Virus record (IMG/VR): IMGVR_UViG_3300023223_000630 | Span: 1 to 64,000 of that record | Length of the DNA: 64,000 bases | DNA from: a virus | Reading direction: 5' to 3' (one strand) | Part shown: positions 1 through 64,000 of the stretch, piece after piece | Numbering within the stretch: the first letter of the stretch is position 1 | How the letters are laid out: each line of letters begins with the position of its first letter | Made by a program: the position numbers and the translations under genes | Notes under the pieces: generated by a model | Seen by the model: the letters and a program-made list of their open reading frames with translations, nothing else | Databases searched by the model: none | What the model was told of the DNA's origin: nothing

Positions 1-127
1 ATTATTAAAACAATGTATATCCAATGAACTAGCAGAAGCAAATAGGTTAAAGAGATTAGAAATAATGAAAGATGATGATTATATGACACTTGAATTATTG
101 AAAGAAGAATTAAAGGATCAAGCATGA
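1..127 (+). CDS. 3' end of an upstream gene (partial)
   Basis: Frame open from window edge (first full codon nt 2) to TGA 125-127; charged helical tail ...LELLKEELKDQA; ATGA overlap with next start. Confidence 0.4.
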   Translation, partial: LLKQCISNELAEANRLKRLEIMKDDDYMTLELLKEELKDQA

Positions 128-1128
128 AATTATCTGAACTCCCGGGTGTAGGGGAAGCAATAGAAAAAAAATTCATTGATGCTGGAATTATTGATGCTGA
201 TTCTGTACTGAACTATTCCCCGGATGAGATAATGGAGGTAACAGGGATGAATGGAACATCTGTGAAAAAAATGTTTAATAAAATATTAACTAAAATGAGG
301 GAAGACAAGTTAATACCTCCAAGATTCAGACCTGGTAGAGAAGTTGGAGAGGATAGAAAGGATGTAGAATTCATTGATTTGGGGGTAGATGCATTTAAGA
401 AACTATTTGGAAACGGAATAGAGACAAAAGCAACAACAGAATTTTATGGAGAGTTTGGATCCGGGAAAACACAATTATGTCATACTGCAGCAGTAAGAAG
501 TCAATTTTCAAAAGAAGATGGAGGATTAGGAGGTAAGGTATTGTGGATTGATTCAGAAGATACATTCAGACCAGAACGAATTATAGCCATATGTGAAATG
601 CAAGATTTGGACAGTGACAAGTTTTTAGATGGTATTATACATGCAAAAGCATTTAACAGTACTGATCAACAGTTAATATTAGAAGAGGCAGAACAAATAC
701 TAAAGAAGGAAAATATCAGATTAATAATTGTAGATTCCAGTACCGGACTGTTTAGAAGTGGTTATGTGGGAAGAGGTACATTATCAAACAGACAGGGAGA
801 AATAAACAAATTTGTAACAAGAGCATCAAGAATATCACAGAATTTTAACATTGCAGTTATATTGACAAACCAAGTTTATTCATCCCCTGATCAAACATGG
901 GGTGATCCAACCAGACCAGTAGGAGGACATATAATGGCACATTCCAGTACATACAGAATATATTTTAAGAAATCCGGAAAGTTTAGAATTGCTAAAATGG
1001 TAGACTCTCCAGGTCATCCGGAAACAGAAGTATCATTTGGACTATCTGCAGGAGGAGTAGTAGATATGGAAGTAAAAGAGAAAGAAATAAAGGAACTAGC
1101 AAAGGAAAAGAAAAAGAGTAAGAAATGA
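124..1128 (+). CDS. radA: RadA/Rad51-type recombinase
   Basis: 334 aa; N-terminal helix-hairpin-helix region (LSELPGVGEAIEKKFIDAGI), Walker A GEFGSGKTQLCH, Walker B RLIIVDSS, full RadA length and layout. Confidence 0.9.
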   Translation: MKLSELPGVGEAIEKKFIDAGIIDADSVLNYSPDEIMEVTGMNGTSVKKMFNKILTKMREDKLIPPRFRPGREVGEDRKDVEFIDLGVDAFKKLFGNGIETKATTEFYGEFGSGKTQLCHTAAVRSQFSKEDGGLGGKVLWIDSEDTFRPERIIAICEMQDLDSDKFLDGIIHAKAFNSTDQQLILEEAEQILKKENIRLIIVDSSTGLFRSGYVGRGTLSNRQGEINKFVTRASRISQNFNIAVILTNQVYSSPDQTWGDPTRPVGGHIMAHSSTYRIYFKKSGKFRIAKMVDSPGHPETEVSFGLSAGGVVDMEVKEKEIKELAKEKKKSKK

Positions 1129-1400
1129 ACCTAGAACCTTATAAAAACTTTCTAGATACAAACAAACTTTCTAACCTATTTGATACTTTTTCAAAGATAT
1201 TTTTAAAAAGAAAACTGGATGTAATGGAGGCAACAGAAACAGAATTCTTAACATCTCACTCTCTAAGATTAATTATAAAAATGATTGATGAATTTAAGAT
1301 AAATCATAGAGTGATTTACACATCTGATATCTCACATACAGTAGAGGGTATAGATGTAATATACCTGTGTAAAATTCAACATATACCATATAATGAATAG
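1125..1400 (+). CDS. hypothetical protein (91 aa)
   Basis: ATGA overlap with radA stop; no competing ORF; no recognisable motif. Confidence 0.5.
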   Translation: MNLEPYKNFLDTNKLSNLFDTFSKIFLKRKLDVMEATETEFLTSHSLRLIIKMIDEFKINHRVIYTSDISHTVEGIDVIYLCKIQHIPYNE

Positions 1401-1408
1401 TTTATATA

Positions 1409-1528
1409 ATGGAAGTATTTAATACACCTATGTTTGTTTGCCCCGATTGTGATGTTGAACTAGTAGAAACCAAGCATACAAAGGGATTATATGAGTGTCC
1501 TGATTGTACTGATGAATTTGTACAATAA
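1409..1528 (+). CDS. zinc-ribbon mini-protein (39 aa)
   Basis: Hand-translated MEVFNTPMFVCPDCDVELVETKHTKGLYECPDCTDEFVQ; two CPDC pairs; below the ORF-track size cutoff. Confidence 0.5.
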   Translation: MEVFNTPMFVCPDCDVELVETKHTKGLYECPDCTDEFVQ

Positions 1529-1567
1529 ATTTTAATAGTTTAAAAAAAGTTATAAAAGTGAACAATT

Positions 1568-3529
1568 ATGGATATTTTCAAAAAAGCTCCTGCACCAGCT
1601 CCAAGTAAAATGTCTATTAATATGATAGATATTCCAGCTATGTCTACTCCTGGAGGCGACATGATGAAAGCAGATGGAAGCTATGCAAGTGTCGGAAGAC
1701 CTACAATGGGTCAACCATTTCTTACAGTAGGATCAAACTCTAAAATTCCAACATGGAGATTACCGGCATACAAAGTATTTGAGATGTTTGAAACAATTGG
1801 TGATTTGCGTAGTATAATGCACGCAATACAGCGTGAGATGTTTAAAAACGGACTAGCCATAGAACCCTCATTTCGATACCAATGTCAAGTGTGTCTAAAA
1901 GAATTTACAGAAAAACCGGCAAAAGAATACATTCCGTTACACAGTTCTACACAAGATGACAGAGAAGAGAATTTACAATGTGATGAATGCGGAAATGAAG
2001 ATCATAATAAATTTAGAAAACCAAAACCAGAGGAACGAGCCATACTACAAGCACTCATAAAAGACACATTAAATCATAACGGGGAAAAACTCAAAAAAAT
2101 ATCAAGAGAATTTGAAATGGATTTAGATAAAATAGATAATGCATATACACTAGTTACAAGAAATTACAGGGTTAAAAAATTAACTTCACCTGATCCGGAT
2201 ACGGGAGCAACAGCTAAGGTAGTATCAGTTACAGATTATGGGGATATGGATGAGATGATAAGAATAAATCCAGCAATTATGACACTTATTGCAAACGAGG
2301 AAGGGGAACCAGGATTTGATGATTCAAACAATCCTAAATGGATATGTCCAGATTATTTACACAGAACCAAATTATTATCAAAACCATTCTGTGATACATG
2401 TGGATTAGAAGCATTTACAGCATTTTTTACAGTTAATGAGTATCCTTACGGAGTTCCATTGGAAACACCTAAAAAAATGTATTATCCAAAACATGAGGTA
2501 ATATGGACAGCAGGAAAATATGAGCCTCATGAGTTATTTGGCAGTTCACCATTAAATGCAGTATGGAAAAAAGCACTATCACTATTTTACCAGGATGAGT
2601 ATATTTGGAAATATTTTGACAAGGACAGACCACCAAAATCACTACTCACAATATCATCTAGAAACTATGAAAGTGTAGAATCATTCATGGAGAAAAATAG
2701 AGGCGGTGCAAGAGCTGATCCATATATGCCAAGAGTATTACTAACTCAGACTGATGATGGAAAATCCGGAATTGAATTCATTGATTTAACCCCAAACTTC
2801 CAGGAATTAGAATTATTAGGATTAAGAAAAGAACTAAGAGGTTCTTTGGATTCCATATATGGTGTACAGCCAACAGTATTGGGAGATATGGGAGGCGGGG
2901 GAAAATCAGGAGGAGGCAAAGGAGATAGTACAATTCAGGTAACACTAACAAACAGAACAATAAAGGGATATCAACAGGATTTAGATGAATACTTTTTTGA
3001 TCAATTAACAGTAAATATTATGGGAATAAAGGATTGGAAAATCAAACTAAATGTATCTGAAGAAATAGACGAGTTACGAGAACAGCAGCTAATAGGTGAA
3101 AAATTGAATAATTTGCAATTGCTCCAAATGTCAGGATTTGATGCTTGGTTTGATGGTAATGGTAAAATAATGCATACAAGCTATCCGGATCCTAAAAAAG
3201 TTGAACTAATGATGGGTGGTGGTGGAATGCAACAAGGTGGAGCTGCAAAAGGTGATAAGACTAAAAATAGAAAGGTAAAAGAAGACAAGGCTACCAAGTT
3301 TGGGGGAGAACCAAAAGATAATGTTCCATCTGATGAAGGTGGAGATCTGGGATCCTCACCAAGTTCAGGATTCTCATACAGTGACAAGGCGTTGGAAATA
3401 ATTCAAAAAGGATTAGTAAATGAATGGACACTAAACAATATGGCCAAGAAACTCTCTGCAGAAACGGATGAAACAACTGTACAATGCAAAAGATTTATTA
3501 AAAATCTAATCAGAAACAGTTTACAATGA
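1568..3529 (+). CDS. portal protein (putative), with Cys4 zinc-ribbon insertion
   Basis: 653 aa, first large gene of a portal-protease-scaffold-capsid series; Gly-rich flexible C-terminal region; CQVC...CDEC insertion at aa 106-141. Assignment by position and size only. Confidence 0.6.
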   Translation: MDIFKKAPAPAPSKMSINMIDIPAMSTPGGDMMKADGSYASVGRPTMGQPFLTVGSNSKIPTWRLPAYKVFEMFETIGDLRSIMHAIQREMFKNGLAIEPSFRYQCQVCLKEFTEKPAKEYIPLHSSTQDDREENLQCDECGNEDHNKFRKPKPEERAILQALIKDTLNHNGEKLKKISREFEMDLDKIDNAYTLVTRNYRVKKLTSPDPDTGATAKVVSVTDYGDMDEMIRINPAIMTLIANEEGEPGFDDSNNPKWICPDYLHRTKLLSKPFCDTCGLEAFTAFFTVNEYPYGVPLETPKKMYYPKHEVIWTAGKYEPHELFGSSPLNAVWKKALSLFYQDEYIWKYFDKDRPPKSLLTISSRNYESVESFMEKNRGGARADPYMPRVLLTQTDDGKSGIEFIDLTPNFQELELLGLRKELRGSLDSIYGVQPTVLGDMGGGGKSGGGKGDSTIQVTLTNRTIKGYQQDLDEYFFDQLTVNIMGIKDWKIKLNVSEEIDELREQQLIGEKLNNLQLLQMSGFDAWFDGNGKIMHTSYPDPKKVELMMGGGGMQQGGAAKGDKTKNRKVKEDKATKFGGEPKDNVPSDEGGDLGSSPSSGFSYSDKALEIIQKGLVNEWTLNNMAKKLSAETDETTVQCKRFIKNLIRNSLQ

Positions 3530-3630
3530 TACGAAAATGTCTAAATTGTGATAACATTCCAAATTTAAGCGTGTATTGTTCTAGGAAATGTGAAGATGAA
3601 TATATGTTAAAGGAGTCAAAATCAAAATGA
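3526..3630 (+). CDS. Cys-rich mini-protein (34 aa)
   Basis: MIRKCLNCDNIPNLSVYCSRKCEDEYMLKESKSK; ATGA overlaps with both neighbours. Confidence 0.4.
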   Translation: MIRKCLNCDNIPNLSVYCSRKCEDEYMLKESKSK

Positions 3631-4115
3631 GTGATAAAACCTACAAAGAATCACTCAATGACAAAATGTATGATGCATACATGAAAAATGAGGCACGTAA
3701 AAAGAAAAGAGAAAATGACTGGACTAAACGATTTTACAAACTAATAAAAAGTGATGAACAAAAGAAAATAACAAAATACGGGGAAGGATTCTGTTATGGA
3801 TGCTCAGAAGTTAGAGATGTAATATCTAGTTTGTTTTTTGTATGTAACCACTGTGCCGGAAAACGGGGAACAGAAGGATTAATTAAAAACAACACATTCT
3901 GTCCAAGAGAAGAACTATGTGATGTATGCGGATACTGGAAATACATGGATATATGGCAACGAAATATTAACATGTGTGGTAAATGTTGTGACAGAACTAT
4001 CCAAATACACAACAAGTATAGAAAAACCGGAGGAATTACACCCGCACAAAAGAAACAAGACAAACTATACGGTAAGAACTGGCAAAAAGAAATGAAATCA
4101 ACTTTTAGAAAATAA
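3627..4115 (+). CDS. Cys-rich (multi zinc-finger-like) protein
   Basis: 162 aa; CYGC..CNHC, CDVC, CGKCC clusters; basic N-terminus. Confidence 0.55.
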   Translation: MSDKTYKESLNDKMYDAYMKNEARKKKRENDWTKRFYKLIKSDEQKKITKYGEGFCYGCSEVRDVISSLFFVCNHCAGKRGTEGLIKNNTFCPREELCDVCGYWKYMDIWQRNINMCGKCCDRTIQIHNKYRKTGGITPAQKKQDKLYGKNWQKEMKSTFRK

Positions 4116-4469
4116 CATCATATGTAACACATTTGTAACAGGATTGTACAGTTTTTTTCCACAAACATTTGCTTTCTTAATTTTCTGTGATACAAATACT
4201 CTTCTTATTACTTTTTGATAAACTGTTTTCTTGAAAAATCTAAATCGGGGAAATTTAACTGATAACAAACTAGTTTCATTATCAAACTCTAAATTAAAAT
4301 CAGTTAATTCTGTTAAATATTCATCATATTTCATACCATTTTTAGGAATCATAATTTTACAACCACTCCCAAAAGATAAATCATAAACATCTTCTAATTC
4401 ACTTAGCTCATCCCTATGTGTATTCATTGTGTAGAACCTCTCCATTGTATCATAAATGAATATGTCCAT
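4098..4469 (-). CDS. hypothetical protein (123 aa)
   Basis: Only minus-strand ORF in the head module; no motif recognised. Confidence 0.45.
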   Translation of the reverse strand: MDIFIYDTMERFYTMNTHRDELSELEDVYDLSFGSGCKIMIPKNGMKYDEYLTELTDFNLEFDNETSLLSVKFPRFRFFKKTVYQKVIRRVFVSQKIKKANVCGKKLYNPVTNVLHMMLFSKS

Positions 4470-4540
4470 ACATAACCATTAAAATTAGCATATATATACT
4501 CTCACAAACTTTTAAATATACAATAATGTGTCATATCTTT

Positions 4541-4945
4541 ATGAATAAATTCTTACATATTTTAGCACTACTCAGTGTTATTATAGGTATAGGAGGATTA
4601 ACTGGAACAGCTTTTGCTCAAAATGACACTTCAGAAATAAATGATGTACTATATCATTTAGTAACAGCATCCACATTTTTAATTGCCGGAATATTTTACT
4701 CTGCTTCTGGTTATATCAACAAATTAAGAAGAAGTTTAAGTGGGGAAAAGGTAGAAATAGATTATGTAAGAATGGGGAAAACTATGATTCTTGGAGTTGT
4801 ATTAGGTGTAGGAGCATTTATTCTTTCAATATACAATGGGGATATCATACATGTAGACACAATGCATGAGTTCTTTGTTCAAGTTGGATTAAATGCAGCA
4901 GCTATTCTATTCATTCATAAATGGATATTAGCATCTCCAAAATAA
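4541..4945 (+). CDS. membrane/exported protein
   Basis: Signal-like N-terminus (LALLSVIIGIGGLTGTAFA) plus 3 further hydrophobic spans. I prefer the start at ATG 4541 (track start 4526) because the TATA-like AAACTTTTAAATAT lies at 4505-4518. Confidence 0.55.
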   Translation: MNKFLHILALLSVIIGIGGLTGTAFAQNDTSEINDVLYHLVTASTFLIAGIFYSASGYINKLRRSLSGEKVEIDYVRMGKTMILGVVLGVGAFILSIYNGDIIHVDTMHEFFVQVGLNAAAILFIHKWILASPK

Positions 4946-4984
4946 ATTAACAATATTTTTATACTTTTATTTTAACGTTTATAT

Positions 4985-5791
4985 ATGGATAATGTAGTAG
5001 AATTCACTAATTTTATCACTAAAGGAATAGAAATTGAAAAATCCGATGGCAGAACTTTTACCGGATATCTTACAGTTGAAGTAGTTGATAAACAAAATGA
5101 ATTCATTGCAATAGGTGAAATTACCAAAGCTATGAAAAACTATATGGCATTGACACCAAACGTTTCTGATTTTCATAGTAACAGAATGGTTGGATTTCTA
5201 AAATCATTTGAAGAATCAGAGTATCAAGGACATCCGGCAATAAAAGCAAAAATTGAGATTCATAAACAGGAAGGAACTTTACTGTATGATCAAGTCTGGG
5301 AGAAAATCAAATCCGGAGAATACAAAGGATTGTCAATTGGTGGAGCTGCAAAAACAAAAATCCCGGTAATTAAAAATGGTAAAATGTATGTAATGTTAAA
5401 AGATTTAGAAATATATGAATATGCAGTATGCCCTAGTCCTGCAAATCAACTAGCAATAATAGACAATGTAAATGATATTGCAAAGGCAATAGGAAATAAT
5501 GACATGTTCCAGGATAGAAACGGTAGAAATGTAATCCAATGTGATAATGTAGTTTGTCAGTTTGAAAAGGGTACAAACATGGATAATGACACTGATGCAG
5601 ATAATGTTCAGCCATACCAAATAAAAGAAATTAAACAAAAACAAAAAGAGATAAAAAAATTACTCGATACAATTGTAAAAACCCCTGAAAATCCGGAAAC
5701 TATATCAAAATTAGAAAAAATGATATATGATAAAACCCCTCAAGGAGTAATAGAAAAACAGCTTAAATCATTAATCCAAAAATATACATAA
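4985..5791 (+). CDS. prohead (capsid maturation) protease, HK97 S78-like
   Basis: FTGYLTVEVVDKQNEFI, DFHSNRMVG (His) and GLSIGG (Ser) resemble HK97-family protease motifs; sits between portal and scaffold/capsid. Confidence 0.7.
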   Translation: MDNVVEFTNFITKGIEIEKSDGRTFTGYLTVEVVDKQNEFIAIGEITKAMKNYMALTPNVSDFHSNRMVGFLKSFEESEYQGHPAIKAKIEIHKQEGTLLYDQVWEKIKSGEYKGLSIGGAAKTKIPVIKNGKMYVMLKDLEIYEYAVCPSPANQLAIIDNVNDIAKAIGNNDMFQDRNGRNVIQCDNVVCQFEKGTNMDNDTDADNVQPYQIKEIKQKQKEIKKLLDTIVKTPENPETISKLEKMIYDKTPQGVIEKQLKSLIQKYT

Positions 5792-5825
5792 TATATACCT
5801 TTTTAAATTTATATATAACCGATTA

Positions 5826-6569
5826 ATGATTTATATTATGACTGATAAAGTCGAAAAAACAGAAAGTAAAGACGATACAGTAGAGAAATCTAATTCTTCT
5901 ATCGATCTCTTGACTACAATTGTTCAAAAACAAGATAAACAACTTGAAGAGCTTTCAAAAGCTCAACAAGATGTTATGTCCAAATTGGATGATTTATCAA
6001 AAGCAGTTGATTCCGACAAATCCATTAAACCGGAACACGGAATGGAACTCAAACCAAAAACAGAAGGTGATAACGTAGGAGATAAAACAAAAGCTCCAAA
6101 CGAAGTAGCACCGGATGACCGTCATGGTATCAAACCAGAAACGGGAAAGGAACTTACTTCAACTGATGGATCTCAACTCTCAATGGAAACAAAAGCCGAT
6201 GAGAAAAAAGAAGAGATGAAAGACAATTATAAAAAAGAAGATAAGAAAGAAGATAAAGTAGAAAAAGACGATACTAAAGAAGAAGAATACAAAGATAAAA
6301 AGCGTGAGGATATAAAGAAATCAGAAATCCTAAAGGGAGAGTATGATTACAAAATTACTCATACTGTAAAACCATTTGAATTTGTAAACAAATCAGAAGG
6401 TGCAATTCCAACAGGATATCAAATCATGCAAGCCATGTTTAACGGTTATGCTGTCAATGGAGTTAAAAAATGTGTCAATGTTTCACAAGTACACGCTGAA
6501 ACCCTAAGTAGGTTACACAAAGGTGACTTTGGAACAGGATTACCTCAAGGAGATGCTTATCTAATATGA
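5826..6569 (+). CDS. scaffolding-like protein
   Basis: K/E/D-rich low-complexity, coiled-coil-like, directly upstream of the capsid gene with ATGA overlap. Real start may be ATG 5838. Confidence 0.55.
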   Translation: MIYIMTDKVEKTESKDDTVEKSNSSIDLLTTIVQKQDKQLEELSKAQQDVMSKLDDLSKAVDSDKSIKPEHGMELKPKTEGDNVGDKTKAPNEVAPDDRHGIKPETGKELTSTDGSQLSMETKADEKKEEMKDNYKKEDKKEDKVEKDDTKEEEYKDKKREDIKKSEILKGEYDYKITHTVKPFEFVNKSEGAIPTGYQIMQAMFNGYAVNGVKKCVNVSQVHAETLSRLHKGDFGTGLPQGDAYLI

Positions 6570-7849
6570 GACCTCCAACTATTCCAGGTATCCAAACCAT
6601 AGATGAATTGGCACAATACTACTATGGTAGAACACCAGAAGATATTTACAAAGCAGCAGGAGGTTTTACTACTCAAACACCGGGAGCATACAATCCAATT
6701 TTCGGTGCAATGGTATGGGCAAACTTTAATCTTGAAGCTAATATCTGGGCTTTACTACCAAAATATGCATGGACAAGATCCGGATGGCGTATTTTCAGTG
6801 AAAAAGCTGGAGATATCGCAGATGCCGGAACTAGCAACAACACTACTTTAGGTGGTTCCGTAGAAGGAGCAATTATTGCAGAAGCAATAAGACCAACAGT
6901 AGAAGAGATATTCACCAAACCAAAACTGGTTCAATATCCTTTCCAAGTCTCACAACTTATGGAACAGTTGAACGATGTTTCTGCAGATGATTTGTATGGT
7001 AACTTAAACCAACAAAGAGTTTATGCAGCAGATCAAAACAAGGAAAACTTTAACAAAATGCTTTCCCTTGATCCAAGAACATTAGTTGGTGGAAGTCAAT
7101 CTGAATCAGATGACAATGATACATTCTCTAGACTAAATCTTGAAAGTATAGAAAGAATTGTAGCTAGCAATGCTCAGTTTCTTGCAGAAAAAACAGCCGA
7201 ATCAGATTTGGCTACTGATGCATACAATCCATGGTCAACAACTGTTCAAATCTCCCGTGATACTACTACTACATTTGATAGTACTGTATTAAGTGCCGGA
7301 TCAGATCTTGAAACTTCAGACGTATTAACTGATACATTAATTGTTGATACTATCCAAGAACTAATCACAGCAGGAGGCAAACAACCAACCGTATTTTTGG
7401 GTGGAAATGATACAATGGCTCAAGTACAACACTTGTACATGAATGCTTATCGTATCACTGATCCTAAAGCAATGCAGGAAGCATACAGTGTTGGTGTTAA
7501 TGGTGTAGACACATATAATGGTACAAGCGTAGGATTAATGATTTCTACAGTGTATGGTGCTCCATTCATCCCATCAAAGGATACCACAACCGGTATCAGT
7601 GCTGGAGATGTAGGAAATCTTTACATGCTAAATACTACCGCTGACAAAAATACTCCAAACATTCCAATGTTGGGTATTAGAGTTTTGCAACCAACTCTGT
7701 ATTATGAAGCATCCCAACGTCAACAAGGATTCCCATTTATCAACGGAGCCTTTAACGACAGAGGAATTTATGCAACATACGCAGATACAGTTTGTACAAA
7801 CTTTAAAGCACAAGGTAAAATCGTAAATATTCAACCAACATCAAGTTAG
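6566..7849 (+). CDS. major capsid protein (putative HK97 fold)
   Basis: 427 aa after protease and scaffold; followed by the strongest T-tract in the window. Assignment by synteny and size. Confidence 0.7.
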   Translation: MRPPTIPGIQTIDELAQYYYGRTPEDIYKAAGGFTTQTPGAYNPIFGAMVWANFNLEANIWALLPKYAWTRSGWRIFSEKAGDIADAGTSNNTTLGGSVEGAIIAEAIRPTVEEIFTKPKLVQYPFQVSQLMEQLNDVSADDLYGNLNQQRVYAADQNKENFNKMLSLDPRTLVGGSQSESDDNDTFSRLNLESIERIVASNAQFLAEKTAESDLATDAYNPWSTTVQISRDTTTTFDSTVLSAGSDLETSDVLTDTLIVDTIQELITAGGKQPTVFLGGNDTMAQVQHLYMNAYRITDPKAMQEAYSVGVNGVDTYNGTSVGLMISTVYGAPFIPSKDTTTGISAGDVGNLYMLNTTADKNTPNIPMLGIRVLQPTLYYEASQRQQGFPFINGAFNDRGIYATYADTVCTNFKAQGKIVNIQPTSS

Positions 7850-7853
7850 TTGA

Positions 7854-7875
7854 TTTTCCTTTTTTTATTTTTTTT
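7854..7875 (+). terminator. oligo-T transcription terminator after the capsid gene
   Basis: TTTTCCTTTTTTTATTTTTTTT immediately after the stop at 7847-7849; archaeal termination uses T-runs. Confidence 0.55.
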
Positions 7876-7915
7876 ACTAATAATACTTATATGTATCACT
7901 TTTAGTAACTCTAAT

Positions 7916-8284
7916 ATGACAAAAACCGTTATCTTACATCCAAGATTTAGCAAGTTAAATGGTGGTGGAGTTGATCTTTTAGTAAAACAAAATACACCAA
8001 ACCGTGAAAGACGGGCAGTATGTCTTGTTTCATTTGTAGATGAAACCGCTACTACTGGAGGAATTTTTATTGATTTTTCAGTAATTAGAAAATTTAAAGA
8101 AGTTTATGCAGCTAATATTATAAGTGTTACAGCTAATGATTTTACCCTTATATTTGCACCTGACCAGAGTACAAATAACAATGCTGCATCTGGAAAAATC
8201 CGACTATTTAATAAAGATACAGGAGCAGAAATAGTATCCGGAGATCAAACTTTTGAATCTGTAATTGAAATTTACGGTATCTAG
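7916..8284 (+). CDS. hypothetical head-associated protein (122 aa)
   Basis: The track ORF starts at TTG 7850 inside the T-tract, so I prefer ATG 7916 (MTKTVILHPRF...). Position suggests decoration or an accessory head protein. Confidence 0.5.
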   Translation: MTKTVILHPRFSKLNGGGVDLLVKQNTPNRERRAVCLVSFVDETATTGGIFIDFSVIRKFKEVYAANIISVTANDFTLIFAPDQSTNNNAASGKIRLFNKDTGAEIVSGDQTFESVIEIYGI

Positions 8285-8333
8285 TAAAAAATTTTAGCAA
8301 TACTTTTATATCTTTTATTAAGAACGGTTATAT

Positions 8334-9581
8334 ATGATTGTTTCTGGAAAACGTTCAAGTGGTAGTTTTATAGATAATGCCGGGGGAAGCACTTTTGTAT
8401 CATATGACATACAGGACACATCATTAGATCTTGTAAGTGATGTATTTACCAATATCTTAGAAATTGATTCGCAAAAAGTAAGCAGATCAACAATAAACAT
8501 GAATAACACAGGTACAGACTATTCAACTTTTGGAGAGTCCACATTTTCAACTACAGCCAATGTTCCAGATTACATAACAACAAGTCCTTCAACAGGACTT
8601 CGATTTGTTACAATGGCTACTAATAATACCATTGAAGTATATGATACATCAGACATCCTCATAAACATATTTGGAGGAACAGGTACAACTGACGGATTGT
8701 TTACTGGTATAAATGGAATAGCAGCAAACGGAAAAGAAGTTCATGTATGCGATACAGACAATGAAAGAATACAGGTATTTACCGAAGATGGTACATTTAT
8801 ACGATCATATGGAGAAGAGATGGTTGAACCGCAGGATATTTCATTTGATCCTAATAATGGAAATGCATATGTAGTTGACAATACTCATGATGGTTGTCAC
8901 GTATATGATAAAGACGGGCGTTTTCTTTTTGTTTTCGGATCATTTAATTTTCCATCCGGAGTAACCGTAGATCCTGCGGGAAAACGGGTATTCATATGTG
9001 ACTTGGCAGATGACAAGATTTTTGTATTTGATACCAAAGGAAAACCTTTATTCACATTTGGATCCACGGGAGCAGGAAATGGACAGTTTAAAAGTCCTTT
9101 CAAAGCTGTAGTAGATGCCCAGAACAACATAACAGTAAGTGATTCTGACAATAACAGATTACAGACATTTAATCAGGATGGGGTATTCATATTTGCAGTT
9201 ACAGCAAGTACATTTCCTGAAGGAATAACAATATCTTCTGACGGTGTTATTAGTGTTACCAAAAAAACCAATACGATAAGTGTATTTACTCCATCCGGTT
9301 CAGCATCAGGTAATCTTAACTATAGGATATTCGGATCCACAAGTGACAATGCAGAGTTTACAGATCCAATTAATGATCCAAAATGGATAAATCTTCTTTC
9401 TGTCCGTGACATTGATGAAAATCCTGGTAATTCATACTCCGATCTTTTTGAGCTTCCTATCCTGAGTGAGAAAAAAATATATGAGAGTTTCAGAAACAGT
9501 TGGAGGCTTGTAATAGTTCAGATGGCTGGAGATGCTATCCGTACAGGTGCAAGAGCTTGGCATCGGGGTGAATCAACATAG
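8334..9581 (+). CDS. NHL-repeat beta-propeller protein
   Basis: Repeats of the type VCDTDNERIQVFTEDGTFIRSYG, VVDNTHDGCHVYDKDGRFLFVFG, ICDLADDKIFVFDTKGKPLFTFG, VSDSDNNRLQTFNQDGVF. Confidence 0.75.
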   Translation: MIVSGKRSSGSFIDNAGGSTFVSYDIQDTSLDLVSDVFTNILEIDSQKVSRSTINMNNTGTDYSTFGESTFSTTANVPDYITTSPSTGLRFVTMATNNTIEVYDTSDILINIFGGTGTTDGLFTGINGIAANGKEVHVCDTDNERIQVFTEDGTFIRSYGEEMVEPQDISFDPNNGNAYVVDNTHDGCHVYDKDGRFLFVFGSFNFPSGVTVDPAGKRVFICDLADDKIFVFDTKGKPLFTFGSTGAGNGQFKSPFKAVVDAQNNITVSDSDNNRLQTFNQDGVFIFAVTASTFPEGITISSDGVISVTKKTNTISVFTPSGSASGNLNYRIFGSTSDNAEFTDPINDPKWINLLSVRDIDENPGNSYSDLFELPILSEKKIYESFRNSWRLVIVQMAGDAIRTGARAWHRGEST

Positions 9582-9787
9582 TACTAGTTGGAGATCTTGA
9601 CATTATATCCCTAGATACTATCAAGACATTAGACGTAACACATTTGGATTTTGAAGGTACACTTGATGCTCCGGGAGAGTTTGTTACTACACCACCTGAA
9701 GAACCAGATATGTTATATGAAGATTTAGTTGATGTTTTAATGGCATATCAAGATGATGATTTAATGGAATATGAAGGAGGTACGTAG

Positions 9788-12700
9788 ATGTCATCAGAAC
9801 GCTGGAGTCAAAGGGCTGAAAAAACCACCATAGTTAATGACGATGAATTAATGATACTGGATTCAGAAACAGTTGTAGCAGCAGACAAGAACAAGCGAAT
9901 TAAAGTCGGACTGTTAAACACATCAGAGTGGAAGGAACCATGTCTTAGGGCTACAACAGGGAATATTACTACTACAGGAAATGTAAGTGTGGATGGCAGT
10001 AACACAGTTCCGGGTGATAGAATACTTGTAAAGAACCAAAATGCTCCTTCAACTAACGGAATATACATAGCTGATGCCTTGGCATGGTCACGAGCACTTG
10101 ACATGAATACAACCGGACAATTCTCATCAGCTACAGTATGGGTTCAAGAAGGGAACACTAACGCAGATACACAATGGTATCAGACAGAAGATGATATCAT
10201 AGTTGATACCAGTGTTGTAATATTTATAAAGTCAAACAGTACTAAGAATGCATTTTTAGATGACGATCAGATTTTCACAGGTGAGAACACGTTTAATAAA
10301 TTATCATCTGACGATCTGGAAACTCCATTCGGGGGATTTGGAGAATTTCAAAACTTTATTAGATTCTCAGAAAAATTAGATGAATCTCCATGGCAATTAA
10401 TCAATGGTATAACCACAGCACTCAGTACAACTGAAGCACCTAACGGAACACTGACAGCATTTGAGGTAGATTGGGCTCCTGCAAGTAGCAATTTAGGATT
10501 ACGTCAGACCATGCTTGGAATCGTTGATAACAACGACTATACTGTATCATTCTGGGCTAAACATATCTCAGGAGGTACAGGTATTCTTAGGCTTGACCTA
10601 AATGACGGTATTGCATCTGCTCAAATTCCAATAGACAGCTCTTCATTTAGGCGTTATTCTGTCAATCTTACAGCCGGTGGTACTAATTTCCTTGATTTTG
10701 TCAATCTCGATAGTTCTGGACTTTTCCTTATCTGGGGAGTACAGGTTGTAGACGGATTTGATAACGCACTCCCTTATACACATACAGAACAGGATCAAAT
10801 ATTAAGAGATTTCGGGGGAACTGTTTTTGAACATTTTCGTGTAGGTGGAGTTCCTCAAAACACAAAAGATGCAACCAATAAAAAATATACAAGTACACAA
10901 AGCGGTTATGTAGACAATGACGGAGCAAGAGTAGCTACAACTGGTAACATTAATTTATCGTCTTCATCAGATCCAAGTCCTATAGACGGTATAACGCTAG
11001 CTACTGATGATAGAATTTTACTTAAAAACCAGAATGATCCCACAGAAAACGGAATATATGATATAATTGATGTGGATGATCCTAATGTATGGGAAAGAAG
11101 TGAGGACTCTGATGATATCGATAAACTAAACAAATCCAGCGTAAGTGTTGCAGAAGGGAATACAAATGCAGACAAAGTATTTCTACAGACAAAAGTACTT
11201 GTTACACTAAATTCTGATGATGTAACATATGAAGAACCGGATGCAATAGGAAAAGTCGGCACTGGATTAAAAACAACAGGTGTCACATTATCTGTTGATG
11301 AAACCGAACCGGGAAGACTAGTAAATTTTGATGATACAAGAGCATACGATGTAAGAGATTTAGTAATACAGGACAACCTAACCTATCGTAATATTAACGC
11401 AGTTGCAGCAAGCGGGGGTACTGATTTTGATATAGATGACTGGCTTCCAGTTGGAGGAGTTGGTGCTAAAAATACAAAACATCTCTTTAGTGAAGCTGAT
11501 TTACCACCGGCAGCAGCAGTAGATGGAATTTCGGGTGATGTACATACGTTAGAGGATGGTATTGAATATATTCTAGCAAACGATATCACTCTTACAAACG
11601 GTATGTTTGTAGATGTAGGTGCTGATGTTCAAATAAGTGCATTTTCACCACACAAAAACAAGTTTAAAAGTACCACTAATATTATCATGCTTCAATCCCA
11701 AGCTAGCATCAGAGATTTTGACTCGGCAGTAGGTGGAGTACTTGAATCTGTAACCGTAACATCCAGCTCACTCTATGAACAGCCTAGTGAAAATGTTACA
11801 CTTGAAGGTCAAATGAGTGGTGCTATTAATGCTGCTGCTACTATTACAGTGGGTGGAGGCGGTGTCATAACCAGTGTAAACATATCAGACGGAGGTTCAG
11901 GATATATAAACGGTGAAGATATAGAAATTGTCGGTGGTACGAGTGGTGAAAGTAATGCAGTAGCTACAGGTGCTACGGATCCAAACGCCATTGTATTTGA
12001 ATCCATAGACACTTCCAAACTAGCAGTAGGGAAGCCGGTAAATATCAAATCCGATACCGGATCAGACTATACACAGCTTATGGCTAACATATCTACAATA
12101 GTTCCAAGTACATCTTTTACGATTGACAGTGCAATACCGTTTGATGCTGATTCAACCGGTACTTTTGATCTCAACGCAAAATCAGTTGAACTTGAAAGGG
12201 TCATTTTTCAAAATGAGTTAGGATTTGGAACTGTATTTGTTCTAGGATTAACAAGAGCTACAACCTCCGAATTTATGATGTTACATTGTGAACTGGATGG
12301 ATTTGATGTTCTTGGACTGGTAGCAGATGCCGAAAGTGTAGTGATTACTTTAAGTGAATTTGAAAAAGTTTCCAGCATTATGAGATTTATTGATTGTAAA
12401 AGTATATTATTTCAAGGTAACTTTTGGAGTGAGACAGGATCAGGTGCTTTCTCTCTTATCGAGATCCAAGGTGGTTTAACTGAAAACGTTGTAATTGCCA
12501 ACAACTCATTTTTATCCCCTTCTACTGGTTTTGCCCTTCAAATTTTGGGATCAGGTGGTAACACTATAGATACTGGTAGAGTTGTAGTTGAATCAAACAT
12601 TGATTTAAAATCAACCTCAACAACATTATTTTCGGATGCTACAAATACTATTGACGAGTTAGATGAACGAATAATTGTTAAAAACAATCCTACTCAGGAG

Positions 12701-13144
12701 GATAGTAAGGCAATTCTCCAATCTAATTTACCTGGAAATCATATAGTTCTAATTTCTCTCATAGATGATTACACACCTGTAACTACTGCTAGTTGGACTA
12801 CAGGTGTCATTAACAGGTTTGATGAAAACAACGGTACATTTGGATATACAGGATTAAGATCTCTTGGAGCTCAGGTAATGGTATCAATACAGATGTACTC
12901 ATCTAGTGCCAATGAAGAACTTGAAGCAGCACTATTTTCTGAACCATCAGGAGGAGGCGGTTTTAGTCTAATAGATGCAACAGAATTTAAGCTTACCGGA
13001 TCATCAGAGGGAGATCCCAAGGTGTTGACTTTTGCCATGGTACTGCCTTTTATAAATGGTTTTAAACTACAATTACAGATAAAGAATAATGATTCTAGTA
13101 ACAATATTACTATCAATAATGCCAATATATCAATTCTAGATTAA
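9788..13144 (+). CDS. large fibre/adhesin-like virion protein (1118 aa)
   Basis: Two copies of a module with (G/D)DRIL(V/L)KNQN-x5-NGIY ... EGNTNAD (nt ~10011-10200 and ~11005-11200); one Gly-rich GxGY module (~11840-11940); Ser/Thr/Gly/Asn-rich beta-type composition. Confidence 0.65.
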   Translation: MSSERWSQRAEKTTIVNDDELMILDSETVVAADKNKRIKVGLLNTSEWKEPCLRATTGNITTTGNVSVDGSNTVPGDRILVKNQNAPSTNGIYIADALAWSRALDMNTTGQFSSATVWVQEGNTNADTQWYQTEDDIIVDTSVVIFIKSNSTKNAFLDDDQIFTGENTFNKLSSDDLETPFGGFGEFQNFIRFSEKLDESPWQLINGITTALSTTEAPNGTLTAFEVDWAPASSNLGLRQTMLGIVDNNDYTVSFWAKHISGGTGILRLDLNDGIASAQIPIDSSSFRRYSVNLTAGGTNFLDFVNLDSSGLFLIWGVQVVDGFDNALPYTHTEQDQILRDFGGTVFEHFRVGGVPQNTKDATNKKYTSTQSGYVDNDGARVATTGNINLSSSSDPSPIDGITLATDDRILLKNQNDPTENGIYDIIDVDDPNVWERSEDSDDIDKLNKSSVSVAEGNTNADKVFLQTKVLVTLNSDDVTYEEPDAIGKVGTGLKTTGVTLSVDETEPGRLVNFDDTRAYDVRDLVIQDNLTYRNINAVAASGGTDFDIDDWLPVGGVGAKNTKHLFSEADLPPAAAVDGISGDVHTLEDGIEYILANDITLTNGMFVDVGADVQISAFSPHKNKFKSTTNIIMLQSQASIRDFDSAVGGVLESVTVTSSSLYEQPSENVTLEGQMSGAINAAATITVGGGGVITSVNISDGGSGYINGEDIEIVGGTSGESNAVATGATDPNAIVFESIDTSKLAVGKPVNIKSDTGSDYTQLMANISTIVPSTSFTIDSAIPFDADSTGTFDLNAKSVELERVIFQNELGFGTVFVLGLTRATTSEFMMLHCELDGFDVLGLVADAESVVITLSEFEKVSSIMRFIDCKSILFQGNFWSETGSGAFSLIEIQGGLTENVVIANNSFLSPSTGFALQILGSGGNTIDTGRVVVESNIDLKSTSTTLFSDATNTIDELDERIIVKNNPTQEDSKAILQSNLPGNHIVLISLIDDYTPVTTASWTTGVINRFDENNGTFGYTGLRSLGAQVMVSIQMYSSSANEELEAALFSEPSGGGGFSLIDATEFKLTGSSEGDPKVLTFAMVLPFINGFKLQLQIKNNDSSNNITINNANISILD

Positions 13145-13166
13145 ATATATTGTATAAAACCATTAT

Positions 13167-13185
13167 AAACAAACTTTTTAAATAA
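13167..13185 (+). promoter_or_regulatory. BRE/TATA-like promoter element (copy 1)
   Basis: AAACAAACTTTTTAAATAA, 22 nt before ATG 13207; identical 19-mer at 13361. Confidence 0.5.
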
Positions 13186-13206
13186 CAGTAAAATATTATA
13201 TTATAC

Positions 13207-13353
13207 ATGACAGTAAGAAAAATCACCAAAGTATCTGTAGAAACAGTAGATGAGAATGGCAAAATTGACACTACTCATTTGCAGGAATCAGATATGAAAT
13301 CTATTCATTGGAGAAAGGTGCTTAAAGCCTGTGGTTATTGTTTGCAAATATAA
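13207..13353 (+). CDS. hypothetical mini-protein (48 aa)
   Basis: MTVRKITKVSVETVDENGKIDTTHLQESDMKSIHWRKVLKACGYCLQI; has its own promoter-like 19-mer. Confidence 0.35.
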   Translation: MTVRKITKVSVETVDENGKIDTTHLQESDMKSIHWRKVLKACGYCLQI

Positions 13354-13360
13354 TAATCTA

Positions 13361-13379
13361 AAACAAACTTTTTAAATAA
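13361..13379 (+). promoter_or_regulatory. BRE/TATA-like promoter element (copy 2)
   Basis: Same 19-mer AAACAAACTTTTTAAATAA, 18 nt before ATG 13397, implying a leaderless or near-leaderless mRNA. Confidence 0.5.
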
Positions 13380-13396
13380 TATCATCAAGTATTTAT

Positions 13397-14320
13397 ATGG
13401 CTGAACCAACTGCTCCCGTAAATTTATCTTCTACAATATCAAATGCTACAGTTATTTTATCATGGGATCCGGTTGTATTTGTACCTACAGTAGATACATA
13501 TACAGTAGAATTCAGCACAGATCAGATAAATTGGACACTATTCAGTGATACCATAACAGATACAACAGCATCAGTAAATCCACTTGAAAATAATCAATTG
13601 TTCTTTTTTAGGGTATTTGCAGTAAATATAGATGGTACAAGTCCGGCATCGGGAATAGTATCAAATACACCTGAAAATACACCACAGGTAGAATACTGTA
13701 CTGCAGGAAACATAGCAGACAGACTAAGAATTGATATCAATGCAAACACTGATCCAAACATTACCATGGTGAATGAGTTTATTTTAGATAATCAGGATTT
13801 CATAGACAGAGAAACAGGCCATACCTGGATGTCAGAAAAACAAATGCGTGAAGAGGAATTAACATTGACACGAATATGGGATTGGGGTAAAGGAATGCCA
13901 TTATATCTAAAACACAGACAAATGAAACTTCCATTGGATACATCTAAAGGTGACAAGATAGAATTATGGAATGGGGTAGACTGGATAGAACAAGATGTAA
14001 CAGATAATGATTTGTTTATACTAGATGAAGTAAAAGGAATATTATATGTAAGAGGATATTTCTTTTCATTTTTTAGAAACAACAGATTCAGACTAACATA
14101 CAGATATGGCGGTGATCAGGAAAACGGGTTAATTCCAAAGGATATTAGAAAAGCATGTATCCTAATGACCTGTATTGATGTGTTAGATACTGACTTTAAA
14201 ATGTCTCAGATTGGATACGGGGGAGAGGGTAACATTAGAAAAGAGGAAGTAATGAACAGATGGCAAAAACAGATAGATAAAATATTACGTAACAGGATGG
14301 AATTACTAACGGTATATTAG
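13397..14320 (+). CDS. head-tail adaptor (gp6/connector-like) with N-terminal FN3 domain
   Basis: aa 1-95 FN3-like (APVNLSS..ILSWDPV..YTVEFS..INWT..FFFRVFAVNIDGTSPAS). The rest has an adaptor-like signature (IADRLRIDINANTDPNITMVNEFILDNQDFIDRETGHTW). Confidence 0.55.
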   Translation: MAEPTAPVNLSSTISNATVILSWDPVVFVPTVDTYTVEFSTDQINWTLFSDTITDTTASVNPLENNQLFFFRVFAVNIDGTSPASGIVSNTPENTPQVEYCTAGNIADRLRIDINANTDPNITMVNEFILDNQDFIDRETGHTWMSEKQMREEELTLTRIWDWGKGMPLYLKHRQMKLPLDTSKGDKIELWNGVDWIEQDVTDNDLFILDEVKGILYVRGYFFSFFRNNRFRLTYRYGGDQENGLIPKDIRKACILMTCIDVLDTDFKMSQIGYGGEGNIRKEEVMNRWQKQIDKILRNRMELLTVY

Positions 14321-14332
14321 GGTGATTATACA

Positions 14333-14935
14333 ATGGTACGATTAATTAAATATTGCAAAATAGAAGAATGTAATAGAAAAACATGTGGAAGGGGGTTATG
14401 TAATACACATTACGCACAATTTAGAAAGCATGGGGAAATAATAAATAAAATAATAAAAATATATGATAAATTTCAAGGATGTAAAATTGATCACTGTAAA
14501 AGAAAACACCATTGTAAAGGATTATGTAAAAAACACTATGATCAATTACCACAAAGAAGAAAAAATAATATTAAACGTGTAAAAAAATGGAGAGAAGATA
14601 ATCCTGAATGGGGTAAAAATTATTATCAAAAAAATATAGAAAAAATACTAGAAAATCAAATAAAACACTTAAAAAAACTAGGATATAAAATCAATATGGA
14701 ATACAAAGAAGTAAAATATACTTTATTAACATGGTCACGAATAATAAGAAAAAGAGACAATTATAAATGTGTTATTTGTGGAAGTCAAGATGATTTAAAT
14801 GCACATCACATATTTCCTAAATCCAAATATCCTGCATTAATGTTTAATATAAATAATGGTATAACTTTATGTAAAACTCACCACAAAGAAACAGAAGGAA
14901 AAAAATTGGAGCATATGTGTTATAATGGCAACTAA
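14333..14935 (+). CDS. HNH homing-type endonuclease (paralog A)
   Basis: C-terminal CVICGSQDDLNAHHIFPKS...NNGITLCKTHH; N-terminal Cys/His boxes (CNRKTCGRGLCNTHYAQFRKHG); roughly half identical by eye to 17853-18476. Confidence 0.85.
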   Translation: MVRLIKYCKIEECNRKTCGRGLCNTHYAQFRKHGEIINKIIKIYDKFQGCKIDHCKRKHHCKGLCKKHYDQLPQRRKNNIKRVKKWREDNPEWGKNYYQKNIEKILENQIKHLKKLGYKINMEYKEVKYTLLTWSRIIRKRDNYKCVICGSQDDLNAHHIFPKSKYPALMFNINNGITLCKTHHKETEGKKLEHMCYNGN

Positions 14936-15491
14936 AACTGAACAGCAACATTCTACTAACAGTGAAAAAGTAATAGATAACATGGTTGAAAATATCCAGG
15001 TTGAGCTAATGGGAAACCTAAAGGATATTCTATTACAGAGTGATATTAATTTTTCAGGAAAAATGTCTGACTCAATTAAAGCAGAAGTAATAGATAATAT
15101 CAGATATGTAACAATAAACTCACCATATGCTACAATTGTAGACAAGGGTTTAATCCCCGGAACAAGAGTTAATTTTGATGCATTAAAAAACTGGGTACAT
15201 GTAAAACTTGGAATAAATGAACCAGAACTTACAAGAGCTACATTTGCAATACAAAACAAGATTCTGGGAAAAGGGATAAAACCAACATTCTTTGTAAAAA
15301 AAGCAATCAAAAAACTCATTGGAAAGATAGGAACATCGGCAACAAAAAGATATGGTCAGAAAAACAAACCGGGAAGTATAACCAAAGGACTCTCAAAAAC
15401 CAGTAGAATCATTAAAAAGATAAACAAGGTAACTCAAAGAATGGCCAAAGTATCACAAAAAATCACCGGAATAAGGAGAAAATTCAAATGA
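14925..15491 (+). CDS. head-tail joining protein (HK97 gp10-like), tentative
   Basis: Position after the adaptor; SPYATIVDKG resembles the YA..vE.G signature of gp10-type proteins; basic C-terminal tail. Confidence 0.45.
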   Translation: MATKTEQQHSTNSEKVIDNMVENIQVELMGNLKDILLQSDINFSGKMSDSIKAEVIDNIRYVTINSPYATIVDKGLIPGTRVNFDALKNWVHVKLGINEPELTRATFAIQNKILGKGIKPTFFVKKAIKKLIGKIGTSATKRYGQKNKPGSITKGLSKTSRIIKKINKVTQRMAKVSQKITGIRRKFK

Positions 15492-15979
15492 GTGCAAGAA
15501 ATGATTCCATGGGTGGATATCAGTTTGTAGATGATATAATACAATTCTTTAATGATAACTGGGTCAAAGGAAACGGGGGCAAAGTACCAAACATAACTGT
15601 ACAGTGGGAAATAAAAACAACTGGATTTGCAAATTCAAATTATGAAGAAATTATAGTATCATTTGATTCTGAGAACAAAAATATCTACAGTCTATTACAA
15701 AGTGATAATGGAAGGTTTTTCTGGGATTGGCTAAATGAGATATCTATTACAATAGACATGAGAACCGGGAAATCATTATCTAGATTACGACAAATAACAA
15801 ACGAGGTAACAAGAATACTATCAAACAATGTAATTACTCCATATAACAATACAATATATGTTCAGACATTACCCTCAAATCTAACACCATTAAATGATGA
15901 TTATAGAAATTTGTTTAGAAACACACTAGATGTTGATACTATGAGATTTAATCCTGAAAGTGGAGTAAATGGAATATAA
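15488..15979 (+). CDS. neck/tail-completion protein, tentative
   Basis: 163 aa, ATGA-coupled to the previous gene, immediately before the major tail gene; by position only. Confidence 0.4.
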   Translation: MSARNDSMGGYQFVDDIIQFFNDNWVKGNGGKVPNITVQWEIKTTGFANSNYEEIIVSFDSENKNIYSLLQSDNGRFFWDWLNEISITIDMRTGKSLSRLRQITNEVTRILSNNVITPYNNTIYVQTLPSNLTPLNDDYRNLFRNTLDVDTMRFNPESGVNGI

Positions 15980-16051
15980 AACTTATCGTGTCAACATATG
16001 GATTAAATGGCACATAAGAAAACTTTAAAAATACCATAGCAATATAAACGT

Positions 16052-17293
16052 ATGCCAAGTACAACTGTCTCTGCTAGTTCTGTATATGTAGAATTTGGAT
16101 ATGAGGGTGAATTTGGGGGTGGAAGCACATCATTCCCTATGCTTTTTGGAAAAGAGCAAAAATTAACAAGTTTAGAACTTAACGTAAATCAACTGCCATT
16201 AGGACAATTATACAGTCCGGAAATCGAATGTTATGTATATGGAAAAAATGAAGGAAGTGCAACAGTAGAATATGTATTGGCTCAGCCATTTAATTTATCA
16301 AGTATATTTGGAGCACCGTTCAGTGAAGAAACTGGAGTATCATCAGGTATATTTACCCATGAATGGACTTCTGATCCAGACAATCCAACTCTGGACTTGG
16401 AATCATCAGTTGTAGCTACAACTGTAACTGATCCTGGAACCAATCATATATTAGGTGAATCTATAATTATTGTAGCCTCATCCGCTGAAGATCCTAATGC
16501 TGATGCAGCCGGATTTGTTAGTGAAATAGGTGGATCAGGAGAATTAAAAAAGATTACACTAACAAATAGCGGTTATGGATACACAAGTGCTCCAGCAATA
16601 ACTTTTACTAATGGATCCGGTTCTGCTGATGCAATCATATCACCTGTAAGTACAAGAAACATAGATACAATGGCATTAGAGATAGGAATTAAATCATCTC
16701 TTGATGCCGGTGATGACTTTGTAAGAAATATTGCCGGAGCAATATCACCTACCATGAGTTTTAGAATGTCATTAAATGAACCAATAAGAGTAACACAGGA
16801 ATTAAAATGGGGTATTGAAACACCAAGTGCAACAATAGATACAAGTATTGGAACAAATCTAGATTTTACACCATATGTATTTGCAGATGCAGAGATTAAA
16901 GTAAACGGATCAGTAGTAGCAACAGTACAAGATTTCGATTTAAACATTAACAGCAATGCAGAACTATTATGGGAATTAGGAACTGCTAATGCTTCTGGAG
17001 CATGGAGGAAAATTCTGGAAATGACCGGAAAACTAAATGTAACTGTAAAAGACGCTTCATTTTATAATATAGTAGCCGGAAGATCAGAACAGACTTCCAT
17101 GACTGTAACTATTACAAACGGATTATCTGGTACTGCTGAAAAATCTATTGTAATGGTTTTTGCAGGAATAGGATTTGGAACACATAACAATACAGGAATA
17201 GAACCGGGAGAACTAGTATTACAAAATATGGATTTCCAAGCAAGAACCGTAAAAATCACTGCAACAAATGATACTAAATCACAGCCAATATAA
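16052..17293 (+). CDS. major tail protein (putative) with inserted GxGY module
   Basis: 413 aa, own promoter-like AAAACTTTAAAAATA upstream, precedes the chaperone/tape-measure pair; contains ELKKITLTNSGYGYTSAPAITFTNGSG. Confidence 0.5.
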   Translation: MPSTTVSASSVYVEFGYEGEFGGGSTSFPMLFGKEQKLTSLELNVNQLPLGQLYSPEIECYVYGKNEGSATVEYVLAQPFNLSSIFGAPFSEETGVSSGIFTHEWTSDPDNPTLDLESSVVATTVTDPGTNHILGESIIIVASSAEDPNADAAGFVSEIGGSGELKKITLTNSGYGYTSAPAITFTNGSGSADAIISPVSTRNIDTMALEIGIKSSLDAGDDFVRNIAGAISPTMSFRMSLNEPIRVTQELKWGIETPSATIDTSIGTNLDFTPYVFADAEIKVNGSVVATVQDFDLNINSNAELLWELGTANASGAWRKILEMTGKLNVTVKDASFYNIVAGRSEQTSMTVTITNGLSGTAEKSIVMVFAGIGFGTHNNTGIEPGELVLQNMDFQARTVKITATNDTKSQPI

Positions 17294-17326
17294 ACCCTTT
17301 TATACAATACAATTATATCATGTTAC

Positions 17327-17671
17327 ATGGTTGCTGAAATAGTTGAATTTACTACTGACATTCAAGGCAAATCATGTGTTTTACAAATTAAAAAAGATTT
17401 AACCTGGGGGGAAGCAAAAGAATTTCTTAGCAAGGCAACTATACATAATCCAGGAGGAGAGCAAAGTTTTGATTTTACAAAAGCAGCAGATATTTTATTA
17501 ACCAAAGTTATAGTAGGTGGATTACCATTCAAACCAACACCTGTAGCATTTGCAGCACTCTCCATGACTGAGATTAGCTGTATTATAGGAGAGCTGTTTA
17601 GGATACTCCCTTTAGAGACCTGGCTGAAGAACCTAGGCGATGGTCTGGGGTTGGTTCAAGGCAAAACGTAG
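17327..17671 (+). CDS. tail assembly chaperone (gpG-like, zero-frame product)
   Basis: 114 aa between tail tube and tape-measure genes; contains a slippery heptamer near its 3' end. Confidence 0.6.
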   Translation: MVAEIVEFTTDIQGKSCVLQIKKDLTWGEAKEFLSKATIHNPGGEQSFDFTKAADILLTKVIVGGLPFKPTPVAFAALSMTEISCIIGELFRILPLETWLKNLGDGLGLVQGKT

Positions 17672-17820
17672 ATCCCGTATGGTTTGTATATACCGTATGT
17701 GCTTTAGGATATGGATGGGATCAAGAAAAAGTTGATAGACAAGAAATTACCTACCTCAAGAATATAATTTTAAACAGCTTTTTCCTCATCGGTGATTTCA
17801 TGTCGGGAATGTCAAAATAA
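17327..17820 (+). CDS. tail assembly chaperone, -1 frameshifted long form (gpGT-like)
   Basis: Zero frame to 17614, then -1 frame ...FRDLAEEPRRWSGVGSRQNVDPVWFVYTVCALGYGWDQEKVDRQEITYLKNIILNSFFLIGDFMSGMSK; the extension has no start codon of its own near its beginning. Confidence 0.45.
17608..17614 (+). promoter_or_regulatory. -1 ribosomal frameshift slippery heptamer C CCT TTA
   Basis: X XXY YYZ in the zero frame (CTC CCT TTA). The -1 frame opens at 17602 (after TAG 17599-17601) and runs to TAA 17818-17820. Confidence 0.5.
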
Positions 17821-17852
17821 GATTTATATTATTTTAGTGATTCAGTTGTAAT

Positions 17853-18476
17853 ATGAGAACGTGTAGTGTTGAAGGTTGTAATAGAAAACGTAGAGAATTA
17901 ATATATTGTCATACACATTATGAACAATTTAGAAAACATGGAAAAATTACAAAAGTTATAAGAATATGTGATGGATCTCAGGGATGTAAAATAAAAAGTT
18001 GTAATGGAGAACATTATAGTTTAGGATATTGTAAACCATGTTATAATCAGTTACCAGAAAGAAAAGAAAAAGATAGAAAACGTGTTAGAAAATGGATTAA
18101 AGAAAATCCGGATTATGGTAAACAATGGAGAGAAAAAAATCTAGAAAAAGAGAGAGAAAAAACTAGAAGATGGAATAAAGAAAACCCAGAAAAAGTATTA
18201 AAAACTCAAATAAGATATCTAAAAAAATTAGGAGATAAATTTAACATGAATCAATATCAAATAAAAACTGCTTTAATGAGTTGGTCTAAAACCATAAGAA
18301 AGAGAGACAATGATAAATGTATAATTTGTGGCAGTAAAGAAGGATTAAATGCTCATCATACATTATATAAAAGATATTATCCGGAATTATCATTAAATAT
18401 CAACAATGGGGTAACATTATGTAAAATACACCACAATGAGGTACATGGTAAAAAACTAAAGTTTATAAATATATGA
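17853..18476 (+). CDS. HNH homing-type endonuclease (paralog B)
   Basis: CIICGSKEGLNAHHTLYKR...NNGVTLCKIHHNEVHG; same N-terminal Cys/His boxes as 14333-14935; sits between chaperone and tape measure. Confidence 0.85.
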   Translation: MRTCSVEGCNRKRRELIYCHTHYEQFRKHGKITKVIRICDGSQGCKIKSCNGEHYSLGYCKPCYNQLPERKEKDRKRVRKWIKENPDYGKQWREKNLEKEREKTRRWNKENPEKVLKTQIRYLKKLGDKFNMNQYQIKTALMSWSKTIRKRDNDKCIICGSKEGLNAHHTLYKRYYPELSLNINNGVTLCKIHHNEVHGKKLKFINI

Positions 18477-18489
18477 AACATTTATATTT

Positions 18490-19569
18490 ATGTCCTCAGC
18501 TCAGCAGTACAGAATCACGATTGGACTTGATGATTCTGAATTAAAAAAGAAACTAGCTAATCTACAAAAGGGATTCACAAATGCTCTATTTGGTGGTGGA
18601 TCTGCCGGTGGTAAAGGAGGAGGTATGGCAGGAATGAAAAATCTAGCAAAATTGGGTGCTATCGCTACTGGAATTGGTGGAATACTCATAGGAATAAACA
18701 AGCTCGTAAGCATGTCAGTACAATCTTCACCCGTATTAGCAACAATGCTTAAACTTTTGAATATTGGGATCCTATTTATTTTGCGTCCGATCGGCGATTT
18801 TCTCGGATTTTTCCTACGACCACTAATCATATTATTTATCAGGCAAGTTGCATTACCATTCTACAAACAATGGGCTCCTATAGGAAGACAATTAGGTGCA
18901 TGGCTAGGTGGTGCAGCAGCGAAAGCTATAACTAAAGATCCAATAGGAATATCATTAGGAGCTTTGGGAATAGGTGGTATTATTATTAATTGGCTTATAA
19001 AAGAACTTGCAAATGTAAAATTCCCCGAATTTGATATAAAATTACCAACATTTGATGATATAAATAAAGCATGGGATAGTATAGCTTTCCAGTTTAATGT
19101 ATTACAGAGAAGAATTACAAACTTTGTACCACAGATCCCGGGAAAAATATTTGATGGACTAGTGAGTTTGGGTGGATTCATCAGTCAAGGTGCAACAGAT
19201 ATTTATACCAATCACATATTACCAGCTTTTGCAACTGTAAATGAATTCTTTAACACAAATGTAATGCCAATAGTTCAGAGTATAGGTACATTATTTCAAG
19301 GAATATTATCTGATTTAACAACTACAGTATCTAATGCGTGGGATGGAATAGTATCATTCTTCCAGGGAATATTAGAATGGTTCCAAAACATTCCATCATT
19401 TTTCTCTGATCTGTTTGCACCAAAACAACAGGCATCAAGTGGCCCGTCATCTTCAGGTGGAAGCACATTCAATTTCTATGATACAGTTGTACAGGGTGCA
19501 GAAGGAGCATTTGAATTCGGGGAAGATCTCATAAATAATATACAATCTGCATTGGCAGGAGGTAGATAA
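18490..19569 (+). CDS. tail tape measure protein (short, 359 aa)
   Basis: Gly-rich plus hydrophobic central spans (GIATGIGGILIGINKLV, ILFILRPIGDFLGFFLRPLIILFI); helical N-terminus; position after the chaperone. Confidence 0.6.
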   Translation: MSSAQQYRITIGLDDSELKKKLANLQKGFTNALFGGGSAGGKGGGMAGMKNLAKLGAIATGIGGILIGINKLVSMSVQSSPVLATMLKLLNIGILFILRPIGDFLGFFLRPLIILFIRQVALPFYKQWAPIGRQLGAWLGGAAAKAITKDPIGISLGALGIGGIIINWLIKELANVKFPEFDIKLPTFDDINKAWDSIAFQFNVLQRRITNFVPQIPGKIFDGLVSLGGFISQGATDIYTNHILPAFATVNEFFNTNVMPIVQSIGTLFQGILSDLTTTVSNAWDGIVSFFQGILEWFQNIPSFFSDLFAPKQQASSGPSSSGGSTFNFYDTVVQGAEGAFEFGEDLINNIQSALAGGR

Positions 19570-19571
19570 TA

Positions 19572-20315
19572 ATGGTAGATATATTTTTAATAAAATTTGA
19601 TCCTACTGGAGCAGAATTATTTAGATATTTATTGGGAAATTTTAAAAGATTTTCATATGATATTAATTCACCTGTAACTCCGGCTCCTTTACCAGAAGAA
19701 GACAGTGATGAGAATGTACTTGTAAAAATTGAGGGGAATAGTAGTGCAATATCATTATCATGGAAAATATTAGACACTCCAACAAACAGAGAACAGTTAG
19801 TACCAGTAGCTACAAAAACGGTGTTTGAAAACCTGTTATTTTTTAAAAATCAGTTTAGATCTGTAAGTATTAATGATTCATATGCATTGTTAATAGATGA
19901 TTCACTTACACCTATAACATGGTTTGGAACCATTACACAAATTCATACAGATACAATAGATGGAGAAAATCTTACATTAAATGCAAATTGTAAGTTTATG
20001 GAAGGAAACGTAGTAGCACTTTATGATATAGATGTTCCTAGTCCTCCACAGAACTTTAGTGCAGTTGCGGGAGGAACGGGTGAGATTGATCTTACATGGA
20101 CAGCTCCATTTGATGAAGGAAGCACGGGAGTAATTGGATATCGTATACAGTTTGCAATTATTGGTCAAGATTTTACAAACAAAGACGTAGGAGTCGTGTT
20201 AAGTGATACACTCACAGGCTTGGTTAGTAATGAAATATACCAGGTAAGAGTTGCAGCAATATCAAATAACGGTGTAGGAAGATTTACCTTTGCAAAAGAG
20301 GTTACTGTTCTTTGA
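19572..20315 (+). CDS. distal tail protein (Dit-like, by position) with C-terminal FN3 domain
   Basis: 247 aa right after the tape measure; C-terminus PSPPQNFSAVAGGTGEIDLTWTAP..GYRIQFA..YQVRVAAISNNGVG. Confidence 0.5.
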   Translation: MVDIFLIKFDPTGAELFRYLLGNFKRFSYDINSPVTPAPLPEEDSDENVLVKIEGNSSAISLSWKILDTPTNREQLVPVATKTVFENLLFFKNQFRSVSINDSYALLIDDSLTPITWFGTITQIHTDTIDGENLTLNANCKFMEGNVVALYDIDVPSPPQNFSAVAGGTGEIDLTWTAPFDEGSTGVIGYRIQFAIIGQDFTNKDVGVVLSDTLTGLVSNEIYQVRVAAISNNGVGRFTFAKEVTVL

Positions 20316-22339
20316 AAGTAAAGACTATAGTAAGAGAAACAAACGGAGACATACACTCTTATTTTCCACTAAGCACAACATTAAAAGATGAGGGTATTAA
20401 AAAACCGGATCAGTTTACAGCTACATATAAGATAAACAACATTGTAAAAGAAGGATTTAACATATCATATATCCAAGATGTTACAGATGTAGATGATCTG
20501 GGGGGCATATGGAATTTTCAATTATCAGCACTTGATGAGGGAGGATATGATGAAGATCCAATAACTGATCCCGATACAAGTCATTTTGTAACACCGGACA
20601 CCGGGAAGTATATGGGATTTTATGCTGCAAATTTTACCATTGATGGCGTAACTGATATTGTAATAGATGATCCAGGATCCGGGTTTGATAATGCTTCAGT
20701 GATAGTTGCCATAACCGGAGATGGAGTAGGAGCCACAGCTTTTGCAACTGTAAATGAGGATGGGGGAATAGAAAATATAACAGTTACAAATTCAGGTCAA
20801 GATTACAGTAGTGCAACTGTAACAATTTCAGGTGGGGGAGGAAGCGGGGCTACTGCTGATGCAACAATCACAACCCAGGGAGGAATAGACATAGCAAACT
20901 CAAATCTAAGCAGACTCAATTTATCAAAACAGTTTGACATATTTGTATCATTTACACCTTCCCGTTTACAAGATAATGATGGGAGTGACGAGCCTATAGT
21001 ATGGAGTCATTTTGATTCACCAACCGGACTAGAAATAGGAATTACAGGTGATAATGGTGATGATGACTCTTGGAGAGCTTTTGCAAGAGTAGGAAACGGT
21101 TCACTTGTCACTACAATGGAAGGCCAAAACCAATTAATAATGAGGGATGATGATTCTGAAAATCCTGATCCGATAATAATCAGAGTGTACAGAGGTCAAG
21201 ATAACATAATTAGAATGGAGGTAAACGGTGAAGAGGATGACACATTAAATGAATCAGCATCTTTACAACCATCCGGAGAGGATTTGACTTTTGGTGACAG
21301 AAGTTCTGGTTCAGCAGGGGAATATATAGGACTAATTCACCAGGTAAGAAATTATTCAGGAAATGTACTATTACAACACCAGGCTGACAACATAAGAAGT
21401 GCCAAACCTATTCCATTTAGTTTAAGATTCCGGGGAAAAATATGGAAAACAAAAGACAATATAGCATCCACAAGTGTAAAGGCTCAATCAGATGCATATG
21501 AATTATTAACTGGAACATTGGGAGCAGACGAGCCTGATCAAAACAATCCAACAGAACATGACTTGACATCCGAGTCATATTTATCCATATTACAAAGCGG
21601 TGCAACAGATGTAGCATTATTAAACACTTTTACAGTAAAAGCAAAAGACAGTTTTGCATTTGTTGATACAACAGTTACACCATTTGATCCTGCAGGAAAA
21701 ATACTTGAAATTGGATCGTTTATGGACTTTGCATCTATTCTTTTGGCATTTAGCAATACCGTATTTTTAATAACATCCAGAAATGTAATAATAGTAGAAA
21801 CAAAAGAGGGAAAACAGACCAATTTCGTATTTGAACAAAATGATTCTGACACATCAACACCAAATATAGCAGCACCATACAACATAACAACTGATGAATC
21901 AAATGATGTCAATTTGGCAAATGATATAACCTTGATTTCATCCCGTGCGGGGAAAATAAGAAGGTTTTATTCACCAAATGACATAAAAAGAGCATTACGA
22001 AAAAATGTTGAACAGTTGGATGACAATAAAGATCTAGATAATTATGCTTCACGTTTAAGATTTAACTTGTCAGATAGTCAATCATCTACACCATTACCAA
22101 ATGTAAAGCATATAGTAAAAATAACTGGAATTATTAACTCGGTAAGACATAACCAGATAGTAAACGTAATTAATGCAGAGAAAAACATAGACGTAAATGA
22201 AGAAATTACACAGATAACAGTTTCTTTTCCATCAGAACACGTAATTATAAACACCGGAGAATTTGATATTGATTATTTCGACCGTATAGAAAAAACTGTG
22301 ATTAAATCAGATGAGTTGGTAGATTCTACTCTCTCTTAA
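20312..22339 (+). CDS. baseplate/tail-tip protein with GxGY repeats and LamG/ConA-like domain
   Basis: 675 aa; two GxGY modules (nt ~20640-20885); jelly-roll lectin-like segment (FDIFVSFTP...IVWSH...LEIGITG...IIIRVYRG..IRMEVNGEE...LTFGDRS..YIGLIHQVRNYSG). Confidence 0.5.
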   Translation: MKVKTIVRETNGDIHSYFPLSTTLKDEGIKKPDQFTATYKINNIVKEGFNISYIQDVTDVDDLGGIWNFQLSALDEGGYDEDPITDPDTSHFVTPDTGKYMGFYAANFTIDGVTDIVIDDPGSGFDNASVIVAITGDGVGATAFATVNEDGGIENITVTNSGQDYSSATVTISGGGGSGATADATITTQGGIDIANSNLSRLNLSKQFDIFVSFTPSRLQDNDGSDEPIVWSHFDSPTGLEIGITGDNGDDDSWRAFARVGNGSLVTTMEGQNQLIMRDDDSENPDPIIIRVYRGQDNIIRMEVNGEEDDTLNESASLQPSGEDLTFGDRSSGSAGEYIGLIHQVRNYSGNVLLQHQADNIRSAKPIPFSLRFRGKIWKTKDNIASTSVKAQSDAYELLTGTLGADEPDQNNPTEHDLTSESYLSILQSGATDVALLNTFTVKAKDSFAFVDTTVTPFDPAGKILEIGSFMDFASILLAFSNTVFLITSRNVIIVETKEGKQTNFVFEQNDSDTSTPNIAAPYNITTDESNDVNLANDITLISSRAGKIRRFYSPNDIKRALRKNVEQLDDNKDLDNYASRLRFNLSDSQSSTPLPNVKHIVKITGIINSVRHNQIVNVINAEKNIDVNEEITQITVSFPSEHVIINTGEFDIDYFDRIEKTVIKSDELVDSTLS

Positions 22340-22371
22340 AATATTATATAATAGTTAAATTATAAATCATT

Positions 22372-22866
22372 ATGAAAAAATTACTAGTAATTTTATCTAT
22401 ATTATTAATAATTCCGGTTACCGCTTTTGCTTTATCTTCCGAAATATCTTTTGATGATTTTTGTGATATTAAATTAAATGATACAAAAACAAACGCTGCT
22501 GATTTTATATGTGAGTTGGATATTTATGAAATGGATAAAAGAATAGGTGATTTAGAAATATCAACACAAAAACAAATATTATTAGATAATTTTGTATCAC
22601 AATACTATAATCTTACTATAACTCAAAATCAAGATAATTTGTATATGGATTTAGCTAATTTTACCTATTATGATATAAATGTAGGTATTAATGATATTAA
22701 TGGTACATCTATAGATGGTAGTTTTCAAAGTTTAAAACCATCATATGTAAATCAATATAATCTTACTGCTGATACTTCATATCTAGAATCAGGCAAATAT
22801 GTATTTGTTGCTAGTTTAAGTTCAGCCATAACACCAACTTTATTGTTTCCTTTTGAAATCCAATAA
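22372..22866 (+). CDS. exported protein (164 aa)
   Basis: Signal peptide MKKLLVILSILLIIPVTAFA. Confidence 0.55.
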   Translation: MKKLLVILSILLIIPVTAFALSSEISFDDFCDIKLNDTKTNAADFICELDIYEMDKRIGDLEISTQKQILLDNFVSQYYNLTITQNQDNLYMDLANFTYYDINVGINDINGTSIDGSFQSLKPSYVNQYNLTADTSYLESGKYVFVASLSSAITPTLLFPFEIQ

Positions 22867-22897
22867 AATATAAATACTATTTATTAAATCATAATAT

Positions 22898-23095
22898 ATG
22901 ACATTTACTACTGAAAGTTGGGTACAAAACTTTGTACACGCTGAAAGAGCCCAAACAGTTGCATTATTAGAACGTTTATTTGAAGAACAAAATGCTTCAG
23001 GTAATGGTTTTGATACAACTACTCTAAGTGCTCTTCAAGTTCAATTATTACTAAAGGATGCATCTGGAATAGTAGCCAATCCGTCAAACCCTTAA
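22898..23095 (+). CDS. hypothetical protein (65 aa)
   Basis: Clean ORF with an AT-rich promoter-like upstream region. Confidence 0.45.
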   Translation: MTFTTESWVQNFVHAERAQTVALLERLFEEQNASGNGFDTTTLSALQVQLLLKDASGIVANPSNP

Positions 23096-23119
23096 ATCTC
23101 ATAACTTTTATTTTTAATC

Positions 23120-23845
23120 ATGAAAGCAAATCCCATAATAATAGGATCATTTTATCAGGATCAAAAAGCCGGGGAACGCATGATTAAAAATTTGTCAGAG
23201 TTTGGTATACCTTCAATATGGAGTAATGGGAGAGTTGAAGGATTTACTAAAATAAACAACTCTGATGTGTCAACTGATAATTTAAAGGAAATAATACTAT
23301 CATATCCAAATACCAAAGTATATGATATAGGATTGACATATCCAGGATATGCAACTAACTATTTAATGCAATTGGCAGCAGATATGGGATACACTCACAC
23401 ATTTTTACTTTCATGTGATGAATATCTGGAAGGAGATTGGAATCTTTTTAAAACAAATCTTGAAAAAATACCTTCTGATAAACCATCTAAGATGAGACTA
23501 CCCATTGTAGAACATAATCCTACTCATAACAAAAACGTACTCCATATCACTGAACGTGTAGTGTATATGCCTCAATATGTCTTTATACAAAAAATTCATT
23601 GGTTATACTATCATAATTATTACCGAAATCCGGAAATTTTAAGTGATACTAAAAGCAAACTTGTATTGGGTCTTACTGTACATCATGATGATTCCATACG
23701 ATTATTAAAAAGAAATAAAATGATGGATAAATATCAAAAACAACGAAGAGTTATAGAAGTAAAAGAATTAATACAAGTATTGGCAGATGAACATTTGTTG
23801 AGAACATTTAAATCCTCAAAACAAATATTGTCTTATAATGTTTAA
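23120..23845 (+). CDS. glycosyltransferase family 2-like protein, tentative
   Basis: VSTDNLKEIILSYPNTKVYDI...NYLMQLAADMGYTHTFLLSCDEYLEGDW resembles the GT2 nucleotide-binding and DxD region. Confidence 0.35.
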   Translation: MKANPIIIGSFYQDQKAGERMIKNLSEFGIPSIWSNGRVEGFTKINNSDVSTDNLKEIILSYPNTKVYDIGLTYPGYATNYLMQLAADMGYTHTFLLSCDEYLEGDWNLFKTNLEKIPSDKPSKMRLPIVEHNPTHNKNVLHITERVVYMPQYVFIQKIHWLYYHNYYRNPEILSDTKSKLVLGLTVHHDDSIRLLKRNKMMDKYQKQRRVIEVKELIQVLADEHLLRTFKSSKQILSYNV

Positions 23846-24518
23846 TCATATAGATTTACCAAAGTCAACAATACCTGTTAAAAAATTTAATGATGATTTA
23901 GGTCATTGGTGTGTGGATGAGAATGGGGAAAAATTCCCAAGTATCACAACTTTACTTAAAATAAACTCTAAAAAAGGAATTGAAATCTGGAGATATAAAA
24001 TAGGTGACAAAGAAGCTGATAGAATTAGTAAAAATTCAATGACTAGCGGTACAATAATGCACCAATACTGTGAACATTATCTAAAAAATGAAAATTTTAA
24101 CATATTGCATTCTAAATATTTTGAAAAAGATCCATACACATTGTACAATAACTTGAAACCAGAACTTGACAAGATAGACAACATATCATTACAGGAAACA
24201 TTCATGTTTAGCAAGGAGTTAGAGGTATGCGGAACTGCAGATGTTATAGGTGAATATGACGGTGTACCAAGTGTGATAGACTTTAAAAATTCCCGGAAAC
24301 CAAAATATCCAAGTCAATGTAAGAATTATTTCCAACAGTTATACGCATATGGAGTAATGGCCAAAGAGTGTTATGGAATAGACATAAAACAAGGTGTAGT
24401 ACTAATGGCAAACTGGAATGATACTATACGACCATATGTAATAAATTTGGAGGACTGGAAGGAACCATTATGGGAGAGTATGATAAAATGGTCTATGAAT
24501 GAGTTAGGTTTTGAATAA
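23838..24518 (+). CDS. PD-(D/E)XK exonuclease (Cas4/lambda-exo-like)
   Basis: GTIMHQYCEHYL, CGTADVIGEYDGVPSVIDFKNS (D...DxK), QQLYAYGVM (QxxxY). Confidence 0.6.
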   Translation: MFNHIDLPKSTIPVKKFNDDLGHWCVDENGEKFPSITTLLKINSKKGIEIWRYKIGDKEADRISKNSMTSGTIMHQYCEHYLKNENFNILHSKYFEKDPYTLYNNLKPELDKIDNISLQETFMFSKELEVCGTADVIGEYDGVPSVIDFKNSRKPKYPSQCKNYFQQLYAYGVMAKECYGIDIKQGVVLMANWNDTIRPYVINLEDWKEPLWESMIKWSMNELGFE

Positions 24519-24548
24519 CCTTTATTAACATATTAAGAAAGTATATAT

Positions 24549-25061
24549 GTGGATGATTTAATTCTTACAAAAGATAATAAAATTAAAACAGATGGTAGAA
24601 AAAAAGCCGGAAAAGCTAATGCTAAATCATTAAAATATGCTAGAAAACTACCAATAAAATGTAACGATTGTATTTACAGACCTAAAGAAGAAATGGGAAA
24701 TGGTGTATGTACTGTATATAAAAGAGATGGTATATGCTCAATAAGAAAAGACCTGGCAAAACTCACTGACAGTCTTGATGGAGAAAGAAACGTAGACAAA
24801 GTATCTATAATGATGCAGGATACTTTTGAGAGTAATTATGAGATTTTAAAATTTTATGAGGCATTGGAGCATCAAATGGGTATAATAAACCCTGACAGAA
24901 TAAAATTACTAAATTCCCTTACAAACATGGGGAAAATAATCAATGAAATGTCTGCAAAAACAATCAAAACAATTGAAGAAACACACACTCTATCAGATGA
25001 AAAGAAGGAAGAAATATCAAGGATGGTAAGGATTGAAATTCAAGAATCTACCCCCGATTGA
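24549..25061 (+). CDS. terminase small subunit, tentative
   Basis: 170 aa, basic N-terminus, helical, directly upstream of and overlapping the large terminase; GTG start in the track. Confidence 0.35.
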   Translation: MDDLILTKDNKIKTDGRKKAGKANAKSLKYARKLPIKCNDCIYRPKEEMGNGVCTVYKRDGICSIRKDLAKLTDSLDGERNVDKVSIMMQDTFESNYEILKFYEALEHQMGIINPDRIKLLNSLTNMGKIINEMSAKTIKTIEETHTLSDEKKEEISRMVRIEIQESTPD

Positions 25062-26481
25062 AACCATAGGTGATCATCCAGAAGAATATGCTAAAGTAAT
25101 AACAAAATGTATAGCAAGTCCGGTATATTTTGTAGAACAGTTTTTGAATTTCAAGATTCATGAGTATAACAAGGAATTCATAGACTGTATGGACAGGTTT
25201 ATTGTATATGTTACTGGAAGACAGGTTGGAAAATCAACTAGTGCTGCACTAAAGGCAATTCATTTTGGATATTTTGCTCCACTCTTTGCTAAAAATGTGG
25301 AGGATAACGGGGAATGCAATGTAGTTATCATATCCCCTACAGAATATCAGTCAATACTTATCTTTAGAAAAATAAGATCATTCATACACAAATCACCAAC
25401 ATTATCAAAATGTATTGTAAGAGAAACAAAAAGAGATATAGAAATTAGATGGTTTGATGGCGGGGGAACTACAAACTTTATTGTCAGACCAGTAGGTGAT
25501 AACGGTGAGAGTGTACGAGGAATTACAACACACTTTGCAATTATAGATGAATGTGCATATATCCCACAAAAAGTATTTGAAGCATTCCTACCATCAGCAA
25601 TGACTACCAGACCAAAAATACTCTACACATCAACACCTGGAGGAAAGTTTGGTAATTTCTGGGAAGCAACTGAAAACTGGTACAAATCATATGAAAAAGG
25701 AAAACTAAAAGAAGAAAGAGAAAAAACAGATGTTCTACAATGGGTTAAATTCCATGTAACATCATTGGATAATCCCGATACTGCAAGTGATCCAGTATTT
25801 CTTAAAATGCTTGCAACTACTACAAAATCAGCACAGGAGCAAGAAGTGTATGGATTATTCAGGGAAGGCGGTAACAGTCTAATATCCCATAATTTATTAC
25901 AGGATTCACTACTCCCAATTAAAAGACCAAAAACATTTGATTATTATGATATGGGAGTAGATACATCAGGTAAAGGTCAGGATGAGACAGTAATTATAAT
26001 ATTCGGGGTAAAAGATGGCATCGTATATCCAGTACATGTTTACACTGAAAATACAACAGAACAGCACGAATTAGTAAAGAAAATAAAATCACTACATGAT
26101 AAGGAATGCCATTGCAGACGTATATACATAGACGAAACCGGAATGGGATATGAGTTAGTTGCACTATGTTATAAGAAATACTCTTCACTAAATGCATTTG
26201 GAATAAATTTCCTAGCTGAAAAAACAAATATCTATGTAAATCTAGTAAAACTATTTGAGGATAGAAAGATAAATCTTACACTATTAGAGGAACATCATAG
26301 AGACAAACTGGTAAAACAAATTACACATATGTATTGGGATTATGGAAAGTATAAGGATCAGAAACCTAAAGTAAGAACTGATTTTGATGATGATTATAGT
26401 GATGCTTCTGCGTTAGGCTGTTTTGGTCAATTGCGGGGAGCCAGTTTTCAAGTGTTGCCTGATGAATTTGTATGGGGATAA
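25033..26481 (+). CDS. terminase large subunit
   Basis: Walker A YVTGRQVGKST, Walker B FAIIDECAYI; C-terminal RNase H-like nuclease motifs GVDTSGKGQDETVIIIFG and IYIDETGMG. TTG start needed (frame opens at 25030). Confidence 0.85.
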   Translation: MKFKNLPPIETIGDHPEEYAKVITKCIASPVYFVEQFLNFKIHEYNKEFIDCMDRFIVYVTGRQVGKSTSAALKAIHFGYFAPLFAKNVEDNGECNVVIISPTEYQSILIFRKIRSFIHKSPTLSKCIVRETKRDIEIRWFDGGGTTNFIVRPVGDNGESVRGITTHFAIIDECAYIPQKVFEAFLPSAMTTRPKILYTSTPGGKFGNFWEATENWYKSYEKGKLKEEREKTDVLQWVKFHVTSLDNPDTASDPVFLKMLATTTKSAQEQEVYGLFREGGNSLISHNLLQDSLLPIKRPKTFDYYDMGVDTSGKGQDETVIIIFGVKDGIVYPVHVYTENTTEQHELVKKIKSLHDKECHCRRIYIDETGMGYELVALCYKKYSSLNAFGINFLAEKTNIYVNLVKLFEDRKINLTLLEEHHRDKLVKQITHMYWDYGKYKDQKPKVRTDFDDDYSDASALGCFGQLRGASFQVLPDEFVWG

Positions 26482-26513
26482 GATTTATATTAAAAAATAC
26501 TTAATAGTATACA

Positions 26514-26912
26514 TTGTCAATTGAAGAAAGATTTTGGGACAAAGTAGATAAAACTGACACATGTTGGATTTGGATTGGATCCATTTCTAAGAGTGGATAT
26601 GGAAAATTTACATTAAATCAAAAACCAAGTTATGCTCATCGTGTATCTTATGAATTAATTAAGGAGAAAATCCCTCAAGGATTACAAATTGATCACCTAT
26701 GCAGAAACAGAAAATGTGTAAATCCTGATCATCTGGAAGCTGTAACTCATAAAGAAAATATAGGAAGAGGATTGGTTGGATTTCTGACAGGTCTTAAACA
26801 ACGTGCTAAAACTCACTGCCCACAAGGACATGAATATACAAAAGAAAATACATATGTATACCCAGATGGAAGACGTGATTGTAAAATTTGTAGAAAAAAT
26901 CAAAGAAATTAA
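26514..26912 (+). CDS. HNH endonuclease (HNH_3-like)
   Basis: SGYGKF..YAHRVSYEL...IDHLCRNRKCVNPDHLE plus C-terminal CPQGHEY..RDCKIC zinc module; TTG start. Confidence 0.75.
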   Translation: MSIEERFWDKVDKTDTCWIWIGSISKSGYGKFTLNQKPSYAHRVSYELIKEKIPQGLQIDHLCRNRKCVNPDHLEAVTHKENIGRGLVGFLTGLKQRAKTHCPQGHEYTKENTYVYPDGRRDCKICRKNQRN

Positions 26913-26957
26913 AAAATAAGAAAATATTTAAAAGCAAGTAATTTAAACATATATATA

Positions 26958-27524
26958 ATGCCTGAAGATCCTAAAAAACCAAAATGGGTTACTGTAAGAG
27001 GTAAACATGTAGAAGTGAAACCAGGTGAGGATATAGCTAGTGTTATTAGAGATGAGACCAAAAAATCAGAATATGTACAAAGATATGGATGTGTAAAGAA
27101 ATTTGATATTAGTGATAAGGTAACTTTTGATAAATATAATAAAACAGGAGAAGTTTATGGATATAGCGGGAATTTTATTAAAGTATTTGGAGATGACGGA
27201 ATATCTTATAGTATAAGTGATCAGTCATTATTTAAAACAGATGAGGTTTCCGGATTTGGCCATTGGGATACCATGAATTCCTTAGACAGACGACAATTGT
27301 TAAAGAATTGTGGTGTAGGATTAGAATGTCAGGATAGAAACTGGCATCAGTTAAACCCAGCAGTACAAAGTACATTAATTAAAAATATTACAGCACCAGG
27401 CTATGAAAGCGGGGGAAATTCAAGTATGCCGGGAACATTCAATCCCGTATCAACTGATAAGAGCATAGCAGAAAAAGTAGATGAGGACATAAAGGAGCAA
27501 AAAAATGCGAAAAAGAAAGGATGA
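26958..27524 (+). CDS. hypothetical protein (188 aa)
   Basis: Clean ORF with a promoter-like AT box upstream. Confidence 0.5.
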   Translation: MPEDPKKPKWVTVRGKHVEVKPGEDIASVIRDETKKSEYVQRYGCVKKFDISDKVTFDKYNKTGEVYGYSGNFIKVFGDDGISYSISDQSLFKTDEVSGFGHWDTMNSLDRRQLLKNCGVGLECQDRNWHQLNPAVQSTLIKNITAPGYESGGNSSMPGTFNPVSTDKSIAEKVDEDIKEQKNAKKKG

Positions 27525-27672
27525 TAACAGATGTATTGAGTGCAGACGAGAGTTTGAATCTTCATCATACAAGGGAAGACGTAAGACATTCTGTAATAGT
27601 ACATGCGGTGAAACATGGCATGAAAAAAACCCTGATTTCAAATCAGTATATGATTATTTAAAAACTATTTAG
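27505..27672 (+). CDS. zinc-ribbon mini-protein (55 aa)
   Basis: MRKRKDDNRCIECRREFESSSYKGRRKTFCNSTCGETWHEKNPDF...; hand-translated. Confidence 0.4.
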   Translation: MRKRKDDNRCIECRREFESSSYKGRRKTFCNSTCGETWHEKNPDFKSVYDYLKTI

Positions 27673-27880
27673 ATTTCTTATAATATGTTGGTTTTGGTGT
27701 ACGATCCTCTACAACATGATTCTTTTCATAAAATGATAAAATCCTTTCAAATACTAGTTCATCCCTTTCATTTTTTATATTCTCTATAACTGGTTCAGCA
27801 TATACACGCATTCTATTTTTCTGATGCTTTGTAATACTGATAGGTGTATTTGGTTTTTCAAAATTCATATCTCTTGGCAT
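27665..27880 (-). CDS. hypothetical protein (71 aa)
   Basis: Minus-strand ORF with an AT-rich upstream region; convergent with the previous gene. Confidence 0.4.
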   Translation of the reverse strand: MPRDMNFEKPNTPISITKHQKNRMRVYAEPVIENIKNERDELVFERILSFYEKNHVVEDRTPKPTYYKKSK

Positions 27881-27958
27881 TATACTATATTATAATGGTA
27901 TAAATAAAAGTGTTTAGTTTAATGGTTTATATTGGTATCATGATATAATAATACTACA

Positions 27959-28384
27959 ATGAGTGATAACAACAAAGATGCTCTATGGAAAGAGCTAAAA
28001 GTAAAATGGAACATGCTCAAAAAAGGTAGCGGTGCAAGTGACTCTGAAAAGAATAGTGCTAAAACAAGAATCAATGAGATTCAAACAGCATTAGGCAAAG
28101 AAGTTACACCTTGGGATAATGATAAGAAATCATCTCCTCCAACAAGTACTGTTACAAAACAAGAAACATCAAAAACTGCACCTGCATTCTTTGAAGTAGA
28201 GAACAAAGTAATATGGCCTACACATGATGTAAACCAAGAAGAATTCAATAATTTCATGAAGGTACAAAGCACAGCTTTTGTCATAGCAAAAACACAACAT
28301 CCCTCAATGGATATAGATGGTAACACATTTGGTACAATAGTAAGTTCCATAACAGGCCATTTGATAAACATGAGAAGGGCATAA
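27959..28384 (+). CDS. hypothetical protein (141 aa)
   Basis: Clean ORF; T7 run after the stop. Confidence 0.5.
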   Translation: MSDNNKDALWKELKVKWNMLKKGSGASDSEKNSAKTRINEIQTALGKEVTPWDNDKKSSPPTSTVTKQETSKTAPAFFEVENKVIWPTHDVNQEEFNNFMKVQSTAFVIAKTQHPSMDIDGNTFGTIVSSITGHLINMRRA

Positions 28385-28400
28385 ACCCTCTTTTTTTCTT

Positions 28401-28820
28401 ATGACTCAATGTAATAAATGTAAAGTAAGTAAAATAACTAAATGGTATTATTTAAAAAATACACATAAACCCATATTATGTAAAAAATGCTATGATAACA
28501 AACGTAATAAATTAGTTACAAAGGAAAAAAGAAAAGAATATAGAAGAAGACAAAAAATAAAAGCGTTAAAAAAATGTGGAAGTTTAGTATGTATTAATTG
28601 TGGTCAATATGATATAAGTGTATTAGAATTTAATATGATAGGAGGAGGTCATACAAAACTTGTAAGAGATAAAATACTTCCGCATGGGGAAACTCTACAA
28701 AGAGATATTATAATGGATAGAATAGATTGTAAATTATTTGATATTAGATGTAAAGTTTGTAATATGTATGAATATGTTAATAGAATATATGGATTAGAAT
28801 ATTATATTGTTCCAATTTAA
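28401..28820 (+). CDS. Cys-rich protein related to the 52295 HNH family (catalytic His apparently lost)
   Basis: CNKC..CKKC, basic KEKRKEYRRRQKIKALKKCG..CINCG...GGGH...CKVCN; same architecture as 52295-52867. Confidence 0.45.
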   Translation: MTQCNKCKVSKITKWYYLKNTHKPILCKKCYDNKRNKLVTKEKRKEYRRRQKIKALKKCGSLVCINCGQYDISVLEFNMIGGGHTKLVRDKILPHGETLQRDIIMDRIDCKLFDIRCKVCNMYEYVNRIYGLEYYIVPI

Positions 28821-28855
28821 AAACCTTAATATAGATATTACTTTATGATGTTTAT

Positions 28856-29671
28856 ATGGCAAAAAGTTCTAAAAGCGTATTAGCCATCTCCGATCTCCAC
28901 TGTGGTTCTAGTACTGCAATATGTACACCTGATCCTGAAATATCTGATCTTGATACAACATACAAACCAAACAAACTACAAAAGGAATTATATTCTGTAT
29001 GGAATGAATGCATAGATGAACTACATCAAAAGCCGGAAGTGTTGGTACTTAATGGTGAACCAATAGACGGAGGCAATTTTAAAGGATTAGGAAAACAATC
29101 ATGGAGTACAAATTTGGAAGATCAAATGAAAGATGCTGAAAAACTAATTAAAAAAATACCACATAAAAACCTGTTATTAACAAGAGGTTCAGGATATCAT
29201 GTTGATTTGCAAGGTACAAACTTTGAGGAAATATTTGCAGAAAAAATGAAAGCACAAAAATATAGAGCATTTGGTGGTTCTGGAAATACTGATTATTACG
29301 CATTATTTGAAATGAATGGAAAGCATTTTAACTTCAGTCACCACGTCGGATTTAATAAATGGGCATCATACAGAACCACAGCATTAGCTAGAGAAATGGC
29401 GGGAATGGTATTTGAGAAAGACAAGGTTGGAAGGGCAGATGTTATAGTAAGATCACATGTTCATTACTTTGTTCATGTAGAGTTTGTTCATACACATGGT
29501 ATTATCACTCCCGCATGGAAGTATCCGGATGGTCATTTGTTTAGAGGTGGGGTTGCAGGAACTACACCTGATATTGGAATGGTTGAGATAATAGTAGAGT
29601 CAAACGGGGAAATTCTAGTAAAGAAACATATTGCAGAAATGAACATAAAGCCGATGGTAAAGCACTACTAA
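28856..29671 (+). CDS. calcineurin-like metallophosphoesterase (Mre11/SbcD-type fold)
   Basis: LAISDLHCGS, VLNGEPIDG, LLTRGSGYH, FSHHVG, IVRSHVHYF match the ordered phosphoesterase motifs. Confidence 0.7.
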   Translation: MAKSSKSVLAISDLHCGSSTAICTPDPEISDLDTTYKPNKLQKELYSVWNECIDELHQKPEVLVLNGEPIDGGNFKGLGKQSWSTNLEDQMKDAEKLIKKIPHKNLLLTRGSGYHVDLQGTNFEEIFAEKMKAQKYRAFGGSGNTDYYALFEMNGKHFNFSHHVGFNKWASYRTTALAREMAGMVFEKDKVGRADVIVRSHVHYFVHVEFVHTHGIITPAWKYPDGHLFRGGVAGTTPDIGMVEIIVESNGEILVKKHIAEMNIKPMVKHY

Positions 29672-29910
29672 TGAAAAAAAGAACTATATCCATACTTGAT
29701 CTTCCGGAAGTTACAAAGGTAATATCAACAATAGAAAAAATCAGAATATCATTAAAAAAAGGAAAAAAATCACATGTACAACTAATCAATGATACGGGGT
29801 GTGGAACTGGAAATATAACAAACAATACAAGAACAATGCTACGTAACAATCAAATTAAAAAAGTAACATGTAAATGCTGTAATATAACGGAACTGTATGA
29901 ATTAATATGA
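29671..29910 (+). CDS. hypothetical protein (79 aa)
   Basis: Start and stop both overlap neighbouring genes. Confidence 0.4.
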   Translation: MKKRTISILDLPEVTKVISTIEKIRISLKKGKKSHVQLINDTGCGTGNITNNTRTMLRNNQIKKVTCKCCNITELYELI

Positions 29911-30368
29911 TGATACCACTACATCAACGCAAGAGATCAGAGGCTAGTTTATCTGATGAATATGAAACCCCGGATGACATGTTTGAACAATTATGTAATG
30001 AATATGGAATACACCCACAGATGGATGTTGCTGCTACAAGTAAAAATTTAAAATGCCAATTTCATCTTTCTAAATTTTATGATGCCTTAGAATCAGAATG
30101 GGAATATGATTCTTGGTGTAATCCCCCACATTCCAAAACTAAACAGTTTGTAGAAAAAGCATATGAACAATGGAAGAAACATAATATCGATATATTAATG
30201 ATAATCCCGGCAAATTCATTATGTACTAATTACGCTTTTGATTATATATTAAAAAAAGGAGTTGAATTTCATCCCATATTAGGTAGACCAATATTTTTAG
30301 TAGATGGTGTACCAAGTAAATTTAATTCAAGAAATGGATATTTTGTGGTGATATGGCGAAAAATATAA
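29907..30368 (+). CDS. phage-type DNA N6-adenine methyltransferase (Dam family)
   Basis: DEYETPDDMFEQL, MDVAATSKNLKC, WCNPPHS, ILMIIPANSLCT, GRPIFL. Confidence 0.8.
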   Translation: MMIPLHQRKRSEASLSDEYETPDDMFEQLCNEYGIHPQMDVAATSKNLKCQFHLSKFYDALESEWEYDSWCNPPHSKTKQFVEKAYEQWKKHNIDILMIIPANSLCTNYAFDYILKKGVEFHPILGRPIFLVDGVPSKFNSRNGYFVVIWRKI

Positions 30369-30393
30369 ATAAATATTTCATAATGTATGAATC

Positions 30394-30927
30394 ATGGCAA
30401 TTATATTTGAAACTAGTAACATAAATGAAAAGGTTTACACAAAATTAATCAAAAGACAACTATATATTAATTTAGGATTTAAAGAAGCAAGAAAACTATT
30501 CAATACCTGGAATATTGTAATATATCCATTAGAGGCTGCAGAGCATTACAAAGAATTCTTTGCACATGTAGAAGGTGAGACAAATCTTGGAATAGCATGG
30601 GGTGTAACAATGCCAAAACCAGGTAGTATAGGAGGAGATTTATTTTGTTTCATAAGGGATACAAAGAACCCATTCATTCTAAGAAGTAACATGACCAAAG
30701 TAAGTCATGAATTAGCACACATGATACTATACAAGAAACTTGGAAAAACAAGAGCTGTAAGAGAGTTTGACGAGCCGGGAGCCAAAGCAGGAAGTGAGGC
30801 AGCAGCATACGTTACACTAGTACATGATCAGTTCTATGGAAGAAAGAAATTTAGAATATATTGGGTAAGATATGGTTTAATATGGTTGCCGGTAAGAATA
30901 TTGGATATTTATAGTATTCTTCACTAA
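30394..30927 (+). CDS. HExxH-motif protein (possible metallopeptidase)
   Basis: VSHELAHMILY is the only recognisable motif. Confidence 0.4.
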   Translation: MAIIFETSNINEKVYTKLIKRQLYINLGFKEARKLFNTWNIVIYPLEAAEHYKEFFAHVEGETNLGIAWGVTMPKPGSIGGDLFCFIRDTKNPFILRSNMTKVSHELAHMILYKKLGKTRAVREFDEPGAKAGSEAAAYVTLVHDQFYGRKKFRIYWVRYGLIWLPVRILDIYSILH

Positions 30928-31317
30928 ACTTATTAAATGTATAATACAATGTAACAAGTGCTAGTTTTAGAGAAACAAAAGTATAATCCATTTCTGGTAT
31001 GGATGGCCCGTGCAGAAGTATATTTCCACAAAATAGAGGATCCCGGACACTGTAAAGAGTTTAATTTTATGAGAAGGGAATTACACATGCTAAAGCCTTA
31101 TATTTTACATAAAAAACCTAATAGCATTGACTAAAAAGAAAAAACGGGGTGGTAATGGTACTAAACCTGTAAAAATGAGTATGAAAGAAGTTGTGAATGC
31201 TCTCATTACTAAAAAAGACGGATCAAAGAGATTATACAGAAAACTATCAATATGGGAAACTATACTATCATTATTCACTAGAAAAAAATTTATAAGTAAA
31301 TAAAATTATCCATTTAT

Positions 31318-32382
31318 ATGTTTGTATCTGAAGAATTTGGATCACCCCAAGATAAAATAAACTCTAAAAATCCTAAATATAACGTAATGGCAGTAAGGAC
31401 TCGTTACACTAATGGAATAAAAGAGATTAGAAAATTTATGGCTAAAAACATAGTTACTGTACAGGGGAATGAATTTTATGCTCAACTAGGAGCACGGGAA
31501 ACTCCACTTCCAGATGACTTTGATGATGGAAATTCACGAATGATTCTTCAAAACCCATCTGGACAGGATACACCAGCAAATACAGATAACTTGTCAAATG
31601 TATCAGACCAATTACCTTTAACAACTAAAATTATAGAACCCAATTTCCCAGTAACAGATAACGAGGATACAAATAATCCACAATCTTCTCCTGATACTTC
31701 TATTACTAGAAAATATGTATGGGGAACAGTAGATTTTAATACAGAAGGACAGATTGAATCATTTGGTACTATTACTCCGGGAACAAACTATGCTGAACTT
31801 ATTGCAACTCCTAGTGATGCAGGAGATAATAATGCTATATTAGTAGCAACGACCACAGGAGGAATTATTACAAGAGTGGATATTATTAATCCCGGACTTG
31901 ATTATATTGCTGGAGATGTAGATATTGGTGGTGCAGATGTAGGATCAGGTGATGATATAACATATACTGTGGATAGTTTCGGAAGAATTGATGGTATTGT
32001 AATAACATCCGGAGGAACATTAAATGATTCTCCAGTAGTTACCGTACCGGCAGGTGGGGGAGCTACTACAATAGCCACAGCAGTAGCAACAGCAAATTCT
32101 AGTGGTTTCATTACCGCAGTATTTATAATAACTGGAGGAGTTGGTTATGCATCTGATCCGACAATCACAATAGTAAATGATGTATCGGGTGGTGCAGATG
32201 GAACAGCATTAGCAAACCTATCATCCACAGAGGATATTACAGGTGGAGCAATTCATGCAAAAGGATCCTTCCCAGCCACAAACGCACCATTATTAACACA
32301 CTTTAACTTTACAAGTTCATTTGAAAAACTATCAACTGATGAATTAACAGTGTTCATAAATCATCAATTTTTGGGAGTGTAG
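31318..32382 (+). CDS. virion protein with three GxGY modules
   Basis: GGIITRVDIINPGLDYIAGDVDIGG, IDGIVITSGGTLNDSPVVTVPAGGG, GFITAVFIITGGVGYASDPTITIVND. Confidence 0.55.
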   Translation: MFVSEEFGSPQDKINSKNPKYNVMAVRTRYTNGIKEIRKFMAKNIVTVQGNEFYAQLGARETPLPDDFDDGNSRMILQNPSGQDTPANTDNLSNVSDQLPLTTKIIEPNFPVTDNEDTNNPQSSPDTSITRKYVWGTVDFNTEGQIESFGTITPGTNYAELIATPSDAGDNNAILVATTTGGIITRVDIINPGLDYIAGDVDIGGADVGSGDDITYTVDSFGRIDGIVITSGGTLNDSPVVTVPAGGGATTIATAVATANSSGFITAVFIITGGVGYASDPTITIVNDVSGGADGTALANLSSTEDITGGAIHAKGSFPATNAPLLTHFNFTSSFEKLSTDELTVFINHQFLGV

Positions 32383-32384
32383 TA

Positions 32385-32732
32385 ATGCCCGATTTGGGAA
32401 ATTCAAGAACACAGTTCTTTACTCAAACAAAATCTCATTCAAATACTACGAGTGATCAAGTTCTAATATCATTTTCCAGTTTAAAAAATCTAGTAACCCT
32501 TCATATGGATATGACACTTTTTACAGGAAATGTAATAGTTAAAGTATTTGAAGATACAACTGATTTGCTAAGTACTAAAATATTTCCTACTGACTACGAT
32601 ACAGGTGTTGAAATAATAGTTGTGGTTTTAGATGGTTCGGGGCAGGATATGAATGTTACACTTAATACTCCAACTGAGGAAGGTACATCAAGAAATGTAG
32701 TTATAACATCAAGGGAGGAAACAAGAAACTAA
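32385..32732 (+). CDS. hypothetical structural-block protein (115 aa)
   Basis: Tightly packed after 31318-32382. Confidence 0.45.
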   Translation: MPDLGNSRTQFFTQTKSHSNTTSDQVLISFSSLKNLVTLHMDMTLFTGNVIVKVFEDTTDLLSTKIFPTDYDTGVEIIVVVLDGSGQDMNVTLNTPTEEGTSRNVVITSREETRN

Positions 32733-33053
32733 ATGGCTCTAATTGAAACTGATGGAAGTTTAGTAGGACTAGCTAGTATAAGTGAGACATTCTTGTTTGC
32801 AGCACAGACCCTACTAAGATACTATGCTACAAAAATTGATCTTACCAATATGATATCAACTAGTGTTATTACCATAAGAATATATGATAATATAAATGCT
32901 ACAGAAAGAATATACGATACACAAGTATTTCAAGGAGTACAGGACATACCAGAAGTGTTTATACCTTTTCTTCCCTCATCTAACTATAGGGTTTCAGTTC
33001 AGAGTGTAAATACAAACTCTATAACTATACCTTGGTCAAGGTATACCACTTGA
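32733..33053 (+). CDS. hypothetical structural-block protein (106 aa)
   Basis: Start abuts the previous stop. Confidence 0.45.
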   Translation: MALIETDGSLVGLASISETFLFAAQTLLRYYATKIDLTNMISTSVITIRIYDNINATERIYDTQVFQGVQDIPEVFIPFLPSSNYRVSVQSVNTNSITIPWSRYTT

Positions 33054-33673
33054 CCACCACCATCCCCCCTACATTAGCTCATACACATGATGTTTCACAC
33101 ATTCCGGGATTTATATTTCAACCAGTTGTAGAAACTGTAAATATTCCAGAGAATCAAGCTAAATCATTTATGTTTACCCGACTAGTCAATGAGATAATAA
33201 ATATCCCCGAAAGCATTAGGAATATAAATTTATTTACAATTGCATTTTCTGAAACAATACATATAGACGATATGCCAATGGGTGCTAGATTAATAAGGGT
33301 GTCAGTAAATGAATTGGTAAATATCGCAGAAAAAATAACCAAAGTATCTGATTTGATACGCAGAATAAACGAGCTTGTAGATATATCAGAATCACTTTCA
33401 AAAGTAGCTAACTTGACACGAAGAATTAATGAATTTGTGTCTATGATAGAGTCATCTGCAAAATCAAGAGTTCGTACATTTGTTACAAATGAAATAATAA
33501 GTATAGTAGAAAAGATAACAATGGCAGCCATACTGGTAAGGAGTGTAACTGAAATTGTTAGTATCGGGGAATCACTCTCTCAGAGAATCCGGGGCATATT
33601 ATTAGTAGTAAAGAAAAGACTATTACTAAATGTACGTAAAATAGAGTTAAAACTAAAAGGTAGTCCAGAGTAA
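33032..33673 (+). CDS. tandem-repeat protein (8 x 20 aa)
   Basis: TTG start; repeats R.vNE.v.I.ES..K...l. in exact 20-aa register. Confidence 0.5.
   Translation: MVKVYHLTTTIPPTLAHTHDVSHIPGFIFQPVVETVNIPENQAKSFMFTRLVNEIINIPESIRNINLFTIAFSETIHIDDMPMGARLIRVSVNELVNIAEKITKVSDLIRRINELVDISESLSKVANLTRRINEFVSMIESSAKSRVRTFVTNEIISIVEKITMAAILVRSVTEIVSIGESLSQRIRGILLVVKKRLLLNVRKIELKLKGSPE
33119..33598 (+). repeat. eight in-frame 60-nt tandem repeats (coding)
   Basis: QPVVETVNIPENQAKSFMFT / RLVNEIINIPESIRNINLFT / IAFSETIHIDDMPMGARLIR / VSVNELVNIAEKITKVSDLI / RRINELVDISESLSKVANLT / RRINEFVSMIESSAKSRVRT / FVTNEIISIVEKITMAAILV / RSVTEIVSIGESLSQRIRGI. Confidence 0.7.
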
Positions 33674-33682
33674 TATACCATA

Positions 33683-34045
33683 ATGTCCACTACAAGAACA
33701 AACTTTGAGGGAAGGCTTTTGGAGATATATGAGGGTGGTTCAAAAACATTTGAGTTTACAATAATAGATTCAGAAACCGGGGAAGCTCAAGATATGACAG
33801 ATGATATAATATTTAATTCCGGAACCGTTACAATACTAAAGCCAAGCGGGGATTCAATAGGGAGTACCAGTATTAGTTTTACTAACAGAAGTAATGGAAA
33901 AGTTGACTTTATCATAGAGCCTCCAATATCTGATACTGAAAATGTAGGAAACTGGATAGGTCATTTGGCCATACTCAATGAAGTTGAACAAGTAATAGAG
34001 CAGCAGAATTTCAACTTTAATATATTGCAAAAAAGAGCTAAATGA
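33683..34045 (+). CDS. hypothetical structural-block protein (120 aa)
   Basis: Beta-rich composition; possibly Ig-like. Confidence 0.45.
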   Translation: MSTTRTNFEGRLLEIYEGGSKTFEFTIIDSETGEAQDMTDDIIFNSGTVTILKPSGDSIGSTSISFTNRSNGKVDFIIEPPISDTENVGNWIGHLAILNEVEQVIEQQNFNFNILQKRAK

Positions 34046-34088
34046 TAACTAGTATAAAAACTAAATATCATAACATACACGATACATT

Positions 34089-34580
34089 ATGAGTGTAGCA
34101 CCAAATTCCAAATCTAAACTATCCGGAACTGATACACATGCTTTGGGTGGTACTTTAACTACAACTGTGGGTACTACAGTAGGAAACGTAGGTGACCAAA
34201 TAGGCACAATATCAACTGGTGACAGTTTGGATCATTTAATTGGAACAATGGTAGTAACAACTACTGAAGCAGTAAATTTAGTAATTCTTAGATTTTCAAT
34301 TCGTGCCACAAATGACTCTAATATAGAAATACGAGAAGGTACTACTGAAATAGCAACTGTTGACGGATCAGGAACAGGAACTAGAACTATTAATATTGTT
34401 TTAGAAGATGTTAGTGTAGGATCCCACACATATAATTGTTCTACAATCTTTGATACTCAATTTTATCAATATTGGATTAGTGGTTCTGTACTTTATGGAG
34501 CTCCTGTTAATATTGATGATACACATGATCTTGCTGGTTCAAATACACAGAGTTCCCATGAAGATCATATTCTGCCATGA
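34089..34580 (+). CDS. hypothetical structural-block protein (163 aa)
   Basis: Thr/Gly/Ser-rich. Confidence 0.45.
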   Translation: MSVAPNSKSKLSGTDTHALGGTLTTTVGTTVGNVGDQIGTISTGDSLDHLIGTMVVTTTEAVNLVILRFSIRATNDSNIEIREGTTEIATVDGSGTGTRTINIVLEDVSVGSHTYNCSTIFDTQFYQYWISGSVLYGAPVNIDDTHDLAGSNTQSSHEDHILP

Positions 34581-34624
34581 TAGTAACAAACAGTTATATT
34601 GTTATGATATAATATTATATTATT

Positions 34625-34777
34625 AATGTACAATCCCGGAAACTTTTCAATGTTTTTAGAATGGCAAAAAAATACATTATACAATATAAAACAATTACAA
34701 AAAGATGGCAAGGACATTCCAAACAAACAAATTAAAAAAATAATGTTAAAAGGTTATACCAGGATGATGACTCTTGA
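34625..34777 (+). CDS. hypothetical mini-protein (50 aa)
   Basis: Hand-translated MYNPGNFSMFLEWQKNTLYNIKQLQKDGKDIPNKQIKK...; the frame depends on an A8 run at ~34733-34740. Confidence 0.3.
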
Positions 34778-35088
34778 GTGAAAAATCTACAAGAGATCAT
34801 ATTCACATCAATGATACAAAGTTCAGGTTTCAAAGTTCACCTTATGCTCCCATACCAGTAGAGAAAGGAGGTTCGGGGAAGTCAAGGTTTGCAGTTGAGG
34901 ATATGGTGTATATTACAGGATTAGGATGGGATGTTGTAGATGTGTATAATTCCGGGAACGAGTTTGCAATTGCATTTTACAAGTATATTGAATTTAAAGA
35001 GTTCATGGGTTATGAACATATTGGATTAACAAGTAAACAAATAAAAGAGAGATTAAACAATGTATGGAAGGATAATAAAATTGAGTAA
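34774..35088 (+). CDS. hypothetical protein (104 aa)
   Basis: TTG start overlapping the previous stop. Confidence 0.45.
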   Translation: MSEKSTRDHIHINDTKFRFQSSPYAPIPVEKGGSGKSRFAVEDMVYITGLGWDVVDVYNSGNEFAIAFYKYIEFKEFMGYEHIGLTSKQIKERLNNVWKDNKIE

Positions 35089-35260
35089 TATAACAATAAT
35101 ACATGATGATCCGTTGGGTGAAATATATTGTAAAATAATGTTTAAAGATTATATGAGTGAATATGATAAGAATAGTTTAAAAAGTGATTGGGAAAAGTTC
35201 AAAAAACAAGTTGATAAAAATATAAACCTTATAAAAATTCCGGGAGATAAAGATGATTAA
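35060..35260 (+). CDS. hypothetical protein (66 aa)
   Basis: Overlaps the previous gene end. Confidence 0.4.
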   Translation: MYGRIIKLSNITIIHDDPLGEIYCKIMFKDYMSEYDKNSLKSDWEKFKKQVDKNINLIKIPGDKDD

Positions 35261-35354
35261 AGACATACCAGGATGGAAAGAGGTGGATCATTTATTACAA
35301 GTGAAGAATATTGGAGATCAATGGATAGAATTAAAATTCTGGAAAAGATGTTAG
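35253..35354 (+). CDS. hypothetical mini-protein (33 aa)
   Basis: MIKDIPGWKEVDHLLQVKNIGDQWIELKFWKRC; fills the gap. The antisense track ORF 35257-35496 looks spurious. Confidence 0.3.
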   Translation: MIKDIPGWKEVDHLLQVKNIGDQWIELKFWKRC

Positions 35355-35358
35355 AGGA

Positions 35359-35781
35359 ATGAGAAAACATAATCAGGCAAAAAGAAAGTATAGTTACAAA
35401 AATGATGAGATTGATTTGGTAGATATATGTCAATTCATTAGAGATACATTCCCACAATACAAAGTAAAAAGAGAATGGTACATTTTCTGGGGTCATGACA
35501 ATAAAGCTAAAAGTGTATCGTTACGTGTACCAATAGACAACATTTACAGGTATAGGCATCCGGATATTATGATGTTTGAGGATAAGAAATTAATCCTAGC
35601 TTATGAAATTGATGGTGCATATCACAATATAGATGTTGAAGGTACTTTATTGAGAAACCAGGAATATCGGGCAGCCGGAGTACCGTTATTGATATCAAAC
35701 ACTGAGGATAACAAAATTAAAAAGGTTGATATATACGATGATATATACAAAAAGATTAATGACTTTCTTAGTGGTGAGTAA
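35359..35781 (+). CDS. restriction-endonuclease-fold protein (DUF559/Vsr-like)
   Basis: YRHPDIMMFEDKKLILAYEIDGAYH...LLRNQEYRAAGVPLL matches the PD..(E)xDG.H...R pattern of Vsr/DUF559 nucleases. Confidence 0.5.
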   Translation: MRKHNQAKRKYSYKNDEIDLVDICQFIRDTFPQYKVKREWYIFWGHDNKAKSVSLRVPIDNIYRYRHPDIMMFEDKKLILAYEIDGAYHNIDVEGTLLRNQEYRAAGVPLLISNTEDNKIKKVDIYDDIYKKINDFLSGE

Positions 35782-36066
35782 ATGACAAAATTTCTAACAC
35801 ATGTGTCAAAGAAACATGTTACCATTTATAATGAATTATTAGTTACAGTAGCAGGATCAAAACTTGACAAGACAAAAATAATATTTCAGGCCATAAAGGA
35901 ATTTATAGACAGACAAAAAAATGATGAACCACTCATTGTAAACAAAATACACTGGGAAAAATGTTTTGATAACTTGGAAGGCATAAAAGATTTCCAATCA
36001 TTACAACAAGAAATAAATAACCTACAGTTGTATAAGGATAAAGTTGAACGAATCAGATTTAAATAA
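35782..36066 (+). CDS. hypothetical protein (94 aa)
   Basis: Start abuts the previous stop; helical. Confidence 0.45.
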   Translation: MTKFLTHVSKKHVTIYNELLVTVAGSKLDKTKIIFQAIKEFIDRQKNDEPLIVNKIHWEKCFDNLEGIKDFQSLQQEINNLQLYKDKVERIRFK

Positions 36067-38470
36067 ATTACGCAATCGAGGATTAAACGTATTCCCACTT
36101 AAACCAAAGTCAAAGTTTCCTATGGGAACATGGAAAGAGTTTCAAAGTGTACAGTATGATGGTGAGTTCCCGGAAGGATGCAATTATGGTATAGTGTGTG
36201 GTAGTATATCAGGTAACTTGTTTGTATTGGATCTTGATGATATATCATTGTACAAGTACTTTCAGGATTTCCACACATTCACAGTAAAAACCGGGAAAGG
36301 TTATCACCTGTATTTTAGGAGTCATGGATTAAACATACCATCAATGAAAACTGATGATTCCATAGGAAGACACATTGATATAAAATCTGAAGGTGGATAT
36401 GTATTAGCACCTGGTTCAATACATCCAGACACTCTTACACCATATAATATCATAAATGACGTAGAGATTAAAGTTATTGATCCATCACTCATTAAACAAA
36501 GATTGGTAGAAATAGGATTTGATGAGTTTAATGAAAGAAATATTGAGAAAATCAAAGCCGGTAGTACAGAGGGGGATCGTAATAATAACGCATTCAAGTA
36601 TGTTGTATTTGTAGTAAATGAATATGGTCTAAGTGGTGTACCATTAAAGGAAGCATTATACAAGTTAAATGAAAAGAATAATCCACCACTCCCAACATAT
36701 GAATTAGATAATATTTTAGAATCTGCATTAAATTATGTAAATCTACAGGAAAAAATTGACTCTAAAGATCTGGAGATAGAAAGATTTGTTGATGGTGTAA
36801 AGCCACGTTCAATAACAATGCAGGAGATAAACACAAGTTATGAAGGTATACTGGTATCATTTGATGCTATAGTTACTGGAGTGAGTGAAAGATTTACATT
36901 TACAACTGAGGCAGAATTTATTTGCCCCATATGTAGTAGTACGGATACGGGGTATTGTGACGAGTATTACATCATGGGGGAGCCATACTGTAAGGATGAC
37001 AAAAGAAAAATGAATATCATTAATAAAACAAAAATAACTGACTCAATTCAATTACTTAGAATAGAGGAATTTTTAGAAACTGCAAGAGAAAATACACCCG
37101 TAGAGTATGATGCAGAAATTATAGGTGATGATGTCGGGGAGGCATTTATGAGCCAAAAGAAAAGATTCACTGGAAGATTTAGAAGTATATCAGAGAAAGG
37201 TAAACGATATAATAAAATAATATTTCAAATTACATCCATGACTGACTTGGAGCAGACTACCAGTTGTCTACCAAGTGAGGAAGAGTTGATACAATGGAGG
37301 AAAATACCTAACATATTTGAAAAAGTTACAAACAGTATTGCACCTGAAATGCTAATCAACCCACTTATAAAACAGGCCATAATGCTATCAGTTGCAGGAG
37401 GAGTTTCGTTAAATGGTAAACGTGCTGATATACATGTCGCACTACCAGGTGATGCACAATTGGGAAAATCTGAATTATTAAAAGCATTTCATGAATTAAT
37501 CCCCGGAAGTGGATTAACAGTTGGTACACAAAGTACGGGTGTAGGATTAACTGTATCAATGGTAAAATCACATACTGGAGCACTAATACCAAAGGCAGGA
37601 TTTCTCCCAAAGTATACAGGTTATCCCGTGTTCATTGATGAGGGTGATAAAATGAAACCTGAAGATATGGATGCAATGCTACAATGTATGGAACAACAAA
37701 TAGCAGTAGCTACAAAGGCAGGATACCCAAATGTAAAGTTTGCAGCAGTTAATAGTATTGTGTTTGCCGGAAATCCAAAGCACGGGAAATTCATTAAAAA
37801 TATACCAATAATGCAACAGTTAAAAATGTCTGAACCATTCCTTACACGATTTGATATTATATTTTTGGTACTTGATGAGAATAATGAGGAACTAGATGAC
37901 AAAATAAGAAATCATATCAGAGAGTATAGAGAGGGAAATCCAAATTTTATGAAAAAAGATGAGTTACAAAGATATTTCACATATGTAAGGACTTTAAGAC
38001 CAATCATACCAAAATCATTAGAGCCTGGAATAGATGCATTACACAAAAAAATGCGAAAGCTAAACACAGAACAATCCGGAATAAACATTGGAATGAGACA
38101 GTATTATGGATTAAACAGACTAGTAACATCATGTGCTAGCTGTAATTTACGAGAAGAGGCAACACAAGAAGATTTAGATATCGTAAAAAGTATAGTATCA
38201 GCAGCACTAAAATCCCTTGATATGAATCTTGAAAGCGGGCAAGCAAGAGATATAATAACTAGCACAAAAAATACAAAATCCAAATGCTTTGATGTAACGT
38301 ATAATGGTATATGTGATAGTGAGGGAACGATAAATAAAGATGAGTTTATCATAGCATTATCCAAGACTGACTTTTACACTGGTATTACTGCAGAAACAAT
38401 ATGGGATGGATATGTAAAAATGGGTAAAGTCATTCTATTAAATGATACAGGTAGGTATAGACTGGTATAA
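36044..38470 (+). CDS. PrimPol - PriCT - MCM helicase fusion protein
   Basis: The N-terminus carries PrimPol motifs FVLDLDD, GYHLYF and IDIKSEGGYVLAPGSIH, followed by a PriCT-like segment (DRNNNAF..NNPPLPTYELDNILESA) and a Cys4 module (CPICSS..YCDEYY..YCKDD). The C-terminal MCM core has IKQAIMLSVAGG, Walker A GDAQLGKSELLK, Walker B VFIDEGDKM, CMEQQIAVATKAGY, VFAGNP and LTRFDIIFLVLD. TTG start. Confidence 0.8.
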   Translation: MNESDLNKLRNRGLNVFPLKPKSKFPMGTWKEFQSVQYDGEFPEGCNYGIVCGSISGNLFVLDLDDISLYKYFQDFHTFTVKTGKGYHLYFRSHGLNIPSMKTDDSIGRHIDIKSEGGYVLAPGSIHPDTLTPYNIINDVEIKVIDPSLIKQRLVEIGFDEFNERNIEKIKAGSTEGDRNNNAFKYVVFVVNEYGLSGVPLKEALYKLNEKNNPPLPTYELDNILESALNYVNLQEKIDSKDLEIERFVDGVKPRSITMQEINTSYEGILVSFDAIVTGVSERFTFTTEAEFICPICSSTDTGYCDEYYIMGEPYCKDDKRKMNIINKTKITDSIQLLRIEEFLETARENTPVEYDAEIIGDDVGEAFMSQKKRFTGRFRSISEKGKRYNKIIFQITSMTDLEQTTSCLPSEEELIQWRKIPNIFEKVTNSIAPEMLINPLIKQAIMLSVAGGVSLNGKRADIHVALPGDAQLGKSELLKAFHELIPGSGLTVGTQSTGVGLTVSMVKSHTGALIPKAGFLPKYTGYPVFIDEGDKMKPEDMDAMLQCMEQQIAVATKAGYPNVKFAAVNSIVFAGNPKHGKFIKNIPIMQQLKMSEPFLTRFDIIFLVLDENNEELDDKIRNHIREYREGNPNFMKKDELQRYFTYVRTLRPIIPKSLEPGIDALHKKMRKLNTEQSGINIGMRQYYGLNRLVTSCASCNLREEATQEDLDIVKSIVSAALKSLDMNLESGQARDIITSTKNTKSKCFDVTYNGICDSEGTINKDEFIIALSKTDFYTGITAETIWDGYVKMGKVILLNDTGRYRLV

Positions 38471-38733
38471 TGACAAAAACCCAGGATCTAAAATTAGAAT
38501 TAAAAAATGTACCATTAAATTCTCCCAGACATGATGAAATAATATCAGAACTGGAAAGAATCAAAGAATGGTGTGAAAAACAGCCTTGGTATCAAGGTGG
38601 TGGTAACTATAGTAACAGCATTAAGAAATACCCACAAGCCGGGAAAAAACAATTCTGTATACCATGTAAGAGGGAAACATATGTAATACCCCCAAGACCC
38701 CATCAATGTTCGGGATGCGGGGAAAACTATTAA
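38470..38733 (+). CDS. hypothetical protein with C-terminal zinc ribbon (87 aa)
   Basis: CIPC...CSGC; overlaps the replicase stop by 1 nt. Confidence 0.45.
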   Translation: MTKTQDLKLELKNVPLNSPRHDEIISELERIKEWCEKQPWYQGGGNYSNSIKKYPQAGKKQFCIPCKRETYVIPPRPHQCSGCGENY

Positions 38734-39008
38734 ATACTATAGTATCATAATATTATATATCATGGGTGAAGAACTATACCAATTTAACAAATATATAAAA
38801 AAGAAAAATGTTAATAATCTAGATGCTGAGGATGCATTAGGTATTCATGAAGATAACTGTTGTAATTGAGTACAATTATTACATGTGATATAACTTGAAT
38901 ACTTTCTAACAAAGATCTCCTTACCACATTTTCTACAATTTTGTATTATTAATGTCATTTATACCCATGCAAATACTGTTAAATATTATATATAATATAT
39001 CTCTTTAC

Positions 39009-39572
39009 ATGCCTAACCACAACAAACAAAAAGGAACCAGGTACGAAAATGATTTTAAACACGCTTTGCAGATGTTATCCTTTGAGTGTATTAGGGCATA
39101 TTCATCCATTGGTACTGCTGATTTGATATTTAGTCCATCATGGAATTACAAAAAGAATTCCCGGACTTTATTAGTACAATGTAAGAATCAAAGAAATGAT
39201 GATTATCTATCCCCGTTTGAGAGAGCACACATTGATAATTTACAGCAAAGAAATGCCGGGATGGTAATAATAGCATTTAAAAGATCAACAAAATGTTTCA
39301 TTAAAATCTGGGAATCAAATGTAATACAAAGTTTTGAAGAGTTTGTACTAGAACAGTATGGAATATCATGTGAGTATTCAAAGTTATTAAAAAATTATAA
39401 TCAGCACAAGAGGCCAATTCATTTATATCCTTTAGAGAAAGAAATATATACAAAACAAGATGGAAGCCAGGGAGAAAAACCAATTGCTCCCTTTCAAGAT
39501 CTGTATGCAGTAGATGTATGGTATCCACATATCGGGGAACACTTTAATGAGGCATTCAATAACAAAAAGTAA
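39009..39572 (+). CDS. Holliday junction resolvase, archaeal Hjc-like (PD-(D/E)XK)
   Basis: KGTRYENDFKHALQMLSFECIRAYSSIGTADLIFSP...LLVQCKN fits Hjc (kG..fEr.....gf...R...S...D......l.vEcK). I prefer ATG 39009 because the track start 38952 lies inside a TATA-like tract. Confidence 0.6.
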   Translation: MPNHNKQKGTRYENDFKHALQMLSFECIRAYSSIGTADLIFSPSWNYKKNSRTLLVQCKNQRNDDYLSPFERAHIDNLQQRNAGMVIIAFKRSTKCFIKIWESNVIQSFEEFVLEQYGISCEYSKLLKNYNQHKRPIHLYPLEKEIYTKQDGSQGEKPIAPFQDLYAVDVWYPHIGEHFNEAFNNKK

Positions 39573-39784
39573 TGGAATTTTCCGGAACCTCATGGATATC
39601 TCATGTAAAGTACAATGAGGATACTAAAGCAATGTCAGTTACCATGAAAGGGAAAAGTAAAAATGTATATGAAATGTCAGATGTTCCATATGATGTATAC
39701 ATGGAATTTAAAAAATCCTCATCCCGTGGAACCTATTTTAATCGTAACCTAAAGGGTAAATATCAGCATGCGTTCTTCACCTAA
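39572..39784 (+). CDS. KTSC domain protein
   Basis: SWISHVKYNEDTKAMSVTMKGKSKNVYEMSDVPYDVYMEFKKSSSRGTYFNRNLKGKY matches the KTSC pattern (s.i..v.Y......l.v.f..g..Y.Y..VP..v...f..a.S.G.yfn..ik). Confidence 0.65.
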   Translation: MEFSGTSWISHVKYNEDTKAMSVTMKGKSKNVYEMSDVPYDVYMEFKKSSSRGTYFNRNLKGKYQHAFFT

Positions 39785-39856
39785 TGGTATAGTTACCATA
39801 GTATTAGGGTATAGTTACCACAAACACTTTTATTCCTATTATTATACAATATCATT

Positions 39857-39952
39857 ATGTTAAAATATAATACATGTATGTGCGGTGGTATCATATTCCC
39901 TACACAAAGACAATGTAATTTGTGTATTGAAAAACAAGTTAGATTAAGATGA
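39857..39952 (+). CDS. zinc-ribbon mini-protein (31 aa)
   Basis: MLKYNTCMCGGIIFPTQRQCNLCIEKQVRLR; ATGA overlap with the next gene. Confidence 0.35.
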   Translation: MLKYNTCMCGGIIFPTQRQCNLCIEKQVRLR

Positions 39953-40227
39953 TTAATCCAGATGACTTTAAGGTAATATGGTGTGGTAAAACACCCGGAA
40001 ATGGAACAAGGTTAAAGGAAGAACTAATGATATGTTATGATTTAAAACAAGCTATTATATCTGCAATAGAGGTATGTCATAAATATGCAGATAATATAGA
40101 TAATGGAGCAATAGAAAGATCTAGGCAGCTTGATAATGCTATTTTACTCCAGACGTTACTAGAACAATCCGGAATTCCTACACTAATTACTGACTTTAAT
40201 AAACCGGAGGATGTATTACCTAAATGA
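39949..40227 (+). CDS. hypothetical protein (92 aa)
   Basis: Track ORF; ends in the first CTAAATGACAG junction. Confidence 0.5.
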   Translation: MINPDDFKVIWCGKTPGNGTRLKEELMICYDLKQAIISAIEVCHKYADNIDNGAIERSRQLDNAILLQTLLEQSGIPTLITDFNKPEDVLPK

Positions 40228-40355
40228 CAGATAATTCAAAGAGTAACTTGACTTACTTAGACTTTGAAAATATTATGGCAGTAGTAGAACAATGTAATAT
40301 TGATGAGGGATTAACCGATAGTATTAGCCAAGCGTTAAAGGTGTTCACTAAATGA
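40224..40355 (+). CDS. mini-ORF s1 (43 aa)
   Basis: MTDNSKSNLTYLDFENIMAVVEQCNIDEGLTDSISQALKVFTK; begins and ends in the CTAAATGACAG junction. Confidence 0.4.
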   Translation: MTDNSKSNLTYLDFENIMAVVEQCNIDEGLTDSISQALKVFTK

Positions 40356-40498
40356 CAGATTTTACAGAATGTTACGAGAGGTTAGAAGAAGAAATTAAGG
40401 CTACTGAAAGTTTGATTTCAGAAGGCGATACAACCAATCTAACAATGACAGGTTATCTTGAAAATCTAAAATGGCTTAGAGGTGATTTGTCTAAATGA
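40352..40498 (+). CDS. mini-ORF s2 (48 aa)
   Basis: MTDFTECYERLEEEIKATESLISEGDTTNLTMTGYLENLKWLRGDLSK; same junctions. Confidence 0.4.
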   Translation: MTDFTECYERLEEEIKATESLISEGDTTNLTMTGYLENLKWLRGDLSK

Positions 40499-40650
40499 CA
40501 GTTCAGCCAAAGGGGAACGAGATGTGTAGTTGTGCTTGTCATGAATTAGAGGAAAATCATAGTCCTGAAGACTGTTATTGTATGAATGATAAATTACAAA
40601 ATAGTTTTGATAGATGGATTGATGAACAAGGGGGTCTTCTAACTGAATAA
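40495..40650 (+). CDS. mini-ORF s3 (51 aa), Cys/His-rich
   Basis: MTVQPKGNEMCSCACHELEENHSPEDCYCMNDKLQNSFDRWIDEQGGLLTE. Confidence 0.4.
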   Translation: MTVQPKGNEMCSCACHELEENHSPEDCYCMNDKLQNSFDRWIDEQGGLLTE

Positions 40651-40669
40651 TCAAACGGTTAGGAGTAGA

Positions 40670-40795
40670 TTGGGTGAATCATTCCCATATTCATCTTTAT
40701 TTAGAGTTAAAAATCCCCTTTATCTTGTAGCTACTTTAAACATGCTAACAATGTTTAGAGACCAGTTAATCGAAAGGAAAAACGGGAATGAGTAA
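40670..40795 (+). CDS. mini-ORF s4 (41 aa, TTG start after AGGAG)
   Basis: ...FRDQLIERKNGNE; AGGAG 5 nt upstream of the TTG; an internal ATG start is the alternative. Confidence 0.3.
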   Translation: MGESFPYSSLFRVKNPLYLVATLNMLTMFRDQLIERKNGNE

Positions 40796-40937
40796 GCCAG
40801 GAAGAATCTTAAACGATTCTTGGGTTTGCCGTTTAGGTTGTTATCATAATTTACATGATATTATATGTGATTGTAGATGTCATACAATACAAGGAAGATT
40901 TACAGGGCAACTTACAAAAGGGAGAAACGGTAACTAA
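40788..40937 (+). CDS. mini-ORF s5 (49 aa), Cys/His-rich
   Basis: MSKPGRILNDSWVCRLGCYHNLHDIICDCRCHTIQGRFTGQLTKGRNGN. Confidence 0.4.
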   Translation: MSKPGRILNDSWVCRLGCYHNLHDIICDCRCHTIQGRFTGQLTKGRNGN

Positions 40938-41044
40938 TGTATAAATGCCCTTGCGGATTACCATTTAAAGCATTAATTGATATGATTAATCATAAATTAA
41001 AAACAAAACATGATTTGCAAGTAACCGAAAGGAGAAACGGTTAG
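40937..41044 (+). CDS. mini-ORF s6 (35 aa), C2H2-like
   Basis: MYKCPCGLPFKALIDMINHKLKTKHDLQVTERRNG. Confidence 0.4.
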   Translation: MYKCPCGLPFKALIDMINHKLKTKHDLQVTERRNG

Positions 41045-41046
41045 TT

Positions 41047-41187
41047 ATGGTTTTATGTCCTTTTTGTTATGATGTAGAATTGAAATACATTAAATTTGAA
41101 AATGAGATTTATAGTTATGAGTGTCCCAGATTTGGGGATATATTAGAAATTAAGCTCATTACAAAACGAGGTAAGGGGAATGAGTAA
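41047..41187 (+). CDS. mini-ORF s7 (46 aa), zinc-ribbon-like
   Basis: MVLCPFCYDVELKYIKFENEIYSYECPRFGDILEIKLITKRGKGNE. Confidence 0.4.
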   Translation: MVLCPFCYDVELKYIKFENEIYSYECPRFGDILEIKLITKRGKGNE

Positions 41188-41363
41188 ATCACAATATCCG
41201 GGAACCCTAAAAAAATTCCATATGTAAAAAATGCAAGAAAAATCTTAATCATTTATCTGCAGACAACCAATGGTTACACGCTGAAATGTGTAGAAAACAA
41301 AATTCATTATTTGATTATGATATGGATAATGATTTAGATGGTATTAAAAAAATAGTATCATAG
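41180..41363 (+). pseudogene. mini-ORF s8 split by an A7 tract (frameshifted gene, recoding site or homopolymer error)
   Basis: ATG 41180 frame stops at 41225-41227. The zinc-finger body (..NSICKKCKKNLNHLSADNQWLHAEMCRKQ...IVS, to TAG 41361-41363) is in the +1 frame, which opens at 41211 inside AAAAAAA (41209-41215) and has no start codon. Confidence 0.35.
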
Positions 41364-41576
41364 CATATTGATTATTTCATCATCAGATAATTCATTCATT
41401 CTATATTCCCCGCCTTTACAGTATATATGAATATCACTCTGCTTTGATACATACCAAAGAAACACCGTAAATAGGAATAAGGGGATTCCCACTACGGGTA
41501 TGAGTAAAAGCAAGGAAGTAACCATTGGAATCAGAAATAACCTTCTTGCTCTTATCATGATAGTGTAATAGTACAA
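41358..41576 (-). CDS. small membrane protein (72 aa, 2 TM)
   Basis: LFLIPMVTSLLLLIPVVGIPLFLFTVFLWYV. Confidence 0.45.
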   Translation of the reverse strand: MYYYTIMIRARRLFLIPMVTSLLLLIPVVGIPLFLFTVFLWYVSKQSDIHIYCKGGEYRMNELSDDEIINML

Positions 41577-41635
41577 TAGTAATATAACTCTTTAGAAATT
41601 AGTACATTTATAATACTTCAATCCACGGTGGTATC

Positions 41636-41785
41636 ATGCCAACATGTACAATCTGTGATACATATCATAAAAGAAAAAGATCCTGGAATGTCACCTTTAA
41701 TATGTGCAGATCATGTTTATACATAATAGAATGGTTTAACTGGAATGGTAATTATTTAAAGTCATACCATGATAATACAGCTTGA
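41636..41785 (+). CDS. zinc-ribbon mini-protein (49 aa)
   Basis: MPTCTICDTYHKRKRSWNVTFNMCRSCLYIIEWFNWNGNY... Confidence 0.35.
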   Translation: MPTCTICDTYHKRKRSWNVTFNMCRSCLYIIEWFNWNGNYLKSYHDNTA

Positions 41786-42008
41786 TCCTCAAATCCCGGT
41801 AGTGGTAAAGTTAGATGAAACAAAAGATGCATGGAGTAAGGGATATGCGTTTTGTATGATAGATTACTCTCAAGAACATGATTTACTATTTGTAGTATCA
41901 CTTGATAGTACGGGGGAGATAATTACTATACCAAACAATGAAGTAAGAGTAGATCAAAACTGGTCACTGAAAAGAAGAATTACTAGAAAAAGTGTAAAAA
42001 ACATTTAA
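41769..42008 (+). CDS. hypothetical protein (79 aa)
   Basis: Last plus-strand ORF of the left arm. Confidence 0.45.
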   Translation: MIIQLDPQIPVVVKLDETKDAWSKGYAFCMIDYSQEHDLLFVVSLDSTGEIITIPNNEVRVDQNWSLKRRITRKSVKNI

Positions 42009-42089
42009 AAGCACGGGCTCCGTCTAATCTATGGGTGATGATTTCCGGAGTTATAAACCCAAAAAATGGGTTGTACCCTGGAAATTTAA

Positions 42090-42163
42090 TGGACTCGGTG
42101 GGATTTGAACCCACGACTAAGGTATGTTCAGTACCCTGCTCTACCACACTAAACTACGAGCCC
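42090..42163 (-). tRNA. tRNA-Phe(GAA)-like
   Basis: Minus-strand read: GGGCTCG TA GTTT-AGTGTGGTA-GAGC A GGGTA-CTGAACA-TACCT TAGTC GTGGG-TTCAAAT-CCCAC CGAGTCC A. All four stems pair. An AT-rich TATA-like tract lies upstream (42165-42195) and a T6 run downstream. No encoded CCA. C at position 37 is unusual. Confidence 0.8.
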
Positions 42164-42195
42164 ACGAACAAATAAAAATATTATAATTAAAAATG

Positions 42196-42240
42196 TGTCT
42201 CTCATGCTGAACATTTATCGGGTTTCCCCCATGAGAGACA
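42196..42240. repeat. 11-bp perfect hairpin (TGTCTCTCATG / CATGAGAGACA, 23-nt loop)
   Basis: Arms at 42196-42206 and 42230-42240, between the end of the minus-strand transcription units and the tRNA promoter. Confidence 0.5.
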
Positions 42241-42469
42241 TAATTATCAAGACCATTTTACCTTTTGGAGGCGGTGGAGCCTCAGTAGGTTCTAGCGGTA
42301 CTGGATAACATTATACTATACAGATAGACAAATTAATAGTTTTTGAAAATAATTATTTACACAATGATACAAATGGTAGGAGGTAAATGTTAGAAGACAC
42401 TGGGAATTATTACAGTGTAAACCCCCTACCGGTACAACTCTATATGTTTAGTATAAAAATGGTTGTTTA

Positions 42470-42586
42470 TTACACATGTGTTGATAATTTTATAATATCA
42501 TATCTTTCCTGTTTTGTTAATGTGCCTTTTTGAATCATCATATCCATTAGTAACATGATTAGTGCAGGAGTATCTATTTTTCCCAT
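42470..42586 (-). CDS. hypothetical mini-protein (38 aa)
   Basis: MGKIDTPALIMLLMDMMIQKGTLTKQERYDIIKLSTHV. Confidence 0.3.
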   Translation of the reverse strand: MGKIDTPALIMLLMDMMIQKGTLTKQERYDIIKLSTHV

Positions 42587-42810
42587 TATAATATCATACA
42601 AGTATTATACGTTATTAAGTTGATCCTTGGTATACAATAAAGATCCCTACTTTTCATCCTTTGATTCTCGCTCTTTCAGCATTGTACATTGCCTACCGAA
42701 GGTTTCTTCTTAAGACTATGGATTTCTTCTGCAGAATACTTTCCAAATAGGGTAATTATCAATGATCATACCATCTATTAAACATAACTAAATAATTTTA
42801 AAAAAAAGGA

Positions 42811-43461
42811 TTATGGTAGATGGAACTTTGAGAGTTCATAATACATCATATATTGTGGCTCGTCTGTTAGGTCAGTAGTTGTTACGGTACATTCATTACC
42901 ATAATCTGCTGCTTCTATTAGATCATATTGAGTTGCTTTTTTAGGATATACTTCAATGTATGTAGTTTTTTCAAATTGATCAGTCGCACAGTCATCTACG
43001 TGTTTGTGTGTTATTTTGTTATCAAGTAGAATATCTACTTCATTTAATGCGTTTGATGTTCCATCCTTTAGACTCTCGCCAAATGACATGACTAGTTCAG
43101 TCGAATAATAATAGTTCACTTTGGCTCGATTATGCACATCCCATAGTGAAAAGACTAGTTTGCCTTTGCAGGGTATGGTATTGTCACCATTTGTAGGATC
43201 GTCATAGGCTAGACCCTCCCATGTTTTTTGAGGTGTTTCATATCGTACACCATTTCTGTATGGATCAAGATATGATTTACTAAATGAAACACAGCTATCC
43301 CTATCTGGATTCTCACCGAAATCCCAAGTTATCCATGTTGTTAGAGTGCTTGGGTCAAAATCAACTTTTACTTCATTTGTTGTTTCTGCATATGCTGATG
43401 GTACTAGTAGTAATGCAACTAGTGATAATACCATCAATGATACATATAGTATTGTTTTCAT
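42811..43461 (-). CDS. exported protein (216 aa)
   Basis: Signal peptide MKTILYVSLMVLSLVALLLVPSAYA; Cys-containing beta-rich body. Confidence 0.6.
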   Translation of the reverse strand: MKTILYVSLMVLSLVALLLVPSAYAETTNEVKVDFDPSTLTTWITWDFGENPDRDSCVSFSKSYLDPYRNGVRYETPQKTWEGLAYDDPTNGDNTIPCKGKLVFSLWDVHNRAKVNYYYSTELVMSFGESLKDGTSNALNEVDILLDNKITHKHVDDCATDQFEKTTYIEVYPKKATQYDLIEAADYGNECTVTTTDLTDEPQYMMYYELSKFHLP

Positions 43462-43520
43462 GAATATCGTGATTTATTGTATAGTATATAGTTATTTAAT
43501 TAAAAAAAGAAAGGGTGGGG

Positions 43521-44678
43521 TTAGGAGAGTAATGAAACACCTAAACCGTTTGTACTATCAGATATTGATGCCCAAGGAATTACTACTGAATATGTGCTTG
43601 TTACACCGTTTATTGTAGCTGTGCCTTGACCAGTGTAGATTCCTACAATGTCGTGATCACCCCAATCATACACTGGAGCTCCACTATCACCTTTTGCTCC
43701 ACTATCAGCGGTCATGAGTATGATTTTAAGACCGTTTGAATCAGTGATGATATACTGTACTGTTTCATCAAAGTTCCCTGTTTGTGTACCTGAAATATCC
43801 AATTCGTCACCTACAGTTATAGTTTTTGAACCTGTTATGGATGCAGAAACACCAGAACTTACCCAAACTTTGGATACGTTAGTTCTTGAATTGGTATCTG
43901 TGATGAATAGACAGTCACAATTTACTTCATCATCAATTTTATCACCACTGTTTACAGTTCCAATTTTGTAATAAGTAGTGGATTTGTATGGCTGATAGAT
44001 ACTATCATTCACATCATAACAATGTCCAGCAGTAAGATATCCAGTTGTTGTACCTTGTTTTACTGGAAGCCCAAGTGTGCAGCGATCACCATCTTGATTT
44101 TTGATTTGGATCCCGCCTTGAAGCGGTTCACAATTGTCAGCTCTATATGTGCAATCATGACTAAAATCCGTATATTCAAAAGTGCCATAGCCTATTTGAA
44201 CGTCAAGAGTATCATCATTAATGATGGCCTCTATTTTTTGCTTCCATCTTGGATCTTCTGATTCTGGGGAAAGAATAACTGTTAGTTTGTTTTCACCAAC
44301 AAGTGACATTACAAGGGGTAAACCCTCAATATCTCCGAGTGATTTTTCAATGTCTAATAGTTTGTCGTGGTCTTTGTAGACTTTTTTGTTTTGTTCCCTA
44401 ATAGTCTTCATCTCTTGTACTTTTTCTTCAATCTTTTGCTCTATATTTTGAATTTGTACATTAGAAGTTGCACGTTCTTTTTCTAAACCGAGTTTGAAGA
44501 TATCCTGTACAGTGGACTGTACGTGTGGCGAATAGTTTTTCTTGATCTTTTGTTTTATTTCATTTGGCAATTCAATTACATTGAATATTGATGCATTAAT
44601 CATACTACTACTAAGTGGAATTAGTAGCAGTACTGCCAATGAAGCAAACAAAAAGATTTTTGTCGTTTTACTAGTCAT
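43521..44678 (-). CDS. exported chymotrypsin-fold (S1) serine protease
   Basis: N-terminal signal/anchor (IFLFASLAVLLLIPLSS), ~170-aa helical pro-region, then LTAGHCY (His), NCDCLFI (Asp), AKGDSGAPVY (Ser). Confidence 0.8.
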   Translation of the reverse strand: MTSKTTKIFLFASLAVLLLIPLSSSMINASIFNVIELPNEIKQKIKKNYSPHVQSTVQDIFKLGLEKERATSNVQIQNIEQKIEEKVQEMKTIREQNKKVYKDHDKLLDIEKSLGDIEGLPLVMSLVGENKLTVILSPESEDPRWKQKIEAIINDDTLDVQIGYGTFEYTDFSHDCTYRADNCEPLQGGIQIKNQDGDRCTLGLPVKQGTTTGYLTAGHCYDVNDSIYQPYKSTTYYKIGTVNSGDKIDDEVNCDCLFITDTNSRTNVSKVWVSSGVSASITGSKTITVGDELDISGTQTGNFDETVQYIITDSNGLKIILMTADSGAKGDSGAPVYDWGDHDIVGIYTGQGTATINGVTSTYSVVIPWASISDSTNGLGVSLLS

Positions 44679-45031
44679 TGAATAATAGTATGGTAAAAAT
44701 AATTATAAATCTATCTACTGTATCATAGCTTTAATAATTACAACATATTATAGCATTATTGTGATCTCTTTACTCACTATCTATGGGTGATAGTAATGAG
44801 GAAGAAAAACCGCTATTGCCTAGGAAACGGTAGCGGGGTCACAATGATGTAACCATTACACCAAAGGGTTACACATTATTAAAACTTTTTTATTTATGAG
44901 ATTAATATTTTCCAGCCTATAATTACAAGCACAGATATGAAAGAGACAACAAATCCTATATCTACAATACGTTTTATGACATCAAGTCTGTCAGTTGTAG
45001 TTTTGTTCCCCATTGATTATTACCTATATTA

Positions 45032-45712
45032 CTAAAGTGTTATAGTGATATTAATTGATTGGCCTATTCCTATATCATTAATTGCTTTGATATAAAATGA
45101 ATATTCTACATCAGATTCTATTCCATGCAATATTATGCCAGTTGCTATTGATGGCATCTGAATATAAGTAGCAATACGAGGATCATCACTAGTATAATAT
45201 ATTAAATAATCAGTGATTGAAGAACCACCGTCACTTATTGGCGGATCCCAAGTAAAATTAACATTACCATTACCTAAATCTTCAACAGCCAAATTAGTTG
45301 GTACACCAGGGATAGTATCTACTGTATAATAAAATGAGCCAGTAGCATTAGCACCAAGGTTTGCATCATACCATCCAATAGCTGTATAATTCCCTGTTGT
45401 CCATTCTACACCTAGTATATCATTTCCAGCAATTAATGTATGATAAAACAGTTGTTCAAAAAACATTGTTTCTATTCCTGTATATACTAAATCATCATTC
45501 TCATTATAAATATCATAATGAGCATCTACAGGGGGCGGATAATTAATCTCAGATGTAATTACAATTACATCATCTTGAGTGTACATACTATTATCAAATT
45601 CCATAGTAATTTCATAAGCCTTTAATCTGGCATCGGCTTCCTGTACACCAGCTAAAGGAATAATCAATACCATTACAGCCAATACACTAATCATCAATAG
45701 TTTTTCATTCAT
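45032..45712 (-). CDS. exported protein with C-terminal FN3 domain
   Basis: I prefer the start MNEKLLMISVLAVMVLIIPLAG (45712), since the track start 45745 overlaps the upstream gene. FN3: VPTNLAVEDLGNGNVNFTWDPPISDGGSSITDYLIYY...YSFYIKAINDIGIGQS. Confidence 0.6.
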   Translation of the reverse strand: MNEKLLMISVLAVMVLIIPLAGVQEADARLKAYEITMEFDNSMYTQDDVIVITSEINYPPPVDAHYDIYNENDDLVYTGIETMFFEQLFYHTLIAGNDILGVEWTTGNYTAIGWYDANLGANATGSFYYTVDTIPGVPTNLAVEDLGNGNVNFTWDPPISDGGSSITDYLIYYTSDDPRIATYIQMPSIATGIILHGIESDVEYSFYIKAINDIGIGQSINITITL

Positions 45713-45716
45713 GTTA

Positions 45717-46193
45717 TTACTCTTTTGACTGGATAGCCGGATCAATTGTTGTTTTTAATATTTCATTAATGTCTTTTCTATAATCTCCTAGTTGTTCATT
45801 AAGTTGTGCTTTGTAAATATAATCTTGAATCTTTTCCAGTTTTTCTTCTAGTTCCTGTTTTATGAATTGTAATCCTTGATTTGCACCCATTTCTGCAGCC
45901 AATCCCTTTGATATTTTAGCATTAAGTTCTGTTAGTCTTTTGTTTTCCTGTTTTAATTTATGAATTATTTTAGTTACTTCATTATAATCTATATCTGTGA
46001 ATAAAGATAAATCATATGACTCTGATTTTTCAGTTACATCATTAAAGTAGGATTCTCTAACCATGATAAAATCCGGGGAGAGGTATTTTTCCTTAAATGA
46101 TTGATTCTCTAAAACTTGTGAAATAAATTCCTCTTCATCATCTATATCATGCTCTTCTAAGAATTTTACAATGAACTCTTTAGTTATTTTCAT
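45717..46193 (-). CDS. hypothetical coiled-coil protein (158 aa)
   Basis: Heptad-like, acidic. Confidence 0.5.
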   Translation of the reverse strand: MKITKEFIVKFLEEHDIDDEEEFISQVLENQSFKEKYLSPDFIMVRESYFNDVTEKSESYDLSLFTDIDYNEVTKIIHKLKQENKRLTELNAKISKGLAAEMGANQGLQFIKQELEEKLEKIQDYIYKAQLNEQLGDYRKDINEILKTTIDPAIQSKE

Positions 46194-46579
46194 TTCATTA
46201 ACACCTTTTCTGAACGCTTTAACATTTTCATTTCGTGTTGTATAGATGTCAATACCTCTAAAACTTTGTCCATTTTATCAATTTTTTTAGGGATCCCCAT
46301 CTTAAGATCTGTAGGTGTAAGGTACACATCATAAACAATGTTACATTTTGACAATAATTCCTCATATTCTATCATGTATCCCATTCCCTTTTGTGTTATG
46401 GAGTAATCAGAGTTTATCAGCCTGTAATGTTGTAAGTTTTTTAAATGATTTTTAATCTTGTCAAATGACATTTTAGATCGAAGTTGAATGGATGTAGGTT
46501 TGAGATCCTGGGGATAATTTTGAATGACTTTTAATATATCATAGTATATTCTCTGTACTGTACGTCTATCTCTAGTCAT
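46190..46579 (-). CDS. winged-helix DNA-binding protein, tentative
   Basis: RIYYDILKVIQNYPQDLKPTSIQLRSKMSFDKIKNHLKNLQHYRLI..ITQKGMGY resembles archaeal wHTH regulators. Confidence 0.45.
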   Translation of the reverse strand: MTRDRRTVQRIYYDILKVIQNYPQDLKPTSIQLRSKMSFDKIKNHLKNLQHYRLINSDYSITQKGMGYMIEYEELLSKCNIVYDVYLTPTDLKMGIPKKIDKMDKVLEVLTSIQHEMKMLKRSEKVLMK

Positions 46580-46757
46580 TATTGTTAATCCCTTTTACAA
46601 CTTTTAATAGTATTTTTACTATATCTATCATTGGATAGTCTTCATCTTTGTTATGCATTAAGAACTTTTCCAGATATTCTATGTCATCTTTGTAACCCAT
46701 GATTGTTACTTTATAGTACAAAGATGAATAAATATGTTTTTGTGGCCTTCCCTGCAC
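46572..46757 (-). CDS. hypothetical protein (61 aa)
   Basis: First gene of the 46757-45032 minus-strand unit. Confidence 0.4.
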   Translation of the reverse strand: MQGRPQKHIYSSLYYKVTIMGYKDDIEYLEKFLMHNKDEDYPMIDIVKILLKVVKGINNND

Positions 46758-46859
46758 TCATATCATGGGTATGGCATGGGTACAAAAACGGGAAGACCAA
46801 TGGAATTATAACATTTAAAATATAAAAACCATTGTTTTCTGTTATATAATGGGTATGGA

Positions 46860-47120
46860 ATGGGGAATATTAGCAAGTGGAAGGATATAGTCTGGAACCA
46901 AAATAGCAATTCATTTGAAGAAATGAAGATTGATTATTATGGTAGATGGATGAAGTATTCCGAATTTGGAAACAGACCTCATGATTATTCCTGGGAATTA
47001 GACCATATTGTAGGAAAAAATGAAGGAGGAGCAGACCATCCAAGTAATTTAAGAGCACTCAACTGGAGATCAAATGTAGCAAGAAACGGGAAAAAATACA
47101 AACAAAACGAAGTAGGCTAA
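46860..47120 (+). CDS. small HNH nuclease
   Basis: WELDHIVGKNEGGADHPSNLRALNWRSNVARNGK. Confidence 0.65.
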   Translation: MGNISKWKDIVWNQNSNSFEEMKIDYYGRWMKYSEFGNRPHDYSWELDHIVGKNEGGADHPSNLRALNWRSNVARNGKKYKQNEVG

Positions 47121-47281
47121 ATCATTATTCTCATTAAATGATAATTATAAATATTGTATTACACTATACATAGCGGTGTGTTATGTGTTGGTTATCAATG
47201 TTTGACATATAATTTCTAGTATAAGGCCAAGTGGGGATTCACTAGAAGCACCATTTTTATATTCAAATTATAAAAATCACA

Positions 47282-47366
47282 ATTGTTGTCACATAGACTG
47301 GTAATTGTGCTAACCTTATGAGTTAGAATCTCCACAGATTCGTGGGTTCAAATCCCTCCAACAACG
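47282..47366 (+). tRNA. atypical tRNA-like gene, anticodon UAU, long extra arm
   Basis: ATTGTTG TC ACAT-AGACTGGTAA-TTGT G CTAAC-CTTATGA-GTTAG AATCT-CCAC-AGATT-C GTGGG-TTCAAAT-CCCTC CAACAAC G. There is an A1:C72 mismatch and a T:T mismatch in the T stem. The T arm is one base different from the tRNA at 42090. A TATA-like AAATTATAAAAA lies just upstream. Confidence 0.45.
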
Positions 47367-47440
47367 TTTATCAAAAATCAAATTAATCTATTTACATAAT
47401 ATATACTATCTTTAAATCTCGAATATTGGAAATTATCAAA

Positions 47441-47614
47441 ATGGCTAAAAAACCCACAATGATAACGGTTCATCCTGCAGTTATAGAATGGATTGATGAA
47501 AAAGTAAATGAAAGAATGTTTTCTAGCAGATCACACGCTTTTGAAAGAAGTGTTTTATTAATGATGAGTGTAGAAGACAGACGTGAAGTAATCAAAAAGA
47601 TGAGTAAACGTTAA
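47441..47614 (+). CDS. ribbon-helix-helix (CopG/Arc-like) protein
   Basis: MAKKPTMITVHPAVIEWIDEKVNERMFSSRSHAFERSVLLM; TTTAAATC box 23-30 nt upstream of ATG 47441. Confidence 0.55.
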   Translation: MAKKPTMITVHPAVIEWIDEKVNERMFSSRSHAFERSVLLMMSVEDRREVIKKMSKR

Positions 47615-47641
47615 TATTCGTAATTATACGTTTTGTATATA

Positions 47642-48577
47642 ATGTATAATTACATATTACTTGTAGGACTTGCAATGTTTTCCATATTCAGTGTTGCATA
47701 TGCTGAAGACTTTGGAAGAGTTAATGGTGATTATTTTAGAACCGGGGATTTCCTATCAGTTACATCACACTCTAATGATATTATGACATTTGATATTGTA
47801 GGTGAAAACTTTGAAAAAGGTTATACAATGGATCCCCGTGGTGGTACTGTCACATATGGAATGCCATTCCCTAGTGAAATGCCTAAAGGAGTTTACGATA
47901 TTACATTTAATAGTATCAACTATACTTCAACACAAAAAATTGGATATGGTGTACCACTTCCGGCATTTACATTACATGCAGAGAAAACCATTCATACACT
48001 AAATGAATATGCCTTTTTCTGGGGTCAGGTCATTGGAATAGAGCCCACTGACTACTCTTTTAATGGAAATGTACTTGTACAAATACTAGACAGTTCAGGA
48101 GAACTTTTAGAGGATAATTGGAGGGCAAGTCATGATACAGCTAGAACTGCTCAAGATGTTAAAGCCACAAAGTCAGAATTTAGAGCACAAATTAACAATG
48201 GTAAAACATTCCTAGTTACACAAAATGATGCTAATATTTTCGGGGATCAAGGAAGTAAAAGTATAAGACCAATTTTAGAAAATGGTTATAGAATATTTAT
48301 CAAAATTGATCCTATAATATACACAGCCGGTGAACAATATACATTAAAAGTAACTCATGATGGAATGGTGAAAAGTGTAAATTTCCGGATAATTGAACGT
48401 GATATTTTACCAATCTTTAATGTTACAATTGATACAGAAATATGTGAATATGAACAGTCCATATATGATACTTTGGAGAATAAAAGAGATAATTATATTA
48501 TAATTGGTGATCCTACATTAACTGAAAAAGTTACTTTACAGATGAATAATTTCAAGTTTACAGAGGGATGCAATTGA
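47642..48577 (+). CDS. exported protein (311 aa)
   Basis: Signal peptide MYNYILLVGLAMFSIFSVAYA from ATG 47642. Confidence 0.55.
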   Translation: MYNYILLVGLAMFSIFSVAYAEDFGRVNGDYFRTGDFLSVTSHSNDIMTFDIVGENFEKGYTMDPRGGTVTYGMPFPSEMPKGVYDITFNSINYTSTQKIGYGVPLPAFTLHAEKTIHTLNEYAFFWGQVIGIEPTDYSFNGNVLVQILDSSGELLEDNWRASHDTARTAQDVKATKSEFRAQINNGKTFLVTQNDANIFGDQGSKSIRPILENGYRIFIKIDPIIYTAGEQYTLKVTHDGMVKSVNFRIIERDILPIFNVTIDTEICEYEQSIYDTLENKRDNYIIIGDPTLTEKVTLQMNNFKFTEGCN

Positions 48578-48897
48578 AACACTGTATTAATTGCAAGCAG
48601 GATGTAAACCCTAGGCGTGATATGTCAGGAGCTAAGAAAATCCTAGTAAGTATAGCATTTGTAATATGTATATTATTAGGATCACTTTCCTTTATTGGAG
48701 GCTCGTATTCCGGAAATGTGAATGATGGAATGGTAACATTTTTGTTTTTTATTGTAGTTTCAATTACAACAGCAATGATAGTATACTATGCAGAAGCACC
48801 AAGTTGTCCAATGTGCAAGTGTGATTATTGGAAGCCGGTACATAGTATTTTAGACAAGCCTAGATTCCGGGAAGAATTTATAGATAAAAATAATTAA
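48568..48897 (+). CDS. zinc-ribbon membrane protein (109 aa)
   Basis: CINC...two TM spans...CPMCKC. Confidence 0.5.
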   Translation: MQLKHCINCKQDVNPRRDMSGAKKILVSIAFVICILLGSLSFIGGSYSGNVNDGMVTFLFFIVVSITTAMIVYYAEAPSCPMCKCDYWKPVHSILDKPRFREEFIDKNN

Positions 48898-48936
48898 ACC
48901 CACATATATAAATACTAATTATTAAAACTTTGAATC

Positions 48937-49143
48937 ATGATGAGTGATAAACTTGAAGACATTCCAAAGTATTTTATCTGTGATGGTGTGATTCACAAAA
49001 GTTCCCCCCACAATGAATGTAAATGTAGCGGGGATTCTACAAAGTGGGTATTCACCAATGAAATACAAGGTATACAATGTGTAACATGCTTCCAGGAAAC
49101 TATGAGCAACGGGGATCCAAATATAGCTCATGAAAGAACTTAA
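48937..49143 (+). CDS. Cys-rich protein (68 aa)
   Basis: Preferred over the antisense ORF 48922-49131 on composition. Confidence 0.4.
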   Translation: MMSDKLEDIPKYFICDGVIHKSSPHNECKCSGDSTKWVFTNEIQGIQCVTCFQETMSNGDPNIAHERT

Positions 49144-49506
49144 TAATAACTATTTGTAGTAAAATATTAATCATTTAATGGTATAATACCACTAAATGAC
49201 CCCGCCAAGATTCTTAAGTGTACTTGACGGTTTTTCATTCTATCCTTCTTCGATAATGATGCCTCAGATAGAACAGGTCAAAATTGTATCATATAATGGA
49301 GTATTTATTGGTATAATGTTTGGTTATAATCTTTGAGATTCCTTTACCTTTTCAGCATCAATAATAAATAAATAATTACCTGTAGATTCCCAAAATATTT
49401 CTTCATCTGTTACTTGGGTTATAGGATAGCTAAATCTATTATTATAAAGAAAATCTGTGAGCCACATATGGGGGTGTTTGGTAAAATTAATCATTTCTTT
49501 AAATCA

Positions 49507-49761
49507 TCATGCATCTAATTTCAACCAACTGAAATAATCAATACAGATATTTCCCCTCTCATTTTGTTTTATAATACATTTCTCAAAGGGAGAATACATT
49601 GCACTTGCAGATCTTACCGTAGAGTACTCACCACATATTTGTTCAGATGATATATTATTAGCATCATTTGAAAATGCTTCATTACATCCTGCAAATATTG
49701 CAGCCATACCAATTATTACAGTAATTATACCAATTATTATAATCCCAGTTCTTGTTTCCAT
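49507..49761 (-). CDS. small membrane-anchored protein (84 aa)
   Basis: GIIIIGIITVIIGMAAIFAG TM span. Confidence 0.45.
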   Translation of the reverse strand: METRTGIIIIGIITVIIGMAAIFAGCNEAFSNDANNISSEQICGEYSTVRSASAMYSPFEKCIIKQNERGNICIDYFSWLKLDA

Positions 49762-50043
49762 CTATTTGTTCTCCTTTTTGTTTGTAATATTTGTTTCATT
49801 CTCTAATAGAGATTGAATTTTAGCCATTGATTCACCACATTCTTGTAATGATATAGGTAATCCATATTTGAATAATTCCTTTACTAATTCTTGAAGTTTT
49901 AGAGCTTGTATAATGAGTTTAAATTCATATTCCTCTGATGTAACATCAATATATCCACATTTTTTCATGTCTTTGATATAATTATGTATAGTAGGATAAC
50001 ACTTTTCAAAAAACTCTTTTGATTCATAGTTTGTTCCTTCCAT
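49762..50043 (-). CDS. hypothetical protein (93 aa)
   Basis: Contiguous with its neighbours. Confidence 0.45.
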   Translation of the reverse strand: MEGTNYESKEFFEKCYPTIHNYIKDMKKCGYIDVTSEEYEFKLIIQALKLQELVKELFKYGLPISLQECGESMAKIQSLLENETNITNKKENK

Positions 50044-50615
50044 TATTCATCCTCCGGAATTATAGTGATATTAGGTGCATCATCAAAAATATATCCATTT
50101 GCTTTTTTAGAGAGTCCGGGATTTTCAATTGTAACACTTGTAATTTCACCACCTTTAATGATATCAGTTGGTTCATCCCTTAGTATATCCATTAGTATAA
50201 CAGATGATTTTTTATCATAGTATCCCTTTTCAAGTCCTTCTTTAATTTTTTCTAATTGTTGGAACATTTTTGTATTATATTCCCGAAGTTTATTATTATC
50301 TTTTAATTCTCTTGTTGTTATTTGATTACATTTTGTTACTAGATGTTTGTTTATCTCTTTAAGTTGTTTGTTTTCATCTAGGATTTTATCTGTATTAATC
50401 AAATCATGTTTACATGCGTGAACATGTCTACTCCCGATTACAATCATTTTTTCATTGCAATAACCGCATTTTTCGTTAAGAAATATAGCACTATTCTCTT
50501 CCCATTCAATGATTTGTTTATAAAATTTTATAGGATCAGCGGGAAAGTTTCTTGTATCATGATTGTACTGTAATGCATATAACAGCTCATCTTGTTCATG
50601 CTGTGCTAGCTTCAT
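50043..50615 (-). CDS. hypothetical protein (190 aa) with Cys/His cluster
   Basis: CGYCNEKMIVIGSRHVHACKH. Confidence 0.5.
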   Translation of the reverse strand: MKLAQHEQDELLYALQYNHDTRNFPADPIKFYKQIIEWEENSAIFLNEKCGYCNEKMIVIGSRHVHACKHDLINTDKILDENKQLKEINKHLVTKCNQITTRELKDNNKLREYNTKMFQQLEKIKEGLEKGYYDKKSSVILMDILRDEPTDIIKGGEITSVTIENPGLSKKANGYIFDDAPNITIIPEDE

Positions 50616-50779
50616 GGTTTCTCCAATGATTTTCTTACTTGCATGTGAATTATATCCATATCTGGAACGATATTTACTATTTGATCAGCATCTATGTTTA
50701 ACATCTTAAAAAATTCAGTTCTATCTATTTCATATGTTGTTATTTTTTCATGTGTTTCAAATGAGGTTGTTAGTTTCAT
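50612..50779 (-). CDS. hypothetical mini-protein (55 aa)
   Basis: MKLTTSFETHEKITTYEIDRTEFFKMLNIDADQIVNIVPDMDIIHMQVRKSLEKP; ATGA overlaps at both ends. Confidence 0.45.
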   Translation of the reverse strand: MKLTTSFETHEKITTYEIDRTEFFKMLNIDADQIVNIVPDMDIIHMQVRKSLEKP

Positions 50780-51123
50780 GATTTCACCTTTATTGGTTCA
50801 TCCTCAAAGTATAATGATGTAATTTCATTGAAATATTTGTCACTTCCATGCAAGTATCTATCACACATTTCATCATATCGTGCTGCTTTAGCTTGTAATT
50901 CTTTTATTATATTGTCTTTATCTTCCAATTTTAACCATTCATCATGTATCTTTGCTTTTTCTTTTAATTCAATTAATTCCCTAACTGAATGTAAATTAAT
51001 TGCTTCACAAACTGTTTGATTCTCTAAAATTTCTTGTTTTTCTTCTTCTGTTACTGTAATTGAATATACAAATTTATCTTTACTAAATGCACCATTTGAA
51101 AATCTATCTTTAGTTAATTTCAT
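50776..51123 (-). CDS. hypothetical protein (115 aa)
   Basis: Operon member. Confidence 0.5.
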   Translation of the reverse strand: MKLTKDRFSNGAFSKDKFVYSITVTEEEKQEILENQTVCEAINLHSVRELIELKEKAKIHDEWLKLEDKDNIIKELQAKAARYDEMCDRYLHGSDKYFNEITSLYFEDEPIKVKS

Positions 51124-51278
51124 TCCCGTTTCTTTTTCCTATCTCTAAAGATAACATCAAAACCGTTTGTTAATGTGAATTTAGTTTCTTTTATATGATC
51201 TGTAATTAAATGATCTGAAAACTTTACAATAATATCTTCTAAACTAGATGCTAGTTTTTCATACTCTTTCTGATTCAT
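51120..51278 (-). CDS. hypothetical mini-protein (52 aa)
   Basis: MNQKEYEKLASSLEDIIVKFSDHLITDHIKETKFTLTNGFDVIFRDRKKKRE; ATGA overlap; first gene of the operon. Confidence 0.4.
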   Translation of the reverse strand: MNQKEYEKLASSLEDIIVKFSDHLITDHIKETKFTLTNGFDVIFRDRKKKRE

Positions 51279-52294
51279 AACATATTACCAAACACTTTAC
51301 GAATTTAAGCGTTTAGTGTGTAACTTACCCATAAGTATAGACATAAAAGAATTATAATACTATTATCATGGGTCATGAAATTAAGCAGATATACAATACA
51401 TTTTGTGTATCATGCGGATCAACTCATACAACCAAGAACGGGAAGAGGAAAATTAAACATGGTGTAACACAAAGGTACAAGTGTTTAGAGTGTGGTACAA
51501 GATTCACCTGGAGAATAGGTTTTGAGAAAAAGCATTACAAAGGTGAGTTAATCACACTAGCAATACAAATGTATTATGCAGGACAATCATTAAGTAAGGT
51601 AGCACATACATTAAAGATGCTTGGTATCTCACCAACAAAGCAAACCATATGGAACTGGATTAACCAATACTCTTCTCGGATCTCCACTTTTTTAGAAACT
51701 GTTCCACCTGATGTCGGGGAGTCATGGAGGAGTGATGAAATGTATACCCATGTTAAAGGTAAAATTTCATATTTATTCATGATGATGGATGACGATACTA
51801 GATACATTCTAAGTCAAGAGTTAGCCAAAACAAAAGAGTATCATGATGCGTATAATTTGTTTAATAATGGTAGAATATTAGCTGGTAAAAAACCAAGTAT
51901 AGTAACTACTGACGGACTAAAGGCATACAAGAAAGCGTTTAACAGAGTATTTTATTCAAACACATTACCCCGAACTTATCATAATAGTATCATTAAACTC
52001 ACCGGGGATGCAAGTAATAACCTAATGGAAAGATTAAACTGTACCGTAAGAGATAGAGAAAAAACTTTTAGAGGTTTACAAAGTTATGATACTCCTATGT
52101 TTAAGGGGTATGTTATCTATTTTAATCATATTAGACCACATACCGCACTTAATGGAATGACACCAGGAGAAAAAGCTAATATCCATATTGAGGGACAAAA
52201 TAAATGGTTTACCCTCATCCAAAATTCAACACTTCAACAGATTTATAAATATGCTATATAAGTATATATTCCGAATTTTCCATATAAAGTATTT
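51279..52294 (+). mobile_element. IS6-family insertion sequence (limits only bounded by neighbouring genes)
   Basis: Contains the transposase gene. I could not find terminal inverted repeats or a clean target duplication. Confidence 0.4.
51368..52261 (+). CDS. IS6-family (IS240-type) DDE transposase with N-terminal zinc finger
   Basis: CVSCGS...RYKCLECGTRF; WRSDEMYTHVKGK.SYLFMMMD, IVTTDGLKAYKKAF, NNLMERLNCTVRDREKTFRG, YFNHIRPHTALNGMTPGE. Confidence 0.75.
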   Translation: MGHEIKQIYNTFCVSCGSTHTTKNGKRKIKHGVTQRYKCLECGTRFTWRIGFEKKHYKGELITLAIQMYYAGQSLSKVAHTLKMLGISPTKQTIWNWINQYSSRISTFLETVPPDVGESWRSDEMYTHVKGKISYLFMMMDDDTRYILSQELAKTKEYHDAYNLFNNGRILAGKKPSIVTTDGLKAYKKAFNRVFYSNTLPRTYHNSIIKLTGDASNNLMERLNCTVRDREKTFRGLQSYDTPMFKGYVIYFNHIRPHTALNGMTPGEKANIHIEGQNKWFTLIQNSTLQQIYKYAI

Positions 52295-52867
52295 ATGTAT
52301 AGTAAAGAAAAAAAACGGGAATATTATCACCAATATTATATTTTAAATAAAAAGAAAATAGATACACAAAACAAAAAATGGAGATGTAATAATCCGGATA
52401 AAATAAAAGAATCTCAACAAATATGGAGCAAAAATAATAAAGAAAGTTTAAGAATATATCATAAAAAATGGAATGAAGATAATAAAGAAAGAATATCAAA
52501 ACAGAAAAAAGAGTATAAAAAAGAGAATCGAGAACAGATAAAAAAACAAAGAGATCAATATAGACAGAGTAATCGAAAAAAGGTCTTAGAAAGAGGAAGG
52601 GAATTAGATAGACAGATAAAAATAGATGTATTAAATCATTATGATAACTCTATTTGTAAAAGATGCGGAGAAACTAACCTATACAAACTCACATTGGATC
52701 ATATTGAGGGAGATGGTAAAAAACATAGAGAAAGATTAGGAAATGGTAAACATTTTGGAAATAGATTTTATAGATATTTAAAAAGAAATAACTATCCAAA
52801 TGATCCATCCTTACAAGTTCTATGTTTGGCATGTAATGCTAGAAAATATCAATTAGAAGAAAAATAA
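52295..52867 (+). CDS. HNH endonuclease with Lys-rich repeat N-terminus
   Basis: CKRCGETNLYKLTLDHIEGDGKKH...LQVLCLACNARK; KKWxxxNxE-type basic repeats as in 14333 and 17853. Confidence 0.65.
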   Translation: MYSKEKKREYYHQYYILNKKKIDTQNKKWRCNNPDKIKESQQIWSKNNKESLRIYHKKWNEDNKERISKQKKEYKKENREQIKKQRDQYRQSNRKKVLERGRELDRQIKIDVLNHYDNSICKRCGETNLYKLTLDHIEGDGKKHRERLGNGKHFGNRFYRYLKRNNYPNDPSLQVLCLACNARKYQLEEK

Positions 52868-52930
52868 AGTAATTAAAGTAAATAAGGTAATTAAGGTATA
52901 TAATGTAATTAATGTACATAATGTACGGTA
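52868..52930 (+). repeat. seven tandem 9-bp units
   Basis: AGTAATTAA AGTAAATAA GGTAATTAA GGTATATAA TGTAATTAA TGTACATAA TGTACGGTA, followed by the palindrome ACGGTA-AA-TACCGT (52925-52938). Confidence 0.8.
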
Positions 52931-53163
52931 AATACCGTGTTTATCATCAATGTTTAACTAATTCCGTTAAAATTTATATACTTATTTAATCAAAAAAATA
53001 TGTTAGTTAGTCCAAAAAACATCATACCAAGATGGTGAGGACTAACTGACCCGTTATATGCATTTTTTGCACATATATGGTATAAAGTATATAGTTATCC
53101 ACTATATAGTTATCTACATATATAGTGACACCTACATAGTTTTTAACACATTAATCCAAAATG

Positions 53164-53349
53164 CTAGTTTAAACCTAAATGTTTAATAATTTTATCCAGT
53201 TTTGCACAATTTTGTAAAAGTTGATTTTTAATTTCTGATATGTCATTTTGAAGTGTTTTTATTGAACCATGAGTGTTTTGCATTTCTACATCCAATGAAT
53301 CAAATTTTGTAGTTATATCATCAAATGCTTGTCTAATATCATAATCCAT
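53164..53349 (-). CDS. hypothetical coiled-coil protein (61 aa)
   Basis: MDYDIRQAFDDITTKFDSL...; similar in style to 54163-54339. Confidence 0.45.
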   Translation of the reverse strand: MDYDIRQAFDDITTKFDSLDVEMQNTHGSIKTLQNDISEIKNQLLQNCAKLDKIIKHLGLN

Positions 53350-53381
53350 ATACTTTCTAAATTTCTTACACTTTATAAATA

Positions 53382-53504
53382 TTATTTCAAAACTTTCCGA
53401 AGTTCTGTGTTTATTACTTTGCTAAAACTCACAGTTGTCATTTCTTTTGTAATTCTTTTGGCCTGGATTAAATGCAGTTTTTTATATATGTCTGCTTCAA
53501 TCAT
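53382..53504 (-). CDS. ribbon-helix-helix-like mini-protein (40 aa)
   Basis: MIEADIYKKLHLIQAKRITKEMTTVSFSKVINTELRKVLK; antisense to the track ORF 53329-53580, which looks spurious. Confidence 0.35.
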   Translation of the reverse strand: MIEADIYKKLHLIQAKRITKEMTTVSFSKVINTELRKVLK

Positions 53505-53840
53505 TATTGTCACACGCAAAGAACTCAATGTATATAATAATATATTATTTAATTATAAATGTGTATTGGAATTTATGTGATTTTTAATCTTTTGTATCGT
53601 GTCACAAATAAGATCCAATTGCAGTTTATCTTCCTGGTTTGTGGTGTATTGTACCATGTTACTTACTAATAGTAACTTTATAATATATGCTATAACACAT
53701 ATTAATTGATATCGAGATTAGGCAATTATGTTTCAATTGCTTTATTTCTCTAACCCTTTGTCATGATGTAAGCATGACTAAGGCTAATTTTTAATTATTA
53801 CACACAATTAATAAATGATTGAGTGAATAATATAGTGATA

Positions 53841-54197
53841 TTATATATTTTTTAATATTCTAGCAAGTTCTTTTTTATCATTTTTGAATAGGTAATTGGA
53901 AACATCACTACCATGATAGAATCTTATAATTTTACCAAACTTGTTTTTAATTTTCATACCGTTAAACTTTGAAACATATTTCATTAAATGTTTTTGTTCC
54001 CTACCATATTGATCATGATGTTTTTTACACCATCCAACAACTGTAATCATAGAATGTTTAGATTCAAACGATGTATCTAATTGTATTTTGGTTTTACAGT
54101 TTTTCCAATTACATGTTTTTTCTTCCATTATACAACTACATTCATACGTTATTAAAATCTTACTACTCTTTATTTTCAATAACTGTAACTCTGTCAC
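53841..54197 (-). CDS. hypothetical protein (118 aa or shorter)
   Basis: Cys/His-containing; real start may be the internal MEEKTCNWKNC. Confidence 0.45.
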   Translation of the reverse strand: MTELQLLKIKSSKILITYECSCIMEEKTCNWKNCKTKIQLDTSFESKHSMITVVGWCKKHHDQYGREQKHLMKYVSKFNGMKIKNKFGKIIRFYHGSDVSNYLFKNDKKELARILKNI

Positions 54198-54339
54198 ATG
54201 TTGAATTTAACAAAGTACGTAAACCATCTATACTGCCTTGCATACCATTTAATCTTGTATTTATTCCATCAAACTGTGTATTTATTTTATTAAATTGTTC
54301 ATTCATTCCTTCAAAAGCTTTCCGTGTTTCTTCATCCAT
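54163..54339 (-). CDS. hypothetical coiled-coil mini-protein (58 aa)
   Basis: MDEETRKAFEGMNEQFNKINTQFDGINTRLNGMQGSIDGLRTLLNS... Confidence 0.35.
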   Translation of the reverse strand: MDEETRKAFEGMNEQFNKINTQFDGINTRLNGMQGSIDGLRTLLNSTCDRVTVIENKE

Positions 54340-54505
54340 GGTATAATTCTATTATAGTATAATATAGTCTATACTATAATGATCGGGTTATAATGGTTTA
54401 CCAATATTAGTTTTGTAGCATCCTGGTACAGAGCATTGAGCTTTCTCTTTTTTACCTACCCAGTGATTCCCACATATGCAAGAAAATAGGTATTGAGAAG
54501 TAAAT

Positions 54506-54637
54506 TTAATATTTTACCCCTATACCTATTTCTGCTTTACATTTATCACAACGAAGTATCTGTATATTCTCGTAATCTTCAGGTTTAAAGAATGTCTGAC
54601 ATTTAACACAGATGATTTTTAATGGGTCAATTTTCAT
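54506..54637 (-). CDS. zinc-ribbon mini-protein (43 aa)
   Basis: MKIDPLKIICVKCQTFFKPEDYENIQILRCDKCKAEIGIGVKY; start placed just after the upstream stop (the track ORF is extended 5'). Confidence 0.45.
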   Translation of the reverse strand: MKIDPLKIICVKCQTFFKPEDYENIQILRCDKCKAEIGIGVKY

Positions 54638-54638
54638 A

Positions 54639-55010
54639 TTAATTTTCAAATTCCACTTGTGTATATGGTTTAACTGGATATGCCTCTGGGTCGACTGTTC
54701 TTCTATGAACAAATGTTTCATGATTTTCACAGAACTCTGCAAAATCAATACGGGCATTTCTTGTTTTAGTTGTATCTACATTGAAAATTGTTATATAGCC
54801 ACATGTGAATTTTGTAAATTTCATTGTTACTTCTATCTTGTAACCTTTTTTTGATTCTGTTGGTGGTGTGTAATAGACTCCTGAACTCATTTGTTTACCT
54901 TTAGTATATCCTTGTTTTTCTGTAATTGAAAAATTAAATTGTGGAAATTTAATTTGTGCTTCCTCTACCATTTTAACAATTGATTGTTTTTTAATTGTAA
55001 TTGTATTCAT
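54639..55010 (-). CDS. hypothetical protein (123 aa)
   Basis: First gene after the 400-bp gap. Confidence 0.5.
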   Translation of the reverse strand: MNTITIKKQSIVKMVEEAQIKFPQFNFSITEKQGYTKGKQMSSGVYYTPPTESKKGYKIEVTMKFTKFTCGYITIFNVDTTKTRNARIDFAEFCENHETFVHRRTVDPEAYPVKPYTQVEFEN

Positions 55011-55406
55011 ACTATTATACAGTATATACTATATAATAGTGTTACTATCTAATAGTGATATAGTTGTGATCGGGTGACTAAACCTTAAATGTCTTACCCA
55101 GGATCTTTAGTGAAATAGATCCTATTTTTATAATATTTCCTGGGGAATTATTATATCATTGCTGGAATATTTGTGTAGTTTTGGGACAAAACGCAGTAAA
55201 TGATACATTGGTGAACGGAGAATCGATCGGGAAAGACCCGATGATTATACGGAGCCCGGGGCTAGCAATTGATAAATACTAAATTAGAAACGATCTTTTA
55301 TTTTGATAAACAACAATAACAGATTAGTAATATAGGATCAGTACAATTTATTTCATCATCACATGGGCTAGTGTCTTTACAAATAATACAACTATGAAAA
55401 CCACAT

Positions 55407-55613
55407 TCACACATTTTTAGTATTTATCCATTCCTTTGTTCTTGTTTTGATATAGTCTTTGTATACATATTGCATAATAACTTGATAAACATCTTGCCCG
55501 GATTCCTGGCATTTTTTATCAATATAATTTAATCCCTCTGCAAGTTCTGGATCATTATCTTTGTTTAATATAAGAGAGTCGACTTTATTAATAAAAGATT
55601 TTGGGGGATCCAA
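55407..55613 (-). CDS. hypothetical protein (68 aa)
   Basis: Contiguous with 55614-55808. Confidence 0.45.
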   Translation of the reverse strand: MDPPKSFINKVDSLILNKDNDPELAEGLNYIDKKCQESGQDVYQVIMQYVYKDYIKTRTKEWINTKNV

Positions 55614-55808
55614 TTAGACCGCCTCCATTTTAATACCGTATGATACAATATTCCCGGTTTGTTTTGCCTTAACCAATTGAGCTTTATATTTACCTCTTCT
55701 TGGTTTTGTTCTTAATCTATACCCGCAGCAAGGGCAGTCAAGGCCATTATATAACATGTAGATTTCACAGATTTGACAACGTTTTTGCCCGGCTGCATAT
55801 CTTCCCAT
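55614..55808 (-). CDS. zinc-ribbon protein (64 aa)
   Basis: CQICEIYMLYNGLDCPCCGYRLRTKPRRG. Confidence 0.55.
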   Translation of the reverse strand: MGRYAAGQKRCQICEIYMLYNGLDCPCCGYRLRTKPRRGKYKAQLVKAKQTGNIVSYGIKMEAV

Positions 55809-55858
55809 TAATCGGGGCTTTTTTGCTCTGTGTCTTTCACATTCGACTCCCTTGCAGC

Positions 55859-56128
55859 TTATAATGTTTCATCCTCCCATGAATATACTTTGTTTCCATC
55901 AAAATATACTGTCTCTCGTAGTTTGTTTGATAGATCATGATCAAATCCTTCTTTTGTGTAACATGATGCAAACTTTAAAATAAATTGTGCATCATTAAAG
56001 GCTTCCATTCTTCCTTCATGGTATGATTTGTGTTGTTTTGATAAAGAACTATTCATTTTTTGAATTGCTTCTTTTTCTAATTGTTGAAGTCGTATCAATC
56101 CGGGAATTTTTGATTTTTCACTATACAT
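55859..56128 (-). CDS. hypothetical protein (89 aa)
   Basis: Operon member. Confidence 0.45.
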   Translation of the reverse strand: MYSEKSKIPGLIRLQQLEKEAIQKMNSSLSKQHKSYHEGRMEAFNDAQFILKFASCYTKEGFDHDLSNKLRETVYFDGNKVYSWEDETL

Positions 56129-56643
56129 TAGTTTTTCACCCCTTCAAATACTCTTTCTCTTTGGGAATGATTTAAAACATCCTGGTATTTTTTACCGATG
56201 ATTGATATTTCATGAGATATAGCCTCTTTTGCTTCTGATGCCATATTTCCGTATGTATCATTCATATAGTTCCAAACTGCATGAAGCGGATCCGTAATTG
56301 CTATGATATCATCATAGCTTAGTCTTCTGGTGCTCTCCTCGACTCTATCATGGATTTTGATAGGTTGATCACTTGGGAACCTTGCATCATTACTAAATAC
56401 AAAGTTACCCCCGAATTGTAACATCTCATCAGGATCCGGTGAAGGACTAGCCATCCAGTGATTTATATTTCTTGGATTTCTGTGAATGTATAATTTTTCG
56501 GATTCATCTATATTCCAAGACTTATCAACATTACCATCTTTAACAGATTCCCCATAAATAACGACTCTATCATGATTCACAGACATGCCATTATTGGTAC
56601 AATCAGGTGAGTTTTTGTATATATTTGCATATATACCGTTCAT
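56128..56643 (-). CDS. hypothetical protein (171 aa)
   Basis: Operon member; GGNFVFSNDARFP..PIKIHDRVEE looks like a conserved core, but I cannot name the family. Confidence 0.5.
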   Translation of the reverse strand: MNGIYANIYKNSPDCTNNGMSVNHDRVVIYGESVKDGNVDKSWNIDESEKLYIHRNPRNINHWMASPSPDPDEMLQFGGNFVFSNDARFPSDQPIKIHDRVEESTRRLSYDDIIAITDPLHAVWNYMNDTYGNMASEAKEAISHEISIIGKKYQDVLNHSQRERVFEGVKN

Positions 56644-57297
56644 TTAATAACTCATCTCCGGATCTTCCAAGAATTTTAACCCATTCTCAGTTATGATATA
56701 ACCATCTGTACCAAGTCGTTTTAATCCTTGTGTGGTTATAATACAGTTTGTTTCCATTTTAACAAATGGTGTTGTATTTTGTCCGTAGTCATGAGCTAAT
56801 CTATCAAGCCATCCCTCATTACTTGGAAAAAGATGTGCTATTCTTGCCCTTGTACTAAATGGATTGTCTCTGATATACTTTAAAATTTCTTCTTCTGTTG
56901 TAAATATATCATTGTTTTCATGCATCTTGTTTACAAAAGAGTCATTTTTACCCTCTGCATATGCAATATTTTGTTCCCATGTCCATTCAGATCTTAGATC
57001 TTTTGTGAGTTTTGGGAATTCACAATTTAAACCATATTCTGACTTTACAAATTCAAGAGCCTCTTTAAAAGTATCATATGATTCCTTCAAATAATGGCCT
57101 GTGCTGTTTGTGTGGTTGTATTCTTGGATTATAATGCTTTTCTCAAATTGTGCATGTCCTCCAAATTCTAACACGAGTTTTTCACCATTATGTAAAAATT
57201 CAGGTGTATAAACTCTCAAGCCTCTTGAGGCTCGGTTTTCAAGTTCAACGGTTTTAACCGTTAATTGTTCTGATTCCATAGTATTATAATGGTACAA
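56644..57297 (-). CDS. hypothetical protein (217 aa)
   Basis: The C-terminal part may be a winged helix. Confidence 0.5.
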   Translation of the reverse strand: MYHYNTMESEQLTVKTVELENRASRGLRVYTPEFLHNGEKLVLEFGGHAQFEKSIIIQEYNHTNSTGHYLKESYDTFKEALEFVKSEYGLNCEFPKLTKDLRSEWTWEQNIAYAEGKNDSFVNKMHENNDIFTTEEEILKYIRDNPFSTRARIAHLFPSNEGWLDRLAHDYGQNTTPFVKMETNCIITTQGLKRLGTDGYIITENGLKFLEDPEMSY

Positions 57298-57314
57298 GAG
57301 TAATATATATCTAT

Positions 57315-57572
57315 CTATCCTTTGAATGTATCATCCGGAATGTTACCATAATAGTATTTTTCTAGTGCAGCAATTGAATTAAAAGAATTATAATTACTAT
57401 TATAGTATCTAGGCATGTAATGATCATAATTAATTCCATTATGAATTATATTTCCTTTATAAGATTCCGGGTATTTTTTTCTTATATAATGTTCGTATGA
57501 TATAACATGATTAACAAATGGCATATAATGTATGATCCCCAGGTATACCAGTATTTTATTTATTATATTCAT
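57315..57572 (-). CDS. hypothetical protein (85 aa)
   Basis: Tyr/Asn-rich with a hydrophobic N-terminus. Confidence 0.4.
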   Translation of the reverse strand: MNIINKILVYLGIIHYMPFVNHVISYEHYIRKKYPESYKGNIIHNGINYDHYMPRYYNSNYNSFNSIAALEKYYYGNIPDDTFKG

Positions 57573-57605
57573 TATAGTATAATGATATAATATTGTATTT
57601 ATACG

Positions 57606-57752
57606 TTATAAATCGGGGAATTCTTTTAAAAATTGTTTCTTAATATCATCACAATTAGCTTCAAGTAATTTATTCATTTCATAAAAGAAAGCTTGTAGTT
57701 CAGCATCAATTATTAGTACCGGGCAATTACCGAGGTTAATAGTATCTATCAT
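57606..57752 (-). CDS. hypothetical mini-protein (48 aa)
   Basis: MIDTINLGNCPVLIIDAELQAFFYEMNKLLEANCDDIKKQFLKEFPDL. Confidence 0.3.
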   Translation of the reverse strand: MIDTINLGNCPVLIIDAELQAFFYEMNKLLEANCDDIKKQFLKEFPDL

Positions 57753-57796
57753 AATACCATCATAGTAAAAAAAGAATATTAAAGGATCACTACACT

Positions 57797-57895
57797 TTAT
57801 TTGATTAAGTTGTTTAATCTAGTGATGGCCTCATCTGGGTGATCTTCTAAAATACCCATAATATCTTGTATTTCTGCTATAATATCATTATTCAT
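57797..57895 (-). CDS. hypothetical mini-protein (32 aa)
   Basis: MNNDIIAEIQDIMGILEDHPDEAITRLNNLIK; ATGA overlap with the upstream stop. Confidence 0.3.
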   Translation of the reverse strand: MNNDIIAEIQDIMGILEDHPDEAITRLNNLIK

Positions 57896-58251
57896 GATAA
57901 ATCATTCCAGGTTGGAAAAACGTGTATTACTGTATCATTTCCTAGTATAATAGGATCCGGGTCAAGTGAATCACATAATGCATCTAATGAGGAACGAATT
58001 TTTTTCCAGGATGCATAAATTTCTTGATGTTCTAGCTCTGATATTTTACTATACATATGATCAGTATGTGATTGTTCTTGTAACATTACAAGAGTTTTAA
58101 AACTCTCTTTGGATGGTACTAATAACAATTGATTGACTTTAATAGCTTCTGCCATTAATTGTATAGCCAATGCACCTTTCACATCTGGTTCTAAATATCT
58201 AGTCATGAGTTCTTTTTGGTATGTTTGATATTCTTTTTTTGTGTGATTCAT
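57892..58251 (-). CDS. hypothetical protein (119 aa)
   Basis: Operon member. Confidence 0.5.
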   Translation of the reverse strand: MNHTKKEYQTYQKELMTRYLEPDVKGALAIQLMAEAIKVNQLLLVPSKESFKTLVMLQEQSHTDHMYSKISELEHQEIYASWKKIRSSLDALCDSLDPDPIILGNDTVIHVFPTWNDLS

Positions 58252-58478
58252 TATGATAAATCCTCCAATGAACCGTTAGAGTCCTCACATGCATGCTTTG
58301 TAATCTCACTAATATTACCAAAGTCCCATTCACTAAACTTTGATACCAGGATCCCCAAGATTTCATTATCTGATGTATCCTTTTGGTATTCTGGTAAAAT
58401 CATCTGCTTTTTACCTTCTATAATGGCGTTTTGTAAAATAACCATATAATCTATTTTTGTTGTTTGTTCTGATTCCAT
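58251..58478 (-). CDS. hypothetical protein (75 aa)
   Basis: Operon member; acidic. Confidence 0.45.
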   Translation of the reverse strand: MESEQTTKIDYMVILQNAIIEGKKQMILPEYQKDTSDNEILGILVSKFSEWDFGNISEITKHACEDSNGSLEDLS

Positions 58479-58517
58479 AATACTATGAGAGTGATAGAGT
58501 ATTATAAATCTATCTAT

Positions 58518-58829
58518 TCAAAGATCTTCAATATCTTTAACTATAATGTTTCTTTCTTCTTGTAGTTCATTTTTTCGTCTTGACATTGGCTTATAACCCT
58601 TTAAAACCTCTTCATAAATAATAATATCCCGGGGATCCTGATTTGATAGTTCAAAAGGCAAATTATTATCTTTAATGAATATGTCATGCATAGCTTTATT
58701 TCTATTAACTTCTAATTCATGAACACGGTTAGTAATTTCATTCATTTTATGAACAGCAATATTAAATCTATGATCAGCATCTATTAGTTGAGCTTCTAAT
58801 GCCTCTCTTTTTTCTTGTACAGTATACAT
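58518..58829 (-). CDS. hypothetical coiled-coil protein (103 aa)
   Basis: First gene downstream of the 58.8-60.1 kb gap. Confidence 0.5.
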   Translation of the reverse strand: MYTVQEKREALEAQLIDADHRFNIAVHKMNEITNRVHELEVNRNKAMHDIFIKDNNLPFELSNQDPRDIIIYEEVLKGYKPMSRRKNELQEERNIIVKDIEDL

Positions 58830-59104
58830 TAATGTACATTAGATTAAAACTATTATAAATGTATCTATTAAATCCCGGGAAAGATATATAATAACATTAA
58901 ACAACATTGTTATTAAGAATAGACTCAAATGTTAATAACATTTATGAATAAAACCAATATTTCTTTGCATATATTCTCTATATAGAGAGAGAAATGACAA
59001 AAAGAATATAGGCGTAATTATCATGGTACAATCTCACATATCATTTTATATCCGTTCATTATAATCGGGGAATTACCATTTATGAGTGTTTACTAACATT
59101 GTTA

Positions 59105-59242
59105 CTATAATACATGACATATGTTATAACCTATCATAAGACCCAATAAAATACTCAATGATGTTACGTATAAGAATGATCCTATCTTACCTGGTTGAGT
59201 AATAGATTCTTTTGTTCCTGTATTGGCTTTTTCATCACTCAT
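59105..59242 (-). CDS. small membrane mini-protein (45 aa)
   Basis: MSDEKANTGTKESITQPGKIGSFLYVTSLSILLGLMIGYNICHVL. Confidence 0.3.
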   Translation of the reverse strand: MSDEKANTGTKESITQPGKIGSFLYVTSLSILLGLMIGYNICHVL

Positions 59243-59279
59243 AATTCTCTCTAATATCTCCTATAATATCGGACACCCA

Positions 59280-59980
59280 CTCCCCTATATATACCTTTGT
59301 ATAGCTATACAGATCTGTATAGCTAGGCGTAATAATAGATTACCCTATATAAACCTTTACTATACGAACTATATAGATGTCCTTTGGACTATATAGGCGA
59401 AGCCTAGAACTATATAGTTAGACACTATATGATGGGTAATATAAACCTTTGTGCCTAGAATGGAAATGCTGGGGTAATATATACGTTACTATCATTTCCG
59501 GGAATTAGGCCTAAAACAATGTACCATAGGGGTAAAGCTGCTTTATGTAGCGGTAATCTATCCATGCCTAACTCTATGACTAGATACCTTACATAAGGGG
59601 TAAAGTGTACCATGCCTAACACATTGTAACACCCCGATGCTGCATGCCTAGAATAGATCGCTAATTCTCTCTTTCGGAGTATAATTGTGCCTAGAATTAT
59701 ACTTTACAGCTAGTCAAAATGTCTTTATTTCTGATCGCTATAGTACACTATGGTATACTAGTCAAGGCCATGCATGGTATATGATTAATACATTGTACAT
59801 AATAGCCACTCGGATATTAATAGATACATACTTATTACCCCGATTCTTTTATATACTGTTATAGCATAGATATATATTACCCATTATATTCGTGCCTAGA
59901 AAGTGTATCCACACAGATAGGTTTATATGTGAGGGGTAATCAGATGTACACATGAAAAATATTATTTTACGCCTAAAATA
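59280..59980. repeat. array of short GC-rich motifs (candidate origin/iteron or operator array)
   Basis: GGGGTAA/TTACCCC appears at ~59340, 59434, 59471, 59529, 59597, 59835, 59877 and 59933. (T)GCCTA(G/A)A or its complement appears at ~59324, 59394, 59402, 59453, 59506 (palindrome TTAGGCCTAA), 59566, 59614, 59646, 59689, 59894 and 59971. TATA(A/T)ACCTTT occurs 3 times at 59287-59450. Confidence 0.7.
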
Positions 59981-60094
59981 GATTTATAATAGACTCGTAT
60001 ACATAAAATATTTTCTACGAAAATTACAAAAAAATCTCCAAAAGGGGATTGAAAAAAAGATATATAAAGGGCTCATACATTACACTATAATACA

Positions 60095-60505
60095 ATGAAG
60101 GTAAAGATAGTTAATGCCACTATAGATGATACTAGTGATTTTTTTGATAGAGAGAACAAGTGCTTTGGGTATAAGGTTAGATTTGACAAAGAAAAATTGT
60201 ACTCCCGGCTGGACACGTTAATTATGCATGGATATTCTTACAAGGCTGTACATAAGAAAAAGATTGTTGGTCATGTTACATCCTTCATTACACGTACCGG
60301 GGATCTGTTTGTTGATTATTTGTGTGTTGATGTAAAGCGTAAGGGTATAGGTACTTTGTTGTTAAAAAAATTAAGAACTGAAAATCCCCGGAAAACAATA
60401 TATTTATTTACTGATCATACAAATATATCATCAATGTTATTCTATTTAAAGTCCGGATTTGTATTTGATAAAAGAGAAAAAGACAGGATTTACTTTGTGC
60501 TGTGA
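60095..60505 (+). CDS. GNAT-family N-acetyltransferase
   Basis: 136 aa; LCVDVKRKGIGTLLLKKL (R/Q-x-x-G-x-G/A acetyl-CoA motif). Confidence 0.7.
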   Translation: MKVKIVNATIDDTSDFFDRENKCFGYKVRFDKEKLYSRLDTLIMHGYSYKAVHKKKIVGHVTSFITRTGDLFVDYLCVDVKRKGIGTLLLKKLRTENPRKTIYLFTDHTNISSMLFYLKSGFVFDKREKDRIYFVL

Positions 60506-60807
60506 TACTAGCAATGATACAATAATAAAGTCAGTAGATGAAAAGGTTCATAAATATATAAAAAAGAACAAACGTTCATGTTTCATTAATAATTATACAG
60601 AACTCTAAATCATAGTTACAAGTGTCTAAACTATGCTTTTACCTTCCATCCACTGTAACAATGTGTTCTGCATAGACTCCTGTTGTAGTTAGTTAAACTT
60701 GAAATAAAATTACAGCATCCCGATAATCTACAGTGGAATAACCAGAAATTTCTTTTATGACCTTTTAATATTACTAGTCTTGGTGATCTGTTACTTCCCA
60801 TGTTACA

Positions 60808-60963
60808 TCATTGTTTGCACAACTGACTAATCTTCTTAATCTCATCTAACACATTATTTAAATTCTCCAAAGCTCTATCCTTCTCTCCCCGGATGATATA
60901 ATTTATTGCCTGGTTAAAGTCAATATTTGTTCTAATTGTATGTATTAGTAATTCTTCATTCAT
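60808..60963 (-). CDS. hypothetical mini-protein (51 aa)
   Basis: MNEELLIHTIRTNIDFNQAINYIIRGEKDRALENLNNVLDEIKKISQLCKQ. Confidence 0.35.
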   Translation of the reverse strand: MNEELLIHTIRTNIDFNQAINYIIRGEKDRALENLNNVLDEIKKISQLCKQ

Positions 60964-61008
60964 TGTATTATAATAACATCTTCCGGAATATTAATGTATG
61001 TAAAACTA

Positions 61009-61206
61009 TTAGAAATTAAAAAGGTGAATGGTTTTTTTGTATTGTTCTAAATGATGATTGCCTAAATGTATTCTCATCCATCTAAAATCTTCATTTGTTA
61101 CAATCTTTGAACAAAAATTACATTTTAGATCTTCAGAATGTTCAATGGGTGTAAAACATTCTTGTACATACTTGTCATCCCAATCAGTCATAATATCATT
61201 CCCCAC
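61009..61206 (-). CDS. C2H2-type zinc-finger mini-protein (65 aa)
   Basis: CNFCSKIVTNEDFRWMRIHLGNHH. Confidence 0.45.
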   Translation of the reverse strand: MGNDIMTDWDDKYVQECFTPIEHSEDLKCNFCSKIVTNEDFRWMRIHLGNHHLEQYKKTIHLFNF

Positions 61207-61784
61207 TGGTCAGCCATGGCATCAGCTATTCCCTGAAATGTCCTGCTTCTAATCTTCCACCTGTCCTTTCCGGGCGGTGTGTAATGTATTCTCTGTGAGA
61301 TGTTCTTTGGAAGTTTTTTCATTTCCTCTTTAACATCATTTGTAGGTATCAGTTTTGGAAGGTTCTTTAGCCATAAACATGTTGCTTTTCTTTCCAAGTG
61401 TCCGAACTGATATGGTTGGATTATTTGTGTGTATTTCCCGATATTATTTCGGGCATACTTGTGAGGGATTGGATTCTCAAGACATATTTTTTCTATTGGT
61501 GCTTTCTTTAGCTTGTTGAAAAACTCGCACGCATGATCCAGTTTTCCCCATCTTGACTCATCCTTGTGCAGCCAGCATACTCCAGAATTTGCCATGTATG
61601 TACAGTCGGGATGTCCTATCATCATGTCCCAATTTTCATTCAAATGATTTAACACATCATCTTTAATATGCCAGTTTGGATTCCCCTCAGTATCTAAAAT
61701 ATCACATGAATATGCATCATGACCTATTTTTCTAAATGCCTTTGTTACAACCTGTGAAAACTCACAGGCTACTAAAACCTTCAT
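61188..61784 (-). CDS. DNA methyltransferase-like protein (phage ACEFS.../PxCT family), tentative
   Basis: MKVLVACEFSQVVTKAFRKIGHDAYSCDI and MIGHPDCTYMANSG resemble motif I and the PC motif of a phage cytosine-methylase-like family; from memory, not checked. Confidence 0.45.
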   Translation of the reverse strand: MKVLVACEFSQVVTKAFRKIGHDAYSCDILDTEGNPNWHIKDDVLNHLNENWDMMIGHPDCTYMANSGVCWLHKDESRWGKLDHACEFFNKLKKAPIEKICLENPIPHKYARNNIGKYTQIIQPYQFGHLERKATCLWLKNLPKLIPTNDVKEEMKKLPKNISQRIHYTPPGKDRWKIRSRTFQGIADAMADQWGMIL

Positions 61785-61952
61785 ATCATGTATAATCTGT
61801 ATTACCCATATAAGTGTAGTAAGATTCTTTAATTGAAAAAAAGATAGCCCCGATTTGGGGGCATATTGTTAAACAGTTTAGATTGAACTAAGACTGGTTA
61901 ACGCCTAAAGTAGCTCTGACTTGTTTGTACAATATTGAAACGATATAAAAAG

Positions 61953-62177
61953 TTATACTACTCTTGTTTCCTGGAATTTAATTGGTGCTGTGACAATACG
62001 CCACATGTGTTGATCATACCTTCTATGATTAATAGTAATAGATTCTCTTATTACTTTATATTTTATATCAGTTACCATTGTATCTTTAGAGAGTGCAGCA
62101 ATTGATTTGAGTAACTCTTCATTTGGGGATTTGTCTTTATCATTTAATTCCTTCCCGGTGATCATAATATTTACCAT
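61953..62177 (-). CDS. hypothetical protein (74 aa)
   Basis: Track ORF with a promoter-like AT tract upstream. Confidence 0.4.
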   Translation of the reverse strand: MVNIMITGKELNDKDKSPNEELLKSIAALSKDTMVTDIKYKVIRESITINHRRYDQHMWRIVTAPIKFQETRVV

Positions 62178-62320
62178 TATACTACTATAGTAGTATCATA
62201 GTATGCAGTATAAAAAGGTTAAGACCAACAGTCGTCACTAAGATCTTATTGTTGGCTTAAAGCCAAACAGTGAGTCATTATTGGCATATGAAATTAATAC
62301 TATTTTATGTTATATATACT

Positions 62321-62809
62321 TTAATCTTTTACAGGTGTACCGCCTAGACCAGTTTCTTCAGGTAGTACATCTTTTTGTTTACGATATAAAAATGATATTA
62401 AATTACTAATTTTTGTTTTGGTTAGTTTTACTGCTTTGAGTGTTGCCTTACTTTTGTGACTCGTTTCTTTTAGTTTCTTTATGAAATATTCATCATCTAC
62501 TGCTGAAGATATACCCATTTCATTTTTAACAGATTCCAATTGTTCGTCACTAAATGATACATTGGATTCTCCAGGAGATAATTTTTCTAATTTTTCTTCT
62601 AGGATAGATATTTGTAATGTTAAGGATTGTACAGTATCCGGCTTTTTTGCTTGTTCCTTTACATTTGGTGCATTAACCATGTTATTATGTAATATATTCA
62701 TATTACCGTTATAGATGTTTAAAAGATCCCTGACTGTAAAATATTTCTCTTTATATGATGATATGACACTTCTTAGATTTTTCATTAATATGTGACCTTT
62801 CATATCCAT
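62321..62809 (-). CDS. hypothetical protein (162 aa)
   Basis: Track ORF. Confidence 0.5.
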   Translation of the reverse strand: MDMKGHILMKNLRSVISSYKEKYFTVRDLLNIYNGNMNILHNNMVNAPNVKEQAKKPDTVQSLTLQISILEEKLEKLSPGESNVSFSDEQLESVKNEMGISSAVDDEYFIKKLKETSHKSKATLKAVKLTKTKISNLISFLYRKQKDVLPEETGLGGTPVKD

Positions 62810-63012
62810 TATACAGCACTATTCATATGTGATGTATTTAAATCTTTTAATCTGGATAATACACAACCTCCCCCGAAACCACATGAATTACAATGGATTA
62901 AAATTTCTTGTATTGTAAGATTCTCCATATCATTTGAAGGTTTTTCCGGCCACGATTGTATCATAATATTATCACTTTCACATTTCAAACATACACGTTT
63001 CCCGGGATTCAT
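62809..63012 (-). CDS. zinc-ribbon mini-protein (67 aa)
   Basis: CLKC....CNSC. Confidence 0.45.
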   Translation of the reverse strand: MNPGKRVCLKCESDNIMIQSWPEKPSNDMENLTIQEILIHCNSCGFGGGCVLSRLKDLNTSHMNSAV

Positions 63013-63079
63013 TACACCATACCATAATGTAATAGTAGAATATAAATCATTTCTTTTATATAAGTAAGTATTTAATACA

Positions 63080-63397
63080 ATGGGTATGGAGATTGAGTAT
63101 AATATTAAATTGATTTTAGGCAGTATTGCAATTATAGGAACAATTGTAGGTGCTTTAAAATACCTCTACAAGCGGGGTAAAAAAGAACAGTCTGAAGAAA
63201 ATAGAATTGATAATATTATAGATATCATAGAAAGACTGGAAACTAACATAAATGTCTGGAGGGATGACGTTAAAAAAGAAATTGAAGAAGAAACAAAAAA
63301 AGCTCACACACAGCATACCAAACTTTTTGAGAAATTACAAGAATTATCAGATGAGATATCCTACATCAAGGGTCGGTTTGATCAATCCATTCATTGA
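63080..63397 (+). CDS. membrane-anchored coiled-coil protein (105 aa)
   Basis: N-terminal TM (LILGSIAIIGTIVGAL), then a charged helix. Confidence 0.45.
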   Translation: MGMEIEYNIKLILGSIAIIGTIVGALKYLYKRGKKEQSEENRIDNIIDIIERLETNINVWRDDVKKEIEEETKKAHTQHTKLFEKLQELSDEISYIKGRFDQSIH

Positions 63398-63650
63398 TAC
63401 AATCCATAATATTATGTTCCTGATCTCCCGTGGTATCAACAATATTAGATATTTCAACATGAAAATACTCATGATCAATAACTGCTATGAATAGTGCAGC
63501 AACAAGATTATCCTTTATTATACCACTACATTTCAAATTATTACTAAAATCAGTAAATTCTTTTAGAAATATTTCAATTCCATCCCCGATACTGTCATAT
63601 TCTGCATAATTATCATTGTTATCCTTCCAGTTGAATATTATCCCTACCAT
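63366..63650 (-). CDS. hypothetical protein with HExxH motif (94 aa)
   Basis: IDHEYFHVE; otherwise unrecognised. Confidence 0.4.
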   Translation of the reverse strand: MVGIIFNWKDNNDNYAEYDSIGDGIEIFLKEFTDFSNNLKCSGIIKDNLVAALFIAVIDHEYFHVEISNIVDTTGDQEHNIMDCINEWIDQTDP

Positions 63651-63689
63651 GGTACAAATACAACATTTGGACTAATATTGTTTAATTCC

Positions 63690-63700
63690 TGATCGCAAAA
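63690..63700. repeat. direct repeat TGATCGCAAAA (left copy)
   Basis: Identical 11-mer at 63967-63977. Confidence 0.6.
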
Positions 63701-63734
63701 CGTCTTTTTTTGAAAGAAATAATAAAACAAAAAA

Positions 63735-63761
63735 TATTTTTGTATATATCACTATATACGT
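63735..63761. repeat. 27-bp perfect inverted repeat, left arm
   Basis: TATTTTTGTATATATCACTATATACGT; exact reverse complement at 63896-63922; coordinates cross-checked against the track ORF 63710-63958. Confidence 0.85.
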
Positions 63762-63895
63762 TTAAGAAAAGAGTATATACAAAGTATGTCTTTCCTTATA
63801 TCTCTTGTTATATATTGTTATTGTGTTTTAATATAATCTCCCATTTACATTCCCATTGTTTGATATTTAAATCTTTATATATACTAATTTACTAT

Positions 63896-63922
63896 ACGTA
63901 TATAGTGATATATACAAAAATA
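63896..63922. repeat. 27-bp perfect inverted repeat, right arm
   Basis: ACGTATATAGTGATATATACAAAAATA. Confidence 0.85.
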
Positions 63923-63966
63923 AAAACACACTTTGATCCATGTAAAATATTATTATAATTCTTTTG

Positions 63967-63977
63967 TGATCGCAAAA
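63967..63977. repeat. direct repeat TGATCGCAAAA (right copy)
   Basis: Identical to 63690-63700. Confidence 0.6.
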
Positions 63978-64000
63978 TCACTTGATAAAGTAAAAAATAC

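What the first reader, a model, noticed from the sequence alone, without database searches (positions are those of the whole stretch)
47282..47366. tRNA-like gene with UAU anticodon, long extra arm and two stem mismatches
Seen: 85 nt fold by hand into a cloverleaf.
- Acceptor stem ATTGTTG/CAACAAC, with A1 opposite C72.
- D arm ACAT-[AGACTGGTAA]-TTGT.
- Anticodon arm CTAAC-[CTTATGA]-GTTAG, which pairs perfectly.
- A 15-nt extra arm AATCT-CCAC-AGATT-C.
- T arm GTGGG-TTCAAAT-CCCTC, with one T:T mismatch.

The T arm differs by a single base from that of the tRNA at 42090-42163, and a TATA-like tract lies just upstream.

Established: in Archaea AUA is normally read by tRNA-Ile2 (CAU anticodon modified to agmatidine by TiaS). 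Genuine UAU isoacceptors are rare, and long extra arms are confined to Leu and Ser tRNAs.

Inference: this is either a decaying tRNA duplicate or a virus-specific decoder for AUA. ATA is visibly a very common Ile codon in these ORFs, so such a tRNA would free the virus from host agmatidine capacity. The class-II-like arm on an Ile-type anticodon would be unusual either way.
Basis: partly seen in the sequence, partly recalled or inferred. Interest (0 to 1): 0.6.

Follow-up and report, generated by a model that had tools for sequence, protein, structure and literature searches.

The report
Odd long-armed AUA tRNA, archaeal virus
A 65-kb tailed virus of (probably) ammonia-oxidising archaea carries a real but one-of-a-kind tRNA gene that pairs an isoleucine (AUA) anticodon with a serine/leucine-style body, so which amino acid it carries, if any, cannot be read from the sequence.

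Summary
ARAGORN and Rfam RF00005 (42.2 bits, cut-off 29) both call an 85-nt tRNA at 47282-47366(+) with anticodon UAU and a 15-nt extra arm.

- **Structure:** all 12 invariant or tertiary positions are intact. Three stem pairs are non-standard, not two: A1·C72, U13·U22 and U50·U64.
- **Promoter:** a TATA-like word lies at -28 to -19, and the virus's tRNA-Phe has the same word upstream.
- **Identity signals conflict:** the anticodon says Ile. G73, the long arm, C72, C11:G24 and G4:C69 fit Ser. G37 and the arm size fit Leu.
- **Comparison with other viral tRNAs:** in my sample, 60 of 64 tRNA-Ile and 108 of 108 tRNA-Leu have A73.
- **Codon use:** ATA is 52% of Ile codons and still aligns with Ile in relatives' proteins. 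Relatives with no tRNA genes use ATA as much or more.
- **Conservation:** 0 of 52 related virus records carry any tRNA, and no homologue turned up in viral, genome or metagenome collections. It could not be tested.

My reading: AUA decoder 0.35, relic 0.30, Ser/Leu mis-sense tRNA 0.20. Other agents in this scan noted long-armed UAU tRNAs in phages.

The parts
47282..47366 (+). 85-nt class-II-shaped tRNA gene with anticodon UAU; no CCA encoded (GTTT follows). Anticodon 47317-47319, G37 at 47320, extra arm 47327-47341, discriminator G73 at 47366. Non-standard pairs: A1(47282)·C72(47365), U13(47294)·U22(47305), U50(47343)·U64(47357).
   Evidence: ARAGORN; Rfam RF00005 42.2 bits, full length 1-71; sequence; parsing
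47252..47263 (+). Putative archaeal promoter: CATTTTTATATT. The TATA-like core is at -28 to -19, which would place the transcription start at or very near tRNA position 1. The same CATTTTTA word lies at -32 to -25 of the tRNA-Phe gene.
   Evidence: function inferred from position only
42090..42163 (-). Companion viral tRNA-Phe(GAA), the only other tRNA gene of the genome. It shares UCGUGGGUUCAAAUCCC with the UAU tRNA.
   Evidence: ARAGORN; Rfam 56.6 bits; sequence
46860..47120 (+). 86-aa HNH endonuclease gene, 161 bp upstream on the same strand. Flanking gene only: possibly part of a mobile cassette, not shown.
   Evidence: Pfam PF01844, E = 1.1e-4, 22.6 bits against cut-off 21.4; ORF
47443..47614 (+). 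Small downstream ORF of 57-62 aa with no family match. No oligo-T terminator separates it from the tRNA, so co-transcription is possible.

Best explanation
This is a genuine, independently transcribed tRNA gene acquired by this virus lineage alone. It is probably started at or next to position 1 from its own TATA promoter, and CCA is added afterwards.

It folds into an L-shape with an extra arm and presents the anticodon UAU to AUA. AUA is the virus's commonest isoleucine codon and its fifth most used codon overall.

The most likely role is a supplementary or back-up AUA reader. It would work beside the host's single agmatidine-dependent tRNA-Ile2, as tRNA-Ile(UAU) genes do in many phages.

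Shown: the gene, its fold, its anticodon, its position, its uniqueness and the codon statistics.

Inferred: expression, CCA addition, and above all charging with isoleucine. Charging is the weak step, because the body lacks A73 and A37 and carries serine-type signals.
For: Two independent tRNA finders agree on the coordinates.

All 12 conserved or tertiary positions are present: U8, A14, G18, G19, A21, U33, G53, U54, U55, C56, A58 and C61. So are G15:C48 and G26:A44.

23 of 26 stem pairs are Watson-Crick and 14 of them are A-U. The gene is 41% G+C, against 50% for the virus's tRNA-Phe. I infer that pairing was kept while the sequence drifted towards viral composition.

The TATA-like word sits at the right distance (chance about 0.8%) and the tRNA-Phe gene has the same word. 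The gene lies in a 322-bp intergenic gap.

ATA is 52% of Ile codons, 43.7 per 1000. ATA positions in the MCM gene align with I > V > L in relatives, so ATA still means Ile.

Phages often encode tRNA-Ile(UAU), including 27 long-armed ones in one sample. G37 beside UAU also occurs in three giant-virus tRNA-Ile genes.

Host archaea almost never have a UAU tRNA (2 of 167 genomes, PMC6000648). Such a tRNA would therefore bypass the agmatidine step.
Against: G73 is nearly absent from viral tRNA-Ile: A73 in 60 of 64, G in 1. A73 is a strong isoleucine determinant (PMC9976931).

A37, the t6A site, is replaced by G. A37 follows U36 in 378 of 387 sampled viral tRNAs.

None of the E. coli minor Ile pairs (C4-G69, U12-A23, C29-G41) is present.

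The one tested precedent is the class-II nev-tRNA-Ile(UAU) of nematodes. IleRS did not charge it, even though it has A73 (PMC3333845).

A1·C72 and U50·U64 lie in the acceptor and T stems that elongation factors bind (my own knowledge, not tested here).

Relatives without any tRNA use ATA as much or more, so no special demand is visible.

The Rfam score is below that of other long-armed tRNAs, and the cloverleaf is not the minimum-energy fold.

No homologue exists, so selection on the fold cannot be shown.
Confidence: 0.35

Rival explanations
1. Inert or decaying relic. A class-II tRNA (Leu-UAA/UAG or Ser-UGA type) was captured in the variable right arm of the genome. It has since lost its original anticodon and is accumulating lesions. 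It is not charged efficiently and does nothing for the virus.
For: There are three non-standard pairs, two of them at functionally sensitive places (1:72 and 50:64).

The Rfam score of 42.2 bits lies below the 49-59 bits of well-formed long-armed tRNAs. The cloverleaf is 6 kcal/mol worse than the minimum-energy fold.

The identity signals contradict each other.

The companion tRNA-Phe is also odd: C37, G3·U70 and U13·G22. That hints at relaxed constraint on both tRNA genes.

The gene sits in an arm with no homologues in relatives, and 0 of 52 related records keep any tRNA.

The anticodon loop CUUAUGA is one base from the CUUAAGA loop of Leu(UAA) tRNAs seen.
Against: All 12 invariant positions and 23 of 26 pairs are intact despite a strongly AT-shifted sequence. 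Free drift would hit them first.

The anticodon and extra-arm stems are perfect. A promoter word is retained.

A Ser(UGA) origin needs two of about five changes to fall in the three anticodon bases. My estimate of that probability under neutrality is about 0.014.
Confidence: 0.3
2. Mis-sense ('chimeric') tRNA. The body is recognised by an anticodon-blind synthetase. That is most likely SerRS (G73 plus long arm), less likely LeuRS. AUA would then occasionally be read as Ser or Leu, like the nematode nev-tRNAs that put Leu at AUA and GGG.
For: Five of the seven bacterial Ser determinants listed in PMC9976931 are present: G73, C72, R4-Y69, C11-G24 and a large variable region.

G73 is a strong Ser determinant for bacterial-type and archaeal SerRS, and an anti-determinant for archaeal LeuRS.

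In my sample G73 occurs in 48 of 59 tRNA-Ser, 0 of 108 tRNA-Leu and 1 of 64 tRNA-Ile.

The arm length of 15 nt, its 4-5 bp stem and G37 fit Leu better. Leu variable regions have a median of 14 nt and G37 in 31 of 75. Ser has a median of 18 nt and G37 in 0 of 57.

Precedents: nev-tRNA-Ile(UAU) is charged with Leu and not Ile (PMC3333845). Another viral contig carries a textbook Ser-like body with UAU and G73 (L154).
Against: ATA makes up 4.4% of the virus's own codons and still stands at Ile positions. Efficient Ile-to-Ser reading would damage the virus's own proteins, and the virus does not avoid ATA.

G1-C72, G2-C71 and G30-C40 are missing.

My comparison samples are from viruses of bacteria and eukaryotes, not archaea. 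Archaeal tRNA-Ser may well have G37.

Profile HMMs of Leu, Ser, Tyr and long-armed Ile tRNAs did not recognise the 5' 60 nt at all.
Confidence: 0.2
3. Counter-defence or non-translational tRNA-shaped RNA. It would be a variant AUA reader that host tRNA-cutting nucleases cannot recognise, or a decoy that soaks them up. This is what has been shown for some phage tRNAs.
For: Phage tRNAs with altered anticodon loops escape anticodon nucleases (PMC10264068). Phage tRNAs also overcome retron and other defences (PMC11555353) (titles and abstracts only).

Both tRNAs of this virus are unusual at position 37, next to the anticodon: G37 here and C37 in tRNA-Phe.

The virus is the only one of 53 related records with tRNA genes, as expected of an accessory arms-race trait.
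Against: No tRNA-targeting defence is known for these hosts. No nuclease, repair or inhibitor gene was recognised near the tRNA. This rival rests on analogy only.
Confidence: 0.12
4. Not a tRNA gene at all. It would be a chance cloverleaf, part of a 5' UTR, an attachment-site fragment, or a class-I tRNA whose 'extra arm' is an intron.
For: The region is AT-rich and the fold is thermodynamically weak (z = -1.0). There is no conservation data.
Against: E = 1.4e-5 for the whole window, with a full-length model match. A second program agrees. Every invariant position is present.

The gene is complete rather than a 3' fragment. The genome has terminal repeats, and no integrase turned up among the ORFs I scanned; the only match of that kind was a DDE transposase.

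The arm is an uninterrupted 5-bp hairpin with no bulge-helix-bulge motif for the archaeal splicing endonuclease (sequence).
Confidence: 0.03

Closest known systems
Nematode nev-tRNA-Ile(UAU) (Hamashima et al. 2012, PMC3333845)
   Same: Class-II cloverleaf with a 15-16-nt extra arm and the anticodon UAU, which belongs to neither Leu nor Ser. It probably derives from a class-II tRNA by an anticodon change. The anticodon loop here is one base from the Leu(UAA) loop.
   Different: All 115 nev-tRNAs keep A73 and are charged by LeuRS. This one has G73, which blocks archaeal LeuRS. The nematode genes are nuclear and conserved across species. This is a single gene in one archaeal virus, and its charging is untested.
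Long-armed tRNA-Ile(UAU) of bacteriophages (seen; earlier scan note e1-5380994; I found no paper describing them)
   Same: Virus-encoded, anticodon UAU, and a long extra arm on a tRNA that reads AUA.
   Different: Those tRNAs have A37 (required by the search pattern) and A73 in 23 of 27. The commonest form, about 90 nt, also has an Ile-like class-I D arm, an encoded CCA and an arm loop that reads CAGAUAA. This one has G37, G73, a 4-nt arm loop CCAC and no CCA. Its 5' part shows no similarity to their profile.
Archaeal tRNA-Ile2 (anticodon CAU modified to agmatidine by TiaS)
   Same: It reads the same codon, AUA, in the presumed host.
   Different: A different anticodon (CAU against UAU), a class-I body, A73 and A37. 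The viral gene would not need TiaS.
Cellular tRNA-Ile(UAU) of Nanoarchaeum equitans, Korarchaeum cryptofilum (PMC6000648) and Mycoplasma mobile (PMC3575796)
   Same: An unmodified-C-independent UAU anticodon for AUA in prokaryotes.
   Different: From my own knowledge, those are ordinary class-I Ile tRNAs. The Korarchaeum one is close to its own tRNA-Ile(GAU). None is reported with a long arm or G73.
Class-II tRNA-Ser (and L154:278-365, a Ser-like viral tRNA with UAU)
   Same: Long extra arm, G73, C72, C11:G24, purine4:pyrimidine69, and only three Watson-Crick pairs in the D stem, the fourth (13:22) being U·U.
   Different: The anticodon is not a Ser anticodon. G1-C72, G2-C71 and G30-C40 are absent. 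The arm is short for Ser (15 nt against a median of 18). G37 was not seen in 57 sampled non-archaeal tRNA-Ser.

Membership tests
tRNA (Rfam RF00005) | Covariance-model score at or above the gathering threshold over the full model | tested here: met
   42.2 bits against 29, model positions 1-71 of 71; ARAGORN agrees
tRNA (Rfam RF00005) | Invariant and tertiary nucleotides: U8, A14, G18, G19, A21, U33, G53, T54, Psi55, C56, A58, C61, and purine15:pyrimidine48 | tested here: met
   All present in the sequence
Canonical tRNA-Ile (any domain) | Discriminator A73 | tested here: not met
   G at 47366. A73 in 60 of 64 sampled viral tRNA-Ile. Listed as a strong determinant in PMC9976931.
Canonical tRNA-Ile (any domain) | A37 (t6A) 3' of the anticodon | tested here: not met
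   G at 47320. A37 follows U36 in 378 of 387 sampled viral tRNAs. Three giant-virus tRNA-Ile(UAU) also have G37.
Canonical tRNA-Ile (any domain) | Anticodon that reads an Ile codon (A35, U36) | tested here: met
   UAU at 47317-47319
Canonical tRNA-Ile (any domain) | Charged by IleRS | not testable with these tools
   Needs an aminoacylation assay
Archaeal tRNA-Ile2 (agmatidine type) | Anticodon CAU as substrate for TiaS | tested here: not met
   The anticodon is UAU
Class-II tRNA-Ser | Long variable arm plus G73 | tested here: met
   15-nt arm with a 5-bp stem; G73
Class-II tRNA-Ser | Ser anticodon (NGA or GCU) | tested here: not met
   UAU
Class-II tRNA-Ser | G1-C72, G2-C71 and G30-C40 | tested here: not met
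   A1·C72, U2-A71 and A30-U40. The determinant list is from PMC9976931.
Class-II tRNA-Leu | Discriminator A73 | tested here: not met
   G73. A73 in 108 of 108 sampled tRNA-Leu. G73 is an anti-determinant for Haloferax LeuRS.
Class-II tRNA-Leu | Long arm of Leu size, and G37 | tested here: met
   15 nt against a Leu median of 14; G37 in 31 of 75 Leu. The comparison set is not archaeal.
nev-tRNA-like chimeric tRNAs | Class-II body with an anticodon of another amino acid | tested here: met
   The comparison is with PMC3333845.
nev-tRNA-like chimeric tRNAs | A73 and leucylation by LeuRS | tested here: not met
   G73. Charging itself is not testable here.
Phage long-armed tRNA-Ile(UAU) | A37, A73, and an Ile-like D arm or a GAU-like arm loop | tested here: not met
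   G37, G73 and arm loop CCAC

The most novel reading that the evidence does not exclude
The virus encodes a working tRNA that an anticodon-blind synthetase (SerRS, via G73 and the long arm) charges with serine and that reads AUA. That would be a natural, virus-borne mis-sense tRNA. It would deliberately blur one of the most used codons of an AT-rich archaeal host, or of the virus itself. The companion tRNA-Phe, with its G3·U70 alanine mark, would hint at a second such case.
Probability: 0.12. Interest if true: 0.85.

Novelty: new variant of a known kind. Interest (0 to 1): 0.45.

Why it matters
Archaea almost never own a UAU tRNA, and they depend on one agmatidine-modified tRNA for AUA. AUA is a very common codon in AT-rich ammonia oxidisers and in their viruses.

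A virus gene that supplies a UAU anticodon would be the first hint that archaeal viruses tinker with this bottleneck. I also know of no report of tRNA genes in this family of marine archaeal tailed viruses, though I did not search for one.

If the tRNA is instead charged by SerRS or LeuRS, it would be a natural mis-sense tRNA outside nematodes.

Either answer is directly testable with a transcript and three recombinant synthetases.

As it stands, this is a single gene in a single metagenomic genome with no conservation data, so the case is suggestive and not strong.

Tried and rejected
**Homologue searches, all empty**
- The exact anticodon arm in IMG/VR.
- Extra arm plus T arm in one genome for each of 185,579 species.
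- Anticodon arm plus T arm in JGI metagenomes.
- D-loop, anticodon loop and T loop with free stems in JGI metagenomes.
- blastn against 50,697 phage records, which gave only chance hits of about 30 nt.
- A G37 long-arm UAU pattern in IMG/VR gave no true analogue.

**Relatives.** I found 52 related IMG/VR records through alignments of the MCM-primase and the large terminase. None has a tRNA. The closest known relative is a 24.6-kb contig with 94% MCM identity.

**Host genome.** I could not obtain a handle. So there is no comparison with host Leu, Ser or Ile tRNAs or with host codon use.

The host assignment rests on three things:
- one RefSeq MCM-primase homologue labelled Nitrosopumilus sp.;
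- the archaeal replication genes;
- earlier scan notes.

**Isotype by profile HMMs.** Models for Leu, Ser, Tyr and long-armed Ile separate well in cross-validation. They score this tRNA at only 6-15 bits, all from the T arm. With the T arm removed there is no hit at all. Pairwise alignment gave only weak Ser-first hits.

**Rejected ideas**
- Codon reassignment of AUA: ATA columns look like Ile.
- An intron in the extra arm: there is no bulge-helix-bulge motif.
- An attachment-site fragment: the gene is complete.
- A viral aaRS or tRNA-modifying enzyme nearby: Pfam found none in the 20 right-arm ORFs scanned.
- A transposase-based host assignment: no named homologues.

Full report
**What is there.** The window is almost all of a complete 64,926-bp virus record with direct terminal repeats. 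It encodes a portal, a T4-type large terminase, a tail tube protein and a fused primase-MCM helicase. These mark a head-tailed virus of the archaeal kind.

One RefSeq homologue of the helicase is labelled Nitrosopumilus sp., on a virus-sized 68-kb contig. Earlier scan notes also assign the virus to marine ammonia-oxidising archaea. I could not test the host independently.

ARAGORN finds two tRNA genes: tRNA-Phe(GAA) at 42089-42164(-) and tRNA-Ile(tat) at 47282-47366(+). Rfam RF00005 finds the same two, at 56.6 and 42.2 bits against a gathering score of 29.

**The fold.** It has a 7-bp acceptor stem, a 4-position D stem with a 10-nt loop, a perfect 5-bp anticodon stem with loop CUUAUGA, a 15-nt extra arm (5-bp stem, loop CCAC) and a T arm with loop UUCAAAU.

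- Three pairs are non-standard: A1·C72, U13·U22 and U50·U64.
- Every invariant or tertiary nucleotide is in place.
- 23 of 26 pairs are Watson-Crick, and 14 of them are A-U.
- The gene is 41% G+C, against 50% for the tRNA-Phe.

I read this as a tRNA that has kept its pairing while drifting towards the virus's base composition. That is an inference, because no ancestor is available.

Two things count against robustness. The score is lower than that of seven well-formed long-armed tRNAs from three comparison loci (49-59 bits). The cloverleaf evaluates at -11.0 kcal/mol, against -17.3 for the minimum-energy fold.

**Surroundings.** The gene lies in a 322-bp gap. Upstream is an 86-aa HNH endonuclease gene (Pfam PF01844). 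Downstream is a small ORF with no family match.

TTTTTATATT lies at -28 to -19. Such words occur about once per kb per strand, so one at this distance has a chance of about 0.8%. The tRNA-Phe gene has the same CATTTTTA word at -32 to -25. That spacing would start transcription at or next to position 1.

No oligo-T terminator follows this gene, whereas one follows tRNA-Phe. No CCA is encoded.

The whole arm from about 40 kb onwards has no homologue in the 10-kb flanks of relatives' MCM genes.

**Relatives and conservation.** I collected 52 related IMG/VR records with alignments of the MCM-primase (25 sequences) and the terminase (22 sequences). Identity to the window was 26-58%, and four records were at least 88% complete. 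None holds a tRNA.

Searches for the tRNA itself found nothing in IMG/VR, in one genome for each of 185,579 species, in JGI metagenomes or in GenBank phages. Some of those patterns left all stems free.

The gene is a singleton.

**Codon use.** In 69 ORFs, ATA is 52% of Ile codons and 43.7 per 1000 codons, the fifth most used codon.

ATA positions in the MCM gene align with I 0.35, V 0.16 and L 0.10 in relatives. That resembles ATT and ATC and differs from Leu or Ser codons, so AUA is not reassigned.

Relatives without tRNA genes use ATA at 48-61% of Ile, 31-54 per 1000. High ATA use is therefore a family trait served by the host. It is not something this tRNA explains.

**Which amino acid?** The signals conflict.

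- *Anticodon:* UAU (A35, U36) says Ile.
- *Discriminator:* it is G73. In about 960 unique viral tRNAs gathered here, A73 holds in 108 of 108 Leu, 28 of 28 Tyr and 60 of 64 Ile. G73 holds in 48 of 59 Ser.
- *Published identity rules (PMC9976931):* A73 is listed for Ile and for archaeal Leu. G73 is a strong Ser determinant for bacterial-type and archaeal SerRS. G73 is an anti-determinant for Haloferax LeuRS.
- *Bacterial Ser set:* five of the seven listed elements are present (G73, C72, R4-Y69, C11-G24, long arm). G2-C71 and G30-C40 are not.
- *Position 37:* it is G. A37 follows U36 in 378 of 387 sampled tRNAs, though three giant-virus tRNA-Ile(UAU) also have G37.
- *Arm size:* G37 and the 15-nt arm fit Leu (median 14 nt, G37 in 31 of 75) better than Ser (median 18 nt, G37 in 0 of 57).
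- *Anticodon loop:* it is one base from the CUUAAGA loop of Leu(UAA) tRNAs that share this T arm.

These comparison sets come from viruses of bacteria and eukaryotes, not archaea. Profile HMMs built from them do not recognise the 5' 60 nt of this tRNA at all. The ancestry therefore stays open.

**Precedents.**
- Nematode nev-tRNA-Ile(UAU) is a class-II tRNA with this anticodon. LeuRS charges it and IleRS does not, and all 115 nev-tRNAs keep A73 (PMC3333845).
That scan required A37, and 23 of the 27 have A73. The commonest form has an arm loop that reads CAGAUAA. Another agent of this scan had noted that family.
- One viral contig (L154) has a textbook Ser-like body with UAU and G73.
- Cellular archaea almost never have tRNA-UAU: 2 of 167 genomes (PMC6000648).

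**Verdict.** I rank the readings as follows:
- a supplementary AUA reader, 0.35;
- an inert relic of a captured class-II tRNA, 0.30;
- a Ser- or Leu-charged mis-sense tRNA of the nev type, 0.20;
- a counter-defence or decoy RNA, 0.12 (analogy with PMC10264068 and PMC11555353);
- not a tRNA, 0.03.

It belongs to no known isotype family by the tests I could run. It is best described as a new variant among the odd tRNAs that viruses carry.

Noticed in passing
window 42090-42163 (-): The companion tRNA-Phe(GAA) has C at position 37 (42126). A pyrimidine at 37 occurs in only 19 of 962 sampled viral tRNAs. It also has a G3·U70 wobble (the universal alanine identity pair), U11·G24 and U13·G22. A T-run terminator follows it.
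   Followed up: partly
L154:278-365 (IMGVR_UViG_3300022756_000002, 44 kb): A textbook class-II Ser-like tRNA (3-bp D stem, 6-bp extra-arm stem, G73) with anticodon UAU and A37, scoring 56.5 bits on RF00005. It is a second viral case of an Ile anticodon on a Ser-type body.
   Followed up: partly
L112, L117, L125, L132, L150, L156, L160, L165, L171, L175, L178, L185, L187, L188: A family of about 90-nt phage tRNA-Ile(UAU) genes. They have an encoded CCA, A73, A37, and a long extra arm whose 7-nt loop reads CAGAUAA or UAGAUAA. The loop looks like the GAU anticodon loop of the major tRNA-Ile.
   Followed up: partly
L245:675-747, L293:186-261, L304:7167-7245: Three giant-virus class-I tRNA-Ile(UAU) genes with G rather than A at position 37.
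   Followed up: no
window 46860-47120 (+): An 86-aa HNH endonuclease gene lies 161 bp upstream of the tRNA. Homing endonucleases often sit in phage tRNA regions, so the two may have moved together.
   Followed up: no
window 40000-64000: None of the 17 ORFs tested between 39.9 and 52.9 kb has a homologue in the 10-kb MCM-downstream flanks of 12 relatives. Both tRNAs lie in this lineage-specific arm, which also holds a DDE transposase (51368-52261) and a GNAT acetyltransferase (60095-60505).
   Followed up: partly
L042:4380-4470 (-): A phage tRNA-like gene with a CTTATGA loop followed by about 14 extra bases inside the anticodon loop. ARAGORN does not call it. It sits in a cluster with a 4-base-anticodon tRNA and a 92-nt tRNA-Gly(ACC).
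   Followed up: no

Follow-up and report, generated by a model that had tools for sequence, protein, structure and literature searches.

A two-motif array of putative protein-binding sites in a gene-free region of a predicted thaumarchaeal virus

Iteron-type origins are built from direct repeats of 17–22 bp that follow each other at a regular spacing of about two helical turns, with the rep gene and an AT-rich unwinding element (DUE) close by. At P4 ori/crr, SV40 and oriC the initiator boxes are shorter (5–9 bp), irregularly spaced and present in both orientations, and the initiator is a primase-helicase or a helicase. Two short motif classes repeated in a non-coding control region are found in P1 parS (Box A and Box B) and in P1 immI c4. 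The archaeal repressors MDR1, LrpA, Phr and TrmB bind at or just downstream of TATA/BRE and in this way block RNA polymerase. For tailed viruses of marine ammonia-oxidising Thaumarchaeota metagenomes are, to our knowledge, the only source so far, and we know of nothing that has been reported on the control of expression or on the start sites of PrimPol-MCM replication in these viruses. The general architecture of archaeal origins has been described (PMC4010727).

The DNA analysed here, referred to as the window, comprises 64,000 nt out of a contig of 64,926 nt. It is AT-rich (GC about 32%) and encodes, besides the large terminase and a fused PrimPol-MCM replicase, a tail tube protein, an SU10-like capsid protein, a Rad51/RadA recombinase, a DDE (rve/IS240-type) integrase-like protein and two tRNAs. 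Relatives of the PrimPol-MCM with 38–50% identity were found on contigs of 48–68 kb, one of which is labelled Nitrosopumilus sp., and because of these relatives we assign the source, on sequence grounds, to a tailed virus or provirus of the Nitrosopumilus type, whose hosts would be marine ammonia-oxidising Thaumarchaeota. An MCM with 94% identity is present in the Logan unitigs of SRR32546278. Among GenBank phage records no annotated relative was detected, and the only matches, with at most 31% identity, were to the MCM of distantly related archaeal viruses.

We focused on the region from 59243 to 60094 (852 bp), in which the motif cluster proper extends from 59283 to 59976. Two motifs were defined, the A site (G)GGGTAAT and the B site (T)GCCTA(G/A)A, and counted on both strands. 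The features of the window, the region and its flanks are the following:

24549–25061: gene directly upstream of TerL
25033–26481: large terminase TerL
36044–38470: fused PrimPol-MCM replicase
58518–58829, minus strand: first clear minus-strand gene (103 aa), heading the ORFan operon that runs from 58829 to 55614
59009–59017, plus strand: outlying copy of TAGGCGTAA, left of the 45-aa ORF
59064: A-like ATCGGGGAAT, outside the region and near the outlying TAGGCGTAA
59105–59242, minus strand: possible tail-anchored membrane peptide gene (45 aa), which sets the left boundary of the region in the original prediction
59243–60094, no strand: motif-dense gene-free region without an ORF of at least 60 aa, marked by the k-mer cluster scan
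59283–59430, no strand: left sub-region with TATA, BRE-like boxes and palindromes; the third TATAWACCTTT lies outside it, at 59440
59298–59311: palindrome TGTATAGCTATACA, in the left sub-region
59340–59345 (A site, GGGTAAT) and 59323–59328 (B site), minus strand: unit U1 with a gap of 11; its A site directly follows TTTATATA
59369, 59389 and 59410: palindromes CTATATAG, spaced by 20 and 21 bp
59402–59409, plus strand: leftmost B site GCCTAGAA
59434–59458, plus strand: unit U2, GGGTAAT-N13-GCCTAG(AA)
59472–59514, plus strand: unit U3, (G)GGGTAAT-N31-GCCTAA, ending in the palindrome TTAGGCCTAA (59505–59514)
59530–59571, plus strand: unit U4, (G)GGGTAAAG-N30-GCCTAA, with an internal A-like GCGGTAA at 59550
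59598–59619, plus strand: unit U5, (G)GGGTAAAG-N10-GCCTAA
59646–59696, plus strand: two unpaired B sites (T)GCCTAGAA, at 59646 and 59689
59835–59882, minus strand: two inverted A sites, TTACCCC at 59835 and TTACCC at 59877, with 35 AT-rich nt between them
59894–59901, plus strand: B site GCCTAGAA, 11 nt past the inverted A site at 59877 and about 25 nt past a TATA run
59934–59976, plus strand: unit U6, (G)GGGTAAT-N31-GCCTAA, preceded by TTTATATG and overlapping TTACGCCTA at 59967
60029–60055, no strand: hairpin AATCTCC-AAAA-GGGGATT, between the array and the GNAT promoter
60053–60094, plus strand: GNAT promoter (AAAAAAGATATATAAAGGG), about 35 nt upstream of the ATG at 60095, with a PWM score of 7.7 bits
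61801–61807, minus strand: isolated A site GGGTAAT, directly past the TATA box of the methyltransferase promoter
61903: isolated B site GCCTAAA

The region had originally been described as densely packed with two GC-rich motifs, and the enrichment holds against shuffles, the rest of the window and the other non-coding DNA. All five copies of GCCTAGAA in the window are located within 59402–59901 and on the plus strand (0.87 expected from whole-window shuffles), and all four copies of TGCCTAGAA fall inside the region. The number of about eight given for GGGGTAA holds for the 6-mer GGGTAA (8 of 32 window copies) but not for the 7-mer itself (5 of 14). In the same way, the dozen copies ascribed to GCCTA(G/A)A correspond to the 5-mer core GCCTA (12 of 41; GCCTA[AG], 11 of 29), while the strict form occurs seven times. 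Comparing the region with the rest of the window gave binomial p values of 2e-13 for GCCTA, 4e-10 for GCCTAGAA and 8e-9 for GGGTAA; against other non-coding DNA only, the values are 9e-10, 3e-6 and 2e-6, respectively. The looser class SSSTAA, which fits both motifs as well as GGCGTAA and GCGGTAA, has 17 of its 110 copies here (p = 1.5e-13), and 37 of 740 TATA tetramers are found here too (p = 2e-11). When the whole window was scanned for k-mer clusters without bias, most of the highest-ranked clusters at k = 6, 7 and 8 belonged to motifs of the region.

The remaining elements of the original prediction were all found again. The palindrome TTAGGCCTAA is present at 59505–59514, the three TATA(A/T)ACCTTT boxes were located at 59288, 59348 and 59440, the three copies of TAGGCGTAA or its complement at 59009, 59324 and 59967, and the two outlying copies at 61802 (TTACCC) and 61903 (GCCTAAA). 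The distant TGCCTAGGAA exists, but at 44817 instead of about 44808. The region sits between divergently read genes, as had been noted. It belongs to the longest non-coding stretch of the window, as had been stated, if ORFs of at least 60 aa are counted (58830–60094, 1265 nt), but the plausible 45-aa ORF splits this stretch.

Next, we analyzed how the sites are arranged. The alternation of the two motifs that had been noticed before could be confirmed: a search for GGGTAA-N(9-31)-GCCTAR returned six composite units in the window, all six inside the region, compared to 0.15 expected. The gap between A and B is bimodal, with 10–13 nt in one class and 30–31 nt in the other, and the pairing of the two motifs into composite units GGGTAA-N(10-13 or 30-31)-GCCTAR is a new finding over the original prediction. 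From 59402 to 59646 A and B sites alternate on the plus strand. Nearly all B sites have this orientation and recur every 48–57 nt between 59402 and 59614; A sites point in either direction, and those at 59434 and 59472 pair with the ones at 59835 and 59877 as nested inverted copies, which lie in inverted-repeat arms at 59427–59451/59865–59889 and 59471–59492/59820–59841. Site spacings range from 13 to 57 nt, with a periodicity not above random and without helical phasing. The conserved cores measure 7–9 bp and at most 13 bp (three copies), and TTGTGCCTAGAAT at 59685 is identical to its copy at 59449.

Several other explanations were considered and rejected. Coding sequence does not account for the region, as the longest ORF, which starts with TTG, has 59 aa and none of the small ORFs is convincing. 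A structured RNA gene was dismissed on the fold of the core (z = −1.18 on the plus strand and +0.17 on the minus strand); sliding-window folds were unremarkable, the sole notable values (z = −3.0 to −3.6) being observed over the DNA palindromes at 59283–59430, and the region matched no Rfam family. For a CRISPR mini-array the repeats are too short (at most 13 nt) and irregular, and the only DR-like element is the hairpin at 60029–60055 with a weak match to CRISPR-DR45 (E = 0.14, under the gathering score). TRF detected no tandem arrays in the core. An origin from a MITE or IS element was rejected as well, since no terminal inverted repeats surround the DDE gene and inspection by eye next to the outer inverted repeat revealed no target duplications. 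Taken together, the evidence excludes coding sequence, structured RNA and chance.

We then searched for related arrays. BLASTN of the region against phages and plasmids gave no match. Searching public collections for two successive copies of GCCTAGAA returned only chance matches and 12-nt tandem repeats in unrelated contigs. The A-B-A pattern matched twice in viral contigs, both times in unrelated sequences, 61 times by chance in genome contigs, and 111 times in metagenome contigs, where the sole AT-rich clusters were those of L180, L162 and L186; these three were rejected as relatives because they are minisatellites in ORF-poor, probably eukaryotic contigs. At 12 loci of 11 relatives, found via MCM or methyltransferase, no A-B array is present within 10 kb of the MCM genes (the relatives reached through MCM are L001, L006 and L301–L310), and one composite in L302 lies inside a gene. 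One relative, L304 (IMGVR_UViG_3300025889_000117, 17719–18200), carries a gene-free stretch of 482 nt with a perfect 13-nt × 10.5 tandem array. It resembles our region in being gene-free, repeat-bearing and located upstream of a minus-strand operon of small genes that ends in a homolog of the Zn-ribbon gene 55614–55808, but differs in its perfect 13-nt array, its very AT-rich DNA and its lack of A or B motifs. At the equivalent position of the other relatives we observed nothing consistent. Judged by its sequence, the array appears to be an orphan, repeat-dense viral control or origin region, a kind of region that is known as such.

The neighbouring genes were inspected for candidate binders. 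On the right, the plus-strand gene starting at 60095 encodes a GNAT domain; on the left, the ORFan operon is read away from the region and ends in the Zn-ribbon gene. The possible 45-aa gene is preceded by a TATA box, TATATATA, directly followed by GGGG. A chimeric query made of 15 flanking proteins found no homolog at E ≤ 1e-3 among 5.8e9 proteins, and in this search the 45-aa peptide had none; the GNAT protein, the 103-aa protein and the DDE integrase used as an anchor have no relatives in IMG/VR. Pfam searches of ten neighbours yielded no HTH or RHH match even at E ≤ 1 and no ParB-like domain, replication domains were likewise not detected in these ORFan neighbours, and the AlphaFold model of the 217-aa neighbour at 56644–57297 is unusable (pLDDT 38). 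The methyltransferase, assigned by phrog_757, is widespread without synteny: it stands beside MCM in L001, and L002–L005 are unrelated bacterial phages.

The position of the sites relative to promoter elements was more informative. A TATA-like octamer ends 0–6 nt upstream of six of the eight A sites (background 34%, p = 0.02). The A copy at 61801 lies past the TATA box of the methyltransferase gene and ahead of its ATG, the same layout as in the region; for A this copy, and for B the one at 61903, is the only promoter or intergenic copy outside. Modules of TATA followed by GGG are non-coding in 12 of 14 cases window-wide, and 5 of those 12 are inside the region. Furthermore, ACTATATA(G), which is related to the CTATATAG palindromes as their core, is non-coding in 12 of 13 copies, distributed across five intergenic regions. 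We regard the placement of the A sites and of the TATA-GGG modules as weak to moderate evidence that the sites are positioned relative to core promoter elements. Because short cores are exactly conserved amid diverged spacers and obey a pairing rule, the region points to a cis-acting array of putative protein-binding sites, an element that the three originally proposed functions (iteron-type origin, multi-operator region and packaging site) have in common.

The function that we tentatively consider most likely is that of a multi-promoter/operator control hub for the ORFan accessory-gene block. We favour it because the only position-specific evidence points there, namely the adjacency of A sites and TATA boxes, the layout at the methyltransferase gene, the shared ACTATATA and the divergent flanks; also counted in its favour were the motif enrichment, the six composite units with their bimodal gaps, the many TATA tetramers, the TATA-GGG modules, the GC-rich core without a DUE and the absence of an RNA structure signal and of an Rfam match. 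Such a hub would comprise about eight promoter-like modules in both orientations, each consisting of a TATA-like box with an A site (G)GGGTAAT immediately behind it, at the position where archaeal repressors block the recruitment of TFB and RNA polymerase. B sites follow 10–13 or 30–31 bp downstream of the A sites, almost always on the plus strand, and a virus-encoded factor or pair of factors may contact A and B jointly, the two spacings being apart by what we infer to be about two helical turns. In the left part, the CTATATAG palindromes at two-turn spacing would add a further class of sites, whose ACTATATA core recurs in other intergenic regions. Protein binding, the identity of the proteins and the transcriptional output are all part of what we infer from this arrangement. 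Several observations count against the hub: about 25 sites over 700 bp are far above known operator needs, the A-to-TATA association comprises eight sites in all, a promoter PWM derived from 44 genes of the window finds few strong promoters inside the region, the distance from TATA-like boxes to B sites is not significant (5 of 11, p = 0.15), and Pfam revealed no DNA-binding regulator among the neighbours. The multi-operator claim of the original prediction gains some direct support: the A-TATA adjacency, the methyltransferase layout and the recurrence of ACTATATA speak for it, but A and B themselves are nearly confined to one locus and do not occur at many promoters.

The main rival is a replication origin. 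In the iteron form originally proposed it does not stand, as the motifs are 7–9 bp long, belong to two families and are irregularly spaced without phasing, the GC-rich core has no unwinding element and the replicase gene lies 21 kb away. A looser form, a box-cluster origin of the P4, SV40 or oriC type, is somewhat less probable than a control hub: PrimPol-MCM or an origin-binding protein would be recruited as initiator by many short degenerate GSSSTAA/GCCTAR boxes in both orientations, the AT-rich DNA at 59842–59876 or 59940–60030 would melt, and transcription from the embedded promoters would set off initiation, as it does in lambda, T7 and T4. The virus carries its own PrimPol-MCM and Rad51/RadA, the sites are numerous and confined to one locus as in an origin, the stretch is the largest without genes and its motifs dominate the k-mer cluster scan, 17 SSSTAA boxes lie within 852 bp, the A sites form nested inverted pairs (59434/59472 versus 59835/59877), the flanks are AT-rich, and L304 has its perfect 13-nt × 10.5 array, with AT-rich DNA on its flanks, at the same position. 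However, the core at 59430–59700 has a GC content of 39.5% (37–47% across the core) compared to 28.4% in other non-coding DNA; its stability exceeds the genome average, and no other non-coding DNA of the window is as rich in GC. Its AT-rich flanks at 59820–59880 and 59940–60060 reach the 87th–96th percentile of instability (59820–59879, with 23% GC, the 96th), but none is among the 15 least stable segments of the window. Regular iteron spacing and helical phasing are absent, the distance to the replicase gene applies here as well, and at nine loci of eight relatives nothing comparable was found up to 10 kb from MCM. Two other non-coding regions fit a classical origin better: 52862–53126, which contains tandem arrays, and 63735–63922, in which a 50-nt inverted repeat (88% complementary) surrounds some of the least stable DNA of the window. 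The GC-skew analysis suggested along with the original prediction is dominated by gene orientation, which the skew tracks across the window, and gives no information on an origin. An Orc1/Cdc6 origin was rejected: of the elements of an ORB, a dyad TCCA..GGAAA with a G-string, in inverted copies flanking a DUE next to cdc6, only one site (59460–59477, GGAAATGCTGGGGT) presents a likeness, which we take to be to the ORB 3' half, the other A sites are without a dyad, and a Pfam scan of about 50 window proteins detected no Orc1/Cdc6. A cluster of AATGACAG at 40.2–40.5 kb was likewise discarded as an origin, for it consists of TAAATG stop-start overlaps of small genes. It is rather unlikely that GGGGTAAT and TGCCTA(G/A)A, paired at two fixed spacings that differ by about 20 bp, form a loading platform for PrimPol-MCM or for an ORFan origin-binding protein. 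If they did, this would be the first replication origin to be defined in an archaeal virus that encodes an MCM, with bipartite boxes that have no counterpart among ORB or iteron origins; such an origin would have arisen de novo in this lineage, because no relative carries the array.

We find it improbable that the region is a cluster of small non-coding RNAs or an RNA immunity locus, with co-directional promoters driving short transcripts from about the B motif GCCUAGAA and the repeated A and B sites and their inverted copies acting by RNA-RNA pairing, as in P1 c4 and P4 CI. The GC content of the core exceeds that of its surroundings, as is often the case for RNA genes in AT-rich genomes, A sites occur in both orientations, and T-rich stretches at 59720–59732 could terminate transcripts; a TATA-like octamer starts 24–28 nt upstream of 5 of the 11 B sites, with a few more within 22–34 nt, but this spacing is not significant (p = 0.15). 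The folds (z of −1.2 and +0.2 on the plus and minus strand) and the windows outside the DNA palindromes are inconspicuous, Rfam has no match, and the B sites have nearly all one orientation, which therefore leaves little room for intramolecular pairing. Very little speaks for a packaging (pac/cos) site or a partition centromere, to which a small terminase or a ParB-like protein would bind. Two motifs at mixed spacings are a likeness to P1 parS with its Box A and Box B and to pac regions that small terminases bind, but the small terminase subunit gene usually lies just upstream of TerL, and both TerL and the gene in this putative position are 34 kb away, which makes the packaging site originally considered unlikely. 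A scan of all ORFs for Walker motifs recovered only Rad51, MCM and one 314-aa protein, so that no ParA-like ATPase is evident, and no ParB-like or RHH domain was found among the neighbours. Just as improbable is a functionless relic, in which duplicated units of about 50 nt or a small mobile element have decayed and left the motifs as vestiges. The recurrence of B every 48–57 nt (59402–59614) could reflect an old tandem duplication, and the nested inverted repeats and the failure to find homologs anywhere in our searches would fit. Against decay, conservation is limited to the short motifs, where it is exact (5 of 5 for GCCTAGAA), amid diverged spacers, a signature of selection on the motifs; target-site duplications at the outer inverted repeat were not seen by eye, the DDE gene has no terminal inverted repeats, and viral genomes rarely retain 850 bp of junk.

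The array supplies cis elements, namely two motifs, a pairing rule and a place beside TATA boxes. If it is regulatory, it would represent an unusually large operator/promoter hub for an archaeal virus; if it initiates replication, it would define the way in which a viral MCM reaches its target without Orc1/Cdc6.

Among the described systems, the iteron origins (lambda ori, P1 oriR, pSC101 and R6K) share with the region repeated sites in one non-coding locus, but their regular repeats of 17–22 bp and adjacent rep gene are not matched here, nor is a DUE demonstrable in the array. P1 parS and immI c4 are similar in that two distinct short motifs alternate and that their spacing may take more than one value; here, however, neither ParA/ParB nor RNA structure nor a pattern of antisense complementarity was found. 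Like P4, SV40 and oriC, the region has short GC-rich boxes in AT-rich DNA, irregularly spaced and in both orientations, with promoters embedded in the array and a fused primase-helicase, the PrimPol-MCM, encoded by the virus. It differs from them by its two motif families, the lack of a demonstrable unwinding element and the 21 kb that separate it from the replicase gene. Compared to archaeal promoter-proximal operators, about 25 sites in one locus are above any number described, and the two motif classes and the bimodal spacing are further differences. The likeness to these operators lies in the A sites, which are located directly 3' of TATA-like boxes, and in the two-turn spacing of CTATATAG.

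The 8-mer ACTATATA, which forms the core of the CTATATAG palindromes in the motif-dense gene-free stretch at 59243-60094, is not confined to that stretch: 12 of its 13 copies in the window are noncoding and are distributed among five intergenic regions. In this it resembles a promoter or operator motif used throughout the genome. We also observed two other short repeats.

43485, 53088-53119, 55028, 59368-59411, 63751 and 63899: copies of ACTATATA
40223-40494: four copies of (T)AAATGACAG, each a TAAATG overlap between the stop and start codons of successive small genes; the encoded proteins all start with Met-Thr
39786-39830: two tandem copies of GGTATAGTTACCA, directly after gene 39572-39784

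Palindromes of the form GGTATA..TACC, similar to the GGTATAGTTACCA repeat, are found at 19741-19800 in the related viral contig L301.

Two further noncoding loci carry repeats.

52862-53126: tandem arrays of a 9/18-mer AAATAATGT, of a 21-mer and of a 15/16-mer TATATAGTTATCCAC
63735-63784 and 63873-63922: arms of a 50-nt inverted repeat, within 63651-64000
63690 and 63967: direct repeat TGATCGCAAAA

With its three distinct arrays, the locus at 52862-53126 is a candidate for a further iteron or operator locus. The arms of the inverted repeat are 88% complementary, with a perfect inner 21 nt and a separation of 88 nt, and the surrounding DNA is very AT-rich and among the least stable of the window. 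This structure, which lies close to the contig end, appears origin-like or terminus-like and more classical in form than the stretch at 59243-60094.

Upstream of the tandem arrays lie a gene resembling DDE (rve/IS240-type) integrases or transposases (51368-52261) and then a 190-aa gene. As no recognisable terminal inverted repeats were found for the DDE gene, it may belong to the virus itself, as an integrase, and not to an insertion sequence; a counterpart with ~30% identity is present in the distant relative L001 (3341-4105).

Around the stretch at 59243-60094, approximately 15 consecutive small genes (55859-58829 and 60631-63012) have no detectable homolog among 5.8 billion proteins searched, unlike the structural and replication modules of the window; they form a hypervariable ORFan block. 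The lone hairpin AATCTCC-AAAA-GGGGATT at 60029-60055, which matches the CRISPR direct-repeat family RF01354 weakly (E=0.14, under the gathering score), may represent a terminator or an isolated repeat-like element.

Across the whole 64 kb window, GCGC and CGCG are absent (0 copies against ~43 expected for each), TCGA and ACGT reach 0.14x and 0.41x of expectation, respectively, and CCGG is in excess (155 observed versus 43 expected, 3.6x). This bias looks like strong restriction-site avoidance, with the CCGG context protected or selected.

No family-B DNA polymerase was detected in the window's large ORFs. The related contigs L308 (14291-16696) and L309 (14858-17305) encode one immediately past PrimPol-MCM, the fused replicase gene, in the opposite orientation, and at the same position L310 holds an unannotated 726-aa ORF (14551-16731). 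Another relative, L304 (IMGVR_UViG_3300025889_000117), carries three tandem arrays of 100% identical units, all located within about 3 kb in the accessory region that follows MCM.

17932-18068: 13 nt x10.5, noncoding (the only array checked for coding status)
19421-19478: 15 nt x3.9
20909-21034: 15 nt x8.4
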